DNA of 64,000 bases from Spirochaetia bacterium (GTDB taxonomy: Bacteria > Spirochaetota > Spirochaetia > WTKD01 > G963693115): NCBI GenBank assembly GCA_965226055.1, contig CBDDCA010000003.1:98076-162075 (forward strand). Direction: 5' to 3'. How positions within the stretch are numbered: position 1 is the stretch's first letter; the number at the start of each line of letters is the position of its first letter. Positions 1 through 64,000 of the stretch are shown piece by piece. Both the position numbers and the translations under genes were made by a program. Under the pieces are notes generated by a model that made no database searches, was not told the DNA's origin, and saw nothing but the letters and a program-made list of their open reading frames with translations.

Positions 1-1095
1 TCTATGAATGTACCATCGTTAAAAGTGTTACAAAAAGTAGGGTTTGAAAAAGTATTGGATATAACGGGACGACTTCTCAATATTCCAGTGGAAGAACGAG
101 AAGCATATGGACTTGTAGAGAAATATCCTGTAGGACTGGGAATAGTAAGTGTAGCTCCCATTGCAATGGCAAATGCCTATGTTACTCTTGCAAACGGTGG
201 ATCATCACTCCCCCCTATTGCTATACAGTATATAAAAAACAAAGATGGCAAAACTATCATAAATGTAGAACAAAAAATAAAAACAGATGCTGCCACTAAG
301 AGTAAGCGAATTATTTCTCCTCAATCAGCGTATATTATTACTTCAATATTAGAAAGTACGGTAAACGAAGGTACTCTACGCTATGCAAAGTATCAAGCAA
401 AAGGCTTTACACAACCTACTGCAGGAAAAACAGGCACTACTCAAAATTGGTCTGATGCATGGACCTTAGGATTTACTCCGTATTTTACCACTGCCATATG
501 GTTTGGCTTTGATAGAGGAGGACAATCACTTGGTACAAATCAAACTGGTGCAATTACCACAGGCCCTGTTTGGGGGAAATACATGGAAGATATAAATAAA
601 GATCTCCCTAAAAAAGATTTTACAAAACCAGGCAATATCATTACTGTCAATATAAATCCCGATAACAATACTATTGCAACATCTCAATCAAATAAAGTGC
701 GTCAAGAAGTATTTATTGTAGGAACAGAACCAAAAGAAAAAGATGATACTTTATATAAAACGCTACAGTTTGATGAATCTACAGCAAAGCTGCAACATTC
801 AATGTGGCATATACATATTCCTTATGCAACAAAAGGAAGATTTGAAAGCACTATCCAAAAACTTACACAAGATACTCTCCTTTTTTCTGAGGCATATCAG
901 CAACAGAATCCCTATGGTAATCTTAGCACAAACACACGTAATACAAGAAGCCTCAATCTTCGATTAAAAGTTCCCAGCATACGAAGATTAAAAGATACTA
1001 ATACGATACTTCCTACAAATAGCAACTCTAACAATACTGCTACTATCGATCCCTCAGATGAAGATATTTCTTCGCAAAGTAACCCTTTTCTTTAA
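1..1095 (+). CDS. mrcA: Class A penicillin-binding protein (PBP1A), C-terminal transpeptidase part; 5' end lies outside the window
   Basis: Frame open from base 1. SxN (S-M-N) and KTGT (AGKTGTTQNWSDAWTLGFTP) transpeptidase motifs; MANAYVTLANGG helix typical of PBP1A. Confidence 0.85.
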   Translation, partial: SMNVPSLKVLQKVGFEKVLDITGRLLNIPVEEREAYGLVEKYPVGLGIVSVAPIAMANAYVTLANGGSSLPPIAIQYIKNKDGKTIINVEQKIKTDAATKSKRIISPQSAYIITSILESTVNEGTLRYAKYQAKGFTQPTAGKTGTTQNWSDAWTLGFTPYFTTAIWFGFDRGGQSLGTNQTGAITTGPVWGKYMEDINKDLPKKDFTKPGNIITVNINPDNNTIATSQSNKVRQEVFIVGTEPKEKDDTLYKTLQFDESTAKLQHSMWHIHIPYATKGRFESTIQKLTQDTLLFSEAYQQQNPYGNLSTNTRNTRSLNLRLKVPSIRRLKDTNTILPTNSNSNNTATIDPSDEDISSQSNPFL

Positions 1096-1152
1096 TGGTT
1101 GTTTGTTGTTGTACGGACTATGCTAATGCTATAAATATCTTAAAAAAATAGC

Positions 1153-2487
1153 TTAAAACTGCAGTCGCACTATTTTTTTCTTCCCTAATTTTACAATAAT
1201 ATCATCGGTCGGAGACAGGAATGTTTCATTGACTATTAAGTCACTTGTGTCCACTACATCATCAAACAATCGAGCTCCTCCTTGTTGTATAAGTCTCCGC
1301 ACTTCACTTTTACTGGAGCATAAGCCACTATATAAAAATATATCAACGACAGACATTCCTTTTTGTAAATCCTCTCTCTGTAACTGTACTGTAGGAATAT
1401 CGCTTTGCGTTTGTGTACTATTGCTAGAATCATTATTGCATATTTTTTCAAGCAAGGTAATGGTGTCCTTGCTTAAGGCATCTTTATGCTGAGCAAGAAT
1501 ACGATATATTACAGCATTTATTTTTGCCTGTGAGAACATTGCACGAGCAGACATGAGCATATTCCATGCAGTAGTTTCTCCATGCATAATTGCAGTAACG
1601 TAATAGGCAAGCACTTCCTTTGCTGTGTTTAGCTCTTGTTCTTTTAAGCTGCTCCAAAAATCTATTTCTTCTTTTGGGAGAAATGTATAGAGTTTTAAGA
1701 ATCGGACACAATCCCTGTCATCAACGTTGCGCCAGTACTGATAAAAATCAAATGTATTTGTTAATCTATCATCAATAAATACTGCACCATCCTCTGATTT
1801 TCCCATCTTCATGCCATCAGAACGCGTTACCAATGGTAAGGTATAGCCAAAGCATTCTTTTCCATGAACTCTCCGTATAAGTTCGCATCCCGCCACAATA
1901 TTTGCCCACTGATCAGCTCCTCCAAATTGCAATGTACATTGATGCTCTTGAAACAAATGGAGAAAATCATAGGACTGTAATAGTTGATAATTAAACTCTA
2001 AAAAACTCAATCCTGTTTCTAATCGCTTTTTATATGTTTCAAAACTCAACATTCTATTTACAGAAAAATGTTTTCCTATATCACGAATAAAACTGATGTA
2101 TTGTAAATTATCAAGCCATGCACTATTATCGACAAACTGAGCTTGTATATCTAAGCGAGAGAAAATTGATTGTACTTGATCTTTAATTTTGTTAGTATTG
2201 CTCTGTAGCTCTTCAGCGGAAAGAATAGGACGTGCTTTACTTTTTCCAGAAGGATCCCCTACTTTTGCGGTACCAGTACCAAGCACAATAATAGGGCTAT
2301 GTCCGTATCGATAGAAATGGCACATAAGATACAATGGCACAAAATGACCAATGTGTAAACTTTCTCCTGTAGGATCTACTCCTACATATGCAGTAATCTT
2401 TTCTTTTTCAAAACGTGATTGGAGTTCTGTATCATTTGTGCATTGATAATAGAAGCCACGCCATTGCAGTTCTTCCCAAAGTGTCAT
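1153..2487 (-). CDS. tyrS: Tyrosine--tRNA ligase
   Basis: YVGVDPTGESLHIGH, GDPSGK, QFGGADQWANI, KMGKS; C-terminal S4 domain (SKSEVRRLIQQGG). Confidence 0.97.
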   Translation of the reverse strand: MTLWEELQWRGFYYQCTNDTELQSRFEKEKITAYVGVDPTGESLHIGHFVPLYLMCHFYRYGHSPIIVLGTGTAKVGDPSGKSKARPILSAEELQSNTNKIKDQVQSIFSRLDIQAQFVDNSAWLDNLQYISFIRDIGKHFSVNRMLSFETYKKRLETGLSFLEFNYQLLQSYDFLHLFQEHQCTLQFGGADQWANIVAGCELIRRVHGKECFGYTLPLVTRSDGMKMGKSEDGAVFIDDRLTNTFDFYQYWRNVDDRDCVRFLKLYTFLPKEEIDFWSSLKEQELNTAKEVLAYYVTAIMHGETTAWNMLMSARAMFSQAKINAVIYRILAQHKDALSKDTITLLEKICNNDSSNSTQTQSDIPTVQLQREDLQKGMSVVDIFLYSGLCSSKSEVRRLIQQGGARLFDDVVDTSDLIVNETFLSPTDDIIVKLGKKKIVRLQF

Positions 2488-2488
2488 A

Positions 2489-3808
2489 TTATACTCGCTT
2501 GTAATTATGAATATAGTTTGTAAGATATTTTCTGATATGAGAAATTGCTATTCTATCCTGTGTAAGTGTATCTCGATTTCTTATCGTAACTTTAGAGTCA
2601 TCTTTTGTTTCATAGTCCACTGTAATACACAGTGGAGTACCTATTTCATCTTGCCTTCGATACCGTTTTCCAATAGATCCTCCTGCATCAAAGCATACAG
2701 GCACTTCATTTTGTAGCGAAGTAAAAATATCTCTTGAAAGCTCCAGCAAGCCATCTTTTTTTACTAAAGGCAGCACTGCAAGCTGATAAGGACTGAGTGT
2801 AGGATGCATTTTCAATACTACTCTCACTTCCCCATCTGCATTGTCTTCTTCATAACTATCGCATAAAACAAGCAACACAGAACGAGTAAGTCCTGCAGAT
2901 GTTTCAATAATATAAGGAGTGTACTTTTTTCCTTCTTCATTTTGATATGATATGTCTTTTTTTGAGTACTTAGAATGCTGAGTAAGATCATAGTCTGATC
3001 GGTTATGCACTCCTTCCACTTCGTTCCATCCAAAAGGAAAATTATAATAAATATCAAAGGCAGCTTTTGCATAATGAGCAAGTTCATCAGGACCATGCTC
3101 ATTAAATTTCAGGCATGATTCTTTAATGCCTAAATCACGATAATATTGCATACGCTTTTCCATCCAAAACTCAAACCATTTAGCATCTGTATCGGGAGAA
3201 ACAAAAAACTGCATTTCCATCTGTTCAAACTCACAGGTACGAAAAATAAAGTTCTTAAATACAAGTTCATTACGAAACGCTTTTCCTATTTGTGCTATAC
3301 CAAAAGGAATTTTAAGGCGACTTGATTGCTGCACATTCTTAAAGTTTACATAAATTCCCTGTGCTGTCTCTGGACGAAGATATACAGTCATTCTTGATTC
3401 TTCTGTTGAACCAAGCTGTGTGGCAAACATAAGATTAAAGTTTTTCGGTTTACTCAAAGGGTTACCATTAGGACTGGTATTGGTATCCCTTTGTTCTTGT
3501 GTAAGATGATCGTATCTATACCTTTCCTTTGTTATTGTATCTTCTACGAGAACATCAATAAAATTGTCTACATGGCCACTTGCTTTCCATACAGTTGGAT
3601 GCATTAAGATTGCAGAATCAAGCCCTACAATATTTTCATTCTGCTGCACCATGCATTTCCACCAATAGTTTTGAATATTTTTTTTAAGCTCTACTCCTAA
3701 GGGGCCATAATCCCATGCAGAAGCAAGTCCGTTATATATTTCTGATGATTGAAAAATAAATCCTCTTCTTTTACACAAAGATACAATATGATCAATAGTA
3801 CTAGCCAT
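2489..3808 (-). CDS. glyS: Glycine--tRNA ligase (homodimeric alpha2, class II)
   Basis: LCKRRGFIFQSSEIY, YLRPETAQG, GKAFRNE, FEQMEMQFF, GSIGKRYRRQDEIGTP. Confidence 0.97.
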   Translation of the reverse strand: MASTIDHIVSLCKRRGFIFQSSEIYNGLASAWDYGPLGVELKKNIQNYWWKCMVQQNENIVGLDSAILMHPTVWKASGHVDNFIDVLVEDTITKERYRYDHLTQEQRDTNTSPNGNPLSKPKNFNLMFATQLGSTEESRMTVYLRPETAQGIYVNFKNVQQSSRLKIPFGIAQIGKAFRNELVFKNFIFRTCEFEQMEMQFFVSPDTDAKWFEFWMEKRMQYYRDLGIKESCLKFNEHGPDELAHYAKAAFDIYYNFPFGWNEVEGVHNRSDYDLTQHSKYSKKDISYQNEEGKKYTPYIIETSAGLTRSVLLVLCDSYEEDNADGEVRVVLKMHPTLSPYQLAVLPLVKKDGLLELSRDIFTSLQNEVPVCFDAGGSIGKRYRRQDEIGTPLCITVDYETKDDSKVTIRNRDTLTQDRIAISHIRKYLTNYIHNYKRV

Positions 3809-5255
3809 TATGTTTCTCCTTTTGTTTCTTTAATAATTCTAAAAATGTATGCACTCTTTGTAATACCTCATCATGCCCTATAGCATATTCTATTGCAACA
3901 GTCATTGCAGTTATGGGAGGTGATATTTTACTTCCAGTAAGGGCTATACGCAAAGGCATAAGCACGTTTCCTAGCTTTATCCCTCTCTCCTTACTTGCAC
4001 TGCGTATCTTCTCTTCAAGCTCCTCAGAGGAGCTATATTTTTTATCCTGTAGTATAGCTTGCACTAAATGTAATCCATCAATGAATGGTGATATTGATTT
4101 TTGTTCTACTAAAGCAATAGATGTATCCATATCAGGAGCAACAAACAAAGGCTCTAATAAATCATTTGCATCAGAGAGAAGCTCCATACGTTCTTTGATA
4201 CTAGGAACAATGCTTTTTTGTAACATCTCCTTAAACGAAACTGAAATAGATCGCTTGTACTTTTTCTCTAAAAATGGTACTATCATATCAGTGAGATGCT
4301 CATCAGAACATGCTTTAATATAATGAGCATTAAACCAGCGTAATTTCTCCATGCTAAACTTTGCAGGATTTTTCTGTATGTTTCCTTGCATGAAATGTTC
4401 TGTGAGTTCTGTAAGGCTAAAAAATTCACGCGAATCATCAAAGCTCCACCCTAAAAGAGCAATACAGTTTATAAGAGCTGCAGGCAAAATGCCCATATCA
4501 CGCAACTCTCGTATGCTTATTGACCCATTACGTTTTGATAGCTTCTGCCCATCACTGCCTAGTACCATAGGTAAATGAGCGTATACAGGAGCTTCCCATC
4601 CTAGTACGGTATACATGTACACATGCACAGGAGTAGTAGGAATCCACTCTTGGGAACGCAATACATGAGTAATATCCATAGCATGATCATCTACCACATT
4701 TGCAAGATGATAGGTAGGCATTCCATCTGATTTTAAGAGTATGGGATCAACTATCATGTCTTGAAATTTACGAACAATAGATCCTAGTATTCTATCATCA
4801 AACTGCTGTTCTCCTTCTAGTGGTAACTTTAGACGAATGACAGGAGCTATGCCTTTTTGCTTATATGCAGTAATTTCTTCTGTACTCAAATTACGCGAAG
4901 AGCGATCGTAGTCTCCTTCTCTTTGCATTGAAGAAGTATAGCAATAATATGCAAAGCCTTTGTCAACTAAATTCTCAGCTATTTCCTGATATTTCTGTTT
5001 CCGTTGTGACTGAATGTATGGAGCATAGGGACCTTTGTCTGTGTGTTCATCAGGTTCTATAGAGAGCCATTGTAATGACTCTAGCATATCATCTAAATAT
5101 TCCTGTTTACTACGACTTGCGTCAGTATCTTCAACGCGCAATATAAATGTACCTCCTTGTGAATGTGCAAAGAGATAATTAAAGAGTGCTGTTCTCAGCC
5201 CTCCGATATGTTGAAGTCCTGTAGGAGAAGGAGCGTATCTTACTCGTATTGACAT
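3801..5255 (-). CDS. gltX: Glutamate--tRNA ligase
   Basis: RVRYAPSPTGLQHIGG (HIGH motif), LRVEDTD, YHLANVVDDH, KLSKR. Confidence 0.97.
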   Translation of the reverse strand: MSIRVRYAPSPTGLQHIGGLRTALFNYLFAHSQGGTFILRVEDTDASRSKQEYLDDMLESLQWLSIEPDEHTDKGPYAPYIQSQRKQKYQEIAENLVDKGFAYYCYTSSMQREGDYDRSSRNLSTEEITAYKQKGIAPVIRLKLPLEGEQQFDDRILGSIVRKFQDMIVDPILLKSDGMPTYHLANVVDDHAMDITHVLRSQEWIPTTPVHVYMYTVLGWEAPVYAHLPMVLGSDGQKLSKRNGSISIRELRDMGILPAALINCIALLGWSFDDSREFFSLTELTEHFMQGNIQKNPAKFSMEKLRWFNAHYIKACSDEHLTDMIVPFLEKKYKRSISVSFKEMLQKSIVPSIKERMELLSDANDLLEPLFVAPDMDTSIALVEQKSISPFIDGLHLVQAILQDKKYSSSEELEEKIRSASKERGIKLGNVLMPLRIALTGSKISPPITAMTVAIEYAIGHDEVLQRVHTFLELLKKQKEKHNG

Positions 5256-5291
5256 ATAATTAGTATATCAAAAAAGCATAATAGATTACAA
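5256..5291 (-). promoter_or_regulatory. Sigma70-type promoter of gltX-glyS-tyrS, apparently leaderless
   Basis: Minus strand TTGTAA-18nt-TATACT, then 6 nt to the gltX ATG; no SD sequence. Confidence 0.55.
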
Positions 5292-5325
5292 AGAGGGTAA
5301 CCAATATGTACGAGATACATATACA

Positions 5326-6549
5326 TCATTCCTTTGCTATCTGTCTATAGCTTTGTAAAAAATCTTTGAGACGAAGCATAGCCTCTCTCATAGTGTCTTC
5401 TGGGGCTAAACATACAATACGAAAAAAATTTTCTTTATGATAGTTAAATCCAGATGCAGGAACTAACAGCACATGTTTTTCGCGTAGAAAATCAAGGACA
5501 AACTGCTCTCCGTTTTGTATAGCATGCTCTTCTAAAAGCTGCGGAAAAATGTACATCGTCCCTTTAGGGGGCATAAATCGTAGTCCTGCTATGGAAGAAA
5601 GTCCTGTACAAGCAGCTTGCACTCTCTCATAAAATATACCCTTAGGCTTCATCAATGCGTCAATACGCTCTTGTTGCTGAAATACTGCTTGCAAACTGAG
5701 CTGTGCAATAACATTACTACATAAACGCAAGCTGGATAATTTTTCCATCGCATCCTTGAGCAATACTAATACATTTTTAGGATCGTATATGCACATCCAA
5801 CCGCAACGAAATCCAGGAGCTCTGTATGTTTTTGATATACCATTAAAAAAAATACAAGGAACATCATTCATCAATGTTGCAATAGGACAAGGCTCTTGTG
5901 CATCATATACAATACGCTCATAAATTTCATCTGAAAAAATGAGAAGCTGATGTTCTATTGCAACATTGATTATCTGTTGTAGCAATGTTTTAGAATACAC
6001 CGCTCCCGTAGGATTATTGGGAGAAATAATGACTATCGCACGAGTTTTGTTATTTATAAGCTTTTTTATATCCTCAATGCGTGGCATCCAATCATTTTCA
6101 ATATCACAGGAATAATATACTGGTGTTCCATGATTAAGATGAATCATAGCTGACCATAAAGGGTAATCAGGGGATGGTACAAGAATTTCATCCCCTGGAT
6201 TAATGAATGCACTCATACTCAGAGATATAAGCTCGCTTACTCCATTTCCAAGAAAAATAGAGTCGGGAGAAATAGCGAGATTGTAATTATGTGCATAATA
6301 GTGTGCAACTGCTTCACGCGATGTAAGAAGTCCCTTACTTTCAACATATCCTTGGGCAAGAGCTATATTATCACGCACATACTCTAGTACATGTGTATCT
6401 GTTTCAATACCAAAAGGGAATGTATTACCAATATTTAGTTTCAGTACCTCTTCACCTGCCTCTTCAAGTCGTAGGGCTTCTTGTAGAATAGGTCCTCTGA
6501 TAGCATAATGTACTTTCTTTACTGTATGAGAAATATTTTTAATATCCAT
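5326..6549 (-). CDS. alaA: PLP-dependent aminotransferase class I/II (AlaA/YfbQ-type alanine aminotransferase)
   Basis: YAIRGP, LKLNIGN, GNGVSELI, PDYPLW, SPNNPTGAVYS, DEIY, NGISKTYRAPGFRCGW. Confidence 0.85.
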   Translation of the reverse strand: MDIKNISHTVKKVHYAIRGPILQEALRLEEAGEEVLKLNIGNTFPFGIETDTHVLEYVRDNIALAQGYVESKGLLTSREAVAHYYAHNYNLAISPDSIFLGNGVSELISLSMSAFINPGDEILVPSPDYPLWSAMIHLNHGTPVYYSCDIENDWMPRIEDIKKLINNKTRAIVIISPNNPTGAVYSKTLLQQIINVAIEHQLLIFSDEIYERIVYDAQEPCPIATLMNDVPCIFFNGISKTYRAPGFRCGWMCIYDPKNVLVLLKDAMEKLSSLRLCSNVIAQLSLQAVFQQQERIDALMKPKGIFYERVQAACTGLSSIAGLRFMPPKGTMYIFPQLLEEHAIQNGEQFVLDFLREKHVLLVPASGFNYHKENFFRIVCLAPEDTMREAMLRLKDFLQSYRQIAKE

Positions 6550-6663
6550 ATAATACCATTCTTTTTATATTTATTATATACTGTTATATGAAAATATAAA
6601 ATAGTGTGCTTGTTTTGATTACTAAAGAAATCAATTTTGATAGCCGATGCTAATGGTAGGTCC

Positions 6664-7893
6664 ATGCTTACAAAAAAAATAACACAAATTGAAAGAAACA
6701 GCAGTGTAGACTCTCTCGGATATTTAGATAAAGATTTTATTTTATTTCTTCCAGAAACACAGTTTAACAATACAATTAAGCAAATTTTCAATGAACATCA
6801 GATAACAGAATATCAAACAGATGAAACATCAGGTATGCATGTCGCAACAACTAGTTCAGAAGATGCACAAAAAAATATCAAAGCTCTCTCTTTTGTGCAT
6901 ACTACAAAAAAAGTAGATAGCAAATATGTACGACTTCTCACCTTATATCCAAACTATGAAATAAAATATGAAGAGCTGTATCATCAAATCAAGAATATTG
7001 TACATAATATCGCTCTATTACAAACAGTAGATTATAAAGAAATTACTAATCTTATGTATGATAAAGTGTTACCGCTTATAAAAAAAGAACCTCTTGTATA
7101 TTTAGCTGCTCATGAATTCTATGTTAAAGAAAATCACATGCAATGTAAACTTATTAACTTTTTTTTACAGAACTTACTTTTCACTACCTCATTGCTTGAA
7201 CTTGACACGAGTAAAACATTTATCAGTATCGAAAAAAAGCTGCAAGTGAGTATATCCTCTATACTAGCAAATGTAGGGCTTATTATCGTACTTAATACAT
7301 TAGAAAAAGAAGAAGTAATAGGTATGTTGTTTACTCCTCAATTACGAAAAACAATCCCTAAACTAAGCAGTAAAATACTCAGTCATTCAATTTTTCCTCT
7401 TTCTCTTACACAAGGCATATTATTCTCTAAAGTACCATATGCTCATTTACAGAAAATACAAAAAAGAAGCTCAACATTGATACATCCATCCAATTTGTAT
7501 GAATTTTCTTTTATCATTAACTCGTATCTGTTTTTAGTGGGTGGCTACAATAAAAAAAAGCATTCTCCTCCTCAAGCAATAAAAATCATTGCACAACAAG
7601 CAAACAAAGAGTTTAATCCTGATTTTATAAAGGTTATTGTCAATGTCATCAGTACTATACCGCCTGGTACCTATGTGTCTTTGACTAATAAATCAAAAGG
7701 GATGATACTCTCTCCAAATATGGAACCTGAGAACACCGCTTCCTTTCAGGTATTATCTACAAAACATGATAACACAGTAGCTGATCTAAAGGTTATCACT
7801 GTTGATTCACAAGAGTTTAGTATAAGCAGTATTCTTTCTGAGGAAGAAAGTATGGCACTTCATAAGCACAGAAAATCTCTGTATCAATACTAG
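6664..7893 (+). CDS. HD-GYP-like domain protein with degenerate catalytic motifs
   Basis: C-terminus (SPPQAIKII..KEFNPDFIK..IPPGTYVSL..KGMIL) resembles spirochete HD-GYP proteins, but the LLHDIG position reads ILANVG. Start placed at ATG 6664; the ORF track starts at 6637. Confidence 0.5.
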   Translation: MLTKKITQIERNSSVDSLGYLDKDFILFLPETQFNNTIKQIFNEHQITEYQTDETSGMHVATTSSEDAQKNIKALSFVHTTKKVDSKYVRLLTLYPNYEIKYEELYHQIKNIVHNIALLQTVDYKEITNLMYDKVLPLIKKEPLVYLAAHEFYVKENHMQCKLINFFLQNLLFTTSLLELDTSKTFISIEKKLQVSISSILANVGLIIVLNTLEKEEVIGMLFTPQLRKTIPKLSSKILSHSIFPLSLTQGILFSKVPYAHLQKIQKRSSTLIHPSNLYEFSFIINSYLFLVGGYNKKKHSPPQAIKIIAQQANKEFNPDFIKVIVNVISTIPPGTYVSLTNKSKGMILSPNMEPENTASFQVLSTKHDNTVADLKVITVDSQEFSISSILSEEESMALHKHRKSLYQY

Positions 7894-7915
7894 CGCTGCA
7901 TTTTTTATAAAAGCA

Positions 7916-10303
7916 TCATTCTACTGTTTCCTTTTTGCTCAATTTTCTCTGTACTTGTATTTTTGTATGTATGCGCTTATTGGTAACTGTAAGTAAAATA
8001 CTATGAAATATACGATGATGAGAAGTATTTTTATGTACTATTTTTCTGAGCACTGTATCTGTTAAGATATCGTGTACTTCCTTTGCCATCATTCTCTTTA
8101 CATTTCTTGCTCCAAAAATAGGAGAGTGGCCTTTATTTGCTAAATATTCTACTACTGAATTATCCCAATGCAATGTTATATGGAGCTTTTTTAATTTTAC
8201 GGAAATGATATGCAATTCTCTTATCACTATATGTCGAATATGCTGTGTCTGTAATGTATTAAATGTAATGATCTCATCAAGCCTATTTCTAAATTCGGGT
8301 GTGAAGATATGGGAGGTTGCATCAAGCATAGCATTCTTTCCACGATAATTTTCTCCTTCAAAACCAACCTCTGATTGAATAGCATGTTCTGCACCTGCAT
8401 TTGAAGTCATACACAATAGAATATTACGGAAATCTGCTTTTCTTCCCATGCTATCAGTAATAGTGGCATAATCCATAATTTGCAGAAGAAGGTTGTATAC
8501 ATCAGCATGTGCTTTTTCAATCTCATCTAAAAGAAGTAAAGAATACGGAGAACGCCTTATATAATCTATCAGTACTCCCCCATTCGTATGTCCTACATAC
8601 CCAGGAGGAGAACCAATAAATTTTGATACTGAGCTTTGTTCTTGAAATTCACTCATATCAAAACGATGAAATGTAATAGCAAGCTCAGATGCCACTTGTT
8701 TACATAATTCTGTTTTCCCTACTCCTGTTGGCCCTACAAGCAAAAACGAAGCAAGTGGTTTATTCTCATCACTCAGTCCTGCTTTTGCACGATGTATTAC
8801 ATTAACAAAAGAATCAATAGCTTCGTCTTGTCCGAAAATAGTTTTTTTTAACTTTACTTTCAAATCTAAAAGCTCTTGTAGTTCATTTCCTTTAATACTT
8901 TTCAATGATCGTTTTGTTATTTTACTCATGACTAATTCTACATCTTCTTTCTTTACAACTTTTATTTTTTCTTTATTATTGGTATGATTTTTAAGCTTAA
9001 TAGATGAACCTATAGCATCAAGAATATCAATAGCTTTGTCAGGAAACGCTCTATCTGTAATATACTTTTTACTCAACTCTATAATATAATCAAACACTGT
9101 ATGGGAATAACTCACTCTATAAAATGCTTCAAATGTATCTTTTAATTGTAGTAAAATAGTTTTTACTTCTTTATTACTTGGCTCTTGCATTTCTACTACA
9201 TGAAAGCGACGAAATATACTTTTTTCACGTTCTATGAGCTTTAGCTCTTCATATGTGCAAGTACCTATACAGCGTATCTTATTATTTGCAAGCACAGGTT
9301 TTATAAGATCGCCAAAATCATTTCCATTTCCTGTGCTAGAACCTGTGTTCATAGCACTATATATATCATCAAGCAATAGAATATACTGTTTCTCTTTTGA
9401 AAAGGACTGCATGATCAATTTTACTCTCTCTTCAAAATCTCCTCTGTATCGAGTACCTGCTACCAATGCTGTAACATTAAGAGACAAAAGCTTTGTGTTA
9501 CTAAGCTCATGAGGTACTGCATTTTTCTGTATAAGATGAGCAAATTCATAGACCAATGATGTTTTTCCTACTCCAGCTTCACCCACTAAAAGAACATTAT
9601 TCTTTTGTCTTCTTAGTAAAACTTCTGTCACTTCGCTCAGGCAATCTAGTTGCCCTATAAAAGGTTCTAGCATGTTTTTTTCTGCCAATGCATTTATGTC
9701 AACTGTATATTTTTGTAATGTGTTTTCATTTTTATGTTCATCATGCTCTTCATCTTCTTGAGAGGCAAAGAGAGAAATATCTTCGTCTCCTTCAAGGGAT
9801 GGTATAGAAAAATTAATTTTTTTATTTGTTTCTGTATTGGTATCATAATTAAAAAAATCTTGAATAAAATCTTCATCTTTCATTATTTCAAGGATATCTT
9901 CCTCTTTTATATTTTGATTTTTGAAAAATGAAATTTTTTGACTATCTTCTATTTGAATCAACGCAATAAGTAAATCTTTAATACCTAATATATCTCTTTG
10001 TTCGCTTGCACAAAATAGAAATGATTTTTCTATAAGCTGTCTGTACTCTAAAGAATATGCGATTCTAAACAAAGAGTTTTTTTTAGTAGCACTCACAGGA
10101 ATATGAGAAAGATAGTCTACTAGTTCTCTTTTCATATCTTCAATACGAATATTTATCATATCAAAGATTGCTCGAATTGCAGGCTGATAAAGAAGCACAT
10201 ACAGAACATGCTCAGGGGTAATTTTTTGATGTTGATAGTATATAGCTTCATCACTTGCTGCATCTAAAATTAATTGAACATTTTCATCTAATTTAAGTTT
10301 CAT
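7916..10303 (-). CDS. clpA: ATP-dependent Clp protease ATP-binding subunit ClpA
   Basis: Clp N-domain (PEHVL), two AAA+ modules (GEAGVGKT; GPTGVGKTEL), RFDMSEF, GSPPGYVG, VGF ClpP-docking loop; no ClpB/C middle coiled coil. Confidence 0.9.
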   Translation of the reverse strand: MKLKLDENVQLILDAASDEAIYYQHQKITPEHVLYVLLYQPAIRAIFDMINIRIEDMKRELVDYLSHIPVSATKKNSLFRIAYSLEYRQLIEKSFLFCASEQRDILGIKDLLIALIQIEDSQKISFFKNQNIKEEDILEIMKDEDFIQDFFNYDTNTETNKKINFSIPSLEGDEDISLFASQEDEEHDEHKNENTLQKYTVDINALAEKNMLEPFIGQLDCLSEVTEVLLRRQKNNVLLVGEAGVGKTSLVYEFAHLIQKNAVPHELSNTKLLSLNVTALVAGTRYRGDFEERVKLIMQSFSKEKQYILLLDDIYSAMNTGSSTGNGNDFGDLIKPVLANNKIRCIGTCTYEELKLIEREKSIFRRFHVVEMQEPSNKEVKTILLQLKDTFEAFYRVSYSHTVFDYIIELSKKYITDRAFPDKAIDILDAIGSSIKLKNHTNNKEKIKVVKKEDVELVMSKITKRSLKSIKGNELQELLDLKVKLKKTIFGQDEAIDSFVNVIHRAKAGLSDENKPLASFLLVGPTGVGKTELCKQVASELAITFHRFDMSEFQEQSSVSKFIGSPPGYVGHTNGGVLIDYIRRSPYSLLLLDEIEKAHADVYNLLLQIMDYATITDSMGRKADFRNILLCMTSNAGAEHAIQSEVGFEGENYRGKNAMLDATSHIFTPEFRNRLDEIITFNTLQTQHIRHIVIRELHIISVKLKKLHITLHWDNSVVEYLANKGHSPIFGARNVKRMMAKEVHDILTDTVLRKIVHKNTSHHRIFHSILLTVTNKRIHTKIQVQRKLSKKETVE

Positions 10304-10495
10304 ATATTAGTCTAGTATAGCAACATTATGTAAATAATGTCTTTCATTTTGTAGTGGTATAGCTAGCTGCATTGTAATAATAACATATAAAAAAAGGCTG
10401 GCATGAATAACTGAAAAATGAGATAATGCAGAGAGAAGTGCTAAGAAAGAGTCAATTAGTACATAAGAAATAATATAGGAAGTATTTCTTTTTTC

Positions 10496-10509
10496 TCCTT
10501 GAACTCGTG
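10496..10509 (-). mobile_element. 14-bp remnant identical to the outer end of the IS30-family left inverted repeat
   Basis: Minus strand CACGAGTTCAAGGA is identical to 60474-60487. Confidence 0.55.
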
Positions 10510-10546
10510 CTTGATTATAATTTATATTATAAAAATTTTTAAATGC

Positions 10547-11353
10547 TTAGAACATCAATACACTATTTTCTTCTTTATATTTTTTAATTCTATTTCTTGA
10601 TAACTGACAATATTCTTTTGATATATCAATACCTATATAATTTCTTCCTAATTTTAAAGCTGTAACACAAGTAGTTCCACTACCACACATTGGATCAAAT
10701 ACTAAATCGCCTTTATTAGTCCATGAATTGATATGATCTCTTACTAATGCACAAGGAAAAGGAGCAGAATGCTTTTTTGCTTCCTGATCCTCAGCTTTTT
10801 TACCAACAACATAAGTCCATATATTACCTTTAATTTTTTGCCTTTGTACTGGATTAGCAAATTTTTCCCTCTTTTGTTCTCCTTTTGAGTAATTTTTATA
10901 TGTAGTTCCATTTAACTGTAGACCTGCGTGTAAGCAATCTATTTTTATTGGATTATGAGTCTTAACAGTTCCTTTACTAAAAACAAACATATATTCAAAC
11001 TCATTATTATATCTCTTTCTATATATCTGAGGGATTGGATTCTTTTTTTGAAATATCATTGTATCATGAAGATTAAAACCAATTTCTTTAAAATATAATG
11101 CTTGCTTAAAACTACTTCCAGTTTCACTGCCAGCAATTGTAGCATCTCCAACTACCCAAACTAAGATTCCTCCAATTTTAGTTATACGGAACAATTGTTT
11201 AGCTATTTTTTCAAATGGAAATGAATACCTTTTATAAGTACGTAAATTATCATAGGGAGGTGAAGTTATCGTTAAATCAACAAAATTGTCATCAAAAAAT
11301 CCCATTAAATTAGTACAATTTCCTTCAATTATTTGATTTAGATATTTTTGCAT
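10547..11353 (-). CDS. Site-specific DNA methyltransferase, beta class (N4-cytosine/N6-adenine)
   Basis: Motif IV TSPPY near the N-terminus, HSAPFP, motif I DPMCGSGTT near the C-terminus; adjacent to a restriction endonuclease gene. Confidence 0.9.
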   Translation of the reverse strand: MQKYLNQIIEGNCTNLMGFFDDNFVDLTITSPPYDNLRTYKRYSFPFEKIAKQLFRITKIGGILVWVVGDATIAGSETGSSFKQALYFKEIGFNLHDTMIFQKKNPIPQIYRKRYNNEFEYMFVFSKGTVKTHNPIKIDCLHAGLQLNGTTYKNYSKGEQKREKFANPVQRQKIKGNIWTYVVGKKAEDQEAKKHSAPFPCALVRDHINSWTNKGDLVFDPMCGSGTTCVTALKLGRNYIGIDISKEYCQLSRNRIKKYKEENSVLMF

Positions 11354-11373
11354 ATTATTTTATATTAAGTAGA

Positions 11374-12006
11374 TCAAGCAGGAATAGTCTTAAATATTAT
11401 ATATAGCAACTCTTTTGATTTTTTTGCTCCAGATTCAAAGGCGAATCTTACTAATAAAGATAAATGAGAATAGGTAAAAATACAAACATTTTTAGTTATT
11501 GCTTGCTCATAAATCTGGCTAGTTCTATTTGGTAGTTGGTATATTGTACTCACTACCATGGCAAATGGTTTTCCATGTTTCCATCTATCCATAGATTGAA
11601 TCTTAAAATATTTTTGATTTTTAGCAGTTCTACTTAGCCTAAATGCTTTAGCATCAGCAACAAATTCAAAATTATCTGTATAGCCTTCTACATCTGCAAC
11701 ATCTGCTCTCTCAGATAATACAAGGCTTTTTATTCCCATCATTTTGTAGGCACTTGCTAATAAGCAATCTGTATATTTTGAATATAATTTCTCTTCAGTG
11801 GTATCATGCCCATAAGATTCTGGTATGTTGCCACAAAGATGTAAGTGTGCAATTAGAGCCTCCATACCTTTTTCATTAATTTCTGCATTTAATTCCCTTT
11901 CTAAAAATTCGGAGTTATCACTAAATGAACCTTTTAGATTTTCTATTTTTTTAATCCATTTTTCTCTAATACTAATAATCTCGTTAATTTTTGATTTTAC
12001 TGACAT
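11374..12006 (-). pseudogene. HindIII-family type II restriction endonuclease, C-terminally truncated
   Basis: IPESYGHDTTEEKLYSKYTD, ERADVADVE, VADAKAFRLSRTAKNQK(Y)FK, YQLP..SQIYEQA match the HindIII family. Only 210 aa (family about 300 aa), ending 20 bp before the MTase. Confidence 0.75.
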
Positions 12007-12239
12007 AATTGTTTAACTGAGTTGATAGATACCCTTAAAGTTCTATACCTTGTTTACTACTACAAATATGGTGAAAATATCCTATTTTTACTAAAAATAA
12101 TTTTTATAATTTTTAGTAAAATGGAAGTAAATTTATAATTTTCTAAAGTATCTTCTTTACTCATTTATAGTTATAATAGCATATTTATATATTATTGTTT
12201 TACCTACTACAATTAATTTACATATATTCTATCATCGCC

Positions 12240-13121
12240 TTAAGGACTAATTTTTTTTAACATTCCTGCTTCTAAAGTATATATTGAAGAGCAGGTATAA
12301 CGGAGTACTTCTTCTAAATGAGAAATAAGCACTACTGAGCTTTTATAGCAAGAAAATAAATGGAGTATTATATCGAGTATTTGTTTTCGTAGTCTGCTAT
12401 CTAAAAAGCTTACTGGTTCATCTAATATGATAAGTTTTGGTTTTACAATAAATACCCGTACTAACGATAATCGTTGTAATTCTCCCCCAGATACCTGATG
12501 AGGCAAACGATGCAAAAGAGCATTGGATATTCCTACTTTTTGTAAAAGTTCAAATAACTCATGCTGAAACGCTTCTTGTAATGCTTTTTTACTTATTTCT
12601 GTCTTTATTGTGTTGTTATCTGTATACATTGTTTCGTAGTATGTCTTTTTATATGCAGTAAAAGTATCGTACATACTTTGATATATGCTAAGACGAGGAT
12701 TGAAACTTGCAAGAGGTTGCTGATATACCATTTGACATTGTAAATGCATGTTTTTTTTATATTGAGAATAATGTTGCTTTTCATTCTTAAAGTAAAGGTT
12801 TCCTGATAAAGGAGAGATAGTGCCAGCTAGTAGCTTTGCAAGTGTAGACTTACCTGCTCCAGAATATCCCTGTATCCCCACAAACTCATGATGAGATATA
12901 TCAATAGATACATCATGTAATAGAAATGATTGCAGTAATGCCTTTTGTTTCGTACTGTGAGCATTGCTATGAGTATTGTCTTTCTGTAGTATTGCATTTT
13001 TTAAGGCAGTATACTTTTTGGAAGAAGAAACAGTATGCCAAGAAAAATACACCTGCTCAAATCTTACAAAAGAAAGAGAGGCATTATGTGTATATATATT
13101 GTTAGTAGTAATAGCTTCCAT
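12240..13121 (-). CDS. Dipeptide/oligopeptide/nickel ABC transporter ATP-binding protein (DppF/OppF-like)
   Basis: Walker A GYSGAGKST, QMVYQ, LPHQVSGGELQR, LIILDEP, H-loop ISH. Confidence 0.85.
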   Translation of the reverse strand: MEAITTNNIYTHNASLSFVRFEQVYFSWHTVSSSKKYTALKNAILQKDNTHSNAHSTKQKALLQSFLLHDVSIDISHHEFVGIQGYSGAGKSTLAKLLAGTISPLSGNLYFKNEKQHYSQYKKNMHLQCQMVYQQPLASFNPRLSIYQSMYDTFTAYKKTYYETMYTDNNTIKTEISKKALQEAFQHELFELLQKVGISNALLHRLPHQVSGGELQRLSLVRVFIVKPKLIILDEPVSFLDSRLRKQILDIILHLFSCYKSSVVLISHLEEVLRYTCSSIYTLEAGMLKKISP

Positions 13122-13133
13122 ATAATGTATATA

Positions 13134-13835
13134 TTATTTTTGCAATGAATCATAAAATAAAGATTGAATATAGGGATGTTTTTTTGTCAGTACTTCTTGT
13201 GTTGTTCCTATTATTACTTGTTCTCCATTGTGAAGAACAAGTATTTTTGAGCAAAATTGTGTAATAAGGTGCATTCTATGTGTTACAAGAACAAGTGCTT
13301 TTGTGTGCTTTTTTAATAACTGTAGTATTTCCATTTCATGCTTTCTATCAAGAGAAGAACTAATCTCATCGGCAAGAATCCAGTCATACCCGCATGCCAG
13401 TACCATTGCTAGCATAATTCTCTGTGCCATCCCTCCTGATAGCTGTTGCGGATAAGAAGATAGTAGCTCTTTTGTTGCTGGTAAATCAACATTGCGTAAA
13501 GATTTGTGTATTACTTCATCATCTATATGGATATGAGGAGCTATGGTACGGAGTTTCTTAAATGAAGAATATACAGTACGTAACGGATTTAAGGATGATT
13601 TTGAATCTTGAAAAATCATCCCAAAACGTGGAGAAGGAAATTGTAGCGTCCCGCTTATTTCTAAAGTATCTGAAATAGAATTGATTATTCCCGCGAGCGT
13701 TTTTAGTAAAGTAGTTTTTCCTGCTCCTGAATGTCCTACTACAGCAAGGGCCTCCCCTTCTGACAAAGATATGCTAATATTCTTAAGAACATATGTTTCA
13801 TGCTTTTGTACAGTAAGATTGCGAGCTAGCATCAT
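13134..13835 (-). CDS. Dipeptide/oligopeptide/nickel ABC transporter ATP-binding protein (DppD/OppD-like)
   Basis: GHSGAGKTT, GMIFQD..SSLNP, YPQQLSGGMAQR, LADE. Confidence 0.85.
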   Translation of the reverse strand: MMLARNLTVQKHETYVLKNISISLSEGEALAVVGHSGAGKTTLLKTLAGIINSISDTLEISGTLQFPSPRFGMIFQDSKSSLNPLRTVYSSFKKLRTIAPHIHIDDEVIHKSLRNVDLPATKELLSSYPQQLSGGMAQRIMLAMVLACGYDWILADEISSSLDRKHEMEILQLLKKHTKALVLVTHRMHLITQFCSKILVLHNGEQVIIGTTQEVLTKKHPYIQSLFYDSLQK

Positions 13836-14764
13836 AGCGTATCACCATAAGAAATAGTTGTATAATAATGCTTATAGAGTAACTTTAAGATTATATGCAC
13901 AGTGCCTATAATTACCCCGTATACTAATACAATAGTTCTCATCAATAACAAATCACGGGAGTTTACTGCATTTACAAGTAAAGTGCCAAGACCGGGAATT
14001 GCAAAAGTAAATTCTATGAGAATACTTCCTCCCATCAATACACTTATCTGTACTGACGAAATGGCAATAGTATATAATAGAGCGTTTGGGAGTATATCAT
14101 TTTTCCATATCTGTGATTGGGAATACCCAAGGCTATAAGAAAAATGTACAAAAGGGAGCTTACTGATCATAGTTACTGCTTTTAGTAAAGAACGCACATA
14201 CAAAGGTATTTGTAGCAACACTAACACTATGAGAGGAACAATATACCGTATCACACTTTCAAGAGAAGCACCATTTGAAGTATAAAATAGAGGAATTGGA
14301 ATAGAAAAAAAAGTAACACACATTATTATAAGCAAACTTAACGTGAGGGGGGTAAAAGACAATAACACAGTTTCTAATACAGTATAGATTTTCTTTATGA
14401 AATGTATATGCTGATACTGAAAAAGTATTTTTACTATGGAAAGTGAAAAAAATAATGCTATTATCCAAGAAAGTCCATTTAAGAGTAGCGTAATACTCCA
14501 ATGTGATACGATAAGATCAACAATAGGAATATCAAGATATACTGATGTTCCTAATTGTAAATGCAACAACGCCCATACCCATGAAAAAAAAGAGTATATA
14601 TAGGTAGAAAATGTAGTATCATCCGTTTGGATGCTCGTATGTTCCATACCTGCAAGAATTTCTTCTGCATTGCCTGGTAATATAACACTTATTGTGTATA
14701 CTATAAAAGCAAGTCCAAAAAGTAATAATAAAAACTGAGCAATAAAGAAAAATAATTGTTTCAT
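13832..14764 (-). CDS. Peptide/nickel ABC transporter permease (DppB/OppB-like)
   Basis: LPGN, LGTS, multiple TM segments, GGSILIEFTFAIPGLGTLLVNAVNSRD (family signature GG+++E.+F..PG+G....A...RD). Confidence 0.85.
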   Translation of the reverse strand: MKQLFFFIAQFLLLLFGLAFIVYTISVILPGNAEEILAGMEHTSIQTDDTTFSTYIYSFFSWVWALLHLQLGTSVYLDIPIVDLIVSHWSITLLLNGLSWIIALFFSLSIVKILFQYQHIHFIKKIYTVLETVLLSFTPLTLSLLIIMCVTFFSIPIPLFYTSNGASLESVIRYIVPLIVLVLLQIPLYVRSLLKAVTMISKLPFVHFSYSLGYSQSQIWKNDILPNALLYTIAISSVQISVLMGGSILIEFTFAIPGLGTLLVNAVNSRDLLLMRTIVLVYGVIIGTVHIILKLLYKHYYTTISYGDTL

Positions 14765-14809
14765 GTGTGTAAGAGATATTACATTCTTTCCATCTACTTC
14801 ATGAGTATC

Positions 14810-15598
14810 TTAAACACTATGCAATGCTTCATGCAAAAAAGTATGTACTCCTGAGATACCATCTTGGTGTAATATGTTAATGATATGACTTCCAATGACA
14901 AGAATATCAACATACCCTTTGAGTGCTTTAATGTGCTTAATACTTGAAATTCCAAACCCTCCTATAATAGGAACAGAAAAGTAATTTCGTATATTTTGTA
15001 AAAAAGACAGTACAGAGGAGTCGATAGTTTTCTTTGTTCCAGTAATGCCAATACGAAGCGTACAATAGAGTAAGTAAGTACAAATATCTGCCATAGCTTT
15101 CAAACGAATTGTATCTACATTGGCTGAAATTACTGGTATCATAGGGATAGTATCATGAGAAGTAAATGCAGAAAACTCTTCTTCATCAAATGGTAAATCA
15201 GGAATAATACATCCTGCAATGTTCAATGCTTCTGAACAACGCAAAAATTTTTTAATACCAAAACTGTATGGAATATTTGCATAGGTCATCAATAACAATG
15301 GAATTGAAATTTCATCTCGAATGTGAGCGATAAAATCAAAACACTGTTGTATGCTCACTCCTTGTTCTAATACTGTTTGGTTTGCTTGCATAATGGTACT
15401 GCCGTCTCCTAAAGGATCACTAAACGGCAGTTGTATTTCAATATGTGAAACTCCTGCATCTACCATAGTTTTAATAAGCTGATAAGAAGTGTCAAAATTT
15501 GGGTATCCAGCAACAACATGTGTCATGAGAGTAGTAGGCTTATTTGAATGTTGAGATAGCTGTGTACTTAGTGTATGTTTCTTTTTTATGTTCTTCAT
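14810..15598 (-). CDS. trpA: Tryptophan synthase alpha chain
   Basis: HVVAGYP, IEIQLPFSDPLGDG, LMTYAN, IIPDLP, GGFGISS. Confidence 0.95.
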   Translation of the reverse strand: MKNIKKKHTLSTQLSQHSNKPTTLMTHVVAGYPNFDTSYQLIKTMVDAGVSHIEIQLPFSDPLGDGSTIMQANQTVLEQGVSIQQCFDFIAHIRDEISIPLLLMTYANIPYSFGIKKFLRCSEALNIAGCIIPDLPFDEEEFSAFTSHDTIPMIPVISANVDTIRLKAMADICTYLLYCTLRIGITGTKKTIDSSVLSFLQNIRNYFSVPIIGGFGISSIKHIKALKGYVDILVIGSHIINILHQDGISGVHTFLHEALHSV

Positions 15599-15599
15599 T

Positions 15600-16997
15600 T
15601 TATGTTTTATTATCCGTATGTCTTGCTATTTGATCTGTAAGATATGCAAGCCACCCTTCTTTATCAATATGTGGTGCAGCAATAAATATGTCTTTATCTC
15701 CCCTTCCTGATATATTCACCACTATGTTTACTGGACGCTGAGCAGCTACTTTTTTTGCTATGTTAGTGTTGCTCATCTTTTTTTGCTTTAGCAGTGATGC
15801 TATTTTTGGCAACACTGCAATGGCATGAGAGCTTTCAAGTGCAGGGATGATGCCTTCTGTTTTTGAAAGTAAGCTGTACCCTTGTATAGCTTGGGCATCA
15901 CTTGCATAGGTAAAATGAACGCGCCCTATATCATAATAATGTGCAAGCTGTGGAGAAATTCCCGAATAATCTAATCCTGCACTAATTGAGTGTGTATTTG
16001 CAATTTGTCCATCTTTATTCTGTAAAAAATATGATTTATATCCTTGAGTAATACCAATACTTGCATTCCCTTGAAGACGTACCGCATGTTTCTTACTAGA
16101 CAAGCCATATCCACCAGCTTCAACACCAAGCAATGCGGTATTAGTATGTTCAAAAAAACTGGAAAATATACCCATTGCGTTTGATCCTCCCCCTACACAT
16201 GCTATTATCATATCAGGAGCTACTGATGAAGGAGTATCAGAGAGAGAAGGATGCTGCTTTTCTGTACTGCTGTTTTTTTTCACTGATGCCTGTTGTTCCT
16301 GAAAATATGCCTGAAATTGCTCTTGCAACTCTATGCTGATAATAGATTGAAAAAACTGAACAATATTAGGATATGGAAATGGGCCAAGTGCTGATCCAAG
16401 TATATAATGAGTATCAAAAACATGTTCTATCCAATATTTCATTGCAGCATTTACTGCATCTTTGAGCGTTCTATTTCCTTCTTTTACAGAAACAACCTTT
16501 GCTCCCATCAATTTCATTGCATATACATTAGGGTGCTGTCGTTTTACGTCAGTTTCTCCCATAAATATAATACAATCAAGCCCTAATTTAGCACATGCTG
16601 CAGCTGTAGCAAGCCCGTGCTGTCCTGCACCAGTTTCAGCTACAATTTTATTTTTTCCCATATATTTTGCAAGTAAGGCTTGCCCTAGTGCATTATTCAT
16701 TTTATGAGCACCAGTATGATTAAGATGCTCAAGTTTTAGAAATATTTTAGAGTCTTTATGTAAGCCTGCTTTTTTAATAACAGTATGTGTTAGATTATCT
16801 GCTTTGTAGAGAGGACTTGGTCTGCCATTATATTTTTTTTGTACATTGTTGAGTTCATCAATAAATTGAGTAGTATCAATACATTGTACAAAGGCAGTAG
16901 CTAATTCATCTAATGGCTGTATTAACATCTCAGGGACATATCTACCACCATATGTACCAAAATAGCGATTAAGTGTAATATTACTTTTCTTGTACAT
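15600..16997 (-). CDS. trpB: Tryptophan synthase beta chain
   Basis: YFGTYGGRYVPE, HTGAHK, AETGAGQHG, CVGGGSNA, HSISAGLDY, EGIIPALES, SGRGDKD. Confidence 0.97.
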   Translation of the reverse strand: MYKKSNITLNRYFGTYGGRYVPEMLIQPLDELATAFVQCIDTTQFIDELNNVQKKYNGRPSPLYKADNLTHTVIKKAGLHKDSKIFLKLEHLNHTGAHKMNNALGQALLAKYMGKNKIVAETGAGQHGLATAAACAKLGLDCIIFMGETDVKRQHPNVYAMKLMGAKVVSVKEGNRTLKDAVNAAMKYWIEHVFDTHYILGSALGPFPYPNIVQFFQSIISIELQEQFQAYFQEQQASVKKNSSTEKQHPSLSDTPSSVAPDMIIACVGGGSNAMGIFSSFFEHTNTALLGVEAGGYGLSSKKHAVRLQGNASIGITQGYKSYFLQNKDGQIANTHSISAGLDYSGISPQLAHYYDIGRVHFTYASDAQAIQGYSLLSKTEGIIPALESSHAIAVLPKIASLLKQKKMSNTNIAKKVAAQRPVNIVVNISGRGDKDIFIAAPHIDKEGWLAYLTDQIARHTDNKT

Positions 16998-17059
16998 ATC
17001 TATATCAATTATATACCATTAATATATTTTTTATAAGAGGAGTTTCTTTTTTATAATCT

Positions 17060-17097
17060 CTTATAGCAAGAAAGGAGTTACGCTTTCTTGCTATAAG
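17060..17097. terminator. 15-bp perfect inverted repeat (hairpin) just downstream of lipoprotein gene 1; possible terminator or other cis element
   Basis: CTTATAGCAAGAAAG-gagttacg-CTTTCTTGCTATAAG; the same stem recurs at 61581-61615. No clear U-tract. Confidence 0.6.
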
Positions 17098-17115
17098 TAT
17101 GTATGTATCTCTATA

Positions 17116-20100
17116 TTACGATGTACATGCTGAACTACCAGCAACCTTTGGGTACTGTGCTGTTTTGCCCTCCATAGCTGAACCTTTGAAATCATTAGGA
17201 TCTATTCTTGATCTGTTACACAATTTCCATGATGATAAATCTTGATCAAATTTAGAAGCCTCACGAAATATAAAAAGCGCTGATTGACTTGCTGATACTT
17301 TCTGTACATCCCAATTACTTATGTCTTGATTAAAAGCAGTAGCAGAAGCAAACATAAAACCTATATTCATTAAATTGCTCACATTCCAATTTCCTATGTC
17401 TTGATTAAAGGCAAAAGTATTATAAAACATACTGTGCATATTAGCTACTGTCCCCACATCCCAAGCACCTATATCTTGATTAAAGGTAGCAGCACCAGCA
17501 AACATAGCCCCCATATCCGTTACATTACTGGTATTCCACCGTGTTATGTCTCCATTAAAAGTTTTATCATTATCGAATAAACTATTCATATTAGTAATGG
17601 CACTGGTGTCTATCATGTTGAGGTTGGGACTAGGGTTACTGTTCCCTCCTGAACCTTGCCTTGTCTTTTCTTCACTGATAATAGTTTGTAGTGCTGATTT
17701 TGTTGTTGGTCTATAATAGGTAGCTGCTTTTCCCGATGGTGCTGTTCTTAGCTCTGTCTGTATAACGATAGTCGCTGGTACTTTTTTCTTTGATGCAGTA
17801 AGGGTACACTGTGCTACATCATAGCTATACTCAGTAATAGCAGTGTCTCGTATATTGGACTTATTTGCTATGCCTGTTATGGTAACTGTTTTGCTACTCT
17901 GATCAAACGATACTGTAAGGCCTGTTTCTTTTTTGATTTTCTTTGCATCTGCCTCTAGTATGGTGGCATCACAGGTAAAGGCATTGCCACTGGGTGTGCT
18001 TGCTAATACTCTTGTAGTATTTGATGCTAGTGCTGTACCTACTTCTGCTGATACTATGCTAATGTTTCCTATAGATATTGCACTTACTTCAAACTCGTGG
18101 CGTTCTCCTGTTGATGCTTTTGTGTCATCAGTGCTGTTTACTGCTTGTACGACTATTTCGTAGGTCGTTCCGTTTGTCAAGTTTGTCAGGGTAGTGTTGG
18201 TTGTTCCTGCTGCTACTGTTGTGGGGCTTGAGTCTGCTTGTTTTATTGCTGTTACATTTCTTGCACTGCCACCTTTGGCTACTTTGTATACCTTATATGA
18301 TACTTGTGCTACTGTTAGGGTAGCTCCTGTATTTGCTTTGTGGCTTGCACTGAGGCTGGGGGCTGTCCATGATACTCTCATACCTGTCTGGGCTACTCTC
18401 GTCTGTATAGTTGATACTTCTGCGGGGGCAGTCGCTCGCGATGCTGTCGTTACACTTGCCACTGTTGAGGATGCTACTTTCTTGCTTAGGTCTGTTTTTA
18501 CTGCTACTTCTACCACAAAGTAATACTTTGTCGCTCCTTTTACTGCTACTACTGGTGCTGTGTCTGATGACAAGCCTAAACTGGCAAGGGCTGGTACTGT
18601 GTACACTCCGCTACTTACACTGCCTAGGTTTACTTTTCTGCCTGCAAGTACTTCTGCTACTGTAGGGTCAGTGTCTTTCTGTAAGCCATATACTGTGTAT
18701 ACTAGCTGATTGCTTGCTGTTATGCTTGTGCCATCGTAGTCTTTTGCTCCTGTAAATGTGCTTAGCTCGGTAAGTACCAGCTTTATTGTGCCTGCTGTGT
18801 TTGTTGACTGTGATACTACCAGCTTTCCTGTGAGTAATGACTGGCTGGGTGCTACTGCTTTGGAAGTATAGATTTCCTTTATTTCTGTTACATCGGTGTA
18901 AAAGCCTGCAGGAAAGAGCTTGTCGCTATTTGTTGCATCGTAATTGGGGGATGTCGTGTTTACTATCCTTACTCCTATGTAGTAGTCTTTTGCTGTTTCT
19001 ATGGGCGTTGCTCCTGCATTGCTTCCACTGGTGCTGTCTACTATTGCTATGGATATTGTGTCTTGAGTTGTTCCTGTTGCTTTTGTGTATTTTGCTACTC
19101 TTGTACTGGTTTTCTCTGTTGCCCATAGTGCTGATACGCTGGCAGGCTTTCCTGTAGTATCTTCTTTCTTGAGGTATAGCACATAGTAGGCAAGGTCTGT
19201 CGCTTCAAGGGCATTGCCGTTTGCTTTGCTCACTCCTGCTATTGCTGAGGCATTTACTTGCACTGTTATGACTTTTTTCCCTCTATTGCTTCCTGTTGTA
19301 GGCACTGCAAATACTACTGCATTACTGTTAGTGTAGGTGGTGCTTTTTGGGGTATTTGGTGGTGCAGTAAGTGTTGCTTTCTTTATTGTTACTGATGCTC
19401 CTATACTATACAAGGGATTGAGGCTGTTTATCGCTTCTACTCCTGCGGTATAGTCTGCTCCTTTTGTTCCTATAAATGTTGCTTTTAATGGGGTACTATC
19501 TCCTGCTAGCTCCCGTGTTTGTACTCCTGCAAGGGCTTTTATTTCGTCTAGTGTCTTTGTGCTATGGTCTCCTGCTACTATGTATACTTTGTACTGTATT
19601 TGTGCTTGCGTGAGTTTTGCTCCACTGGGAGCTTTGTTATCATTGGTAATAGTACCTACACTAAATGTATAGACTGCTGTTGCAGTTGTTTGTGTTACTG
19701 ACTCTATGGAGAGTTTTGCATCTTTGGGAGCGGGCGGTGCTGTCGAGGTGCTATCGTATACTGCTACTGCATCACTCAGTGCGGTCACGGGGCTTACTCT
19801 GTTATTTGCTATTTGCAGAAAATCAAAGCGATAATTCTTGGCATTTGCTTGGCTCTTGGGTACTTCTACGCCATCTGCTATCCCAAAGCTAATGGTGGTT
19901 GCTGTGTTTGTTATGCTTTTTTCTGCTATTAAGGTAGCTCCATCTTTCATACGCAAAGTGTAGTATCGCCCTATGCCTGGAGCTTGCTTAAAAGTTGCTT
20001 TTATTTGTATAGCTCCTGTTGTGTCAAGGGTAGGCTTGCTTTGAAAGAGATCTTCTGAGGGAGCTGTGAGTGAGTTGGGGGTTGTTATGTCTTTTGTTGC

Positions 20101-21774
20101 TTGGGTGCTTTTGTTTTCTGAGTAATCAAGCGTGAGTATTGTTATGGTGTATGTTTTGCCTTGCGTGAGTTCTTCGACAGAGAGTGATGTTGTGGGATAG
20201 GGTATTTTCTTCTCGCTCAGTACTGTGGTGCTTGTGCCTTTTTCTGCTATGCTTACGCTGTATTCTTTTATGTCTTTGTTATTGGCTTTTGTTGTATCGG
20301 GGGCTGTCCATGTTATCTGTGTGCCTATCTTTGCTGCTGATACAAAGGGATAGCTTGCTTGTATGCTTGTCACTGCATCGGGGGCGGTGCTATCTGCTGC
20401 GGTAGTGACTGTAACATTTTCTGCTGTTCCTTTGTTGCCTGCACTGTCCATTGATACGACTGCCACTGTATACTCGGTGGTTGCTTTGAGGCCTGTTATC
20501 TGCGTGTTGCGTACTGCTCTCTCTGTTATTGTTACTGTCTTTGCCGCGGTACTGCTGTCCTTTTCTGTTGCTGTTATAGTCACTCCTGCGTAGTCTCGTA
20601 CATCGGGGGCTTGCCAGCCTACTACTAGGCTTGTTGCTCCTCCTATGGCACTCACATTGCTTACAGGCTCTGTACTTTTGTCTGTTGTTGCTTGTTCTTT
20701 TGACACTGCAGTGGAGTACTTTCCGTTTTTAAAAACATACACTTCTACTTTGTAAGTAAGCGTGCCGTAGAGTTTTGTGAGGGCTATGCCATCTTTTGCT
20801 ACATACACAGTGGCGTACTCTTGATTGTCTGCACTTGCTCCGCTGACATTTGTTGCACTTGTATCTTTGTCTATTGTCTCCTCTGCTACTACTGTATTTG
20901 TTGCGGTTGCTATCACTCGTACTTGGAGACTTTTGTTTGAAAAGTCAAAGCTGTCATCTTTATCATCCCACATAATAAGCAGGCTTTCATCTGCTGGGCT
21001 ATTGCTTTTATCGTTTGCTGTTACTGTAAGATCTGCCTCTGGCAGTGGCGTTACTGTTTGTGAGAGTGCTGATGGCACTATGCCTCTGAGTGCTTGCTTT
21101 GCCGTACTTTCGTTACCGTTGCTATCTTTGTATACTACTACTATATCATAGCTTATGCCGTCTATCGTAGGGACAGCAATGCTCACTTCTCCTTGTGTTA
21201 CATCTTGTACGGATACTTCTGTCTTTACATTAGTAGTTTTTTCTATCACCTGTATTGTGGCTTCTGCTATGTCTGTTTTGCCTGACGAGAGCAGTGCTTT
21301 GTCCCATGTTAGCTTTATGCCATTTGTTGCTGATTCTACTGCTACTTGGGTAAAGGTGTCCTGTGGTGCAGTTTCATCGGTCAGTGTTGTCACAGAGCGA
21401 GTTGTTTTTGGTGATACTTCTGTGTCTGAGCCTGATTTTTGGGCTTCTATCTCTACAGTATAATCGGTAGTAGCATGCAAGCCTCTGAGTGTGTAGGGTC
21501 TGTTTTGTTGAAACAATGCACGATATTCTATTGCAGGAACACGCACCTGTATAGATTGTGCTGGCGCAGTTGATGTAGCTTTTACGACTACATGCGTGGC
21601 TTCGCTGGGAGCTTGCCAGCGTAACGAGAGCGTCCCATCGTTGCCTGCTGCTTGTATCTGCACATTGGACACTGATGCAAGTGTCGGGGTTACTGGCGTT
21701 CCCCCTCCGCCTGATGAGGAACTGCTGCTACTCTCCGAACATCCTACGAGTACGAGGGTAGTCATTGCTAGCAC
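17116..21774 (-). CDS. Large surface lipoprotein (paralog 1): FN3/Ig-like stalk plus C-terminal DUF285/BspA-type LRR repeats; true start probably ATG 21869, out of frame at a G15 tract
   Basis: Lipobox LVLVG-C; FN3-like motifs (LRWQAP, VGWQAP, ITWTAP, VSWTAP; ITGLKATTEYTVAV; LTNLTNGTTYEIVVQA); C-terminal FNQDIGxWxVxxVxxMxxMF 25-aa repeats. Confidence 0.85.
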   Translation of the reverse strand: MLAMTTLVLVGCSESSSSSSSGGGGTPVTPTLASVSNVQIQAAGNDGTLSLRWQAPSEATHVVVKATSTAPAQSIQVRVPAIEYRALFQQNRPYTLRGLHATTDYTVEIEAQKSGSDTEVSPKTTRSVTTLTDETAPQDTFTQVAVESATNGIKLTWDKALLSSGKTDIAEATIQVIEKTTNVKTEVSVQDVTQGEVSIAVPTIDGISYDIVVVYKDSNGNESTAKQALRGIVPSALSQTVTPLPEADLTVTANDKSNSPADESLLIMWDDKDDSFDFSNKSLQVRVIATATNTVVAEETIDKDTSATNVSGASADNQEYATVYVAKDGIALTKLYGTLTYKVEVYVFKNGKYSTAVSKEQATTDKSTEPVSNVSAIGGATSLVVGWQAPDVRDYAGVTITATEKDSSTAAKTVTITERAVRNTQITGLKATTEYTVAVVSMDSAGNKGTAENVTVTTAADSTAPDAVTSIQASYPFVSAAKIGTQITWTAPDTTKANNKDIKEYSVSIAEKGTSTTVLSEKKIPYPTTSLSVEELTQGKTYTITILTLDYSENKSTQATKDITTPNSLTAPSEDLFQSKPTLDTTGAIQIKATFKQAPGIGRYYTLRMKDGATLIAEKSITNTATTISFGIADGVEVPKSQANAKNYRFDFLQIANNRVSPVTALSDAVAVYDSTSTAPPAPKDAKLSIESVTQTTATAVYTFSVGTITNDNKAPSGAKLTQAQIQYKVYIVAGDHSTKTLDEIKALAGVQTRELAGDSTPLKATFIGTKGADYTAGVEAINSLNPLYSIGASVTIKKATLTAPPNTPKSTTYTNSNAVVFAVPTTGSNRGKKVITVQVNASAIAGVSKANGNALEATDLAYYVLYLKKEDTTGKPASVSALWATEKTSTRVAKYTKATGTTQDTISIAIVDSTSGSNAGATPIETAKDYYIGVRIVNTTSPNYDATNSDKLFPAGFYTDVTEIKEIYTSKAVAPSQSLLTGKLVVSQSTNTAGTIKLVLTELSTFTGAKDYDGTSITASNQLVYTVYGLQKDTDPTVAEVLAGRKVNLGSVSSGVYTVPALASLGLSSDTAPVVAVKGATKYYFVVEVAVKTDLSKKVASSTVASVTTASRATAPAEVSTIQTRVAQTGMRVSWTAPSLSASHKANTGATLTVAQVSYKVYKVAKGGSARNVTAIKQADSSPTTVAAGTTNTTLTNLTNGTTYEIVVQAVNSTDDTKASTGERHEFEVSAISIGNISIVSAEVGTALASNTTRVLASTPSGNAFTCDATILEADAKKIKKETGLTVSFDQSSKTVTITGIANKSNIRDTAITEYSYDVAQCTLTASKKKVPATIVIQTELRTAPSGKAATYYRPTTKSALQTIISEEKTRQGSGGNSNPSPNLNMIDTSAITNMNSLFDNDKTFNGDITRWNTSNVTDMGAMFAGAATFNQDIGAWDVGTVANMHSMFYNTFAFNQDIGNWNVSNLMNIGFMFASATAFNQDISNWDVQKVSASQSALFIFREASKFDQDLSSWKLCNRSRIDPNDFKGSAMEGKTAQYPKVAGSSACTS
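17512..19553. repeat. About 2.04-kb dispersed repeat, highly similar to 61957-64000 (shared stalk of lipoprotein paralogs 1 and 3)
   Basis: Long identical runs by direct comparison. The offset is 44445 at one end and 44447 at the other, explained by two 1-bp insertions in copy 3. Confidence 0.9.
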
Positions 21775-21821
21775 CCATGTCAGTGCAACTATAGTTAGGT
21801 TTTGCTTATATCGAGAGTGTA

Positions 21822-21836
21822 CCCCCCCCCCCCCCC
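21822..21836 (-). repeat. Homopolymeric G15 tract (C15 on +) in the signal-peptide coding region; candidate phase-variation switch
   Basis: Lies between the RBS-linked ATG (21869) and the lipobox. 15 G gives a stop after 24 codons; 13 or 16 G restores the frame. Confidence 0.85.
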
Positions 21837-21871
21837 GATTTTCACAGCTTGTAGATCTCTATGTATCATAA

Positions 21872-21918
21872 AGTCCTCCTTATGTTATTTAGTATAATAT
21901 ACGAATATTATTATAGCA
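21872..21918 (-). promoter_or_regulatory. Extended -10 promoter (TGCTATAAT) and AGGAGG RBS of lipoprotein paralog 1
   Basis: TGCTATAAT at 21910-21918 (minus); AGGAGG shortly before ATG 21869; identical TGCTATAAT upstream of paralog 2. Confidence 0.6.
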
Positions 21919-21971
21919 TATATGGTATTTTATATGTCTATAAAGTAAATGGTACGCATCTCTATGTATTA

Positions 21972-24900
21972 CTATGACTTACATTCTTTACTATTTATGT
22001 CCTTTGGGTACTGTGCTGTTTTTCCTGCCATAGCTGAATCTGAGAAATCAAAACTGTCAAGGAATACCTTACACAATCTCCATGATGATAAATTTTGATC
22101 AAATGCAGAGGCTTTTTCAAACGCAGCAGCAAAACTATTAACATTCCTTACATTCCAATTTCCTATGTCTTGATTAAAGGTATTTGCTCTATTAAACATT
22201 GCAAACATCTCCCTTACATTATTCACATTCCAATTTCCTATGTCTTGATTAAAGGCACTTGCTCTCGTAAACATTGAAAACATATTCCTTACATTACTGG
22301 TATTCCACTGTGTTATGTCTCCATTAAAAGTACTATCGTTATCAAATAAATTACTCATATCAGTGATAGCACTGGTATCTATCATGTTGAGGTTGGGGCT
22401 ATTGGTATTTTGCCTCCCTTCTCCTCTTTCTGCACTGATAATAGCCTTAAGCTGTTTCTTTGTTACTGGTCTGTAATAGGTAGCTTTTTCTCCTGATGGA
22501 GCTACTTTTAGCTCTGTTTTTATGATAATGCTTGCGGGTACTCTTTTATTCGAAGCGGTAATTGTACACTGTACTACGTCATAGCTATAGTTAGTAATAG
22601 CAAGATCATGTACATTAGATTTATTTGCTATGCCTGATATGGTAATTGTTTTGCTACTCTGTTCAAACTGTACTGCTAAGCCTGTTTCTTCTTTGATTTT
22701 TTTGCTATCTGCCTCCCGTATATTAACATCACAGGTAAATGCAACGCCACTGGGACTGCTTACTAACCTTCTTGTAGTATGTGCTGATCTTGGGGCTTTG
22801 CCTACTTCTGCTGAAACCTCCATAGTGTTTCCTATAATCACTGCTGACATTTCAAATTCGTATCGTAGTCCAGTTGATTCTTTTGTCATATCGGTGCTGT
22901 TTACTGCTTGCACGACTATTTCATAGGTTACTCCGTTTGTCAATCCTGTCAAGGTAGTGTTTGTTGTTCCTACTGCTACTGTTTTGGGGCTTGAGTCTGC
23001 TGCTTTTATCTGTGCTATGCTTCTTGTGTTACCACTCTTAGCAATGCTATATACTTTGTACGATACTTGTGCAGCTGTTAAAGTATCGCCCGTATCTTCC
23101 TTGTGACTTGCGCTGAGGTTTGGGGCTGTCCACGATACTCTCATGCCTATTGGAGTTGCTCTTGTTTGTATGTTTCTTACTTCTGCTGGAGCAGTCGCTA
23201 GCGATGTAGTTGTTACGCTTGCTACTGATGAAGAAGCTACTTTTTTGCTAGGATCTGCTTTTATTGCCACTTCCAATACAAAGTGATACTTTGTAGCTCC
23301 TTTTATTGCTATCACTGGTGCGGTGTCTGAAGATAAGCCTAAACTGGCAAGGACTGGTACTGTGTACATTCCGCTACTTGCACTGCCTATGTTTATCTTT
23401 CTGCCTGCAAGCACTTCTGCTACCGTAGGAGTTGTATCTTTCTGCAAGCCGTACACAGTGTACACAAGCTGTGCATCTGTTGTTATATCTTTGCCATCGT
23501 AGTCTTTTGCTCCCGTAAATATGTTTAGCTGGGTGAGCCTCAGATTTATTTTCCCTGCTGTGCTTGTTGACGGTGATACTACTAGCTTTCCTGTGAGTAA
23601 TGACTGATTGAGGGCTACTGCCTTCGAAGTATAGACTTCCTTTATTTCTGTTATATCAGTGTAAAAGCCTGCAGGAAAGAGCTTGTCAATATTTGATGCA
23701 TCGTAATCAGAGGATGTTGTGTTTACTATCCGCACTCCTATATAGTAGTCTTTTGCTGTTTCTATAGGTGTTGCTCCTGCATTGCTTCCACTGATACTGT
23801 CTACTATTGGTATTTGTATAGTCGCTTGATTTGTCACTCCTGTTGCTTTTGTGTACTTTGCTACTTTTACTGCTGTATTTGAATGGCTTTTTTCCACTGC
23901 CCATAAGGCTGATACATTTGCAGGCTTTTGGCTTGTGTCTTCTTTTTTGAGATACAGCACATAGTATGCAAGATCAGTTGCTTTAAGAGGAGTACCGTCT
24001 GCTTTACGCACCCCTGCTGTGGCTGAGGCACTTACCTGTACTGTAATGATTTTTTTTCCTGCATTGCCTCCTGTGGTAGGCACTGAAAATACTACAGCAT
24101 TATTGCTAGTGTATGTTGTTATTTTTGGTGTTGTTGGTGGAGGAGTGAGCGTTTTTGTTATTATTGTTCCTGATGCTCCTGCAATGCTATAGGAGGGACT
24201 GAGGCTGTTTATAGTTTCTACTCCTGCGGTATATACTGCTCCTTTTGTTCCTATAAATTTTACTTGTAATGGGGTGCTGTTTCCTGCTAGCTCTCTTTTT
24301 TGTACTCCTGCAAGGGCTTTTATTTCTTCTAGTGTCTTTGTGCTGTGATCTCCTTCTGCTATGTACACTTTGTATTGTATCTGTGCCTGTGTAAGTTTGC
24401 TTCCATTAGGAGCTTTGTTATCAATAGTAATGTCTCCTGCACTAAACTCGTAGACTGCTGTTGCAGTTGTTTGTGTTGCTGAAATTACAGAGAGCTTTGC
24501 GTCCTTGGGAGCAGGCGGTGCTGTTGAAGTATCATCGTATACTGCTACTGTACCAGCAAGAGAGGTTATGAATCTTACTATATTATTTTCTATTTGCAGA
24601 AAGATAAAGCGATACTCCTTCTTTGTTGCTTCTGTCTTGGGTACTTCTAAACCATCTGCTATGCCAAAGCTAATGGTGGTATCTGTTCCTGTTATGCTCT
24701 TGTCTGCTATTGAGTTTTTACTATAGCTAATGGTGGTATCTGTTCCTGCTGTGCTTTTGTCTGCTATTAAGTTTTTGCTATCGTACATAAGCAAGGTATA
24801 GTATCTTCCCACGCCAGGAGCTGTCTTAAAGGTTGCTTTTATCTGTACTGCTCCTGTTTTGTCTAAGCTAGGTTTGTTTTGAAAGATATCTTCTGATGGG

Positions 24901-25058
24901 GCTATAGGTTTAAGAGGAGGGTTAGGAGTCTGTATATCTGTGGTAGTTACTGTTTCTGTACATCCTAGCACAAAAAGCGTAGCCACTACTAGCAAGCATG
25001 CCAGCGTAACTGTAGTTATTCTTTGCAAAATCAAGGTACACCTCCTCAATTTTTTCAT
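21972..25058 (-). CDS. Surface lipoprotein (paralog 2): shorter FN3/Ig-like stalk plus C-terminal DUF285/BspA-type repeats
   Basis: Signal peptide ending LFVLG-C; colinear with paralog 1 from APSED onward; C-terminal FNQDIGNWNV repeats. Alternative start TTG 25034 after AGGAGG. Confidence 0.85.
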   Translation of the reverse strand: MKKLRRCTLILQRITTVTLACLLVVATLFVLGCTETVTTTDIQTPNPPLKPIAPSEDIFQNKPSLDKTGAVQIKATFKTAPGVGRYYTLLMYDSKNLIADKSTAGTDTTISYSKNSIADKSITGTDTTISFGIADGLEVPKTEATKKEYRFIFLQIENNIVRFITSLAGTVAVYDDTSTAPPAPKDAKLSVISATQTTATAVYEFSAGDITIDNKAPNGSKLTQAQIQYKVYIAEGDHSTKTLEEIKALAGVQKRELAGNSTPLQVKFIGTKGAVYTAGVETINSLSPSYSIAGASGTIITKTLTPPPTTPKITTYTSNNAVVFSVPTTGGNAGKKIITVQVSASATAGVRKADGTPLKATDLAYYVLYLKKEDTSQKPANVSALWAVEKSHSNTAVKVAKYTKATGVTNQATIQIPIVDSISGSNAGATPIETAKDYYIGVRIVNTTSSDYDASNIDKLFPAGFYTDITEIKEVYTSKAVALNQSLLTGKLVVSPSTSTAGKINLRLTQLNIFTGAKDYDGKDITTDAQLVYTVYGLQKDTTPTVAEVLAGRKINIGSASSGMYTVPVLASLGLSSDTAPVIAIKGATKYHFVLEVAIKADPSKKVASSSVASVTTTSLATAPAEVRNIQTRATPIGMRVSWTAPNLSASHKEDTGDTLTAAQVSYKVYSIAKSGNTRSIAQIKAADSSPKTVAVGTTNTTLTGLTNGVTYEIVVQAVNSTDMTKESTGLRYEFEMSAVIIGNTMEVSAEVGKAPRSAHTTRRLVSSPSGVAFTCDVNIREADSKKIKEETGLAVQFEQSSKTITISGIANKSNVHDLAITNYSYDVVQCTITASNKRVPASIIIKTELKVAPSGEKATYYRPVTKKQLKAIISAERGEGRQNTNSPNLNMIDTSAITDMSNLFDNDSTFNGDITQWNTSNVRNMFSMFTRASAFNQDIGNWNVNNVREMFAMFNRANTFNQDIGNWNVRNVNSFAAAFEKASAFDQNLSSWRLCKVFLDSFDFSDSAMAGKTAQYPKDINSKECKS
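24668..24781. repeat. Imperfect 57-bp (19-codon) tandem duplication inside lipoprotein paralog 2
   Basis: SKNLIADKSTAGTDTTISY / SKNSIADKSITGTDTTISF; single copy in paralog 1. Confidence 0.85.
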
Positions 25059-25125
25059 GCTTTATAGCTACTATTTATAGCCAATATTCATAATAATATA
25101 CTCCTCACTCCTTATTTTATTACTT

Positions 25126-25134
25126 ATTATAGCA
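25126..25134 (-). promoter_or_regulatory. Extended -10 promoter of lipoprotein paralog 2
   Basis: TGCTATAAT on the minus strand, followed by AAGGAGTGAGGAG. Confidence 0.5.
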
Positions 25135-25142
25135 TAAAAAAA

Positions 25143-26111
25143 TTATAATAGAAAGGGTACAAACAAAAAATTTTCAGTTAATAATTCAGCATTTCTATCA
25201 AACATTGTAATGAGAGAATATACATACCATTTCTCATACATTAGATTCTCAGTATTGATATCTTCTATATACTTATACAATGATAACAACATACGATTAA
25301 ACTCCATTACATTCAAGTCTAAAAGAGATTCCTGATAAGAATACACTAAGTCAATCATACGAGATATATCAGTATATTCATAGGTAGGATACACTGATGC
25401 GAGGTAATTATTGATATGAGTCATTGCCATAGACAAAGCGTATAACAACAGCTCAATACCTTTTTCCTGCTGACCAGCACTGATATAATAAATGCCAAGC
25501 TCACGGAACGCATAGAACGATGAATCAAAATCAACCTTTACAAATACATGTATATCGTCTAATCCATCTTCTACTAAGATTTTTTTTAGTACATCTAAAT
25601 CATTTGTAAACAATGCTTCTTTTTCTTGAACAATCTCTTGTAGCATAGCAACAAAGGACTCTTCATTTTCTTCAAAAAAATAAAGCAGTGCTAAACGATA
25701 GCGTACTATATTTCTAGCATCATAGTGCAAGGTAGGGAGAGTATCATACAAAATAGTGTAATAATTTTTTGCATTGATAAGATCACCAAGTAAAAAATAA
25801 ACATTAGCTACTCCCAACAGAGCAGTTCTATTTTCTTTATTTTTTTGGTAAGCTGATACATACAGCTCTAAGGCCTTAAGAAATTTTTTACTTTCAATAT
25901 AAATGTTTGCTTGCTGAAATTGCTTTGCTTGCTGATACTCCATTACACTTATCGTGTCGTCCTCTTTTTGAAAAAAAAGAAGTGGATCTTTTAGCAATAA
26001 ATTTTCAACCCAATGCTCCTCTGTCTGACCAAAGAGAGAATTTTGGGCAGTAAGAGACATAATTGCTATACCAATAAGCAACATATATTTCTTTATCTGC
26101 ACTAATAGCAT
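25143..26111 (-). CDS. Tetratricopeptide-repeat protein with N-terminal signal/TM segment
   Basis: Helical TPR-like segments (ALLGVANVYFLLGDLINAKNYY; AFRELGIYYISAGQQEKGIELL). Start uncertain (26111-26120). Confidence 0.65.
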   Translation of the reverse strand: MLLVQIKKYMLLIGIAIMSLTAQNSLFGQTEEHWVENLLLKDPLLFFQKEDDTISVMEYQQAKQFQQANIYIESKKFLKALELYVSAYQKNKENRTALLGVANVYFLLGDLINAKNYYTILYDTLPTLHYDARNIVRYRLALLYFFEENEESFVAMLQEIVQEKEALFTNDLDVLKKILVEDGLDDIHVFVKVDFDSSFYAFRELGIYYISAGQQEKGIELLLYALSMAMTHINNYLASVYPTYEYTDISRMIDLVYSYQESLLDLNVMEFNRMLLSLYKYIEDINTENLMYEKWYVYSLITMFDRNAELLTENFLFVPFLL

Positions 26112-26136
26112 ACTGCCCAAACCCTAAGTATTGCAA

Positions 26137-26165
26137 TGTGATAATACATATGATATATTATCACA
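26137..26165. terminator. Hairpin downstream of V-ATPase subunit K
   Basis: TGTGATAATA...TATTATCACA inverted repeat 22 bp after the atpK stop. Confidence 0.4.
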
Positions 26166-26187
26166 AACAATTAACAAAATGTTACTG

Positions 26188-26622
26188 CTATGAAATTATT
26201 GAAAACAAGAATACCATTACAAATAATGCAACTGATTCAATCAATCCAAGCACAATAATATAATTAGTAAATCCTTTCCCTGTTTTTGCAAAAGCATCCG
26301 ATGCTGCAGCTGCGGCTTTTCCTTGATACCAAGCTGAACATCCCATAGCCAAACCTCCTAAAAGTCCAGCACCTAATATTTGTCCTGATGCAACAGAACC
26401 AACAGCGGCTACTAATGCATTCATTAAAATAAGACCATAAAACGTTTGTGTCAATGGTGCACCAATGAAAGCAAAAAGAAGAAACGGTATTTTTTCATTT
26501 TGCAAATAACAACGTTTCCAAGCACCTACTGCAGATACACCAGCAGAACCAATTCCTAATGCTGAACCTGCTGCTGCTAAACAAAGAGCTGCTGCAACTC
26601 CTACTAAACCAAAATTATCCAT
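26188..26622 (-). CDS. atpK: V/A-type ATP synthase subunit K (rotor c-subunit)
   Basis: Four TM helices, GSALGIG, APLTQTFYG, WYQG, GLIESVALF. Confidence 0.93.
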   Translation of the reverse strand: MDNFGLVGVAAALCLAAAGSALGIGSAGVSAVGAWKRCYLQNEKIPFLLFAFIGAPLTQTFYGLILMNALVAAVGSVASGQILGAGLLGGLAMGCSAWYQGKAAAAASDAFAKTGKGFTNYIIVLGLIESVALFVMVFLFSIIS

Positions 26623-26646
26623 TCATATCCTCCAGATTAATTTTTT

Positions 26647-28500
26647 TTATTTTTTTCTAAACGGTGAATAAACTCTTCCACTCCATTCCATTCCAATGTG
26701 CATACCAAATTCAAGTATATTTAATCGTACACCATGAATGATAATAGCTAATAATCCCATTGCAAGATTGAAAGTATGAGCAAATATAAGCACTGCTACC
26801 CCTCCAACATATCCCATAACAGTACCAGAACTCATAATTGATTGTGCCATATCATTGAAAGCACTTGCAATTGAAAGTGACGCTAACCCTACAGCAAATA
26901 AACGAATATAAGAAATAATATCCGCAAAATTCCCTAAACTATCAAGGGCATGTAATAAAATTTTCGCTATTCCAATACCAATACCTACAAAAAAATTATG
27001 ATTAGGACTTTGATCTGCAGATATTACTACTAATACAAAACCAACAATAATATAAGCAAGGGCATACGAAGGAAAAGGAAAAGCCTCTGCTCCAAGTAAT
27101 AGAGTAAGCACTAGATGATACAAACCATATATCATAACGCCAGATCCTAAATGATTTATAACAAAAAATATATCCTTTAAGCGTATACCACGAATAATGC
27201 CCCAAAAATGAGCAATACATAAATGAATAAGCCCAACAGTAAAAGCAAAATACCATATATTTTGTGCACTATTTGGATTAGTAATAGCTATAGCAGGCAC
27301 TACAAAATAAGACAAAACGCCAGTTTCTGCAAATGGAGCATAGCCAAACCAATTTCCTGACATTGCTCCCCATGCTATAGTGGCAAAAGAGTTCCATAAA
27401 AGAAACAGTAAGGTGAGGTTTGTTATATCATTTCGCTGTTTTATAAGAAGAAAACCCATAAGAGAACTTATCAATAATACTATCCCATATCCAGCATCCC
27501 CTATAATCATACCAAAGAAAAGCGTGAGAGCAAGCAGAAACATACCGCTTATGTCAAACTCTTTGTATCCAGGCACTGTGTCCATCAGCTTAAATAAAGG
27601 CTTCATAATTCTAATAGGCGGCAAATTTTTCTGTTTCGTAGGAACATCATCTTCATCTTTTACTTCATCAATGACTACCCCTAATTTATGCTTACGACAA
27701 AAAGAATAGAAAGAATCACATTCTGCTTGAGGGATAAACCCTTCAATTACCAGAATGGTATCATATTGTTTTGCTTCATTCTGTACTGATAAAATAGAAA
27801 TTTCATTTTCTAATGCTATTTTCATATCTAACAATGTTTGCTTATACACAGAATACGCAAAAATCTTCTCTTGCACAATTCCCATTGCATTAGAAATATC
27901 AAGTATTTTAGTATGTAATTCATGAGGAGAAAAATCCGATATTATACATTCTTCCCATTGAGAAGGAGGAGAAAAAGCATCTTTTTCAGTAGACACTACT
28001 AAACAGTACATGTAATCTTTTTTCTTAAAAAGATCAAAGCAAGTATAGTGCATAGTGTGTTTTTCTCTCTTCTTATTTTGTTTATCAGTTGCAGAATAAC
28101 AATACACATTGCAAAAGACATTATTTTCTCTCAGATATGCTATATCTTTTGCCGAAACTTCCCCATAAGGCTGCATTTCTCCAATAGTGTTATTGTGCTC
28201 CTCATACTGCTCTTTCAGTGTACGTAACTCCTGTGCATGCTGTAGTACCTGTTCAATAACACCATCATCTAATGATTGCAACTGTGCTTTTACGCTTGTG
28301 CTTTCCTGTGCATCTGTAGATTCAAGTATATCAAGTACTTGACATACATCATTATATTTTTTTACTACACTGCTATGTGTTGCATCACTTATTGTATTAT
28401 ATGCAATATCCACTAAGCCATACTCTTGTAGTTTAGATAAGTAGTTATTTGCATCATGAGAAGTGAAGATGATGTTGACTTTTTTCATTTTCTCTATCAT
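26647..28500 (-). CDS. atpI: V/A-type ATP synthase subunit I
   Basis: VPT..N, PGYKEFD, FFGMIIGDAGYG, DIISYIRLFAVGLA, HGVRLNILEF. Confidence 0.93.
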   Translation of the reverse strand: MIEKMKKVNIIFTSHDANNYLSKLQEYGLVDIAYNTISDATHSSVVKKYNDVCQVLDILESTDAQESTSVKAQLQSLDDGVIEQVLQHAQELRTLKEQYEEHNNTIGEMQPYGEVSAKDIAYLRENNVFCNVYCYSATDKQNKKREKHTMHYTCFDLFKKKDYMYCLVVSTEKDAFSPPSQWEECIISDFSPHELHTKILDISNAMGIVQEKIFAYSVYKQTLLDMKIALENEISILSVQNEAKQYDTILVIEGFIPQAECDSFYSFCRKHKLGVVIDEVKDEDDVPTKQKNLPPIRIMKPLFKLMDTVPGYKEFDISGMFLLALTLFFGMIIGDAGYGIVLLISSLMGFLLIKQRNDITNLTLLFLLWNSFATIAWGAMSGNWFGYAPFAETGVLSYFVVPAIAITNPNSAQNIWYFAFTVGLIHLCIAHFWGIIRGIRLKDIFFVINHLGSGVMIYGLYHLVLTLLLGAEAFPFPSYALAYIIVGFVLVVISADQSPNHNFFVGIGIGIAKILLHALDSLGNFADIISYIRLFAVGLASLSIASAFNDMAQSIMSSGTVMGYVGGVAVLIFAHTFNLAMGLLAIIIHGVRLNILEFGMHIGMEWSGRVYSPFRKK

Positions 28501-28503
28501 AAG

Positions 28504-29106
28504 TTACGCCTCTACAATTCTTCCTTTCGTTATTTTTCCTCGCACTACTCCTGCTGTTTGCTGATCACCAAGATAAATTTGAATAACACGAATATTATGC
28601 TTTGTTTCTGGGATTTTTATTTTCTCAAATAGATTCACTCTCTGTATAGTAATACGAAGTTCTTTTTCAATCTTCTCATACTGTTGCTGATACACTTCAA
28701 TTTCAGCTGCAATTTTTAATACATCAATAAGAGATGAGATACCATCATCCAACCAATAGGGAGTAGTATATATATCATAATCTACCAACTGAACCAATAA
28801 TTCCTTATAAATAGGAACATCCACTCCTGCTATGTTTTGCATCTCTACTTCAAGTTTAATATGCTCAATGTACTGTTCAATAAGACTGGCATCACTATCC
28901 CCAAATACTGCAATCCACGTATCTATTGAATGTACATACTCATGATATTTTTCCTGTAGCGCCTTTATTTGATACAGAATTTTTTGCAATATACTTTGTA
29001 ATTGCTGTTGTTTTAATTTAAGAGTTGGAAGATATCTATCAAAACGCTTTAAGTCATCCTTCTGCTTTTTGAGTTCATTTTTTGTAAGCTTTACTCTACT
29101 TGACAT
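28504..29106 (-). CDS. atpD: V/A-type ATP synthase subunit D
   Basis: KLTKNELKKQKDDLKRFDRYLPTLKLK, NIAGVDVP, QRVNLFEKIKIP. Confidence 0.93.
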   Translation of the reverse strand: MSSRVKLTKNELKKQKDDLKRFDRYLPTLKLKQQQLQSILQKILYQIKALQEKYHEYVHSIDTWIAVFGDSDASLIEQYIEHIKLEVEMQNIAGVDVPIYKELLVQLVDYDIYTTPYWLDDGISSLIDVLKIAAEIEVYQQQYEKIEKELRITIQRVNLFEKIKIPETKHNIRVIQIYLGDQQTAGVVRGKITKGRIVEA

Positions 29107-29163
29107 TATTTCTCCACCGTATACTACTGGCTATAAACCTATGGTTACATTCACTATTCTTAT

Positions 29164-30516
29164 TTACACAGCCCTTTCTATAGTATCAGATACTGTATCA
29201 GAAGACTCATCTTTATTGTTAGCAGTAGGCTGCCAAAATTTTTCTACTAAATCGCTTTTCAGTCCTACTTCATGCTTTTCAAAACAAGCAGCAAGAATGC
29301 TCCATCCAGTATCCAACGCTTTTTCTAAGGGTAAATTTACCGAAAGTGTCATAAGCTCTAACTCAAACAGTTCTCCAAACTTAATGAGCTTGCTATCCCA
29401 ATCAGACATACGAAATCCCATAGAACGCTTTTCAAGACTTGATTTATAACTTGCATATAGCTTAATAAGTCCATCCATAATAGCACGATGATCTTCACGT
29501 GTTTTTCCATTTACCATTTGCTTTAAGCGTGATAATGATCCAAACGGTTCAATACGTCCTCCTCTTAAATAATATTGACCTTCGGTAATATATCCTGTAT
29601 TATCAGGAATAGGATGAGTAACATCATCCCCTGGCATTGTGGTAACACTCAGTATTGTAATAGATCCAGCTCCTTCAAAATCCACTGCTTTCTCATAACG
29701 CGATGCAAGCTGACTGTATAAATCTCCTGGATACCCTCTATTAGAAGGCACTTGTTCTTGAGTAATAGCAATTTCTTTTAAGCTATCCGCAAAGTTAGTA
29801 AGATCGCTCAATAGTACCAGCACTTTTTTTCCTGCAACTGCAAAGCGTTCTGCTACCGCTAAACTCACATCTGGTACCATAAGTGCTTCTACAATAGGAT
29901 CGGATGCTGTATGTACAAAAAATACTGTACGCGATAGTACTCCCCCTTCTTCCAAAGCAGAACGAAAGAAAAGATAATCATCGTACTTAAGCCCTATCCC
30001 TCCAAGAATAATCATATCAACTTCTGATTGCAATGCAATACGTGCTAAAAGCTGATTATATGGCTCTCCCGAAACAGAAAAAATAGGTATTTTTTGTGAT
30101 TCTACCAGAGTATTAAACACATCAATCATAGGAATACCTGTTCGTACCATTTTAGTAGGAATAATTCTTTTTGCAGGATTTACTGAAGGTCCACCAATTT
30201 CAATAAGATTATCCCGAAGATGTGGGCCTTTATCGCGTGGTTCTCCTCTTCCGTTAAAAATTCTTCCTAACAAATTATCGGAAAAAGCAACTTTCATAGG
30301 CTCTCCCAAAAAGCGTATAGAATCTTGGGTAGATATTCCTCTGCCTCCTGCAAACACTTGCAAGCTCACCATATCTTTGTTAAGACGAATAACCTCTGCT
30401 AATGATTCTCCAAAACGAGTTTGTACTACTGCAGTCTCACCATAAGAAACTCCTTCTGCTCGCACATTAAGAACATTACCAGTGATTGATTCAATTTTAT
30501 TGTATACCTTATGCAT
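29164..30516 (-). CDS. atpB: V/A-type ATP synthase subunit B
   Basis: [61 protein letters not shown]. Confidence 0.96.
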
Positions 30517-32335
30517 GTGAAACTCCTTCTTTAGATGTATTGTTAGCGGTATTGCTAGACATATCTTGCTTTGAAATTATCGATTGTACCTGCTGCTCAT
30601 ATCCTTCAAATCGTTCTTCAATTTTCCCTTTTATTTCATTGACAAGATCAGTAAATTGACTACTGTTCCATTCGGCACCATTATAATCAAGAAATTTCTG
30701 AGTAAGAATGGCAAACCAACTTCGTGCTTCATCTTTATTTTCAAAACGCAAAGTACCAAACAGTACCTTAAATACCATGTCAAAGGAATATTGTTGTCGC
30801 TCAAGACTGACTGAACAGTCTACTTTATCAAAAGCATCCTGTTGTAAGTACACTCTATCTAAAAATTCCCCTTTTAGATATATAATAAAATCATCAATGC
30901 TTGTTCCTTCTTCACCAACTACCTTCATCATCTGTCCTACTTCATTTCCATGACTCAAACGGTTATATGCTAAGGATACTATATCAGCAGAAATAGGGCC
31001 TGTATATTTGCTCCAGCTTTCTAAGGGATGAATAGAGGGGTATTTTCGTGCATCAGAACGCTCTCGTGATAGTCCATGAAATGCACCCACTACTTTTAAT
31101 GTTGCTTGTGTAACAGGTTCTTCAAAATTACCCCCTGCAGGACTCACTGCTCCTCCAATAGTTACAGAACCAAACGAATCATCGTTTAAGCGTACTCTTC
31201 CTGCTCTTTCATAAAACGCTGCAATAACAGACTCTAAATATGCAGGAAACGCTTCTTCTCCCGGTATTTCTTCTAAACGCCCTGACATTTCACGCATTGC
31301 CTGTGCCCAACGAGAAGTACTATCAGCCAAAAGCAATGTGTTTAAGCCCATCTGACGATAATATTCTGCAAATGTAACGGCTGTATATACTGAGGCTTCC
31401 CGTGCGGCTACAGGCATAGAGCTTGTATTACAAATAATGATAGTTCGCTCCATGAGAGTTTTTCCTGTTTTAGGATCTATCAGTTCAGGAAACTCACGTA
31501 ATGTTTCTACCACTTCCCCTGCTCGTTCTCCACAAGCTGCCACAATGACTATATCAACTTCTGCATTTCTACTGGTAATTTGCTGCAACACAGTTTTGCC
31601 TGCACCAAAGGGACCGGGCACACAGTAAGTGCCTCCTAATGCAACAGGGAAAAAAGTATCAATAATACGCACTTTCGTTACCATAGGATCCTTAGGCACT
31701 AATCGTTCTTTATATAGTTTGATAGGAACTTTTACAGGCCAGTGAAAACTCATACCCAGCTTTCGTTGCTTTCCTTCTGAAGAACTGATGCTTGCTATTG
31801 TATCATCTAAGGTGTACAATCCTTTCTGTACCAGCGAAGTAAGTGTCCATTCTCCTAATACATCAAAAGGAACAAATATTTTGTGAGTAAATACTCCTTC
31901 TCTTACTGATCCTAATTGATCGCCCGCTTTTACTTTTTTTCTTTCTTGCAAAGCAGGGCTAGGAGTGAACTCCCATTTTTTTATTCTACTCAATGGAGAC
32001 AGGTATACTCCTCGTTCAAGGAAAAAGCCACATTGCTCAGCTAGCTCATTGAGTGGGTTTTGTAATCCATCGTATACTCTCCCTAATAATCCTGGACCAA
32101 GTTCTACCGATAAGAGCAGGTCGGTAAATTCAACTGTATCATTGATTTGAATGCCTTTTGTAAATTCAAATACCTGTGCTTCAACAGTAGTGCCTTTTAC
32201 ACGGATAACTTCTGCTTTTAACTTCTTTCCTTCAGAAGTTGAAATATAGGCAACTTCATTCATTGATACTTTCTCTTGTACCTCTATTGTTACAAGGTTA
32301 CCATTTACACCTATTACACTTCCTTTAGTGTTCAT
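30509..32335 (-). CDS. atpA: V/A-type ATP synthase subunit A (catalytic)
   Basis: Walker [49 protein letters not shown]. Confidence 0.97.
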
Positions 32336-32909
32336 TCTCTATGCCTCCTGAAATTGCAGTAGGGGAAAATCCAGCTTTTTGTGTTATACTGCTTACAAGT
32401 TGTCCCCATGTTTTTTTTCCTCGTTTTTTTCTAAATTGTACTAATTTTGAAAGGAGCTGTAGTTTCCAAGCATAAATAGCAAGATTCTCTTTGCTCCTCT
32501 GATACTGTGAATCAAGTGCCTCTAGTATATCCCACAGCGTAGAAAACACTACTAGTTGTGCTTGAAGTGGTGTTTCTGATTGTGCTATGGAAGATGCCAT
32601 TTTTATTGCTTCGGCACTTACTGCTCCCCCTTTTGCTTGGGGAAATATCCCTGATTTTACTTTTGTCCACCGAAGCCGTGCTGATTCATGTTGTATTGAC
32701 TCTACAAAACTTTGCCATTCCTGTGCTATTGCAAGAGATGATTCTGCAGGGCGTTCTATTGCTATGCGTATACTACGAGCATCATTTTCTGACAGTATAA
32801 TTTCACAGCTTACAATAAAGTCTTCTATACTGTACTGTTCGGGAACAATACTGTCAATATCAAATAAAAGATCAGGAACACTAGCAAGAATATATCCAGC
32901 TTCAACCAT
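32325..32909 (-). CDS. V-ATPase operon protein between subunits E and A (DUF2764 / subunit C-like)
   Basis: Operon position; YILASVPDL N-terminus and AIYAWKLQLL...G C-terminus resemble DUF2764. Confidence 0.6.
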   Translation of the reverse strand: MVEAGYILASVPDLLFDIDSIVPEQYSIEDFIVSCEIILSENDARSIRIAIERPAESSLAIAQEWQSFVESIQHESARLRWTKVKSGIFPQAKGGAVSAEAIKMASSIAQSETPLQAQLVVFSTLWDILEALDSQYQRSKENLAIYAWKLQLLSKLVQFRKKRGKKTWGQLVSSITQKAGFSPTAISGGIENEH

Positions 32910-32910
32910 T

Positions 32911-33495
32911 TTACTGCAATAGCTCCTGAATATTTTGTGTTAAGAAATGTGTCAATGCTTCGTTTATTGCTGTTTCACTAAAATCATATTGTAAAGATCC
33001 TTGTTCATCACTGGAAATACGAAAGCCTTTTGATAGCTGTTCGTCTACTTTTATCTCTATAGTTCCTGCACTGTGTAGAGCGGCTGCACTTATTTTTTGT
33101 GCATCTTCTTTTGATACATGAACAAACAACGATTTATTTGATTGAAAATCCCACTTTGATAATGCTACTTTAATAAGCTCAATCGTAGCTTCGGTACTCA
33201 GGGCCTTTGCGAGATTTTTCTGTGCAAAGCTGGCAATGATGCTTGCAAGCTGTTCTTTTACCACAAGCAACAAATCTCTCTTTGCCTGCTGCAGTGCTGA
33301 TGTACCTCGTGTTACGATAGATTCTGATTGTTGTGCAGCTTGCTGTATTATTTGTTTCGCTTGTGTGCGGGCATCATCTATAATACTCTGAGCTTCTGAT
33401 TTTGCTTGTGAAACAAGCGAGGAAGCCTCTTCCTTTCCTTTGTTTACCCCTTCGGTTTTTATTTTATCAATAATCTCATCTAACTTTACATCCAT
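32911..33495 (-). CDS. atpE: V/A-type ATP synthase subunit E
   Basis: LDEIIDKIKTEGV N-terminal coiled coil, GFRI..G..QYDFS C-terminus; first gene of the operon, GGAG RBS. Confidence 0.85.
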   Translation of the reverse strand: MDVKLDEIIDKIKTEGVNKGKEEASSLVSQAKSEAQSIIDDARTQAKQIIQQAAQQSESIVTRGTSALQQAKRDLLLVVKEQLASIIASFAQKNLAKALSTEATIELIKVALSKWDFQSNKSLFVHVSKEDAQKISAAALHSAGTIEIKVDEQLSKGFRISSDEQGSLQYDFSETAINEALTHFLTQNIQELLQ

Positions 33496-33557
33496 AGATA
33501 CTCCTGTGAAATATGCTTACAAAGACTTATTTGTATACTTAATTATTATTTATATTT

Positions 33558-33586
33558 AGTATAGAAAAAAAAGCAATCAAAGTCAA
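33558..33586 (-). promoter_or_regulatory. Sigma70 promoter of the V-ATPase operon
   Basis: TTGACT-17nt-TATACT on the minus strand. Confidence 0.65.
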
Positions 33587-33656
33587 GAAGGTAGGGGAGA
33601 TTTTTGGAGTTTTACCATCTGGTGTGAACCCTTTTGATAAAATTAGTATTTAACAA

Positions 33657-36164
33657 TTATTCTATGTAAATTTTAGTAAGTCCTTCTCCGCCTTCTTCAG
33701 GTGTTCCAAACTCTTTCCGAAGTATTGCAGTATGCTGTGCTACATACTCGTGTATGGCTTTACGTAATGCTCCTTCTCCTTTACCATGAATGATTGAAAA
33801 AGATGTTTCTTTTTGTAACAATGCCATATCAATATTTCTCTCTAAACGCTGTATAGCTTCTTCTACTCTATTGCCACGCAGATCCAGTATTTTTTTAAAA
33901 TGCTGCTCTATCGTACTTCGTTCAACAATAAACTGACTATGATGTACATAATGTTCTTCTGATCTCTCTGTATTTTCTTGTTGTATGTACATTTCACTTG
34001 CATGCACTCTCATTTTTATGATACCCACATGTACAATATAATAGTTATTTGCAAGCACTTCTATCACAGTGCCGTTTGCTTTATTTTTCTTTAAGTGTAT
34101 TGTTGCCCCTACTTCAAAATAAACGACAGAATTTTTTTCTTGTCTCTGCTTCAAATTCATTTGCATATTCCCAAGTTCTTGCTTTGCATGCTTTGCTACT
34201 TCCCGAAGCTCTTTCACTTTTTTTTGTGTGCTTGAAGACTCTTCTGAAATGTTTTGTAAATTATTCTGTAAGGACTGGCTCTGTTCTACCGATTTTCGTA
34301 ATTGTTGTAATAGTTGTGTTCCTTGTATATAGTTATCTTTCAGTAAGCTCTCTTCTTTTTCATGAACAACAGCCTCTTTTTGCGATAGCTCCCTCTGTTT
34401 ACGCTGCAGTTTTTTTTCTAGCATATCCAGTTGTATATTCCTCTGCTCCCAATGCACAATATATTGCTGAAGTTTCCGCAAATATTCTTGATACTCTTTC
34501 CCGTATTCATTGAGTAACGCTTGCTGGCGCTGTACAATAGAAGAGATCATTCCTACTTGCTTTGCACATTTTTCGGCTTCGCTGGTGCCTATTACTCCAT
34601 ATCGTATAGTATGCTTATCATCTCCTCTCCCTCCTTCAACTGAGGCTATTTCTACTGTTTCTTTACTGATAGCATATTGTTTTAGCAAAGCAAGGTGAGT
34701 AGTCACTACTGTATATATATCATATTGTTCTAAGTATTCAAGTATTGCCCATGCCAATGCGCCACCTTCTCTATCGTCTGTATCACTGCATATTTCGTCT
34801 ATAAGGAGTAATGACGGTGCGGCAGATTGGGTATGGGCTACCGAAATAGCATTTTCGGTACTCTCATATTGCCTTTCATCTTCTGTCTTTTTTGCTGTAT
34901 CACTTACCATGTGTAAAGCATTTTGAATAGCTTGCAAATGTGCAGTAAATGTAGAAAGTCCTGTATCTATATTTTGAGTATCCCCTATCACCATTGCAAT
35001 ATTTGAAAACACAGGCAATTCTGATGGTTGCTGTACTGGGATAGGAATACCGCTTTGATTCATAAGAACAAGTAAACCAAGTACTTTAAGAGCAAATGTT
35101 TTTCCGCCACCATTTGCTCCAGTAATAACAAGCTGTTTGCAGTTATGAGGAACATGTATATCAATTGGCTCAGATTGTGCAAGTAAAGGGTGGGTAGCTC
35201 CTAGCAGTTTTACAGAAAAAATTTCTTGATATTGTATTGATTTTTTTGTGCTTTCATAAGCATGAGGGTACTTCTGCTTCTGCTGAGTGCTTTTTTCTAT
35301 GGAAGGTATTTGCACTAATTGTCCTTTGATATGTTTTCCATACATATATTGAGCTTGAATCATATCAAAATCAAGAAATTGCTCATAAAATGTACGGAAT
35401 GTATCTAGCTGACGCCTTAATGTTTCACTTATCTTTCGACATATATCATAGATGATTTTTTGTTCTTGGTAATGCAGATATTCTATCTCATTGTTGTGAT
35501 TTTGTATGCTGTACAGCTCAATAAATACTGTCTCAAAACTAGCAGAATTAGTGTAAATAGTTCCCGGTACTTGTGAACGAAACGATGATTTTATAGGAAT
35601 CAGTAGTTTATTGTCACGGATAGTTGCTTGATCACTTTGGCATATAGACATATTTGCTCTCATAAAGGTTTGTGCAATTTTCATACGTTGTTTCTGAAAA
35701 GAAGATTTTTTTGTTTCAATAGTACTCAATTCTGGTATATTATCACTACGCAATGCTCCTTTGCTATCAAAATAAAAGATAAAGGTATCATATAGGCTTT
35801 TAGGAAAATGCGTTTGAGCAAAAAAGCTGTATTCATTAGCATGGGCCCATATATGACATGCCTGCATAGTTTCCAGTGCAATACGTAATTGTATCGCTTC
35901 TTCAATGTAAAGCTCACGTTTTTCTATATGAGCAAGAAACGCAAAAAGCGAAGAAAAAGAGTGTGTTGCAGGCAACTCTCTCACGCTTGTAGCAACAGAA
36001 AAATTTCTCACCTTTTTATGTACATCAAATACCGCTACAGCATTGAACATGGGTCGTTGTGCAAGAAACTGTTGATGAGAATCAGAGGCAACACAATACC
36101 GTGTTACTGCTTCAATAACTTTGTAATAATCAAGAGCTTCAAGTACCTGTGTGTGTGCTTGCAT
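33657..36164 (-). CDS. mutS2: Endonuclease MutS2
   Basis: ITGANGGGKT, IGDTQNI..LSTFTAH, LLIDEI, TTH; C-terminal Smr domain (LDLRG..IIHGKGEGALR..EGGEG). Confidence 0.92.
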   Translation of the reverse strand: MQAHTQVLEALDYYKVIEAVTRYCVASDSHQQFLAQRPMFNAVAVFDVHKKVRNFSVATSVRELPATHSFSSLFAFLAHIEKRELYIEEAIQLRIALETMQACHIWAHANEYSFFAQTHFPKSLYDTFIFYFDSKGALRSDNIPELSTIETKKSSFQKQRMKIAQTFMRANMSICQSDQATIRDNKLLIPIKSSFRSQVPGTIYTNSASFETVFIELYSIQNHNNEIEYLHYQEQKIIYDICRKISETLRRQLDTFRTFYEQFLDFDMIQAQYMYGKHIKGQLVQIPSIEKSTQQKQKYPHAYESTKKSIQYQEIFSVKLLGATHPLLAQSEPIDIHVPHNCKQLVITGANGGGKTFALKVLGLLVLMNQSGIPIPVQQPSELPVFSNIAMVIGDTQNIDTGLSTFTAHLQAIQNALHMVSDTAKKTEDERQYESTENAISVAHTQSAAPSLLLIDEICSDTDDREGGALAWAILEYLEQYDIYTVVTTHLALLKQYAISKETVEIASVEGGRGDDKHTIRYGVIGTSEAEKCAKQVGMISSIVQRQQALLNEYGKEYQEYLRKLQQYIVHWEQRNIQLDMLEKKLQRKQRELSQKEAVVHEKEESLLKDNYIQGTQLLQQLRKSVEQSQSLQNNLQNISEESSSTQKKVKELREVAKHAKQELGNMQMNLKQRQEKNSVVYFEVGATIHLKKNKANGTVIEVLANNYYIVHVGIIKMRVHASEMYIQQENTERSEEHYVHHSQFIVERSTIEQHFKKILDLRGNRVEEAIQRLERNIDMALLQKETSFSIIHGKGEGALRKAIHEYVAQHTAILRKEFGTPEEGGEGLTKIYIE

Positions 36165-36190
36165 CTATGGAACAATCCTTTTTGTATATA

Positions 36191-37318
36191 TCATTTTTTA
36201 CGCTGATGTTTTTCTTGTGGCTTACTATACCATCTCTTACGCTTATTTTCATGAAACTCTATTTCAGCACGAAGTTTCATATAACTCTCATACCGCGATT
36301 CTGCTATCATAGTTCCTACTTGAGGAAGCAGCATACATCCTGGCTCATCTCGATGACTACAGGTTGGCAGCTTACACTGCTTGGCATACTGTTCAAATTC
36401 TGGGAATGCTAAAATGACTGACGTGGGAGGCAGTTGTGATGGTATCATATCTCGCATTCCAGGAGTATCTACAATAGCATATCCATCACCAAAGCATAGC
36501 TCGGGCATGGTAGTAGTGTGTCTTCCTTCCTTGTACTTTACTGATAAAGACAAGACTCTTCGTTGTAATCTTGGGTACAGTGCATTTAACAAAGAAGACT
36601 TTCCTACACCAGAGCGACCTAGCACAGCAATCATTTTTCCATAGACATGCTGCTTAAGGTGTGTGGGAGTATAATCGTGTAATACTGTATGTTTGTTCGT
36701 ATGGGTACTAGTATATACAAAAGAAAAAAAGTGAGGCATATACTGCGACAATATGCTTACTCTCAAACGAATAGGCTCTGGAAGCACAGCTTGTAATGGA
36801 AAAGAGGCATGGGAACAAGGAGCGTTCTCTTGTATAGTTTCTTTATTACTGCGTAGATACTTTTCAAGGAGTAAGTCTATTTTGTTTATCACTATAATTG
36901 CAGGAAGTGTCTCCAGTAGAGAGAGACATACTATTTTATCAAAAAAAACAGCATTAAATTCGGGTTCTTGTACAGAAAACACTGCCATAATAGCATCACT
37001 ATTTACTGCCATACAGTGATGCATATCTCTTCGCACACGAAGTAAACTATTTTTTCTTTGTATGCTTCCTGTAATAACCCCATGTCTATTGTCAATATAT
37101 TCAAAATATACCCTGTCGCCTGCCATAAGAAAATTATTAAGCTCTAGTGTGCTTTCTGTAATATTCCCCCTCTTTCCTTTAATTCTACATTCAATACATT
37201 GTTCATATATTTTTTCAGGATAACTCGCATTTTGCAAAAACATTTCATATGCTTCTATAGGGAGAACAAGAAAAATATTTCGGGTACCACGTACTACAAC
37301 ACCAATAACATCAGACAT
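36191..37318 (-). CDS. rsgA: Ribosome small subunit-dependent GTPase A
   Basis: Circularly permuted GTPase NKID...GRSGVGKSS...GRHTTT...DTPG; zinc finger CKLPTCSHRDEPGC. Confidence 0.93.
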   Translation of the reverse strand: MSDVIGVVVRGTRNIFLVLPIEAYEMFLQNASYPEKIYEQCIECRIKGKRGNITESTLELNNFLMAGDRVYFEYIDNRHGVITGSIQRKNSLLRVRRDMHHCMAVNSDAIMAVFSVQEPEFNAVFFDKIVCLSLLETLPAIIVINKIDLLLEKYLRSNKETIQENAPCSHASFPLQAVLPEPIRLRVSILSQYMPHFFSFVYTSTHTNKHTVLHDYTPTHLKQHVYGKMIAVLGRSGVGKSSLLNALYPRLQRRVLSLSVKYKEGRHTTTMPELCFGDGYAIVDTPGMRDMIPSQLPPTSVILAFPEFEQYAKQCKLPTCSHRDEPGCMLLPQVGTMIAESRYESYMKLRAEIEFHENKRKRWYSKPQEKHQRKK

Positions 37319-37367
37319 ACTATTCCTTTTTTATATTTTGTACATTATATTACTTTTTTGCATAGCA

Positions 37368-38237
37368 TTATATACCATGGACAATAATGCCCCCGTATTG
37401 ATACTGGGAACTTTGTGCATACTGCTTAAATTCTTCTTCTCTTTCAACATCAGTAATGTACAGCGTAGGAACACATGCATTCACTGTATCAGTTTGTGTA
37501 TGGTTTGCTGTTTCTTGCTCTGTACTTCCCTCTCTCTGTCCTGTTTTATGTTCAATAGCATGCAAAATAGCACCAATTTGCTTTACTACTCCCTCCAATG
37601 AATGATATATCGTAATACCCTCTGGCAATAAGCGTTCTAATTGTTTTTTAATGAACAAAAAATGAGTACAAGCAAGCACAACACTATCTATGTTAAGCTC
37701 TTTTATTTCTATGACAATTTTCTCAAGTAAAGAAGCTACATACTGTCCATACGCATCCGAATGAGAAAGCACCATCTTTTCTATAGATTCTACTAATTCG
37801 GGAAAACCACGTAAAAATATTTGCATATCGTCCGCAAACTCTTGGAGCAATGCATCTGTATATTTGTTTTTCTTTGTAGCGGTAGTACTCATCATGTACA
37901 TACGCTTTCCGTTTGCATGGAACACAGGCTTTATTGCTGGAACAACTCCTACAAAATTGACTGACAGCTTTTTGGAGTATGTTGCACGTAATACCTGTAA
38001 TGCAGATACAGAGGCAGTATTACACGCTAACACAATAATATTAGACTTACATGTATCAATAACATACTGACACAAAGCAAGAAGTCTCTGTTGTATATGT
38101 TCTGCTTCATGGTTTCCATAAGGAAAAAATTGTGTATCAGCAATATAACTCACCTCTACATCAGGATAGGCTTGCAAAAACGCATCACAATACACTAACC
38201 CTCCCACTCCTGAATCTATAAAAGACACATGTATCAT
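37368..38237 (-). CDS. murI: Glutamate racemase
   Basis: DSGVGG, FPYG, ACNTAS, VPAIKP, LACTHF. Confidence 0.93.
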   Translation of the reverse strand: MIHVSFIDSGVGGLVYCDAFLQAYPDVEVSYIADTQFFPYGNHEAEHIQQRLLALCQYVIDTCKSNIIVLACNTASVSALQVLRATYSKKLSVNFVGVVPAIKPVFHANGKRMYMMSTTATKKNKYTDALLQEFADDMQIFLRGFPELVESIEKMVLSHSDAYGQYVASLLEKIVIEIKELNIDSVVLACTHFLFIKKQLERLLPEGITIYHSLEGVVKQIGAILHAIEHKTGQREGSTEQETANHTQTDTVNACVPTLYITDVEREEEFKQYAQSSQYQYGGIIVHGI

Positions 38238-38243
38238 ATTTGT

Positions 38244-38251
38244 AGTATACT
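38244..38251. promoter_or_regulatory. Palindromic -10 element AGTATACT shared by two divergent, apparently leaderless genes
   Basis: TATACT on each strand lies exactly 6 nt upstream of the murI ATG (38237) and of the GTG at 38258. Confidence 0.6.
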
Positions 38252-38257
38252 AATTTT

Positions 38258-38758
38258 GTGGATTATCATTTTTTCTCACTTTATTCTTATATTGATACTG
38301 ATGCTAAGGATACTACGACTGCATCTACTGATTTCTCAAATAATTTCTTACATACTATTAAGCAATCACATAAAATTTCCAATAAGGTATTTTCTAATAT
38401 GCAAAGAGATACCTTACATGTTGACTGCAACGCCCATTTTTTTATCAACTGTACCTTTGAATCATTACAGTTTAATGAAAGCAATTTTTCTCTGTGTACA
38501 TTTTATAACTGCAATTTCTATGATTGTCGTTTTTCTGATTGCTCTTTAGAAACTATGGGATTGTTTAACTGTGCTTTTACAGACTGCACCATACAAGAAA
38601 GCATTTTGAATTATTCTCGTTTTATTGATGGCACTATATCATCATTATATATTGAAGACTGCAACTTACAAGGAACTATGTTTTATTTAGACAAAGCTCA
38701 TACTCGTAATATTATGATACAATGCAGCAACGATGAGGATGCCTACTTTAATGAGTGA
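38258..38758 (+). CDS. Pentapeptide-repeat protein
   Basis: Tandem FxxCx/FxDxx pentapeptides (FINCT FESLQ FNESN FSLCT FYNCN FYDCR FSDCS). Confidence 0.85.
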   Translation: MDYHFFSLYSYIDTDAKDTTTASTDFSNNFLHTIKQSHKISNKVFSNMQRDTLHVDCNAHFFINCTFESLQFNESNFSLCTFYNCNFYDCRFSDCSLETMGLFNCAFTDCTIQESILNYSRFIDGTISSLYIEDCNLQGTMFYLDKAHTRNIMIQCSNDEDAYFNE

Positions 38759-39401
38759 TATACTTACACATAATCATATATATCAGCAAATGAACACACT
38801 TTCTCTTGGTCCCTCACACGCTACATATGACAAACTATTCTGTTATATACACAAAAAACATAACACTTGGATCTTTTTCTGTGCTTGTTCTTATGCTGTG
38901 TTTTTAATAGATCCTCCTAATATTCAACAACAGATTGTGGACTGTATTCATTCATTACGGGCAAAAAAATATTATTATATTCTCACTCGACATCATAGAA
39001 CAAAACTAGAAAACTTAAAACAATGGAATCAACTATTTCCGTTTCAGCTTTTAGCACATAACCAAGAATACTTTGATTACAATATTCATAGTACAGAAAC
39101 ACAGCAAAAAGAAAGCCAAGACAAAATAGAACAGAATATTGCAAATGTAACACTTATAAGAGGCAAATATGACATAGATCATTGTCTTTTAGCATATAAA
39201 AAACCATTTTTATTTTGCGGAGAAATTTTACAAAGACAACAAGATAACCAATTACATTATCATAAAATATCTAAAACTATTCTCAATTTCTTACAAAAAA
39301 TACCGAAAGATACTATTATCCTCCCTTCCACTGGACCAGTAGAATTATTAGAGTTTCTTCCTAGTTCTTCTTCTCAACAAAAAGATATTTTCTCAACATA
39401 A
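38751..39401 (+). CDS. Metallo-beta-lactamase-fold (glyoxalase II-like) protein with degenerate metal site
   Basis: VFLIDP, ILTRHHRTK at the THxHxDH position, LFCGE (canonical LFTGD), IPKDTIILPSTGP (canonical LP.DT.+.PGHG). Confidence 0.5.
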   Translation: MSDILTHNHIYQQMNTLSLGPSHATYDKLFCYIHKKHNTWIFFCACSYAVFLIDPPNIQQQIVDCIHSLRAKKYYYILTRHHRTKLENLKQWNQLFPFQLLAHNQEYFDYNIHSTETQQKESQDKIEQNIANVTLIRGKYDIDHCLLAYKKPFLFCGEILQRQQDNQLHYHKISKTILNFLQKIPKDTIILPSTGPVELLEFLPSSSSQQKDIFST

Positions 39402-39427
39402 AGATGCAAGTTACTCCGCACACAATA

Positions 39428-40561
39428 TTATATAACATACCCTATTGCCTTACACAGCTGTTGCATATCTGCAGGTACAGGACTAGTATAGGTTGTAGCT
39501 TGTACCCCTAACTTCTGAACAATAGTACGTAACATAGCATCTCCATCACTCACACCATAACTACTCTTGTTATGCTCTCTTTCCTTATGGAGAGAGCTAT
39601 GTGCATGCTGTTGTGTGTGCAGGTGAGTAAGGATAGCACTAGGATGATAAAAAGATATCGTCCATGCATGCAACATCAATTTAACAGCAGGAAATTCCTG
39701 CGATTTTCTCGCATACAGCTCATCTCCTATAATGGGGCATCCAAGATGCTGTGCTACTACCCGTAACTGATGCGTCCTACCCGTACGAGGCATATACAAT
39801 AGCACTGTATACTTTCCATTAGTAAAGAGTATCTGATACTGAGTGACTGTTTCTCTCCCCCCTTGTGGTACTACACAAAAGCGCTTTCTATGTACTCTGT
39901 TTCTCTCCATATTGACGATAACAGTATCCTGTTCCTTTGGAGGCACTCCTTTTACTATGGCAAGGTATTTTTTTTCTACAAGACGTTCTTGGAACTGTTT
40001 GCTCAGTATCGTATGCACCTCAGATGTTTTTGCAATAAGCAAACTACCGCTGGTGTCTTTATCCAATCTGTGAACAATACCTGCCCGAGCATGCAACATA
40101 TCTTCTTTTCGATAGCTTAATAGTTTATTCGCTACTGCATCAGCTATTGTAATACTATCTTTATGCCCATTTCCTGAGTGTACTAATTGGCCTTTTGCCT
40201 TATTCAGCACCATTAACACCGAATCTTCATACATAATATCCAATGCATATGCTTCTGATATAGTAGAAAGATGCCTATGTTCTGCTCCTTCTTTCTCTGA
40301 TATCTTTTTTACCATAGGAAGATCAAAATGAGCCTCCACATAATCTCCATGCTGTACTGCATACGAAAATTTTACTTTTTTTTTGTTTACTATTATGCTT
40401 GAACAAAGCTGTCGTATTTGTGAACGACTGAGCTGTAATGGCAACAATGATATATAGGTATCAACACGTATATCATTCAAAAAACACACACAGCATTTCA
40501 ATACCATATATGGTGGTATATGTGACATAACAGCCTCTTTCTGTATATTCTGATGTTGCAT
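39428..40561 (-). CDS. rluD: RluA-family 23S rRNA pseudouridine synthase (RluD-like)
   Basis: N-terminal S4-like region (SRSQI), LNKAKG, GIVHRLDKDTSG, TGRTHQLRV, GDELY, LHA. Confidence 0.9.
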   Translation of the reverse strand: MQHQNIQKEAVMSHIPPYMVLKCCVCFLNDIRVDTYISLLPLQLSRSQIRQLCSSIIVNKKKVKFSYAVQHGDYVEAHFDLPMVKKISEKEGAEHRHLSTISEAYALDIMYEDSVLMVLNKAKGQLVHSGNGHKDSITIADAVANKLLSYRKEDMLHARAGIVHRLDKDTSGSLLIAKTSEVHTILSKQFQERLVEKKYLAIVKGVPPKEQDTVIVNMERNRVHRKRFCVVPQGGRETVTQYQILFTNGKYTVLLYMPRTGRTHQLRVVAQHLGCPIIGDELYARKSQEFPAVKLMLHAWTISFYHPSAILTHLHTQQHAHSSLHKEREHNKSSYGVSDGDAMLRTIVQKLGVQATTYTSPVPADMQQLCKAIGYVI

Positions 40562-40575
40562 GCTATCCAAAGATA

Positions 40576-41121
40576 TTACTGCACACTCTCAAACAACTCA
40601 TCAATGGCAGCGTTAGTATTATCTGTGATAAGCGAAATAATTAAATCAGCAAGAGCTATAGATATAGAAACTCCCAATCCGATAAACAGCACAGAAACAA
40701 CTTCATCAGAAGTGTACACAGGTTTATCAGCACCTCCAAAAAACAAAGGAAGATACTTCGATTGAAAAGAATTACTTTGTATACTAAAATCTATTGTTCG
40801 GTAGCTATCAAATATCACCGAAGAAAGCAATATAGAAAAAGGAAAGCTCCCAACAGTGATAGCAAAAAAACGATAGGTATAGTATGCTCCAAGAGAAAAC
40901 TCATCCTCTGTTTGCTCATAAGGGACAGGTTCAGGCTTTGTTTTTTTAGGAGGATCAAGGATATTAGGCAAATCTTTGCTATCTTCACGTGGTTTGATAT
41001 TTTCATTTCTTGTTCCTTCTTGTGCAACAAGAGGCATTCCTATAAACACAATACTAAGCAATACACAAACAACAATCTTTTGTTTAGTAGAAGATATACA
41101 TTGAATAAGGATATTTTTCAT
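40576..41121 (-). CDS. Hypothetical membrane protein
   Basis: Signal-like N-terminus and two hydrophobic segments; overlaps the yggS stop, so probably co-transcribed. Confidence 0.6.
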   Translation of the reverse strand: MKNILIQCISSTKQKIVVCVLLSIVFIGMPLVAQEGTRNENIKPREDSKDLPNILDPPKKTKPEPVPYEQTEDEFSLGAYYTYRFFAITVGSFPFSILLSSVIFDSYRTIDFSIQSNSFQSKYLPLFFGGADKPVYTSDEVVSVLFIGLGVSISIALADLIISLITDNTNAAIDELFESVQ

Positions 41122-41912
41122 TTTCGCACTCCAAATATTTTAGAACCAAGTCGTAACATAGTACTCCCTTCTGCAATAGCGTAGCAGTAATCATTACTCA
41201 TTCCCATAGAAATATCAGGAGAACGCATAATACCAAAGTATTTCCATGCATGTTCTGCCCACTGCCTCGTAAGAGAAAATCCTTCGCGTATTATTTTTTC
41301 ATCGTCACAAAACGGAGCAATAGTCATAACTCCTCGCACATCAATATACTCTTTTTGTTGCATACAAAACTCAACAGCAGATAACAATGCATCTATAGTA
41401 TCAAACCCATGCTTATAATCATACTGAGAACAACGAATTTGCAAAAAAACAGGATATGGCATTACTGCTTGTGTATATGTCGCCTCAGAAGTACTCTCAT
41501 TATACTGCTTTTGCTCCTGTTGTTTTAGATGTGCAGCTATTTTTTCTAATAGAGCAAAAGAATCAATACTTTGAATACAAGAAAAATGCTGCAAAGCCTT
41601 CCCTATTTTATTACTCTGAAGCGTACCAATAAGATGCACTTCAATATCTTTCGCTATCTGCTCAGTATCACACGCAAAAGCAGTGGCATAATCCTGCTTC
41701 TTTTTAATAAATTCTTGTACTTTATTTTCACCAAAAAGCAACATGCCACAGTCCTTTGCCACTACAATATTTTCAAAAGGATATGTTTTACTTACCACAA
41801 GCAATCGTAAAGATTCTTTTTTGCGATTATGTTTCTCTAAGATAGTCTCTATATCAGCAAGTACTTGCTGTAATGAGGTTTGAATAGTATCGTGTATATG
41901 AGGAAACTGCAT
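41118..41912 (-). CDS. yggS: PLP homeostasis protein (YggS/PipY family)
   Basis: LLVVSKT, FGENKVQE, HLIGTLQSNK, GVMTIAP, SMGMSND, EGSTMLRLGSKIFG. Confidence 0.93.
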   Translation of the reverse strand: MQFPHIHDTIQTSLQQVLADIETILEKHNRKKESLRLLVVSKTYPFENIVVAKDCGMLLFGENKVQEFIKKKQDYATAFACDTEQIAKDIEVHLIGTLQSNKIGKALQHFSCIQSIDSFALLEKIAAHLKQQEQKQYNESTSEATYTQAVMPYPVFLQIRCSQYDYKHGFDTIDALLSAVEFCMQQKEYIDVRGVMTIAPFCDDEKIIREGFSLTRQWAEHAWKYFGIMRSPDISMGMSNDYCYAIAEGSTMLRLGSKIFGVRK

Positions 41913-41982
41913 AGCTATAATAATGAAACTCCGAGATGTATATACTTAATGTTATTTTTTACAAAATATGTGTTACTTTTCA

Positions 41983-42011
41983 TTGACTAATTTGTTATGT
42001 CTTGTTATAGT
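41983..42011 (+). promoter_or_regulatory. Sigma70 promoter of pdxS-pdxT
   Basis: TTGACT-17nt-TATAGT with a TG extension. Confidence 0.6.
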
Positions 42012-42041
42012 ATAGTAAACTGTAAAAATAGAGGCTAGACT

Positions 42042-42995
42042 ATGAATACTCAAAAACAAACTACACAAGCTCATGCTTCTTCACCAGCCGTTCAGTATGG
42101 AGAATGGACTTCTCTACAAAACGAAACATGGAAAATAAAACGCTCTCTGTCCGAAATGCTGAAAGGAGGCGTTATTATGGATGTAGTAACTGCTGAGCAA
42201 GCAAAGATAGCTACTGACGCTGGAGCACAAGCAGTGATGGCATTAGAAAGAGTACCTGCAGATATACGAAAAGCAGGAGGCATTGCCCGCATGTCTGATC
42301 CAAAAATGATTGAATCTATACAGAAAGCAGTTGATATACCAGTTATGGCAAAATGTCGTATAGGACACATAGCTGAAGCCCGCATATTACAAGCACTTGA
42401 AATAGATTTTATAGATGAAAGCGAAGTGCTTACTCCTGCAGATGACAAATTTCATATCGATAAAGAACGGTTTACTATCCCTTTTGTATGCGGTTGCCGT
42501 AATCTTGGCGAAGCCTTGCGTCGCATAGGAGAAGGAGCAGTACTCATTCGCACAAAAGGAGAAGCTGGTACTGGTGATATAGTGGAAGCAGTAACACACA
42601 TGCGTACCTTACTCAATGAAATTGCTCGCCTCAGTGTGCTTCCTGAAGAAGAGTTAATGAATGCAGCAAAAGAGCTAGGAGCTCCCTACACATTAGTTAA
42701 AGAAGTGGCAAAAACAAAAAAGCTCCCTGTTCCTAATTTTTCTGCAGGAGGAGTTGCTACCCCAGCAGATGCAGCACTTATGCGTCTATTGGGTGCTGAA
42801 GCAGTATTTGTAGGCTCTGGCATATTTAAGTCTTCTCATCCTCCTCGTATGGCAAAGGCAATAGTACAAGCAGTAGCTAACTATGACGATCCTGATACAC
42901 TTGCAAAAATATCTTATGATTTAGGGACTGCTATGGAAAGCATTTCTTCTAAAACATTAGAGGAACATCAGAAATTAGCTTCAAGAGGCTGGTAG
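42042..42995 (+). CDS. pdxS: Pyridoxal 5'-phosphate synthase lyase subunit
   Basis: [53 protein letters not shown]-terminal RGW. Confidence 0.97.
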
Positions 42996-43011
42996 ACCAG
43001 CGATACCATAA

Positions 43012-43758
43012 TTGTCAATCACTATAGGAATACTAGCATTACAGGGTAATTTCTCACAGCATTCAGAATTATTATCATACATAGAGAGTAATAAAAACGT
43101 AGTATTCAATCCATATAAAACACAATATCCTCAAGAGTACAAGTACCTTATAGAAAAAAATATACAAAGCCGTTTGATTAGCAAAAAACAAGACATAGCT
43201 GGTATAGATGGACTCATTCTCCCTGGAGGAGAAAGTAGCACCATAGTCCGACTTATTCAAAAACAAAATATGCAAGATGATTTGTATTCTCTTATACAGT
43301 CACACATGCCTACATTAGGTACTTGTGCAGGGTGCATTTTGCTGTCTAAAACAGTGTTTACAAGAAATAGAAAGCATACAGAACAACACAGCAACAATGA
43401 AGACTTAGATAACAAACGTGATAGTAGCAAATCTTTTCAAAGCCCACTTGCTGTTTGCGATATAAGCATAGAAAGAAATTCATACGGAAGACAGGCGTTT
43501 AGCTTCTTTGCTACTTCTATATGCGTAAATAACACACTAATTTCATTAGGAATTAGAAATATTAAAGGCCTTTTTATCCGAGCTCCTCGTATTATAGCAA
43601 CAGGAGATAACTGCACAACACTGTTTATGCATAATAATGATCCCGTTATCGTACAACATGACAGTAAATTATTGAGTACCTTTCACCCTGAAGCAATAAC
43701 ATCTCCTATACTCCATACGCTCTTTTTAGTACAGTGTATACAAAAAAAGCTCTCCTAG
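43012..43758 (+). CDS. pdxT: Pyridoxal 5'-phosphate synthase glutaminase subunit
   Basis: IGILALQG, LPGGESS, GTCAG, RNSYGRQ, FIRAP, FHPE. Confidence 0.93.
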   Translation: MSITIGILALQGNFSQHSELLSYIESNKNVVFNPYKTQYPQEYKYLIEKNIQSRLISKKQDIAGIDGLILPGGESSTIVRLIQKQNMQDDLYSLIQSHMPTLGTCAGCILLSKTVFTRNRKHTEQHSNNEDLDNKRDSSKSFQSPLAVCDISIERNSYGRQAFSFFATSICVNNTLISLGIRNIKGLFIRAPRIIATGDNCTTLFMHNNDPVIVQHDSKLLSTFHPEAITSPILHTLFLVQCIQKKLS

Positions 43759-43951
43759 CGCTTGTATCAATAGAGAGCTACATTTCCAATTATATATATG
43801 ATATTGAAATATCTTAGTCTATGTACTATACTAAATGCAAGGATGACATTATGAAAAATACTTACACCATATCATACGGTAATGTATTAACAAGCGAAGT
43901 GCATATCTCTTATACCTTTTGTAACAATAAAAAAATACCGACTTACATACT

Positions 43952-44536
43952 ATGAATATGATAGGTTTATGGAACACTTTAATACAGCAACTCAATGGCA
44001 GTGTGATAATTTTGGCAATACTGTTGATAGCAGTTCTTATCATTACTTTTAAGTCTGGCTCTTGGATATCATCTTTACAGGAATGGAAGAAAAATGTAGA
44101 CAAGCATGATAAAAAAATAGATGATTTACAAAAAATGTCTGCAAAGATTGATGTCATTTACCAAAGAGTAATTCCAAACTTTCCCATAAAATCTCAAAGC
44201 CCTATTTCATTGACGGAAAGTGGACGTGAAATAATGAAAGAAATACATGCCGAAAAAATTTTTGAGCGTATACTCCCCACTATTCAAGATGAATTTAAGA
44301 AAGAATTTTCAGAAAAAAACGCTTACGATATACAAACAAGAGCAATGGCATACGCAGAAGAAAACATAGAAAGCAAACTCACTTCTGAAGAAATAATTAA
44401 AGTTAAAAACGCAGCTTTTACAAGAGGGCTAATGAAAGATGATATACTAGCTATATTTGGATTGCTACTAAGAGATAAAACACTCAAAGATTTTAACATA
44501 CCAGTATCTGATATAGATAAACATGCTCCAGAATAA
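43952..44536 (+). CDS. Hypothetical protein (N-terminal TM helix, coiled coil)
   Basis: 194-aa ORF, opposite no other gene; VIILAILLIAVLIITF followed by a charged helical region. Confidence 0.6.
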   Translation: MNMIGLWNTLIQQLNGSVIILAILLIAVLIITFKSGSWISSLQEWKKNVDKHDKKIDDLQKMSAKIDVIYQRVIPNFPIKSQSPISLTESGREIMKEIHAEKIFERILPTIQDEFKKEFSEKNAYDIQTRAMAYAEENIESKLTSEEIIKVKNAAFTRGLMKDDILAIFGLLLRDKTLKDFNIPVSDIDKHAPE

Positions 44537-44555
44537 TATATTAGAAATGCATAAT

Positions 44556-45749
44556 TTATTGTTGTCTTACTGTAAGAAATTCTACAAAATTGATATACTG
44601 TGTTTTTGCATATGAAGCAAGATTCAGCTTTGCCAGCTGTGCTGTAATACCCTTTTGTAAACGCATGAAATGTACATCTAAAAGTGCTTCAAACTCTATA
44701 TCTGCAATAAAGTGACGAAACGATACCATTGCATCTTGTAATGACTGCCCTTCCTGTATTTTCTGTACTATTTGAACAAGCTCTTTTTCTCTTCCTTGTT
44801 TTTTTGCATACTCAAACAAAAGAGACCGTACAAATGTTTTTTTTCCTTGCTTAATATCTGAGGCTTCTGTCTTTCCAGTAACACTAGCATCATATAACAC
44901 CTCTATGGCATCGTCTTTGATTTGAAACAATGTGCCTGTCTGCATACCCAATGTATATAAGTTATCTATTTCCTTTTGAATATCATAGGTATCATCAGCT
45001 GCTAACAAAAACCCCATTATCATGGGCAATGAAAATGTATACACTCCTGTCTTCTTTGCATACATGTTTTGAATAGCGTGTGTATCTGGCTCAATAGTAC
45101 TTTCTCCCCATACTACATCGTCCATTTGAGCAACCCCTACCTCAGAAACAATAGTAGTGTAATAGGACATTATCAATCGCATCATATTGCTTGGTACATG
45201 CTTTACTAATAGTTCCACTGCATAAGAAAACAAAATATCTCCTAGACAAATAGTAAGTGACTCTCCTACTTTCCCTAGTGCATTATCTGTTGCATCATCA
45301 AACCCCTTGCTATTCTGTGCGATATGTTTTGCAGTAATATGAAAACTTTTTTTTCCTCTTCGCAATATATCTTCATCTATAATATCATCATGCATAAGAA
45401 GAAATGCTTGTAAATACTCTACACTCAACGCCATATCTATCATATCATCCGAAAAATCAACAGAGATAGGTGTATCTTTCATGTCAGCTACACTCCCATC
45501 TTTCTCTTGCTTTGAATGTGGGCTAGCACCATAATATTCATACAACCTATACATATATAACATAAGACTGCTTCGAAATAGCTTTCCTCCTAACATATAC
45601 TGAGTGAGAGGTTCTTTTAAAGCATAGTGAAAACTATGTTTTCCAACACTCCGTTCAAAGAGCATATGTATAGTTCTATAAATCCCCTTTTCAATCAAAG
45701 GACGAATATTTACAAGAAAATGAGAAAAGTTATTGTTTACTGTATTCAT
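44556..45749 (-). CDS. Polyprenyl diphosphate synthase (probably GGPP synthase, CrtE/IdsA-like)
   Basis: GGKLFR, FARM LMHDDIIDEDILRRG, KTGVY, SARM FQIKDD, GKTEASDIKQGK; next to phytoene synthase. Confidence 0.85.
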   Translation of the reverse strand: MNTVNNNFSHFLVNIRPLIEKGIYRTIHMLFERSVGKHSFHYALKEPLTQYMLGGKLFRSSLMLYMYRLYEYYGASPHSKQEKDGSVADMKDTPISVDFSDDMIDMALSVEYLQAFLLMHDDIIDEDILRRGKKSFHITAKHIAQNSKGFDDATDNALGKVGESLTICLGDILFSYAVELLVKHVPSNMMRLIMSYYTTIVSEVGVAQMDDVVWGESTIEPDTHAIQNMYAKKTGVYTFSLPMIMGFLLAADDTYDIQKEIDNLYTLGMQTGTLFQIKDDAIEVLYDASVTGKTEASDIKQGKKTFVRSLLFEYAKKQGREKELVQIVQKIQEGQSLQDAMVSFRHFIADIEFEALLDVHFMRLQKGITAQLAKLNLASYAKTQYINFVEFLTVRQQ

Positions 45750-45807
45750 AGTTATCCTTATTTTTATATTCTTATCTTACACAAGCTTCTATCACATACA
45801 CCTACCA

Positions 45808-46680
45808 CTACTGTAACGTGAGTCTCTGTTGTACTAATCTTTTCTTTACGATGAAACAATTCATTATTCCCTTAAAAAGAATATAATGCTTCTTTGGACG
45901 CACCTTTTTTTCATATACTAAAAATGGATTTTTATAGATTCTCTGCGCTATGTAATGATATCCTTGTACAGCAGTAACAATGGGAATAAGCATACGCTTT
46001 GGTAAATAGTGCAGTCCTTTTTGTGCTTTTTGTAACCAAGCTGCATATATATCCAAGTTTTTTCGAATAAATTGTTCAAACATATGAGGACATGACATAG
46101 CTTCTTGCTTGCTTAAGTTTTGAAATGTATATTCCCCTATTGGAATATACTGCCTATTTTTACTATAATCTTCTCCTATATCACGAATAAAGTTAACATA
46201 CTGCATACAAGAACCAAGCAAAGCAGCATACTCTTTTGCTTCATCAGAAATATGGCAAATACGACACAAAGTAAGCCCAATAATATCAGCGCTTCCATAC
46301 ATATACTTTTTACAGTCTTCCATAGTAGTGATAATATATGTTTCCTGTAAATCAGCTTCCATTGCACACCAAAAAGCATCAAAATACTCTACTGGTATAG
46401 ACTCTTGTTCAATAAGCGTACATATTCTCTCTATAATCACTGGTGCTGATATAGACACTCTTTTTATTCGATCATAAAATGCTTTTTTTAAAAAAAAGAA
46501 TGCTTCATTTTGCTTTGGTTGTAAATCAACAAAGTTATCAACAATACGCACAAAACTATAAAAAATCATGACTTTATTGTATATTTCTTTAGAAAAAAAG
46601 AGTGAAGACTTAGAATAAGTAGTACTTCCTTTTGAAAAAATAGTCTCAAAGATGTTTTTTTCTAATTTTTTCGTTCTCAT
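45808..46680 (-). CDS. crtB: Phytoene/squalene synthase family protein
   Basis: GSTTYSKSSLFF, YSFVRIVDNFVD, MEADL, YMYGSADIIG, LG..MQYVNFIRDIGED...RQYIP. Confidence 0.82.
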   Translation of the reverse strand: MRTKKLEKNIFETIFSKGSTTYSKSSLFFSKEIYNKVMIFYSFVRIVDNFVDLQPKQNEAFFFLKKAFYDRIKRVSISAPVIIERICTLIEQESIPVEYFDAFWCAMEADLQETYIITTMEDCKKYMYGSADIIGLTLCRICHISDEAKEYAALLGSCMQYVNFIRDIGEDYSKNRQYIPIGEYTFQNLSKQEAMSCPHMFEQFIRKNLDIYAAWLQKAQKGLHYLPKRMLIPIVTAVQGYHYIAQRIYKNPFLVYEKKVRPKKHYILFKGIMNCFIVKKRLVQQRLTLQ

Positions 46681-46716
46681 TTTTTATAGTATACTTATAA
46701 CTTAATTTTTTATCAA
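46681..46716 (-). promoter_or_regulatory. Sigma70 promoter of crtB, apparently leaderless
   Basis: TTGATA-17nt-TATACT-7nt-ATG. Confidence 0.55.
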
Positions 46717-46775
46717 TTATTTTCCCTAAAATTTCAAAAAAATATAAAATATAACAAAAAAATATAAAAAAAACC

Positions 46776-46811
46776 TTGACTTTTTTATTATTTACATATA
46801 ATATATATGAT
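46776..46811 (+). promoter_or_regulatory. Sigma70 promoter of ilvBN, apparently leaderless
   Basis: TTGACT-17nt-TAATAT (overlapping TATAAT)-7nt-ATG 46812; no SD. Confidence 0.5.
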
Positions 46812-48524
46812 ATGAAAGAAAAAGAATATATTGTTGCAGAAGTAATGTTAGATGTTTTGCAACAACTTGGTATTGATTATATCTTTGGTCTTCCTGGAGG
46901 AGCAGCCATACCAATTTTTGATGCCTTAGTGGATAGCCCTATAAAATTTATCCTTACTCGACATGAACAAGGGGCTATACATATGGCTGATGGATATGCA
47001 CGATCATCTGGAAAGCCAGCGGTTGTACTGGTAACTTCAGGGCCTGGAGCCACTAATACTATAACAGGCCTCCTCACTGCTCTTATGGACTCAGTGCCAA
47101 CTATCGTTATCTGTGGACAACAAATACGTAGCAATTTAGGACTCGATGCATTTCAAGAAGCAGATGTTATGGGCATTACCTATGCAGTAGTAAAGCATTC
47201 CTATATGCTAAAAGAACCGAATGATACAGTACGCATTATGAAAGAAGCATTCCATATTGCTACTGAAGGAAGACCTGGCCCTGTACTTATTGATATACCA
47301 AAAGATGTCGCTTCTTCTACTATTGTGCCAAATTTTGAAACGGAAATTGAATTGCCTGGCATTCATCCAGTACCTGAACCTACAACAGAAAACATAGAAT
47401 ATGCAGCTGAGTTGCTACAGCAATCTTCACGCCCCTTGATATTAGCAGGACATGGTGCAGTACTTTCTTATGCACAAAAACCTCTTATTCACCTTGCTGA
47501 AAAAATGCAAATTCCAGTTACCTCCACTCTTCTTGGAAAAGGGGCTTTTCCAGAATCACATCCGCTTAGTTTAGGCATGCTAGGAATGCATGGCACCGCA
47601 TATGCTAATCTTGCGGTATCGCAGTGTGATCTTATTATGTCTGTAGGTTCACGATGGGATGATAGAATTACAGGAAAAACAAGTGAGTTTTGTAAAACAG
47701 CACGAAAAATCCACATTGATGTTGACGCTTCTGAGTTCAATAAAATTTTACAGATGGACTGCATAATACAAGCAGATGCTAATACAGCAGTAGAACGCAT
47801 AGCAAGCATAGCTCAAAAGAAAAATAATACTATGTGGCTTAATCTAATCAAAAAATGGAAAAAGAAATACCCCATGAGTTACCGAAAAACAGGAAGCCTA
47901 AAAGCAACTCATATCATAGAGGAAGTGTACAAGCAAAGTGCAGGAAAAGCTATTGTTTCCACCGATGTAGGACAACATCAAATGTGGGCAGCTCAATATT
48001 ACCTAGTAGATGAGGGATACCAATGGCTTAGCTCTGGAGGAGCTGGCACTATGGGATACGGACTTCCTGCAGCTATTGGAGCACAGTTTGCTCATCCAGA
48101 CAAGCCTGTATTTGCCTTTGTAGGTGATGGGGGATTTCAAATGACATTATATGAGCTCTCTACCATTGCTGTACACAAACTCCCTGTCAAAATCTTTGTT
48201 CTCAATAACAACTACTTAGGTATGGTACGTCAATGGCAAAGTTTATTTTATGAAAATAGATTAAGTGGTGTAGATATGGAAGGAAATCCTCACTTTGCAA
48301 AGCTAGGAGCAAGTTATGGCATAAAATCATTTCGTATTCGGCATAGTGCACATGTAAAGCGAACAATCAAAGAAGTACTAGCATATCCCGGACCTTGCTT
48401 AGTAGAAGCAATAGTACAAAAAGAAGAAAATGTTTTTCCTATGATACCAGCGGGAGCTACGTATGAACAAATGCTTATAACTCAACCAAAAGAAAAATTA
48501 GAAAAACCAGTAGGGAGTACATAA
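46812..48524 (+). CDS. ilvB: Acetolactate synthase large subunit
   Basis: [46 protein letters not shown]-binding GDGGFQM...NN. Start set at ATG 46812; the TTG at 46776 coincides with the -35 box. Confidence 0.95.
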
Positions 48525-48528
48525 TTTA

Positions 48529-49032
48529 ATGGATAAACAACAAGAAAGAAGAATTATTACTGTTTTAGTATCAAATAAACCAGGAGTGCTTATTCGTATA
48601 GCTCTTGTATTTTCACGAAGAGGGTATAACATACATGGGTTAGTAACTCACCCTACCCATGATCCTACAAAATCAGTTATCACTATTACTGCACAAGGAA
48701 AAAAAGAAGTGATGAGCCAAATTCTCAAACAGCTTAACAAACTCATTGATGTTATTCATGCTTCTGATAGAACATACGACAATACTGTAAAACAAGAACT
48801 TGCACTCATAAAAATTAACTTCAATGAAAACACAAGAAAAGATATACTGCTTATCGCACAATCATTTAAGTGCGAAATTGTAGATATATCACATGAATCC
48901 ATCACTCTCAGTTTCTCAGGAACAGAATTAGAGCTTGATCCACTTGAAAATCTACTTGCTTCATTTGGTATTATTGAAATTATACGTACAGGGTCTATCG
49001 TAATGATACGAGGAAACACTTTAACAACATAA
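48529..49032 (+). CDS. ilvN: Acetolactate synthase small (regulatory) subunit
   Basis: ACT domain NKPGVLIRIALVFSRRGYNI, QILKQLNKLIDV, ELALIK, EIIRTG. Confidence 0.93.
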   Translation: MDKQQERRIITVLVSNKPGVLIRIALVFSRRGYNIHGLVTHPTHDPTKSVITITAQGKKEVMSQILKQLNKLIDVIHASDRTYDNTVKQELALIKINFNENTRKDILLIAQSFKCEIVDISHESITLSFSGTELELDPLENLLASFGIIEIIRTGSIVMIRGNTLTT

Positions 49033-49074
49033 GCCTCCCTCTCTCAACTCTAAAGAAAAGCTAGAGTTACAAGA

Positions 49075-49114
49075 CATAAAAAAAGAGCAACAATCCTGTT
49101 GCTCTTTTTTTATG
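49075..49114. terminator. Bidirectional intrinsic terminator between ilvN and receptor 1
   Basis: CATAAAAAAAGAGCAACA-atcc-TGTTGCTCTTTTTTTATG, perfect 18-bp IR with A and T tails between convergent genes. Confidence 0.85.
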
Positions 49115-49128
49115 CAATGTCTCTCAAT

Positions 49129-51615
49129 TTATAACTTAAATGTTAAGTACAGTGAAAATTCAAGATATTTCGTAAAACTATTAGCATCAATGTCATATGT
49201 ATATTCTCTTCCATCAATATCTTTATCTGATGCTCCTTCTATCTTATCATCTTTTATATCTCTCTTAAATGTTAAAAAAGCAAGTAAATTACCTAACGCA
49301 AAACGATAGTTAAAGGTAAGAACTTTATTATCCACAAACACTCCTGTAAAAGAAGGCACTAAGGTCATCACGGGAATGTACTCTCTTGCTGAATTAATTT
49401 CTCTTTCTTGCCTGATGAGATTTCCTTTATCATCTTTTACTACTTCGTTAGGAGTAAATGGTTTATCTATTGCAAAAGAACTAGACAGTGCAAAAGTAAA
49501 CACTTCGTGGGGGCTTACTGAGTATTTCATTCCAATAGTATGACGTGTATCATCATTAGACGGTAACCACTCGTTGTCTTTTGTATAGAAATAAGAAAAT
49601 CCTAGTGTATAGGAAAGCTCAAATGATTGAATATTTTTACTATACTTCCAACGAGTGGTTGCTCCAGTACCATAGCCATAATTTACTGGCTTATATGCAT
49701 AGCTTCGAGTGGCATCTGTATCTCTATATCTAAACTGACTAAATATTCCATGAAAATTATAGTACCAGCCAAAATACGGAGTAAGTGACAACTGATGATT
49801 TCCAAGCTCAATAAGGTATTTTGTAGAAGCCATGATGCCATAATTAGGATCTGTATACGATGTTTTGCTGTCTGTATACTCTACTGTTTTTTCTAATACT
49901 TTTCTGTCTATGTACTGCAATTTTTCTAAAAAAGCAGGACTCCATCCTAATGAAAAAGAAATAGTATGTATATCAGAAAAAGTGGTAGCGTATTCACTTC
50001 GAAGCGAAGGATACAAAGAGCTAGCTGATTGAGCAATCCATGATACCCCTGGGCTTATAGAAAATTTAACATCTCCCCTATCAAAGTAATCTTCATAGTC
50101 ATATTGACCGTATAGATACAATCGGAGATAATCTTCGTTTATTGTATACTTTGGTAACACATCCTTTTTTTGATCTGTAGGATTACTTATATTAGCATAT
50201 GTATAAGTATCTCCATAGCTAGCATCTAAGACAGAATATTCAACACTAGAGCCTGTGCTCACTATATGCTTATCAGTTAATGCCCATGAAAAAGAATCAT
50301 TCAACGCAGAGTACCATACTTTTGATGTTCCATCATAATCGTAGCCAATAGTTCCCTTCGTCTCCCCTCTTTCTTTTAAGCGCTTTATAGCATCATCTGA
50401 GAGTTTTTTTAATGTATACTGCGAATTTAATGAAACTACAGAATAGTATGAAATAATATCTATAACATGTAAGCCTCTATCTGCAACTACTTTTCGCCAC
50501 TGCATTCCTCCCCCAAAAAAGTAAGGAAAATCTTGCTTTTCTCCTTCAAATGGATCGTTTTGCAAATTAAGTGCTACATTCCACTGTATTATATCATAAT
50601 GGGAAAGCCCCAATACTTTTATCACATCATTTTGATTTTTATAGGTAAAAGATAAAAAATAATCCCCATATGCATACAAATCAATATTTATGTCACTATC
50701 ATCATAAGCTAACACTGCAATAATTGGAAGTATTGTATACCTCTCAATAGATTGCCGTGCTATCGCAAATAATGTTGCATGCTTTCCTATTTTCTGCTTA
50801 TACCCAATATAAGGAGCAGTAACACTCAACCCTAACAAAAGACGATTATTCTGCACATCTTTAGGATATGCAATTACTGTTCCTCCAAGTGATTGTCCAT
50901 ACCTTCCAGGAGGAGGACCCTTGATGGTCTTAATAGAGCCTACTGTTTCCTTAGTGATAATAGGTTGGTTACTATTGGAATAATGTGCATTAGTCGGAAC
51001 AGGCAAAAAATCAACATAGTTCTGATTCCATGCACTGTCTCCTCCAAATACAGAATAACTTGTTCCTAATGTAAAAAATGAATTTGTGCTAGGCGCTATA
51101 ACTCTTGACAGAAAGCTATTTCCTATATCATCTTGCACTACTCCTGCTTCAGAGGTAATAATACTAAAAGGATCGCCTCTTGCAAGAGAGGTATTTTCTA
51201 CCTCAGCTTCCCCGTACTCTGTAATGTTTGGCTCTTGTTGTATATCTCTGTCTGCAGTAACTATTATCTCTTCTTCTACTAACTCAGCCTGTGAAGATTG
51301 TTCCACTACAATCTCAAATACTGTCGGGTTAGTGCTGTTATCTTGTCCTGCATTAACGCTAAAAGAAAAATCAACTTCATCAGCAGCAAGAGTGATGACT
51401 TTAAGCGTATACTCACCTGGATCTACATCAAAAAAAGCAAATTTACCTTCTTTATCACTTAGTTCAATAATATCTAACTCAATGAGTATGACCGTTGCTT
51501 CAACAACAGGTTCATCATTTTGTATAATGCTCCCATAATAATCTTCGGAAAATACAGTAATATTCCCTACTAACAATAAGAAACATATAACCCTACTCAA
51601 TTTCTTATATACCAT
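49129..51615 (-). CDS. TonB-dependent receptor (copy 1) with N-terminal carboxypeptidase-regulatory-like domain
   Basis: Signal peptide; EPVVEATV...SDKEGKF..PGEYTL domain; TonB box EEIIVTA; plug motifs (SVFGG..N..VD..PV; IKG...RYG..LGG); amphipathic beta-strands; divergent from exbBD-tonB. Start at MVYKK after GGAG. Confidence 0.8.
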   Translation of the reverse strand: MVYKKLSRVICFLLLVGNITVFSEDYYGSIIQNDEPVVEATVILIELDIIELSDKEGKFAFFDVDPGEYTLKVITLAADEVDFSFSVNAGQDNSTNPTVFEIVVEQSSQAELVEEEIIVTADRDIQQEPNITEYGEAEVENTSLARGDPFSIITSEAGVVQDDIGNSFLSRVIAPSTNSFFTLGTSYSVFGGDSAWNQNYVDFLPVPTNAHYSNSNQPIITKETVGSIKTIKGPPPGRYGQSLGGTVIAYPKDVQNNRLLLGLSVTAPYIGYKQKIGKHATLFAIARQSIERYTILPIIAVLAYDDSDINIDLYAYGDYFLSFTYKNQNDVIKVLGLSHYDIIQWNVALNLQNDPFEGEKQDFPYFFGGGMQWRKVVADRGLHVIDIISYYSVVSLNSQYTLKKLSDDAIKRLKERGETKGTIGYDYDGTSKVWYSALNDSFSWALTDKHIVSTGSSVEYSVLDASYGDTYTYANISNPTDQKKDVLPKYTINEDYLRLYLYGQYDYEDYFDRGDVKFSISPGVSWIAQSASSLYPSLRSEYATTFSDIHTISFSLGWSPAFLEKLQYIDRKVLEKTVEYTDSKTSYTDPNYGIMASTKYLIELGNHQLSLTPYFGWYYNFHGIFSQFRYRDTDATRSYAYKPVNYGYGTGATTRWKYSKNIQSFELSYTLGFSYFYTKDNEWLPSNDDTRHTIGMKYSVSPHEVFTFALSSSFAIDKPFTPNEVVKDDKGNLIRQEREINSAREYIPVMTLVPSFTGVFVDNKVLTFNYRFALGNLLAFLTFKRDIKDDKIEGASDKDIDGREYTYDIDANSFTKYLEFSLYLTFKL

Positions 51616-51706
51616 TATATCTCCCATAGTGTATTATTTTGTCATAATATCTCTGTTGAGAAACTATTTAGAGTGTTATTATTTGTATATATCCTTTGTT
51701 ATAATC

Positions 51707-51735
51707 AGTATACTGCAAAGGCTCTGCTATGCCAA
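51707..51735 (-). promoter_or_regulatory. Own sigma70 promoter of receptor copy 1
   Basis: TTGGCA-17nt-TATACT in the non-duplicated spacer. Confidence 0.5.
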
Positions 51736-51815
51736 GTATGTAATGTTTGTGAAAAAACACTTTAACAACATAAGCCTCCCTCTCTCAACTCTAAAGAATA
51801 GCTAGAGTTACAAGA

Positions 51816-51854
51816 CATAAAAAAAGAGCAACAATCCTGTTGCTTTTTTTTATG
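51816..51854. terminator. Duplicated terminator hairpin after receptor copy 2 (1-bp deletion in right arm)
   Basis: Copy of 49075-49114. Confidence 0.75.
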
Positions 51855-51868
51855 CAATGTCTCTCAAT

Positions 51869-54358
51869 TTATAACTTAAATGTTAAGTACAGTGAAAATT
51901 CAAGATATTTCGTAAAACTATTAGCATCAATGTCATATGTATATTCTCTTCCATCAATCTCTTTATCTGATGCTCCTTCTATCTTATCATCTTTTATATC
52001 TCTCTTAAATACCAAGAAAGCAAGCAAATTACCTAACGCAAAACGATAGTTAAAAGTAAGAACTTTATTATCCACAAACACTCCTGTAAAAGAAGGCACT
52101 AAGGTCATCACGGGAATGTACTCTCTTGCTGAATTAATTTCTCTTTCTTGCCTGATGAGATTTCCTTTATCATCTTTTACTACTTCGTTAGGAGTAAATG
52201 GTTTATCTATTGCAAAAGAACTAGACAGTGCAAAAGTAAACACTTCGTGGGGGCTTACTGAGTATTTCATTCCAATAGTATGGCGTGTATCATCATTAGA
52301 CGGTAACCACTCGTTGTCTTTTGTATAGAAATAAGAAAATCCTAGTGTATAGGAAAGCTCAAATGCTTGAATATTTTTACTATACTTCCAACGAGTGGTT
52401 GCTCCAGTACCATAGCCATAATTTACTGGCTTATATGCATAGCTTCGAGTAGCATCTGTATCTCTATATCTAAACTGACTAAATATTCCATGAAAATTAT
52501 AGTACCAGCCAAAATACGGAGTAAGTGACAACTGATGATTTCCAAGCTCAATAAGGTATTTTGTAGAAGCCATGATGCCATAATTAGGATCTGTATACGA
52601 TGTTTTGCTGTCTGTATACTCTACTGTTTTTTCTAATACTTTTCTGTCTATGTACTGCAATTTTTCTAAAAAAGCAGGACTCCATCCTAATGAAAAAGAA
52701 ATAGTATGTATATCAGAAAAAGTGGTAGCGTATTCACTTCGAAGCGAAGGATACAAAGAGCTAGCTGATTGAGCAATCCATGATACCCCTGGACTTATAG
52801 AAAATTTAACATCTCCTCTATCAAAATAATCTTCATAGTCATATTGACCGTATAGATACAATCGGAGATAATCTTCGTTTATTGTATACTTTGGTAGCAC
52901 ATCCTTTTTTTGATCTGTAGGATTACTTATATTAGCATATGTATAAGTATCTCCATAGCTAGCATCTAAGACAGAATATTCAACACTAGAGCCTGCACTC
53001 ACTATATGCTTATCAGTTAATGCCCATGAAAAAGCATCATTCAACGCAGAGTACCATACTTTTGATGTTCCATCATAATCGTAGCCAATAGTTCCCTTCG
53101 TCTCCCCTCTTTCTTTTAAGCGCTTTATAGCATCATCTGAGAGTTTTTTTAATGTATACTGCGAATTTAATGAAACTACAGAATAGTATGAAATAATATC
53201 TATAACATGTAAGCCTCTATCTGCAACTACTTTTCGCCACTGCACTCCTCCCCCAAAAAAGTAGGGAAAATCTTGCTTTTCTCCTTCAAATGGTTCGTCT
53301 TTTGAAGTATTTTTTACATCCAGCTGTACTATATCATAGTAGGCAAGTCCCAGTACTTTTATCACATCATTTTGATTTTTATAGGTAAAAGACAAGAAAT
53401 AATCTCCATATGTATACCAATCAACATTTATGTCACTATCATTATCAGTAGCCAACACTTCAATAAGTGGAATTAAGGTATACCTCTCAATAGATTGCCG
53501 TGCTATCGCAAATAATGTTGCATTTTTTCCTATTTTCTGCCTATACCCAATATAAGGAGCAGTAGCACTCAACCCTAACATGAGACGATTATTCTGTACA
53601 TCTTTAGGATATGCAATTACTGTTCCTCCAAGAGATTGTCCATACCTTCCAGGAGGAGGACCTTTAATGGTCTTAATAGAGCCTACTGTTTCCTTAGTAA
53701 TAATAGGCTGGTTACTATTAGAATAATGTGCATTAGTCGGAACAGGCAAAAAATCAACATAGTTCTGATTCCATGCACTGTCTCCTCCAAATACAGAATA
53801 ACTTGTTCCTAATGTAAAAAATGAACTTGCACCGGGCTCTATAATTCTTGACATAGAAGCATTTCCTATATCATCTTGCACCACTCCTGCTTCAGAGATA
53901 ATAATACTAAAAGGATCGCCTCTTGCAAGAGAGGCATTTTCTACCTCAGCTTCCTCATATTCTGTAATGTTTGGCTCTTGCTGTATATCTCTGTCTGCAG
54001 TAACTATTATCTCTTCTTCTACTAACTCAGCCTGTGAAGATTGTTCCACTACAATCTCAAATACTGTCGGGTTAGTGCTGTTATCTTGTCCTGCATTAAC
54101 GCTAAAAGAAAAATCAACTTCATCAGCAGCAAGAGTGATGACTTTAAGCGTATATTCACCTGGATCTATATCAAAAAAAGCAAAATTACCCTCTTCATCA
54201 CTTAGTTCAATAATATCTAACTCAATGAGTATGACCGTTGCTTCAACAACAGGTTCATCATTTTGTATAATGCTCCCATAATAATCTTCGGAAAATACAG
54301 TAATACTTCCTACTAATAATAAGAAACATACAAACATGCTTAATTTCTTATATACCAT
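51869..54358 (-). CDS. TonB-dependent receptor (copy 2)
   Basis: Same architecture as copy 1. Start at MVYKK (54358) after GGAGG; the ORF track extends to 54391. Confidence 0.8.
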   Translation of the reverse strand: MVYKKLSMFVCFLLLVGSITVFSEDYYGSIIQNDEPVVEATVILIELDIIELSDEEGNFAFFDIDPGEYTLKVITLAADEVDFSFSVNAGQDNSTNPTVFEIVVEQSSQAELVEEEIIVTADRDIQQEPNITEYEEAEVENASLARGDPFSIIISEAGVVQDDIGNASMSRIIEPGASSFFTLGTSYSVFGGDSAWNQNYVDFLPVPTNAHYSNSNQPIITKETVGSIKTIKGPPPGRYGQSLGGTVIAYPKDVQNNRLMLGLSATAPYIGYRQKIGKNATLFAIARQSIERYTLIPLIEVLATDNDSDINVDWYTYGDYFLSFTYKNQNDVIKVLGLAYYDIVQLDVKNTSKDEPFEGEKQDFPYFFGGGVQWRKVVADRGLHVIDIISYYSVVSLNSQYTLKKLSDDAIKRLKERGETKGTIGYDYDGTSKVWYSALNDAFSWALTDKHIVSAGSSVEYSVLDASYGDTYTYANISNPTDQKKDVLPKYTINEDYLRLYLYGQYDYEDYFDRGDVKFSISPGVSWIAQSASSLYPSLRSEYATTFSDIHTISFSLGWSPAFLEKLQYIDRKVLEKTVEYTDSKTSYTDPNYGIMASTKYLIELGNHQLSLTPYFGWYYNFHGIFSQFRYRDTDATRSYAYKPVNYGYGTGATTRWKYSKNIQAFELSYTLGFSYFYTKDNEWLPSNDDTRHTIGMKYSVSPHEVFTFALSSSFAIDKPFTPNEVVKDDKGNLIRQEREINSAREYIPVMTLVPSFTGVFVDNKVLTFNYRFALGNLLAFLVFKRDIKDDKIEGASDKEIDGREYTYDIDANSFTKYLEFSLYLTFKL

Positions 54359-54434
54359 TATATTCCTCCATAGTATATTATATTTTGTCATAGATATTTC
54401 TATTAAGAACTATTTTTTATAACAAATATTTACA

Positions 54435-54443
54435 ATTATAACA
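54435..54443 (-). promoter_or_regulatory. Extended -10 promoter of receptor copy 2
   Basis: TGTTATAAT on the minus strand, about 75 nt upstream of the start codon. Confidence 0.45.
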
Positions 54444-54594
54444 CAAAAAAACAAATAACACGTGTGTACTTTAACTAAAATTTAAAAAAAAGAAAAAAAT
54501 CACCTGTGCTACTATACATAAAACACATTTTTTTCTTATATAGTTACTATAAAAAACTAATTACTATACTATTTTAGTAAAATATGCCTTTTAC

Positions 54595-54623
54595 TTGACA
54601 ATTTTTACTGATAACTATACAAT
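54595..54623 (+). promoter_or_regulatory. Sigma70 promoter of exbB-exbD-exbD-tonB
   Basis: TTGACA-17nt-TACAAT; AGGAG RBS before the exbB ATG. Confidence 0.7.
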
Positions 54624-54682
54624 AATACGAGAATAGGTATATATTCTTTATTATACACTATCAATAATAATTAGGAGTAGTT

Positions 54683-55258
54683 ATGCAAAACGCAGTAGAT
54701 TTTTTTATTTCTGGGGGACCATTTATGTACCCTCTCTTACTTGCTTCAGTATTAGCAATCACGCTTATATTAGAGCGTATGATAAGTAGCATTGCTTGGA
54801 CAAGAACAATGAAACAATATGTACGATTTATAGAAACACGTGGTATTGAGGGTACTAAAATTCCCGGTAGCAGTGAAAGTTTTTGGGAGAAAAATACAAA
54901 AGATCGCAAACAAGAAACAGAAAGCAACTTTCAAGCTGTATGCGAAAAACGCACAAGCTCATATCAAATACTCAACACAGTAGGAGCTGTATCTCCTCTT
55001 CTTGGGTTTATTGGTACAATTTCTGGAATGATAGGGGCGTTTCAATCTATAGCAAATGCAGATAAAGTTTCCATTAAATTGGTAGCAGCAGGTATTTCAG
55101 AAGCCTTAATTACTACTGGTTTTGGGCTTATCATTGCTGTAATATGTATTTTTGCTGAATCTGTAGGAATGTATCTTTTTGGAAATTTTACTCAAAGTAT
55201 TGAGTTAAAGCTAGAAAAGATATTTAAGGCAGAAGAAGACGCTCATGAAAATCGTTAA
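54683..55258 (+). CDS. exbB: MotA/TolQ/ExbB proton channel protein
   Basis: GGPFMYPLLLASV...ER, SPLLGFIGTISGMI.AF, GISEALITTGFGL. Confidence 0.9.
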   Translation: MQNAVDFFISGGPFMYPLLLASVLAITLILERMISSIAWTRTMKQYVRFIETRGIEGTKIPGSSESFWEKNTKDRKQETESNFQAVCEKRTSSYQILNTVGAVSPLLGFIGTISGMIGAFQSIANADKVSIKLVAAGISEALITTGFGLIIAVICIFAESVGMYLFGNFTQSIELKLEKIFKAEEDAHENR

Positions 55259-55739
55259 AGAAGGGCGTAAATCGCTTGGTGACCTTTCGGGGTCTATGAC
55301 CGACATATGTTTTTTACTTATTATCTTTTTTCTTGTTGCCGCAGTATTTATCAATGATGAAGGGCTTGTTCTTTTTTTACCGAACGAAGATTTTGAGCCA
55401 CAAAAAAAATTAGAAGACAAAGTTTTACAGATAAGACAAATACGATTACTCAGCGAAGAAAGCATTATTGTAGATACAAAAGAGTATCCTTTTGAAGAGT
55501 TTAAGGAGATTATCACCCCTTTAATACAGGAGAAAATACAAGAAATTGGTACTCCTCCTACTGTAATTTTACAAATTGGCGATGACATATCGTATAGTAA
55601 AGCTATGGAAGCCCTCTCTGTTATTGAGCAGGCAGGAGTGGAAGATTTTACTATTACTTCACAAGGAATAGAGACATTTTTAATACCAATAAATTTCTCA
55701 AAAAAAGGGAATTTTCTTACTACTATAGATGAGGAGTAG
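55245..55739 (+). CDS. exbD: Biopolymer transporter ExbD/TolR (1)
   Basis: SMTDICFLLIIFFLV TM motif with the conserved Asp; C-terminal VILQIGDD..Y...QAGV. Confidence 0.85.
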   Translation: MKIVKEGRKSLGDLSGSMTDICFLLIIFFLVAAVFINDEGLVLFLPNEDFEPQKKLEDKVLQIRQIRLLSEESIIVDTKEYPFEEFKEIITPLIQEKIQEIGTPPTVILQIGDDISYSKAMEALSVIEQAGVEDFTITSQGIETFLIPINFSKKGNFLTTIDEE

Positions 55740-55742
55740 ACT

Positions 55743-56132
55743 ATGCAATTATTAAAACGAAAAAAAAGAAAAGCTTTTGCTCTTGTTGCTACAAGTGATA
55801 TTGCTTTCTTATTATTGATATTTTTGATAGTTACTGCTAACTTAGAGTATAACCCTGAGATTACTGCTCCAAAAATTGTAAATACTACTGAGTTTTTAGC
55901 AACTGAAAATAAGGTTATTCTTATTGAAGTAACAGGTGATGGAGAGATCTTTGTTGAAAGTAAAAAAACTAATCTAAATGAGCTTCCTTCTCTATTATCA
56001 GAGCTTAGTAATGAATTTATCTATAGAATTTATGCTGATAAAATAGCACCATTTTTTCTTATTGCAACAGCCTTAAACGAATTGCAGAAAAGTAATAAGC
56101 AAAAAATACTTATGATGATTGAGAAAGAATAA
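55743..56132 (+). CDS. exbD: Biopolymer transporter ExbD/TolR (2)
   Basis: SDIAFLLLIFLIV TM motif; IYADK.APF. Confidence 0.85.
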   Translation: MQLLKRKKRKAFALVATSDIAFLLLIFLIVTANLEYNPEITAPKIVNTTEFLATENKVILIEVTGDGEIFVESKKTNLNELPSLLSELSNEFIYRIYADKIAPFFLIATALNELQKSNKQKILMMIEKE

Positions 56133-56149
56133 TAATATACAGGATACCT

Positions 56150-56734
56150 ATGAAAAAAATACTTTTTTATATTATTTCTATTGTAGCACATATAGTTATT
56201 TTCTATATAATAGCATTAAACTTTGGAGTATTAGGTCAACTTACAGAAGAAAAACAATATGAAGTGCTTGAATTTCAATTAGTAAATCCTGTGGTAAAAA
56301 CTGCACCTCCCCCCCCTCCTGAAGTAAAGAAAGCTCCTCCTCCAAAAGTTATATCATCAGTAACGGAAGTAACAAAAGAACCTGAAGAAGAACAGGAAGC
56401 AGTAGAAGAGGTGGTACAGCAGATTACTAGCACAGCAAAGGAGTTTACTCCTTTTTATAAAGTAGATACTCGGCCTTCATTTAAGAATAGAGCACCACAA
56501 AGATATCCTGCTCTTGAAAAACGTGCAGGAAAAGAAGGGAGAGTTGCTATAGAGGTATATATTGATGAAAATGGCATATTACAAGATACTCGCATCAAAG
56601 AAAGTGGAGGGAAAAATTTTGACGCTTCTGCATTAGAGATGATTGAAAATTCAACATATAATCCTGGTGTAAAAGATGGTGTACCTATTCCTGTAAAAAT
56701 GCTCTTTATTATACACTATAAACTAAAAGGATAA
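56150..56734 (+). CDS. tonB: Energy transducer TonB
   Basis: TM helix with SxxxH (SIVAH), Pro-rich linker, C-terminal YP..EKRAGKEGRV..IDENG..FDASA. Confidence 0.88.
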   Translation: MKKILFYIISIVAHIVIFYIIALNFGVLGQLTEEKQYEVLEFQLVNPVVKTAPPPPPEVKKAPPPKVISSVTEVTKEPEEEQEAVEEVVQQITSTAKEFTPFYKVDTRPSFKNRAPQRYPALEKRAGKEGRVAIEVYIDENGILQDTRIKESGGKNFDASALEMIENSTYNPGVKDGVPIPVKMLFIIHYKLKG

Positions 56735-56756
56735 TACTATATATTAAGGAAGCATC

Positions 56757-57176
56757 ATGTCAGCTATACAAGAACGAATAGTACTAGAGGCAAAAAAGAG
56801 AGGCTTTCATCTCATTAGTAATGAGATTGAAAGCAAATCTAAAACACTACAGAACATTGAGAGTGGACTTGCCCACTTATTTTTAATGCATACAAGTGCA
56901 AGCATAAGTATCAATGAAAATGCAGATCCATCAGTACGTGTAGATTTTGAAACATTTAGCAATACTATGATACCTGAACATTTTGCAGGCTTTACCCATA
57001 CCTACGAAGGCAGCGATGATATGCCTGCTCATATAAAATCTTCTTTGTATGGAGTGTCATTATCCATACCAGTACATAATGGAACATTTGTACTTGGTAC
57101 TTGGCAGGGAATCTATCTTAATGAACATCGTAACTACGGAGGAAACCGTACATTGATGATAACAGTATTATACTAG
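56757..57176 (+). CDS. yjbQ: YjbQ/UPF0047 family protein (secondary thiamine-phosphate synthase)
   Basis: RGFHLI, HTSAS, NENADPSVRVD, HTYEGSDDMPAHIK, LGTWQGIYLNEHR. Confidence 0.92.
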   Translation: MSAIQERIVLEAKKRGFHLISNEIESKSKTLQNIESGLAHLFLMHTSASISINENADPSVRVDFETFSNTMIPEHFAGFTHTYEGSDDMPAHIKSSLYGVSLSIPVHNGTFVLGTWQGIYLNEHRNYGGNRTLMITVLY

Positions 57177-57185
57177 CGATACATA

Positions 57186-58373
57186 TTATTCATCAGTAGT
57201 TATCTCTTGAGAAGTTTCTTGAGTGAATACATTATTTTTATTTTTTATTAGCATATCTAATTGAGGGTACGGAATCTCAATAGCATATTTCTTAAATAGC
57301 TCCCATACTTTTATGTGTAAATCTGAGCTTACTTGGTATCTGTCTTTTACGTCTCGAATACATACATATATTGCTACTTTAATCCCTGAGTCTGCAAATT
57401 TTTGTACTCTAAAAAACATATCTTTCTCTGTTTCTCTGTACGGCATAGTTTCTGCAGCTTCTCTCATCACTTTTTCTACCATGTATAAATCAGACTGATA
57501 ACTGACTTGTACTTTACAATTTATATAAAAAATTCTATCACTATGCGTATAATTTTGTACTGGATTGTTGGTAAGGTATTTATTAGGAATGATAAGCTCG
57601 TCTCCAGAAAGATTACGAATAACAGTATGCAGCATGTTTATATGTTCAACAGTACCTTCAATATCCATCACTAATACCCTATCGCCTTCATTGATGACTC
57701 GAGAGGTGTTCATTGAAATACCTGATATAAAATTACCAACAACATCCTGTAGTCCAAACCCTATGCCAAAGCCCAATGCTCCAAATACAAGATTAAGCGA
57801 TCTTATATCAATTCCTATAAAAGGAAGCCCAATAAAAATGACTATGGTAAAGACACCGTAGCGTATGAGTATGCCTAATGAGTTCTTATTCTTAATAGTA
57901 ACATGCTGGATAACATAGCGTTGTGATACTTGCATGCCTATCTTAGACAAAGAGTTTGCTATGTACAAAAGAATAATAATTTGTACAATATTGAAAAAGG
58001 AAATAGTGATATTACCATTTGTAAAAAAAGGAGTGGTAAATATTTCTACAATGTTTCGTAGAGATAACAATAACAACAACAAACGTACTACAATAACTAT
58101 TACTATTATCAAAGTGATTGTATGTATTACCTTTAGTGCAATATCATACCGTGTACGGATGCCTTTGCTTTTCGTATAAGATGTATGAGTATCTCTACTT
58201 GCTTTTTCATTATCGTTGCTTGCTATTAAGAGAATGATATGCCTAAACAGTCTGGAGAGAATAAACACCAGAACAAGAGGAATGATTAAATGTATGATAA
58301 AAAATTCTACAGTAAATACTTCCCCTCTTATAGAGAGAATTGTAAAGTCAAAAAAAGCACTTATTTTATCCAT
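57186..58373 (-). CDS. mscS: Small-conductance mechanosensitive channel
   Basis: GALGFGIGFGLQDVVGNFISG, GDRV..GTVEHI, IIPN, VSYQSD, IEIPYPQ. Start at 58373 or 58394. Confidence 0.9.
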   Translation of the reverse strand: MDKISAFFDFTILSIRGEVFTVEFFIIHLIIPLVLVFILSRLFRHIILLIASNDNEKASRDTHTSYTKSKGIRTRYDIALKVIHTITLIIVIVIVVRLLLLLLSLRNIVEIFTTPFFTNGNITISFFNIVQIIILLYIANSLSKIGMQVSQRYVIQHVTIKNKNSLGILIRYGVFTIVIFIGLPFIGIDIRSLNLVFGALGFGIGFGLQDVVGNFISGISMNTSRVINEGDRVLVMDIEGTVEHINMLHTVIRNLSGDELIIPNKYLTNNPVQNYTHSDRIFYINCKVQVSYQSDLYMVEKVMREAAETMPYRETEKDMFFRVQKFADSGIKVAIYVCIRDVKDRYQVSSDLHIKVWELFKKYAIEIPYPQLDMLIKNKNNVFTQETSQEITTDE

Positions 58374-58809
58374 TCGAAAGTAATCGTGCCTCATCTATAA
58401 TTTTTTGTACTATATTGCCAAAAGCATTTGCTCTTGTAGGAGTAAGCATAATATGTAAATCAATAGAACGAATAAATTCTTGTATTAGAGCTTGTCCTTC
58501 CTGTGCTAATTCGGCAATGCTTAAAAAAGAAAAGCCAAACGCCATTACTCCCATAAGCCCTTGAATAATCATAGCATCCGATGTTCCTCGTATTTTTGCT
58601 TTCTCATCGTGTTCTTCTACTACTACATACGCGTTAGATATACATCCATGTACATATGTATGCTCATTACATTCTTCTTGCGTTAATACACTGAGCTTGC
58701 TTTGATATGCAATAATCCCATGAAACATATCGCTTGCATCCAATAATAGCAAATCATTTAGCTCATTCGAAAGAGAATGAAATGTTTGACGTGATACTTC
58801 TATTGACAT
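58366..58809 (-). CDS. sufE: SufE family Fe-S cluster sulfur-acceptor protein
   Basis: VHGCIS, SDAMIIQGL, LTPTRANAF. Confidence 0.82.
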   Translation of the reverse strand: MSIEVSRQTFHSLSNELNDLLLLDASDMFHGIIAYQSKLSVLTQEECNEHTYVHGCISNAYVVVEEHDEKAKIRGTSDAMIIQGLMGVMAFGFSFLSIAELAQEGQALIQEFIRSIDLHIMLTPTRANAFGNIVQKIIDEARLLSNG

Positions 58810-58811
58810 AA

Positions 58812-60407
58812 CTACATCTCCCAATAACTAGAACCATCTTTTCTATCTTTAATGACTATATTTGCTGAAAGAAGCATATCTCTTAAATGATCTGATAATG
58901 CAAAATTTTTCTCATTTCTTGCCACTGTTCGCATGTCTACAATGGCATCTATTAAACGAGTAAACAACTGTGTTTCTTCTTGGTGTGTCCGTAATCCTAA
59001 TACCACTGTACAGAACACATAAAATACTACCATACAATCAATATCATCTTTTTCTTCTTCAAGTAGCTTTTCTAAGTATTTATCAATAGAAAATAATGTT
59101 GCTATCACCGCTGGAGTATCCATATCATTATTCATATGATGCTCTAATTCTTCAAGGTACTCTGTAGCTTTTTCTTTCTTCCCTTTAATAGATTGCACAG
59201 CTGTTATAAGCATCTTATGTATATCATCAAAGAAAAGATTAGTAGCATAGTATTGCAGATTATTGCTTATTACACTAAAAGGAAGTGATGTTTTTTCTTG
59301 TTCTGATTTCTGATACAACGAGAAAGCATACTGTAATACTCTTATTTCTATATTACATAAAAGATGTAATAGTTTTTTAAGACCTTTCTCAGTACCTTTC
59401 AGTGCATCATCAGTAACATCAAGAATACTACGATAATGCGAACGTAAAAGAAAAAATCGTAATACATTGGGGCCATATCCCTTGCTTATATGTTCATTAT
59501 TACCAGTAAAGCAATCCTCAAGATTAATAAAGTTACCAAGACTTTTACTCATTTTCTGATGGTTAATAGTAATAAGATTATTATATACCCAATAGTTTGC
59601 CTGCAATGTATTATACAATGCATATGTTTGTGCAATTTCTGCTTCATGATGAGGAAACTGTAAATCTAATCCTCCTCCATGTATGTCAAATGGTATTCCA
59701 AGATACTTTTTACTCATTGCGGCACATTCTGTATGCCATCCTGGAAAACCATGATTAGTCCACTTTGAGCACCATTTCATAAGGTGCATAGGATCAGCTT
59801 TTTTCCATAAGGCAAAGTCAAAAGGGGATTTTTTTTCACTATGTTGTGCAGATGTTTCAGTAGAATTTTGCATGTCTTTAATTGATACTCCCGATAAGCC
59901 CCCATACACATTAGCATGTTTCATAAGAAAATGTTGTATATCAAAATATACTGACCCTTGTTTTTCATACGCAAAGCCTAGATCTATAAGCTGTTCAATA
60001 CTCTCTAATTGTTCAGGTATATGTCCAGTGGCAATTGGTTCTATAGAAGGATGGAGTACATTCAAATACCGTAATGCCTGATGATATTTACCAGTATAAA
60101 ACTGCGCTAACTCCATAGGTTCTTTTTTTTCAACCACTGATTGCTTTATAAGTTTATCTTCCCCTTGCTCTTGTACTTCATCTTCTAAATGACCAACATC
60201 TGTTATATTTCTTACATACCGAACGGTATACCCTAAATACTGTAAATACCGATACAGTGTATCAAACACAATAGCAGAGCGTGCATGTCCTAAATGAGGG
60301 CTTCCATAGACTGTAGGGCCACACACATACATACCTACTGTATTCTGAGAGATAGGAACAAATAACTCTACTGTACGCTTATAGTAATTAAACAGTTGCA
60401 AAGACAT
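58812..60407 (-). CDS. cysS: Cysteine--tRNA ligase
   Basis: [53 protein letters not shown]. Confidence 0.97.
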
Positions 60408-60426
60408 AATGATAAATACTTCTTTT

Positions 60427-60455
60427 ATTATAATAGCTTATCTCATTTTTTGCAA
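60427..60455 (-). promoter_or_regulatory. Sigma70 promoter of cysS-sufE-mscS
   Basis: TTGCAA-17nt-TATAAT, 19 nt before the ATG. Confidence 0.65.
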
Positions 60456-60473
60456 AAGCATTTCATGGAGGAC

Positions 60474-61554
60474 CACGAGTTCAAGGATTAAATGCGACAA
60501 AGGAGCAAAAAAAGTAAGAAAAAATAAAAAAAGGAGACACTCTATAATTGTATAAACGAAACAAATTAGGAGGTCTCCTTTATGAGTATACCAAAAAACT
60601 CATTTCGTCATCTGACAGAGAAAGATCGTACTATTATCGCTACGCTCCGTCATGCAAAGTACAGTGTCAATGCTATAGCCAAACGCCTCAGTGTCCATCG
60701 CAGCACTGTCTATCGTGAAATACAACGCAATGGGGGCAAACGTGTCTATAATGAAGTCATTGCTCACAGACGGGCAAGAAAACGATGGGAACAGAGTCAT
60801 ACAAAACACTCTGTTCTTTCTCATACTATTCGTACCTATATCGTTTTTCACCTTATTTTCGATGGCTGGTCGCCCGAACAAATAGCAGGAAGGCTCAGTA
60901 TTGATATGCCTCAGTATGCTATCAGTCATGAGACGATATATCACTTTATTTACCGTTTCGCTCCTCATTTGACACAGTATCTGCGAAAACAGCACCAAAC
61001 ACGCAAAAAAAGAACCATATCTCACTCTTTTTCTGTTTCTCGTATCCCTCATCGTGTCTCAGTACACGAACGAGGCGATGTTTCTAATGAATATGGCCAC
61101 TGGGAAGTAGATCTTGTTGGCTCTTCTTCAAAAGCTACTGTGCTTGCTTTAGTGGAAAAACATACCCGTTATGTTCTTTTTCATAAGATACCTGACAAAA
61201 CTGCTCATACCGTACAGTATGGCATGCTCTTTGCTCTAAGGAACATACCACGCCATTTATGTAACAGTTTCACTTATGATAATGGGAGTGAATTTATGCT
61301 CCATACTGAAATAAATACACGCTTGAATGCTCGTTCTTATTTTTGTACTCCTTACTGTGCTTGGGAAAAAGGATTAGTCGAACATTCTATTGGATTATTA
61401 CGTCAGTACTTTCCTAAGAAGACTTTGTTTCATAGAGTCAAGCAAAGTGATATACTACAAGTACAAACGCTTATCAATCATAGACCACGAAAATGTCTTC
61501 ATTTTTTGACCCCTGCTGAAGCCTTTTCTGTCGCATTTAGTCCTTGAATCCGCA
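60474..61554 (+). mobile_element. IS30-family insertion sequence (1081 bp), apparently intact
   Basis: Terminal IR cores TTCAAGGATTAAATGCGACA (60480-60499) and TGTCGCATTTAGTCCTTGAA (61529-61548), 19/20 match; direct repeat GAC at 60471-60473 and 61555-61557. Confidence 0.9.
60582..61547 (+). CDS. IS30-family transposase
   Basis: HTH (HLT..DR..I...IAKRLSVHRSTVYREIQRN), WSPEQIAG, SHETIY, GHWEVD, T.DNGSEF, PYCAWEKG.VE, N.RPRKCL.F.TP. Confidence 0.96.
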   Translation: MSIPKNSFRHLTEKDRTIIATLRHAKYSVNAIAKRLSVHRSTVYREIQRNGGKRVYNEVIAHRRARKRWEQSHTKHSVLSHTIRTYIVFHLIFDGWSPEQIAGRLSIDMPQYAISHETIYHFIYRFAPHLTQYLRKQHQTRKKRTISHSFSVSRIPHRVSVHERGDVSNEYGHWEVDLVGSSSKATVLALVEKHTRYVLFHKIPDKTAHTVQYGMLFALRNIPRHLCNSFTYDNGSEFMLHTEINTRLNARSYFCTPYCAWEKGLVEHSIGLLRQYFPKKTLFHRVKQSDILQVQTLINHRPRKCLHFLTPAEAFSVAFSP

Positions 61555-61580
61555 GACACGATAATAGAGTATTATCCTTA

Positions 61581-61615
61581 TATAGCAAGAAAGGAATATT
61601 TCCTTTCTTGCTATA
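61581..61615. terminator. 16-bp perfect inverted repeat downstream of lipoprotein paralog 3
   Basis: TATAGCAAGAAAGGAA-tat-TTCCTTTCTTGCTATA; stem shared with 17060-17097. Confidence 0.6.
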
Positions 61616-61637
61616 GGTTGTATTTCTTATGCTCCTA

Positions 61638-64000
61638 CTATGTGCTACACTGTGGAGATCCCTTAAATTTTGGATATTTGTTTGGAACTTTGTATATAAG
61701 TGTATCTATAAAACATACCATCACCACTAGCAATTGGTGTGAAACGACACAGTTTCCACGATGATAAATCTTGATTAAATGCAAAAGCTAAGACAAGCAA
61801 ACTTGATGCATTAGCAACATTTCCAACATCCCATCCAGTTATATCTTGATTAAACTTACGAGCGCTAACAAACATATTACTCATACTAGTAACCTCACTT
61901 ACATCCCAATCTCCTATATCTTGATTAAAAACATGTGCTCGATAAAACATAACACTCATATCCGTTACATTACTGGTATTCCACCGTGTTATGTCTCCAT
62001 TAAAAGTATTATCTTCATTAAATAATCGATTCATATCAGTAATAGCACTGGTGTCTATCATGTTGAGGTTGGGGCTAGGGTTGCTGTTCCCTCCTGAACC
62101 TTGCCTTGTCTTTTCTTCACTGATAATAGTTAGGAGATGTGACCTTGTTGTTGGTCTGTAATAGGCCTCTGCTTTTCCTGATGGGTGCTGCTCTTAGCTC
62201 TGTCTGTATAACAATAGTGGCTGGTACTTTTTTCTTTGAAGCAGTAAGAGTACACTGTGCTACATCATAGCTATACTCAGTAATAGCAGTATCACGTATA
62301 TTGGACTTATTTGCTATGCCTGTTATGGTAACTGTTTTGCTACTCTGATCAAACGATACTGTAAGGCCTGTTTCTTTTTTGATTTTCTTTGCATCTGCCT
62401 CTAGTATGGTGGCATCACAGGTAAAGGCATTGCCGCTGGGTGTGCTTGCTAGTACTCTTGTAGTATTTGATGCAAGTGCTGTACCTACTGTTGCTGATAC
62501 TATGCTAGTGTTTCCTATAGCTATTGCACTTACTTCAAACTCGTGGCGTTCTCCTGTTGATGCTTTTGTAGGATCGGTGCTGTTTACTGCTTGTACTACT
62601 ATTTCGTAGGTCGTTCCGTTTGTCAATCCTGTCAGGGTAGTGTTTGTTGTTCCTGCTGCTACTGTTGTAGGACTTGAGTCTGCTTGTTTTATTGCTGCTA
62701 CATTTCTTGCACTGCCACCTTTGGCTACTTTGTATACTTTGTACGATACTTGTGCTACTGTTAGAGTGTCCCCTGTATTTGCTTTGTGGCTTGCACTGAG
62801 GCTGGGAGCTGTCCACGATACTCTCATACCTGTCTGGGCTACTCTCGTCTGTATAGTTGATACTTCTGCAGGGGCAGTCGCCTGCGATGCTGTCGTTACG
62901 CTTGCCACTGTTGAAGATGCTACTTTTTTGCTTGTATCTGTTTTTACTGCTACTTCTACCACAAAGTAATACTTTGTCGCTCCTTTTATTGCTACTACTG
63001 GTGCTGTGGTCTGATGATAAGCCTAAACTCGCAAGGGCTGGCACTGTGTACACTCCGCTACTTGCACTGCCTAGGTTTACTTTTCTGCCTGCAAGTACTT
63101 CTGCTACGGTAGCAGTGCCGTCTTTCTGTAAGCCGTACACGGTGTATACTAGCTGATTGCTTGCTGTTATGTTTGTGCCATCATAGTCTTTTGCTCCTGT
63201 AAATGTACTTAGCTCGGTAAGTACCAGCTTTATTGTTCCTGTAGTATTTGTTGACTGTGATACTACCAGCTTTCCTGTGAGTAATGACTGGCTGAGGGCT
63301 ACTGCTTTGGAAGTATAGATTTCTTTTATTTCTGTTACATCGGTGTAAAAGCCTGCAGGAAAGAGCTTGTCGCTATTTGTTGCATCGTAATTGGGGGATG
63401 TTGTGTTTACTATCCTTACTCCTATGTAGTAATCTTTTGCTGTTTCTATGGGCGTTGCTCCTGCACTGCTTCCACTGGTGCTGTCCACTATTGCTATGGA
63501 TATTGTGTCTTGAGTTGTTCCTGTTGCTTTTGTGTATTTTGCTACTCTCGTACTGCTCTTTTCTGTTGCCCATAGTGCTGATACGCTGGCAGGCTTTCCA
63601 ATGCTATCTTCTTTCTTGAGATATAGCACATAGTAGGCAAGGTCTGTCGCTTCAAGGACATTGCCATTTGCCTTGCTCACTCCTGCTATATCTGAGGCAT
63701 TTACTTGCACTGTTATTACTTTTTTCCCTCTATTGCCTCCTGAAGTAGGCACTGCAAATACTACTGCATTATTTGTAGTATAGGTTGTTACTTTTGGTGT
63801 GCTTGGGGGAGCAGTAAGCGTTGCTTTCTTTATTGTTGCTGATGCTCCTACACTATACGAGGGATTGAGGCTGTTTATCGCTTCTACTCCTGCGGTATAG
63901 TCTGCTCCTTTCGTTCCTATAAATGTTGCTTTTAATGGAGTGCTGTTTCCTGCTAGCTCCCGTGTTTGTACTCCTGCAAGGGCTTTTATTTCATCTAGTG
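61638..64000 (-). pseudogene. Surface lipoprotein paralog 3 (FN3 stalk plus DUF285 repeats), 3' part, with three +1 frameshifts; 5' part lies outside the window
   Basis: Colinear with paralog 1. Extra bases at 63008-63009 (GG) and 62183-62185 (GGG) by alignment, and at 61710-61713 (AAAA) by inference. Removing them gives one ORF ending KYPKFKGSPQCST*, like the YPK...C ends of paralogs 1 and 2. Could be sequencing error. Confidence 0.75.

Follow-up and report, generated by a model that had tools for sequence, protein, structure and literature searches.

Three related genes in a 64,000-nucleotide stretch of DNA from an uncultured Spirochaetia bacterium (the window) join a near-constant stalk to a tip of short repeats that differs from copy to copy, with a sharp boundary between the two parts. 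Does this boundary mark the exchange of repeat modules between genes, as in a variable-LRR receptor, or has the family diversified by another route? We followed the three genes from their leaders to their tips, and compared them with relatives in a second genome and in protein databases.

Three family genes and the leader of p1

The original prediction of three paralogs held: p1, p2 and p3 are the family loci of the window, all on the minus strand, each with an FN3-type stalk and a C-terminal tip of DUF285 repeats. In Pfam searches, DUF285 (PF03382) scored 158.6 bits in p1, 119.7 bits in p2 and 121.2 bits in the tip piece of p3 (gathering cutoff 25), and the fn3 profile HMM (PF00041, cutoff 25) scored 94.3 bits in p1, over four stretches, and 27.3 bits in p2. 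LRR_5, the BspA-type LRR, was not among the Pfam families listed at E ≤0.01 in any of the three genes; the label 'BspA family' comes up only in the name that a source gives to the distant match P0070. An FNQDI-type DNA pattern occurs seven times in the window, always inside p1, p2 or p3, whereas shuffled sequences contain a mean of 0.15 matches and none of 100 shuffles reaches seven. The features are as follows.

17116..21869, minus strand: p1, full-length family gene (Pfam DUF285 and fn3); its 1580-codon open frame, 17116-21858, is out of frame with the ATG
21867..21880, minus strand: AGGAGG ribosome-binding site and ATG start (21869) of p1, read directly
21822..21836, minus strand: poly-G tract of p1, 15 G (C15 on the plus strand), in the leader-peptide coding region; candidate slipped-strand switch
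21739..21821, minus strand: rest of the p1 signal peptide (VHSRYKQNLTIVALTWVLAMTTLVLVG) and lipobox Cys codon (21739-21741), from the translation
17755..21738, minus strand: p1 stalk, a Ser/Gly linker followed by an all-beta array including FN3 domains (fn3 in four stretches)
17116..17754, minus strand: p1 tip domain, from an AlphaFold2 model, the tip alignment and the module analysis
17512..17562, minus strand: 51-bp block exactly identical to 61957-62007, just past the inferred breakpoint at ~17582
21972..25058, minus strand: p2, short form of 1028 aa, intact, with its own lipoprotein signal peptide and without poly-G
61638..64000, minus strand: p3, pseudogene with frame-breaking differences and one module fewer than p1; its 5' part lies off the window edge
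60582..61547, plus strand: IS30-family transposase gene (NCBIfam transpos_IS30, 236.4 bits, cutoff 80)

A scan of 16900-25400 for regulatory signals gave 20 promoter-like sites, against a shuffle expectation of 18 ± 5, and for terminator-like sites a count of 14 against 8 ± 3.5; it was uninformative, and no promoter is claimed.

The stretch 17116-21869 had been taken as a single reading frame. This is not so: the ATG frame ends after 24 codons, at a TAA stop (21795-21797), and the G15 run at 21822-21836 puts the ATG at 21869 out of register with the 1580-codon frame. The long frame is +1 relative to the ATG frame across this run, so that 21869 is not the start of an intact p1; a run of 13 or 16 G would connect the ATG to the lipoprotein frame. 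No other G/C run of at least 9, or A/T run of at least 11, exists in the 64-kb window. The p1 leader type (MIHRDLQ...), out of frame in p1 itself, is read in frame in L007 and in protein P0028. Together with 31 related leaders, p1 matches the lipobox pattern L-V-G-C (...HSRYKQN-LTIVALTWVLAMTTLVLVG-C) by regular expression, and the lipoprotein assignment is a putative one based on this pattern.

The other two genes differ from p1 in kind. Compared with the long form, p2 is missing the N-terminal ~540 residues. An intact p3 is ruled out by three departures from p1: single-base insertions near 63009 and 62185, and a difference of 7 bp near 61720. The framework shared by the p1 and p3 tips had been noted in the original prediction, which overlooked the poly-G leader switch and the pseudogene state of p3. 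As read from the assembly, p1 is currently OFF (G15), p2 has no switch and p3 has decayed. The IS30-family transposase gene lies ~90 nt beyond the p3 3' end; it is absent at the syntenic place in L024, and L017 carries a 91% identical copy.

Poly-G tracts across the family

The family extends well beyond three copies. We collected 36 family loci from the closely related genome OZ244590.1, a metagenome assembly; family gene counts are lower bounds because the motif filter missed at least one gene, the main gene of L029 (modules FNKN/FNKD), and L027 is absent from its output. In 32 OZ244590.1 leaders, a G11-G18 tract occupies the position homologous to the p1 tract, with lengths of 11 (one leader), 12 (four), 13 (one), 14 (ten), 15 (ten), 16 (three), 17 (one) and 18 (two). 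Throughout the 595,440 bp around the 36 loci, the 33 listed G runs of at least 9 (32 unique) all lie in family leaders and none lies elsewhere. Leaders without any G run are those of L001, L013 (gene starting at 5781), L023 and L025, as well as those of 19 of the 66 database proteins.

Seven of the 31 evaluated OZ244590.1 leaders are in frame, a proportion not clearly different from the chance expectation of 1/3, and individual ON/OFF calls may be wrong since long G runs are error-prone in sequencing and OZ244590.1 is a metagenome assembly. The 66 database relatives include 7 in which the Gly run is read in frame and 31 called from just before the lipobox; in dozens of family genes the annotated start is truncated, the poly-G frame change having gone unrecognised. 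With starts placed after the tract by gene callers, low expression of family copies from internal starts may occur. The sequences show that tract length decides whether the ATG is in frame: most copies carry G11-G18 downstream of the ATG, ahead of the hydrophobic core of the signal peptide, and most are out of frame. The family shows two features of a simple-repeat contingency locus: the tract sets the frame (G15 in p1, and in the 32 leaders), and both in-frame and out-of-frame lengths occur among the copies. Tract-length differences among paralogs indicate instability over evolutionary time only.

Could the G runs be something other than DNA-level switches, their lengths mis-called in genes that are in truth in frame, or the frame restored in a fraction of products by slippage of RNA polymerase or the ribosome, leaving all copies with a low, graded expression? 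G runs of this length (11-18) suffice for polymerase slippage, OZ244590.1 is a metagenome assembly, and 14 and 15 G, each one step from an in-frame length, account for 20 of the 32 tracts. The tract is, however, found at the same place in 32 leaders with eight length values, a range far beyond a one-base calling error, and in-frame and out-of-frame states exist in the same leader type. The A run adjoining the G tract on its upstream side also varies, from A6 to A8, and co-varies with G length, the in-frame combinations seen being A6+G14/G17, A7+G13/G16 and A8+G15. We consider mis-calling or slippage an unlikely explanation.

Recombination at the stalk/tip junction and selection in the tip

The DNA similarity of p1 and p3 noted over ~2 kb amounts to 91.8% identity across 2164 nt; for p1 and p2 the value is 79.2% across 2592 nt. 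Scanned in windows of 60 nt, p1 and p3 stay at 0.82-1.00 identity down to ~17573/62018 (sole exception 0.77, in the window at 19383), after which the values drop from 0.78 to 0.48; past the 51-bp block the two genes are 60-70% identical. The reported 51-bp identical block (17512-17562 = 61957-62007) is an exact match of exactly that length, and p3 is indeed short of p1 by about one module, seen as an 80-nt and a 4-nt gap. Analysis of the triplet p1, p3 and L011 identified the sharp boundary as a recombination junction, in agreement with the original suggestion (Fisher p = 2e-30). Stalk sites pair p1 with p3 in 219 cases and with L011 in 65; for tip sites the counts are 15 and 91, respectively. 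The best breakpoint is ~17582 (maximum chi-square 17582/17581). For p1 and p3, synonymous divergence (dS) rises from 0.18 in the stalk to 0.89 in the tip; for p1 and L011 it falls from 0.33 to 0.14. The p1 flanks are 96% identical to L029, in which the gene at that place belongs to the other subfamily and carries another tip. Thus, p1 is a chimera with its breakpoint at the stalk/tip junction.

Across the repertoire, the proposed layout of a near-constant stalk and a tip differing per copy and in module number was borne out by 39 distinct tips, no two of which are alike (median pairwise identity 0.55). Tip identity is 0.54-0.63 alike within subfamily A, within subfamily B and between A and B, with stalks at ~0.9 within a subfamily. 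The p1 stalk shares ~90% amino acid identity with subfamily members and its best-matching paralog switches every 200-400 nt; constancy has a limit in the distal ~250 stalk residues, which are more variable than the rest. One tip type can sit on different stalks, as in L008 and P0046, with a tip identity of 0.85 and a stalk identity of 0.42.

The p1 tip is composed of an N-terminal helix, the conserved NLNMIDTSAIT/FNGDIT cap, another four modules (25 residues long in three cases, 28 in one) and a two-Cys C-terminal cap. The tips have the DUF285 arrangement of tandem ~25-residue modules after a conserved upstream motif: 129 of the 150 modules extracted have a length of exactly 25 residues, the NLNMIDTSAIT block shows little or no variation across the 39 tips, and the alignment retains the framework in all 39. 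A Cys cap had been assigned to all three window genes; the two Cys are invariant in 39/39 aligned tips, although the 'YPK...C' of p3 is readable only in a shifted frame. Nearly all copies keep open frames of ~1,500 codons. The AlphaFold2 model of the p1 tip, with a mean pLDDT of 92.2, shows a single beta-bridge in each module, at position 15 (DSSP), the one observation that bears on whether the variable residues share a face. The p2 model, of low confidence (mean pLDDT 66), is predominantly beta from residue 59 to 850. A Foldseek search with the p1 tip model returned no match at E ≤0.001, all listed matches being LRR proteins, and a profile search of PDB sequences returned none.

Diversifying selection had been proposed for the tip. 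It is seen as a non-synonymous excess at six positions of the module and not over the whole tip, for which dN/dS is at or below ~1. These variable positions (7, 15, 17, 18, 21 and 22) were taken from the family's own entropy profile, which makes the following contrasts partly circular: dN/dS at the six positions versus elsewhere was 3.6 versus 0.73 for p1/L011, 2.8 versus 0.45 for L025/L035, 1.0 versus 0.14 for L020/L033 and 1.2 versus 0.41 for p2 and its ortholog, and 2.3 versus 0.39 among adjacent module pairs when only the 18 (of 89) that reach 75% nucleotide identity are considered. All-against-all module dN/dS is near saturation (pN up to 0.71) and weak, and weight was placed on young pairs instead. 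At these six module positions, non-synonymous change exceeds synonymous change. The p2 ortholog, P0002 (L029 2697-5804), is 88% identical in amino acid sequence overall, 92% in the tip and 0.85-0.87 in the stalk; with a tip more conserved than the stalk in this pair, not all tips evolve fast.

The same measurements bear on a passive origin, in which gene conversion among old paralogs evens out the stalks but does not extend into the repeat-rich tip, leaving the tips to drift under relaxed constraint without forming a functional repertoire. Under this scenario the higher synonymous divergence of tips (pS ~0.40 vs 0.15 in stalks) would mean that tips are older than stalks; most comparisons also give a whole-tip dN/dS below 1, and p3 shows that copies decay. 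Drift alone fits poorly with a dN/dS of 2.3-3.6 recurring at the same six positions in young pairs, with the framework at 0.4-0.7, or with the retention of the framework, N-cap and both cap Cys in every one of 39 tips. The 92% conservation of the p2 tip between two genomes and the long open frames also speak against it, and we regard a purely passive by-product as improbable.

The exchange of single 75-bp modules, which the boundary had been thought to reflect, was not supported: no orphan modules were found in the window or in the 595,440 bp around the 36 loci, and none of the 129 25-residue modules is shared exactly between genes. A cassette system as in lamprey VLR or Borrelia vlsE, with modules copied from silent donor arrays, is suggested by the receptor-like layout (stalk, N-cap, variable modules, Cys cap) and by the best Foldseek match, a TLR5-VLR hybrid (E = 0.039, TM 0.27, not significant), but we rejected it as highly improbable, as neither region holds silent cassettes, all seven pattern matches of the window lie inside the three genes, of the six ORFs <900 aa that carry the motif in the 595,440 bp, two are truncated at locus ends, three encode other DUF285 proteins and one is a 558-aa family-like gene, and every copy comes with a ribosome-binding site, ATG and leader of its own. 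The sequence comparisons indicate instead that the unit of recombination is the whole tip against the stalk, with stalks homogenised among paralogs.

A candidate contingency repertoire and its parallels

Taken together, the window genes probably belong to a contingency-gene repertoire of phase-variable lipoproteins, candidate adhesins or receptors, of an uncultured Spirochaetia bacterium. The family appears to be confined to one lineage of this bacterium, with a likely ~40 copies per genome that would take up ~7% of the 2.36-Mb chromosome. Each gene is predicted, with reasonable confidence, to encode a surface lipoprotein of ~1,550 residues made of a signal peptide, a Ser/Gly linker, an extended all-beta stalk containing FN3 domains and, at the C-terminus, an LRR-like DUF285 solenoid that has 3-7 modules and a two-Cys cap. 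We accordingly favor a repertoire of candidate adhesins, and not a VLR-like assembly system, as the probable nature of the family. The G run would slip during replication and turn each gene ON or OFF independently and reversibly, so that a population would display changing subsets of tips. The tips may serve as ligand-binding heads, adhesins or receptors of different specificities, which the stalk would hold off the cell, and gene conversion among paralogs would homogenise stalks and could place a tip behind another leader.

A more elaborate version is conceivable, though we would not expect it to hold in full. The family might be a two-layer diversity generator in which ~32 independent poly-G switches choose for each cell a random subset of ~40 germline-encoded LRR heads and the YYRPTTK...NLNMIDTSAIT junction, including the 51-bp identity, is a dedicated crossover point at which whole tips pass from one leader, stalk subfamily or locus to another. 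A silent tip could perhaps come behind an in-frame leader. Equally tentatively, the heads might act as receptors for a wide range of host or partner surfaces, with diversifying selection focused on a defined binding stripe. Such a system would be a bacterial counterpart, in logic, of variable-LRR receptors, though built from complete genes.

If the contingency-repertoire reading holds, ~7% of a spirochaete chromosome is devoted to a single family of switchable surface heads, which would be among the larger contingency repertoires known. The function-unknown DUF285 domain would be under position-specific diversifying selection and become a candidate binding module with residues 7, 15, 17, 18, 21 and 22 of interest, and concerted evolution of stalks would coexist with preserved distinct tips across a single junction.

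Other DUF285 repertoires are found in ruminant mycoplasmas, namely M. agalactiae, M. feriruminatoris and the M. mycoides cluster. These share with the present family PF03382, 25-residue repeats, an upstream motif and lipoprotein signals, and likewise are scattered, multi-copy and strain-differing, with pseudogenes and nearby IS elements (PMC2824730; PMC10634449). Drp of Mycoplasma agalactiae has 12-13 copies per genome (PMC2824730) and M. feriruminatoris ~27 DUF285 copies per strain (PMC10634449); one M. bovis DUF285 member is described as binding beta-actin (PMC8707762). The Drp authors judged phase variation 'unlikely', noting only one A6/A7 difference (PMC2824730). Unlike Drp, nearly every copy here has a G11-G18 run in its leader, and unlike in the mycoplasma repertoires, DUF285 forms only the last ~190 residues of a 1,550-residue FN3-stalk protein, in a spirochaete. 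DUF285-paired literature searches found neither an FN3-DUF285 family nor a poly-G-controlled DUF285 family.

Neisseria Opa and Helicobacter pylori Bab/Sab are, as here, dispersed paralogs with a repeat in the signal-peptide region that sets the frame of each copy, and they also combine conserved parts with hypervariable binding regions and gene-conversion chimeras. Their repeat is CTCTT or CT and not a homopolymer, they number ~11 or a handful of copies versus ~40 here, and their folds are unrelated, being beta-barrel or Hop-type outer-membrane proteins in contrast to an FN3-stalk lipoprotein with an LRR-like tip. The lamprey VLR consists of an N-cap, LRR modules that vary in number and in the residues at set positions, a Cys C-cap and a stalk. 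The order of parts is the same in the present family; unlike the VLR, it comprises ~40 complete germline-encoded genes with no cassette assembly, and the best structural match was non-significant (E = 0.039, TM 0.27). In the tpr family of Treponema pallidum, the poly-G tracts lie in promoters and act on transcription. It has 12 copies and encodes proteins unrelated to those described here. Like the present family, tpr is a spirochaete multigene family of candidate surface proteins, and its expression is reported to be tied to poly-G length (PMC7864442).

The predicted lipoprotein family and its distribution

The original prediction of a three-paralog family of putative lipoproteins in the window (p1, p2 and p3, each with a stalk and a C-terminal leucine-rich-repeat-like tip) was confirmed, with three corrections that concern the frame of p1, the state of p3 and the uniformity of the stalk. 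DUF285 was recognized by Pfam at all three C-termini (158.6, 119.7 and 121.2 bits for p1, p2 and p3, respectively; cutoff 25), and FN3 domains lie in the gene bodies, with four stretches in p1. The FNQDI-type DNA pattern occurs seven times in the window, all within the three paralogs, while 0.15 occurrences are expected. The features discussed below are:

21972-25058, minus strand: p2, intact, 1028 codons, with a leader of the lipoprotein type MKKLRR...LFVLGC
17116-21858, minus strand: p1, a stop-to-stop frame of 1580 codons that contains HSRYKQNLTIVALTWVLAMTTLVLVGC followed by a Ser/Gly linker
21822-21836, minus strand: G15 run of p1 (C15 on the other strand), 11 codons after the ATG
61638-64000, minus strand: p3, extending past the window end and spread over several frames
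60582-61547, plus strand: IS30-family transposase gene (236 bits), about 90 nt beyond the 3′ end of p3

The frame of p3 is broken at several points; relative to p1 it has one-base insertions near 63009 and 62185, both of a C in a non-repetitive context, and these together with a 7-bp difference near 61720 leave the cap out of frame. The surrounding genes are ordinary chromosomal ones, including trpA/trpB, a nickel/peptide-type ABC transporter, a V-type ATPase operon, mutS2 and several aminoacyl-tRNA ligases. Two neighboring ORFs of 832 and 840 aa (49129-51627 and 51869-54391, both minus) have no NCBIfam match at 1e-10 and adjoin a cluster of ExbB/TolQ-like and TonB-C-terminal genes (54683-56734); they may encode outer-membrane receptors. 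An adenine-specific DNA methyltransferase-like gene (10547-11353, minus), whose CcrM-type matches are well under the equivalog cutoffs, is followed by a 210-aa ORF without a family match.

A search of 5.8 billion proteins yielded 73 matches among 7999 scored candidates. Sixty-eight of these, drawn from a small number of contigs, are strong members of the family; below them the scores fall off sharply to FN3 or BspA-named proteins that are unrelated. Scanning species-representative genomes matched 146 stretches, 44 of them encoding relatives, in 36 loci (L001-L036) that all lie on one record, OZ244590.1, a Spirochaetia bacterium MAG of 2,360,799 bp; at about 4.6 kb each, the loci amount arithmetically to about 7% of this chromosome. 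The housekeeping flanks of p1/p2 and L029 and those of p3 and L024 are 95.7-96.3% identical, indicating that the window comes from a close relative of the OZ244590.1 genome. The transposase gene beside p3 is missing from the syntenic L024 site and has a 91% identical copy in L017. Strand orientation is strongly biased: every one of the 11 loci below 1.01 Mb of OZ244590.1 runs forward, and those above 1.18 Mb are reversed in 23 of 25 cases (exceptions L014 and L030), a pattern that fits co-orientation with replication.

Poly-G tracts in the leaders

p1 is not a single frame from the ATG at 21869. An AGGAGG site and this ATG precede the G15 run; the ATG frame stops after 24 codons (MIHRDLQAVKIGGGGGYTLDISKT*), and the long lipoprotein frame is offset from it by +1; on reading the sequence, a tract of 13 or 16 G would fuse the two. 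The C15/G15 tract is the sole G/C run of at least 9 or A/T run of at least 11 within the 64-kb window. Across the 36 loci (595,440 bp), all G runs of at least 9 are inside family leaders and on the coding strand. The tally lists 33 tracts, 32 of them unique owing to the overlap of L016 and L032, with lengths of 11 (one), 12 (four), 13 (one), 14 (ten), 15 (ten), 16 (three), 17 (one) and 18 (two). Upstream of every tract are a good ribosome-binding site and an ATG, in one of about six leader types, and downstream of it come VHSRYKQN..., a hydrophobic core and LVGC.

Frame was evaluated for 31 leaders, L012 being left out. Seven are in frame (L006, L007, L009, L017, L018, L019 and L021); in the other 24, translation stops 4-9 codons past the tract. 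The A run directly before the G tract also varies, from A6 to A8, and the in-frame combinations observed are A6 with G14 or G17, A7 with G13 or G16, and A8 with G15. Among 66 database relatives, the Gly run is read in frame in 7, including P0028, which has the p1 leader type (MIHRDLQAVKIGGGGVHSRYKQN); the gene call starts just before the lipobox in 31, as expected of a gene caller meeting an out-of-frame tract; 19 have a different leader without a Gly run, and 9 are truncated in other ways. Judged from sequence, this layout is that of a slipped-strand contingency switch, and we infer that the tracts turn the genes on and off.

In OZ244590.1, a conserved context, ...gatgtaT(n)cttt..., surrounds a run of T13-T17 at eleven family loci (L001 5833, L002 5749, L003 5925, L004 5759, L006 5762, L013 5827, L017 5768, L022 5761, L023 5830, L025 5829 and L031 5758). 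The run is located some 110-190 nt before the ATG and roughly 50 nt ahead of a TATAAT-like box, is absent from p1 and p2, and accompanies some genes that have no poly-G run; it may be a second, transcriptional length switch. At L003 (5925-5990) the poly-T region is joined straight to the mature coding region, with the leader and lipobox gone, and the product, P0037, begins MYFFFFFFLW...; the copy seems to have been silenced by a deletion. L012 (5919-13770), which has a variant leader and a G15 tract, holds an open frame of 2617 codons, about 1,000 above the usual.

Stalk, tip and the junction between them

p1 is 91.8% identical to p3 over 2164 nt and 79.2% identical to p2 over 2592 nt. Measured in 60-nt windows, identity between p1 and p3 remains within 0.82-1.00 down to about 17573, with a sole exception of 0.77 at 19383, and then drops to 0.78, 0.72, 0.62, 0.57 and 0.48 in turn. 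The 51-bp block already noted (17512-17562 = 61957-62007) is exact and flanked by mismatches on each side, and p3 is indeed one module short. DNA conservation is 88-94% in the block at the junction and 61-81% in the tip modules past it. The stalk is not constant throughout: amino acid identity is about 0.9 inside each of two stalk subfamilies, A and B, its last 250 or so residues reach only 0.62-0.78, and identity between the subfamilies ranges from 0.2 to 0.9 by segment. Tips show an identity of 0.54-0.63 whether the pairs come from A, from B or from one of each, and thus have no subfamily signal. A model of whole p2 was of low confidence (pLDDT 66), with mostly beta strands over residues 59-850.

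For 78 subfamily-A pairs, the stalk has a synonymous difference of about 0.15 and the tip one of about 0.40, with dN/dS of 0.1-0.4 and 0.5-0.9, respectively. p1 and p3 have a dS of 0.18 for the stalk versus 0.89 for the tip modules; for p1/L011, the closest tip, the order is reversed (0.33 and 0.14). In a three-sequence test, 219 stalk sites join p1 with p3 and 65 join p1 with L011, versus 15 and 91 in the tip (Fisher p = 2e-30), and the best breakpoint, 17582/17581, falls immediately ahead of the 51-bp block. When p1 was painted in 200-nt windows against the related genome, the best paralog for the stalk switched each 200-400 nt, with runners-up mostly a point or two behind, while L011 was best in all tip windows by a margin of up to ten points. 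The picture suggested by these sequences is one of stalks repeatedly homogenized among paralogs and tips that retain their identity across the junction.

Extraction of genes of at least 900 codons gave 39 distinct ones (37 from the loci and two from the window), a lower bound, and their tips are all different. Among the 69 family proteins with a recognizable tip (72 collected), pairwise tip identity has a median of 0.55 and a 95th percentile of 0.65. Tips hold about 3 to 7 modules; 129 of 150 modules are exactly 25 residues long, and none of these 129 is shared exactly between genes. Entropy peaks at module positions 7, 15, 17, 18, 21 and 22 (2.7-3.7 bits), and F1, W8, V13, F20 and A23 are nearly fixed. 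Among the 39 tips there is no variation in the N-cap (YYRP..., NLNMIDTSAIT, FNGDIT.WN) or in either cap cysteine. A confident AlphaFold2 model of the p1 tip (mean pLDDT 92.2) consists of one helix and a following repeat in which each module has a single beta-bridge, at position 15. The Foldseek matches listed for it are LRR proteins only, the best at E = 0.039 and none at E ≤0.001; the profile matched no PDB sequence.

The six peak positions, picked from the family's own entropy profile, were compared with other module positions in young pairs (dS 0.1-0.25), dN/dS being computed without a recombination model. The values are 3.6 versus 0.73 for p1/L011, 2.8 versus 0.45 for L025/L035, 1.0 versus 0.14 for L020/L033 and, from small counts, 1.2 versus 0.41 for p2 and its ortholog. 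All-against-all modules, near saturation, gave 1.96 versus 0.33. Of 89 pairs of adjacent modules within a gene, 18 have a nucleotide identity of 75% or more and are likely products of recent tandem duplication; these gave 2.3 versus 0.39.

Cassette archives did not emerge: the 64-kb window has no orphan modules, and the 36 loci have six motif-bearing ORFs below 900 aa, of which two are truncated at the end of a locus, three belong to other kinds of DUF285 protein and one is a family-like gene of 558 aa. Module number seems, from the sequences, to change by tandem duplication within tips rather than by archive copying. The original interpretation is borne out in part, notably for distinct tips and a stalk/tip recombination junction; exchange of single modules is not supported. 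Smaller DUF285 proteins of another design are encoded beside some loci (L028 4483-6732; L019 3-848; L021 4920-5780, minus); one such ORF has 750 aa and many near-identical FNSDLSNWNVSNVTNM modules.

Turnover between genomes and known systems

The syntenic place of p1, between the p2 ortholog and trpB, is occupied in OZ244590.1 by a gene (L029 5914-10554) with a p1-like leader type, the other stalk subfamily and a different tip, within flanks that are 92-96% identical; L011, the relative of the p1 tip, lies about 600 kb away. L008 and the database protein P0046 have a tip identity of 0.85 and a stalk identity of 0.42, one tip type on different stalks across assemblies. The corresponding values are 0.80 and 0.44-0.59 for L031/P0015, and 0.77 and 0.37-0.47 for L019/P0009. 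By contrast, p2 lacks the switch and is a stable ortholog, with a tip (0.92) better conserved than its stalk (0.85-0.87).

The description that best fits the system is a large repertoire of contingency genes for candidate adhesins, with an unusually clean stalk/tip recombination junction. In the open-access library searched, neither an FN3-DUF285 family nor poly-G control of DUF285 genes in spirochaetes came up. Closest by mechanism are adhesin families with a repeat in the leader, such as Neisseria Opa and H. pylori Bab/Sab.

By domain, the nearest counterparts are found in ruminant mycoplasmas, in their repertoires of DUF285 lipoproteins. M. agalactiae has 12-13 drp genes per genome in variable loci, only two of them expressed; phase variation is deemed unlikely and a single A6/A7 difference is noted (PMC2824730). 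M. feriruminatoris has about 27 DUF285 proteins per strain, with 25-residue repeats and a 16-residue upstream motif (PMC10634449), and a DUF285 member of M. bovis is described as binding beta-actin (PMC8707762). Among spirochaetes, the closest by mechanism are the T. pallidum tpr genes, which are linked to poly-G (PMC7864442).
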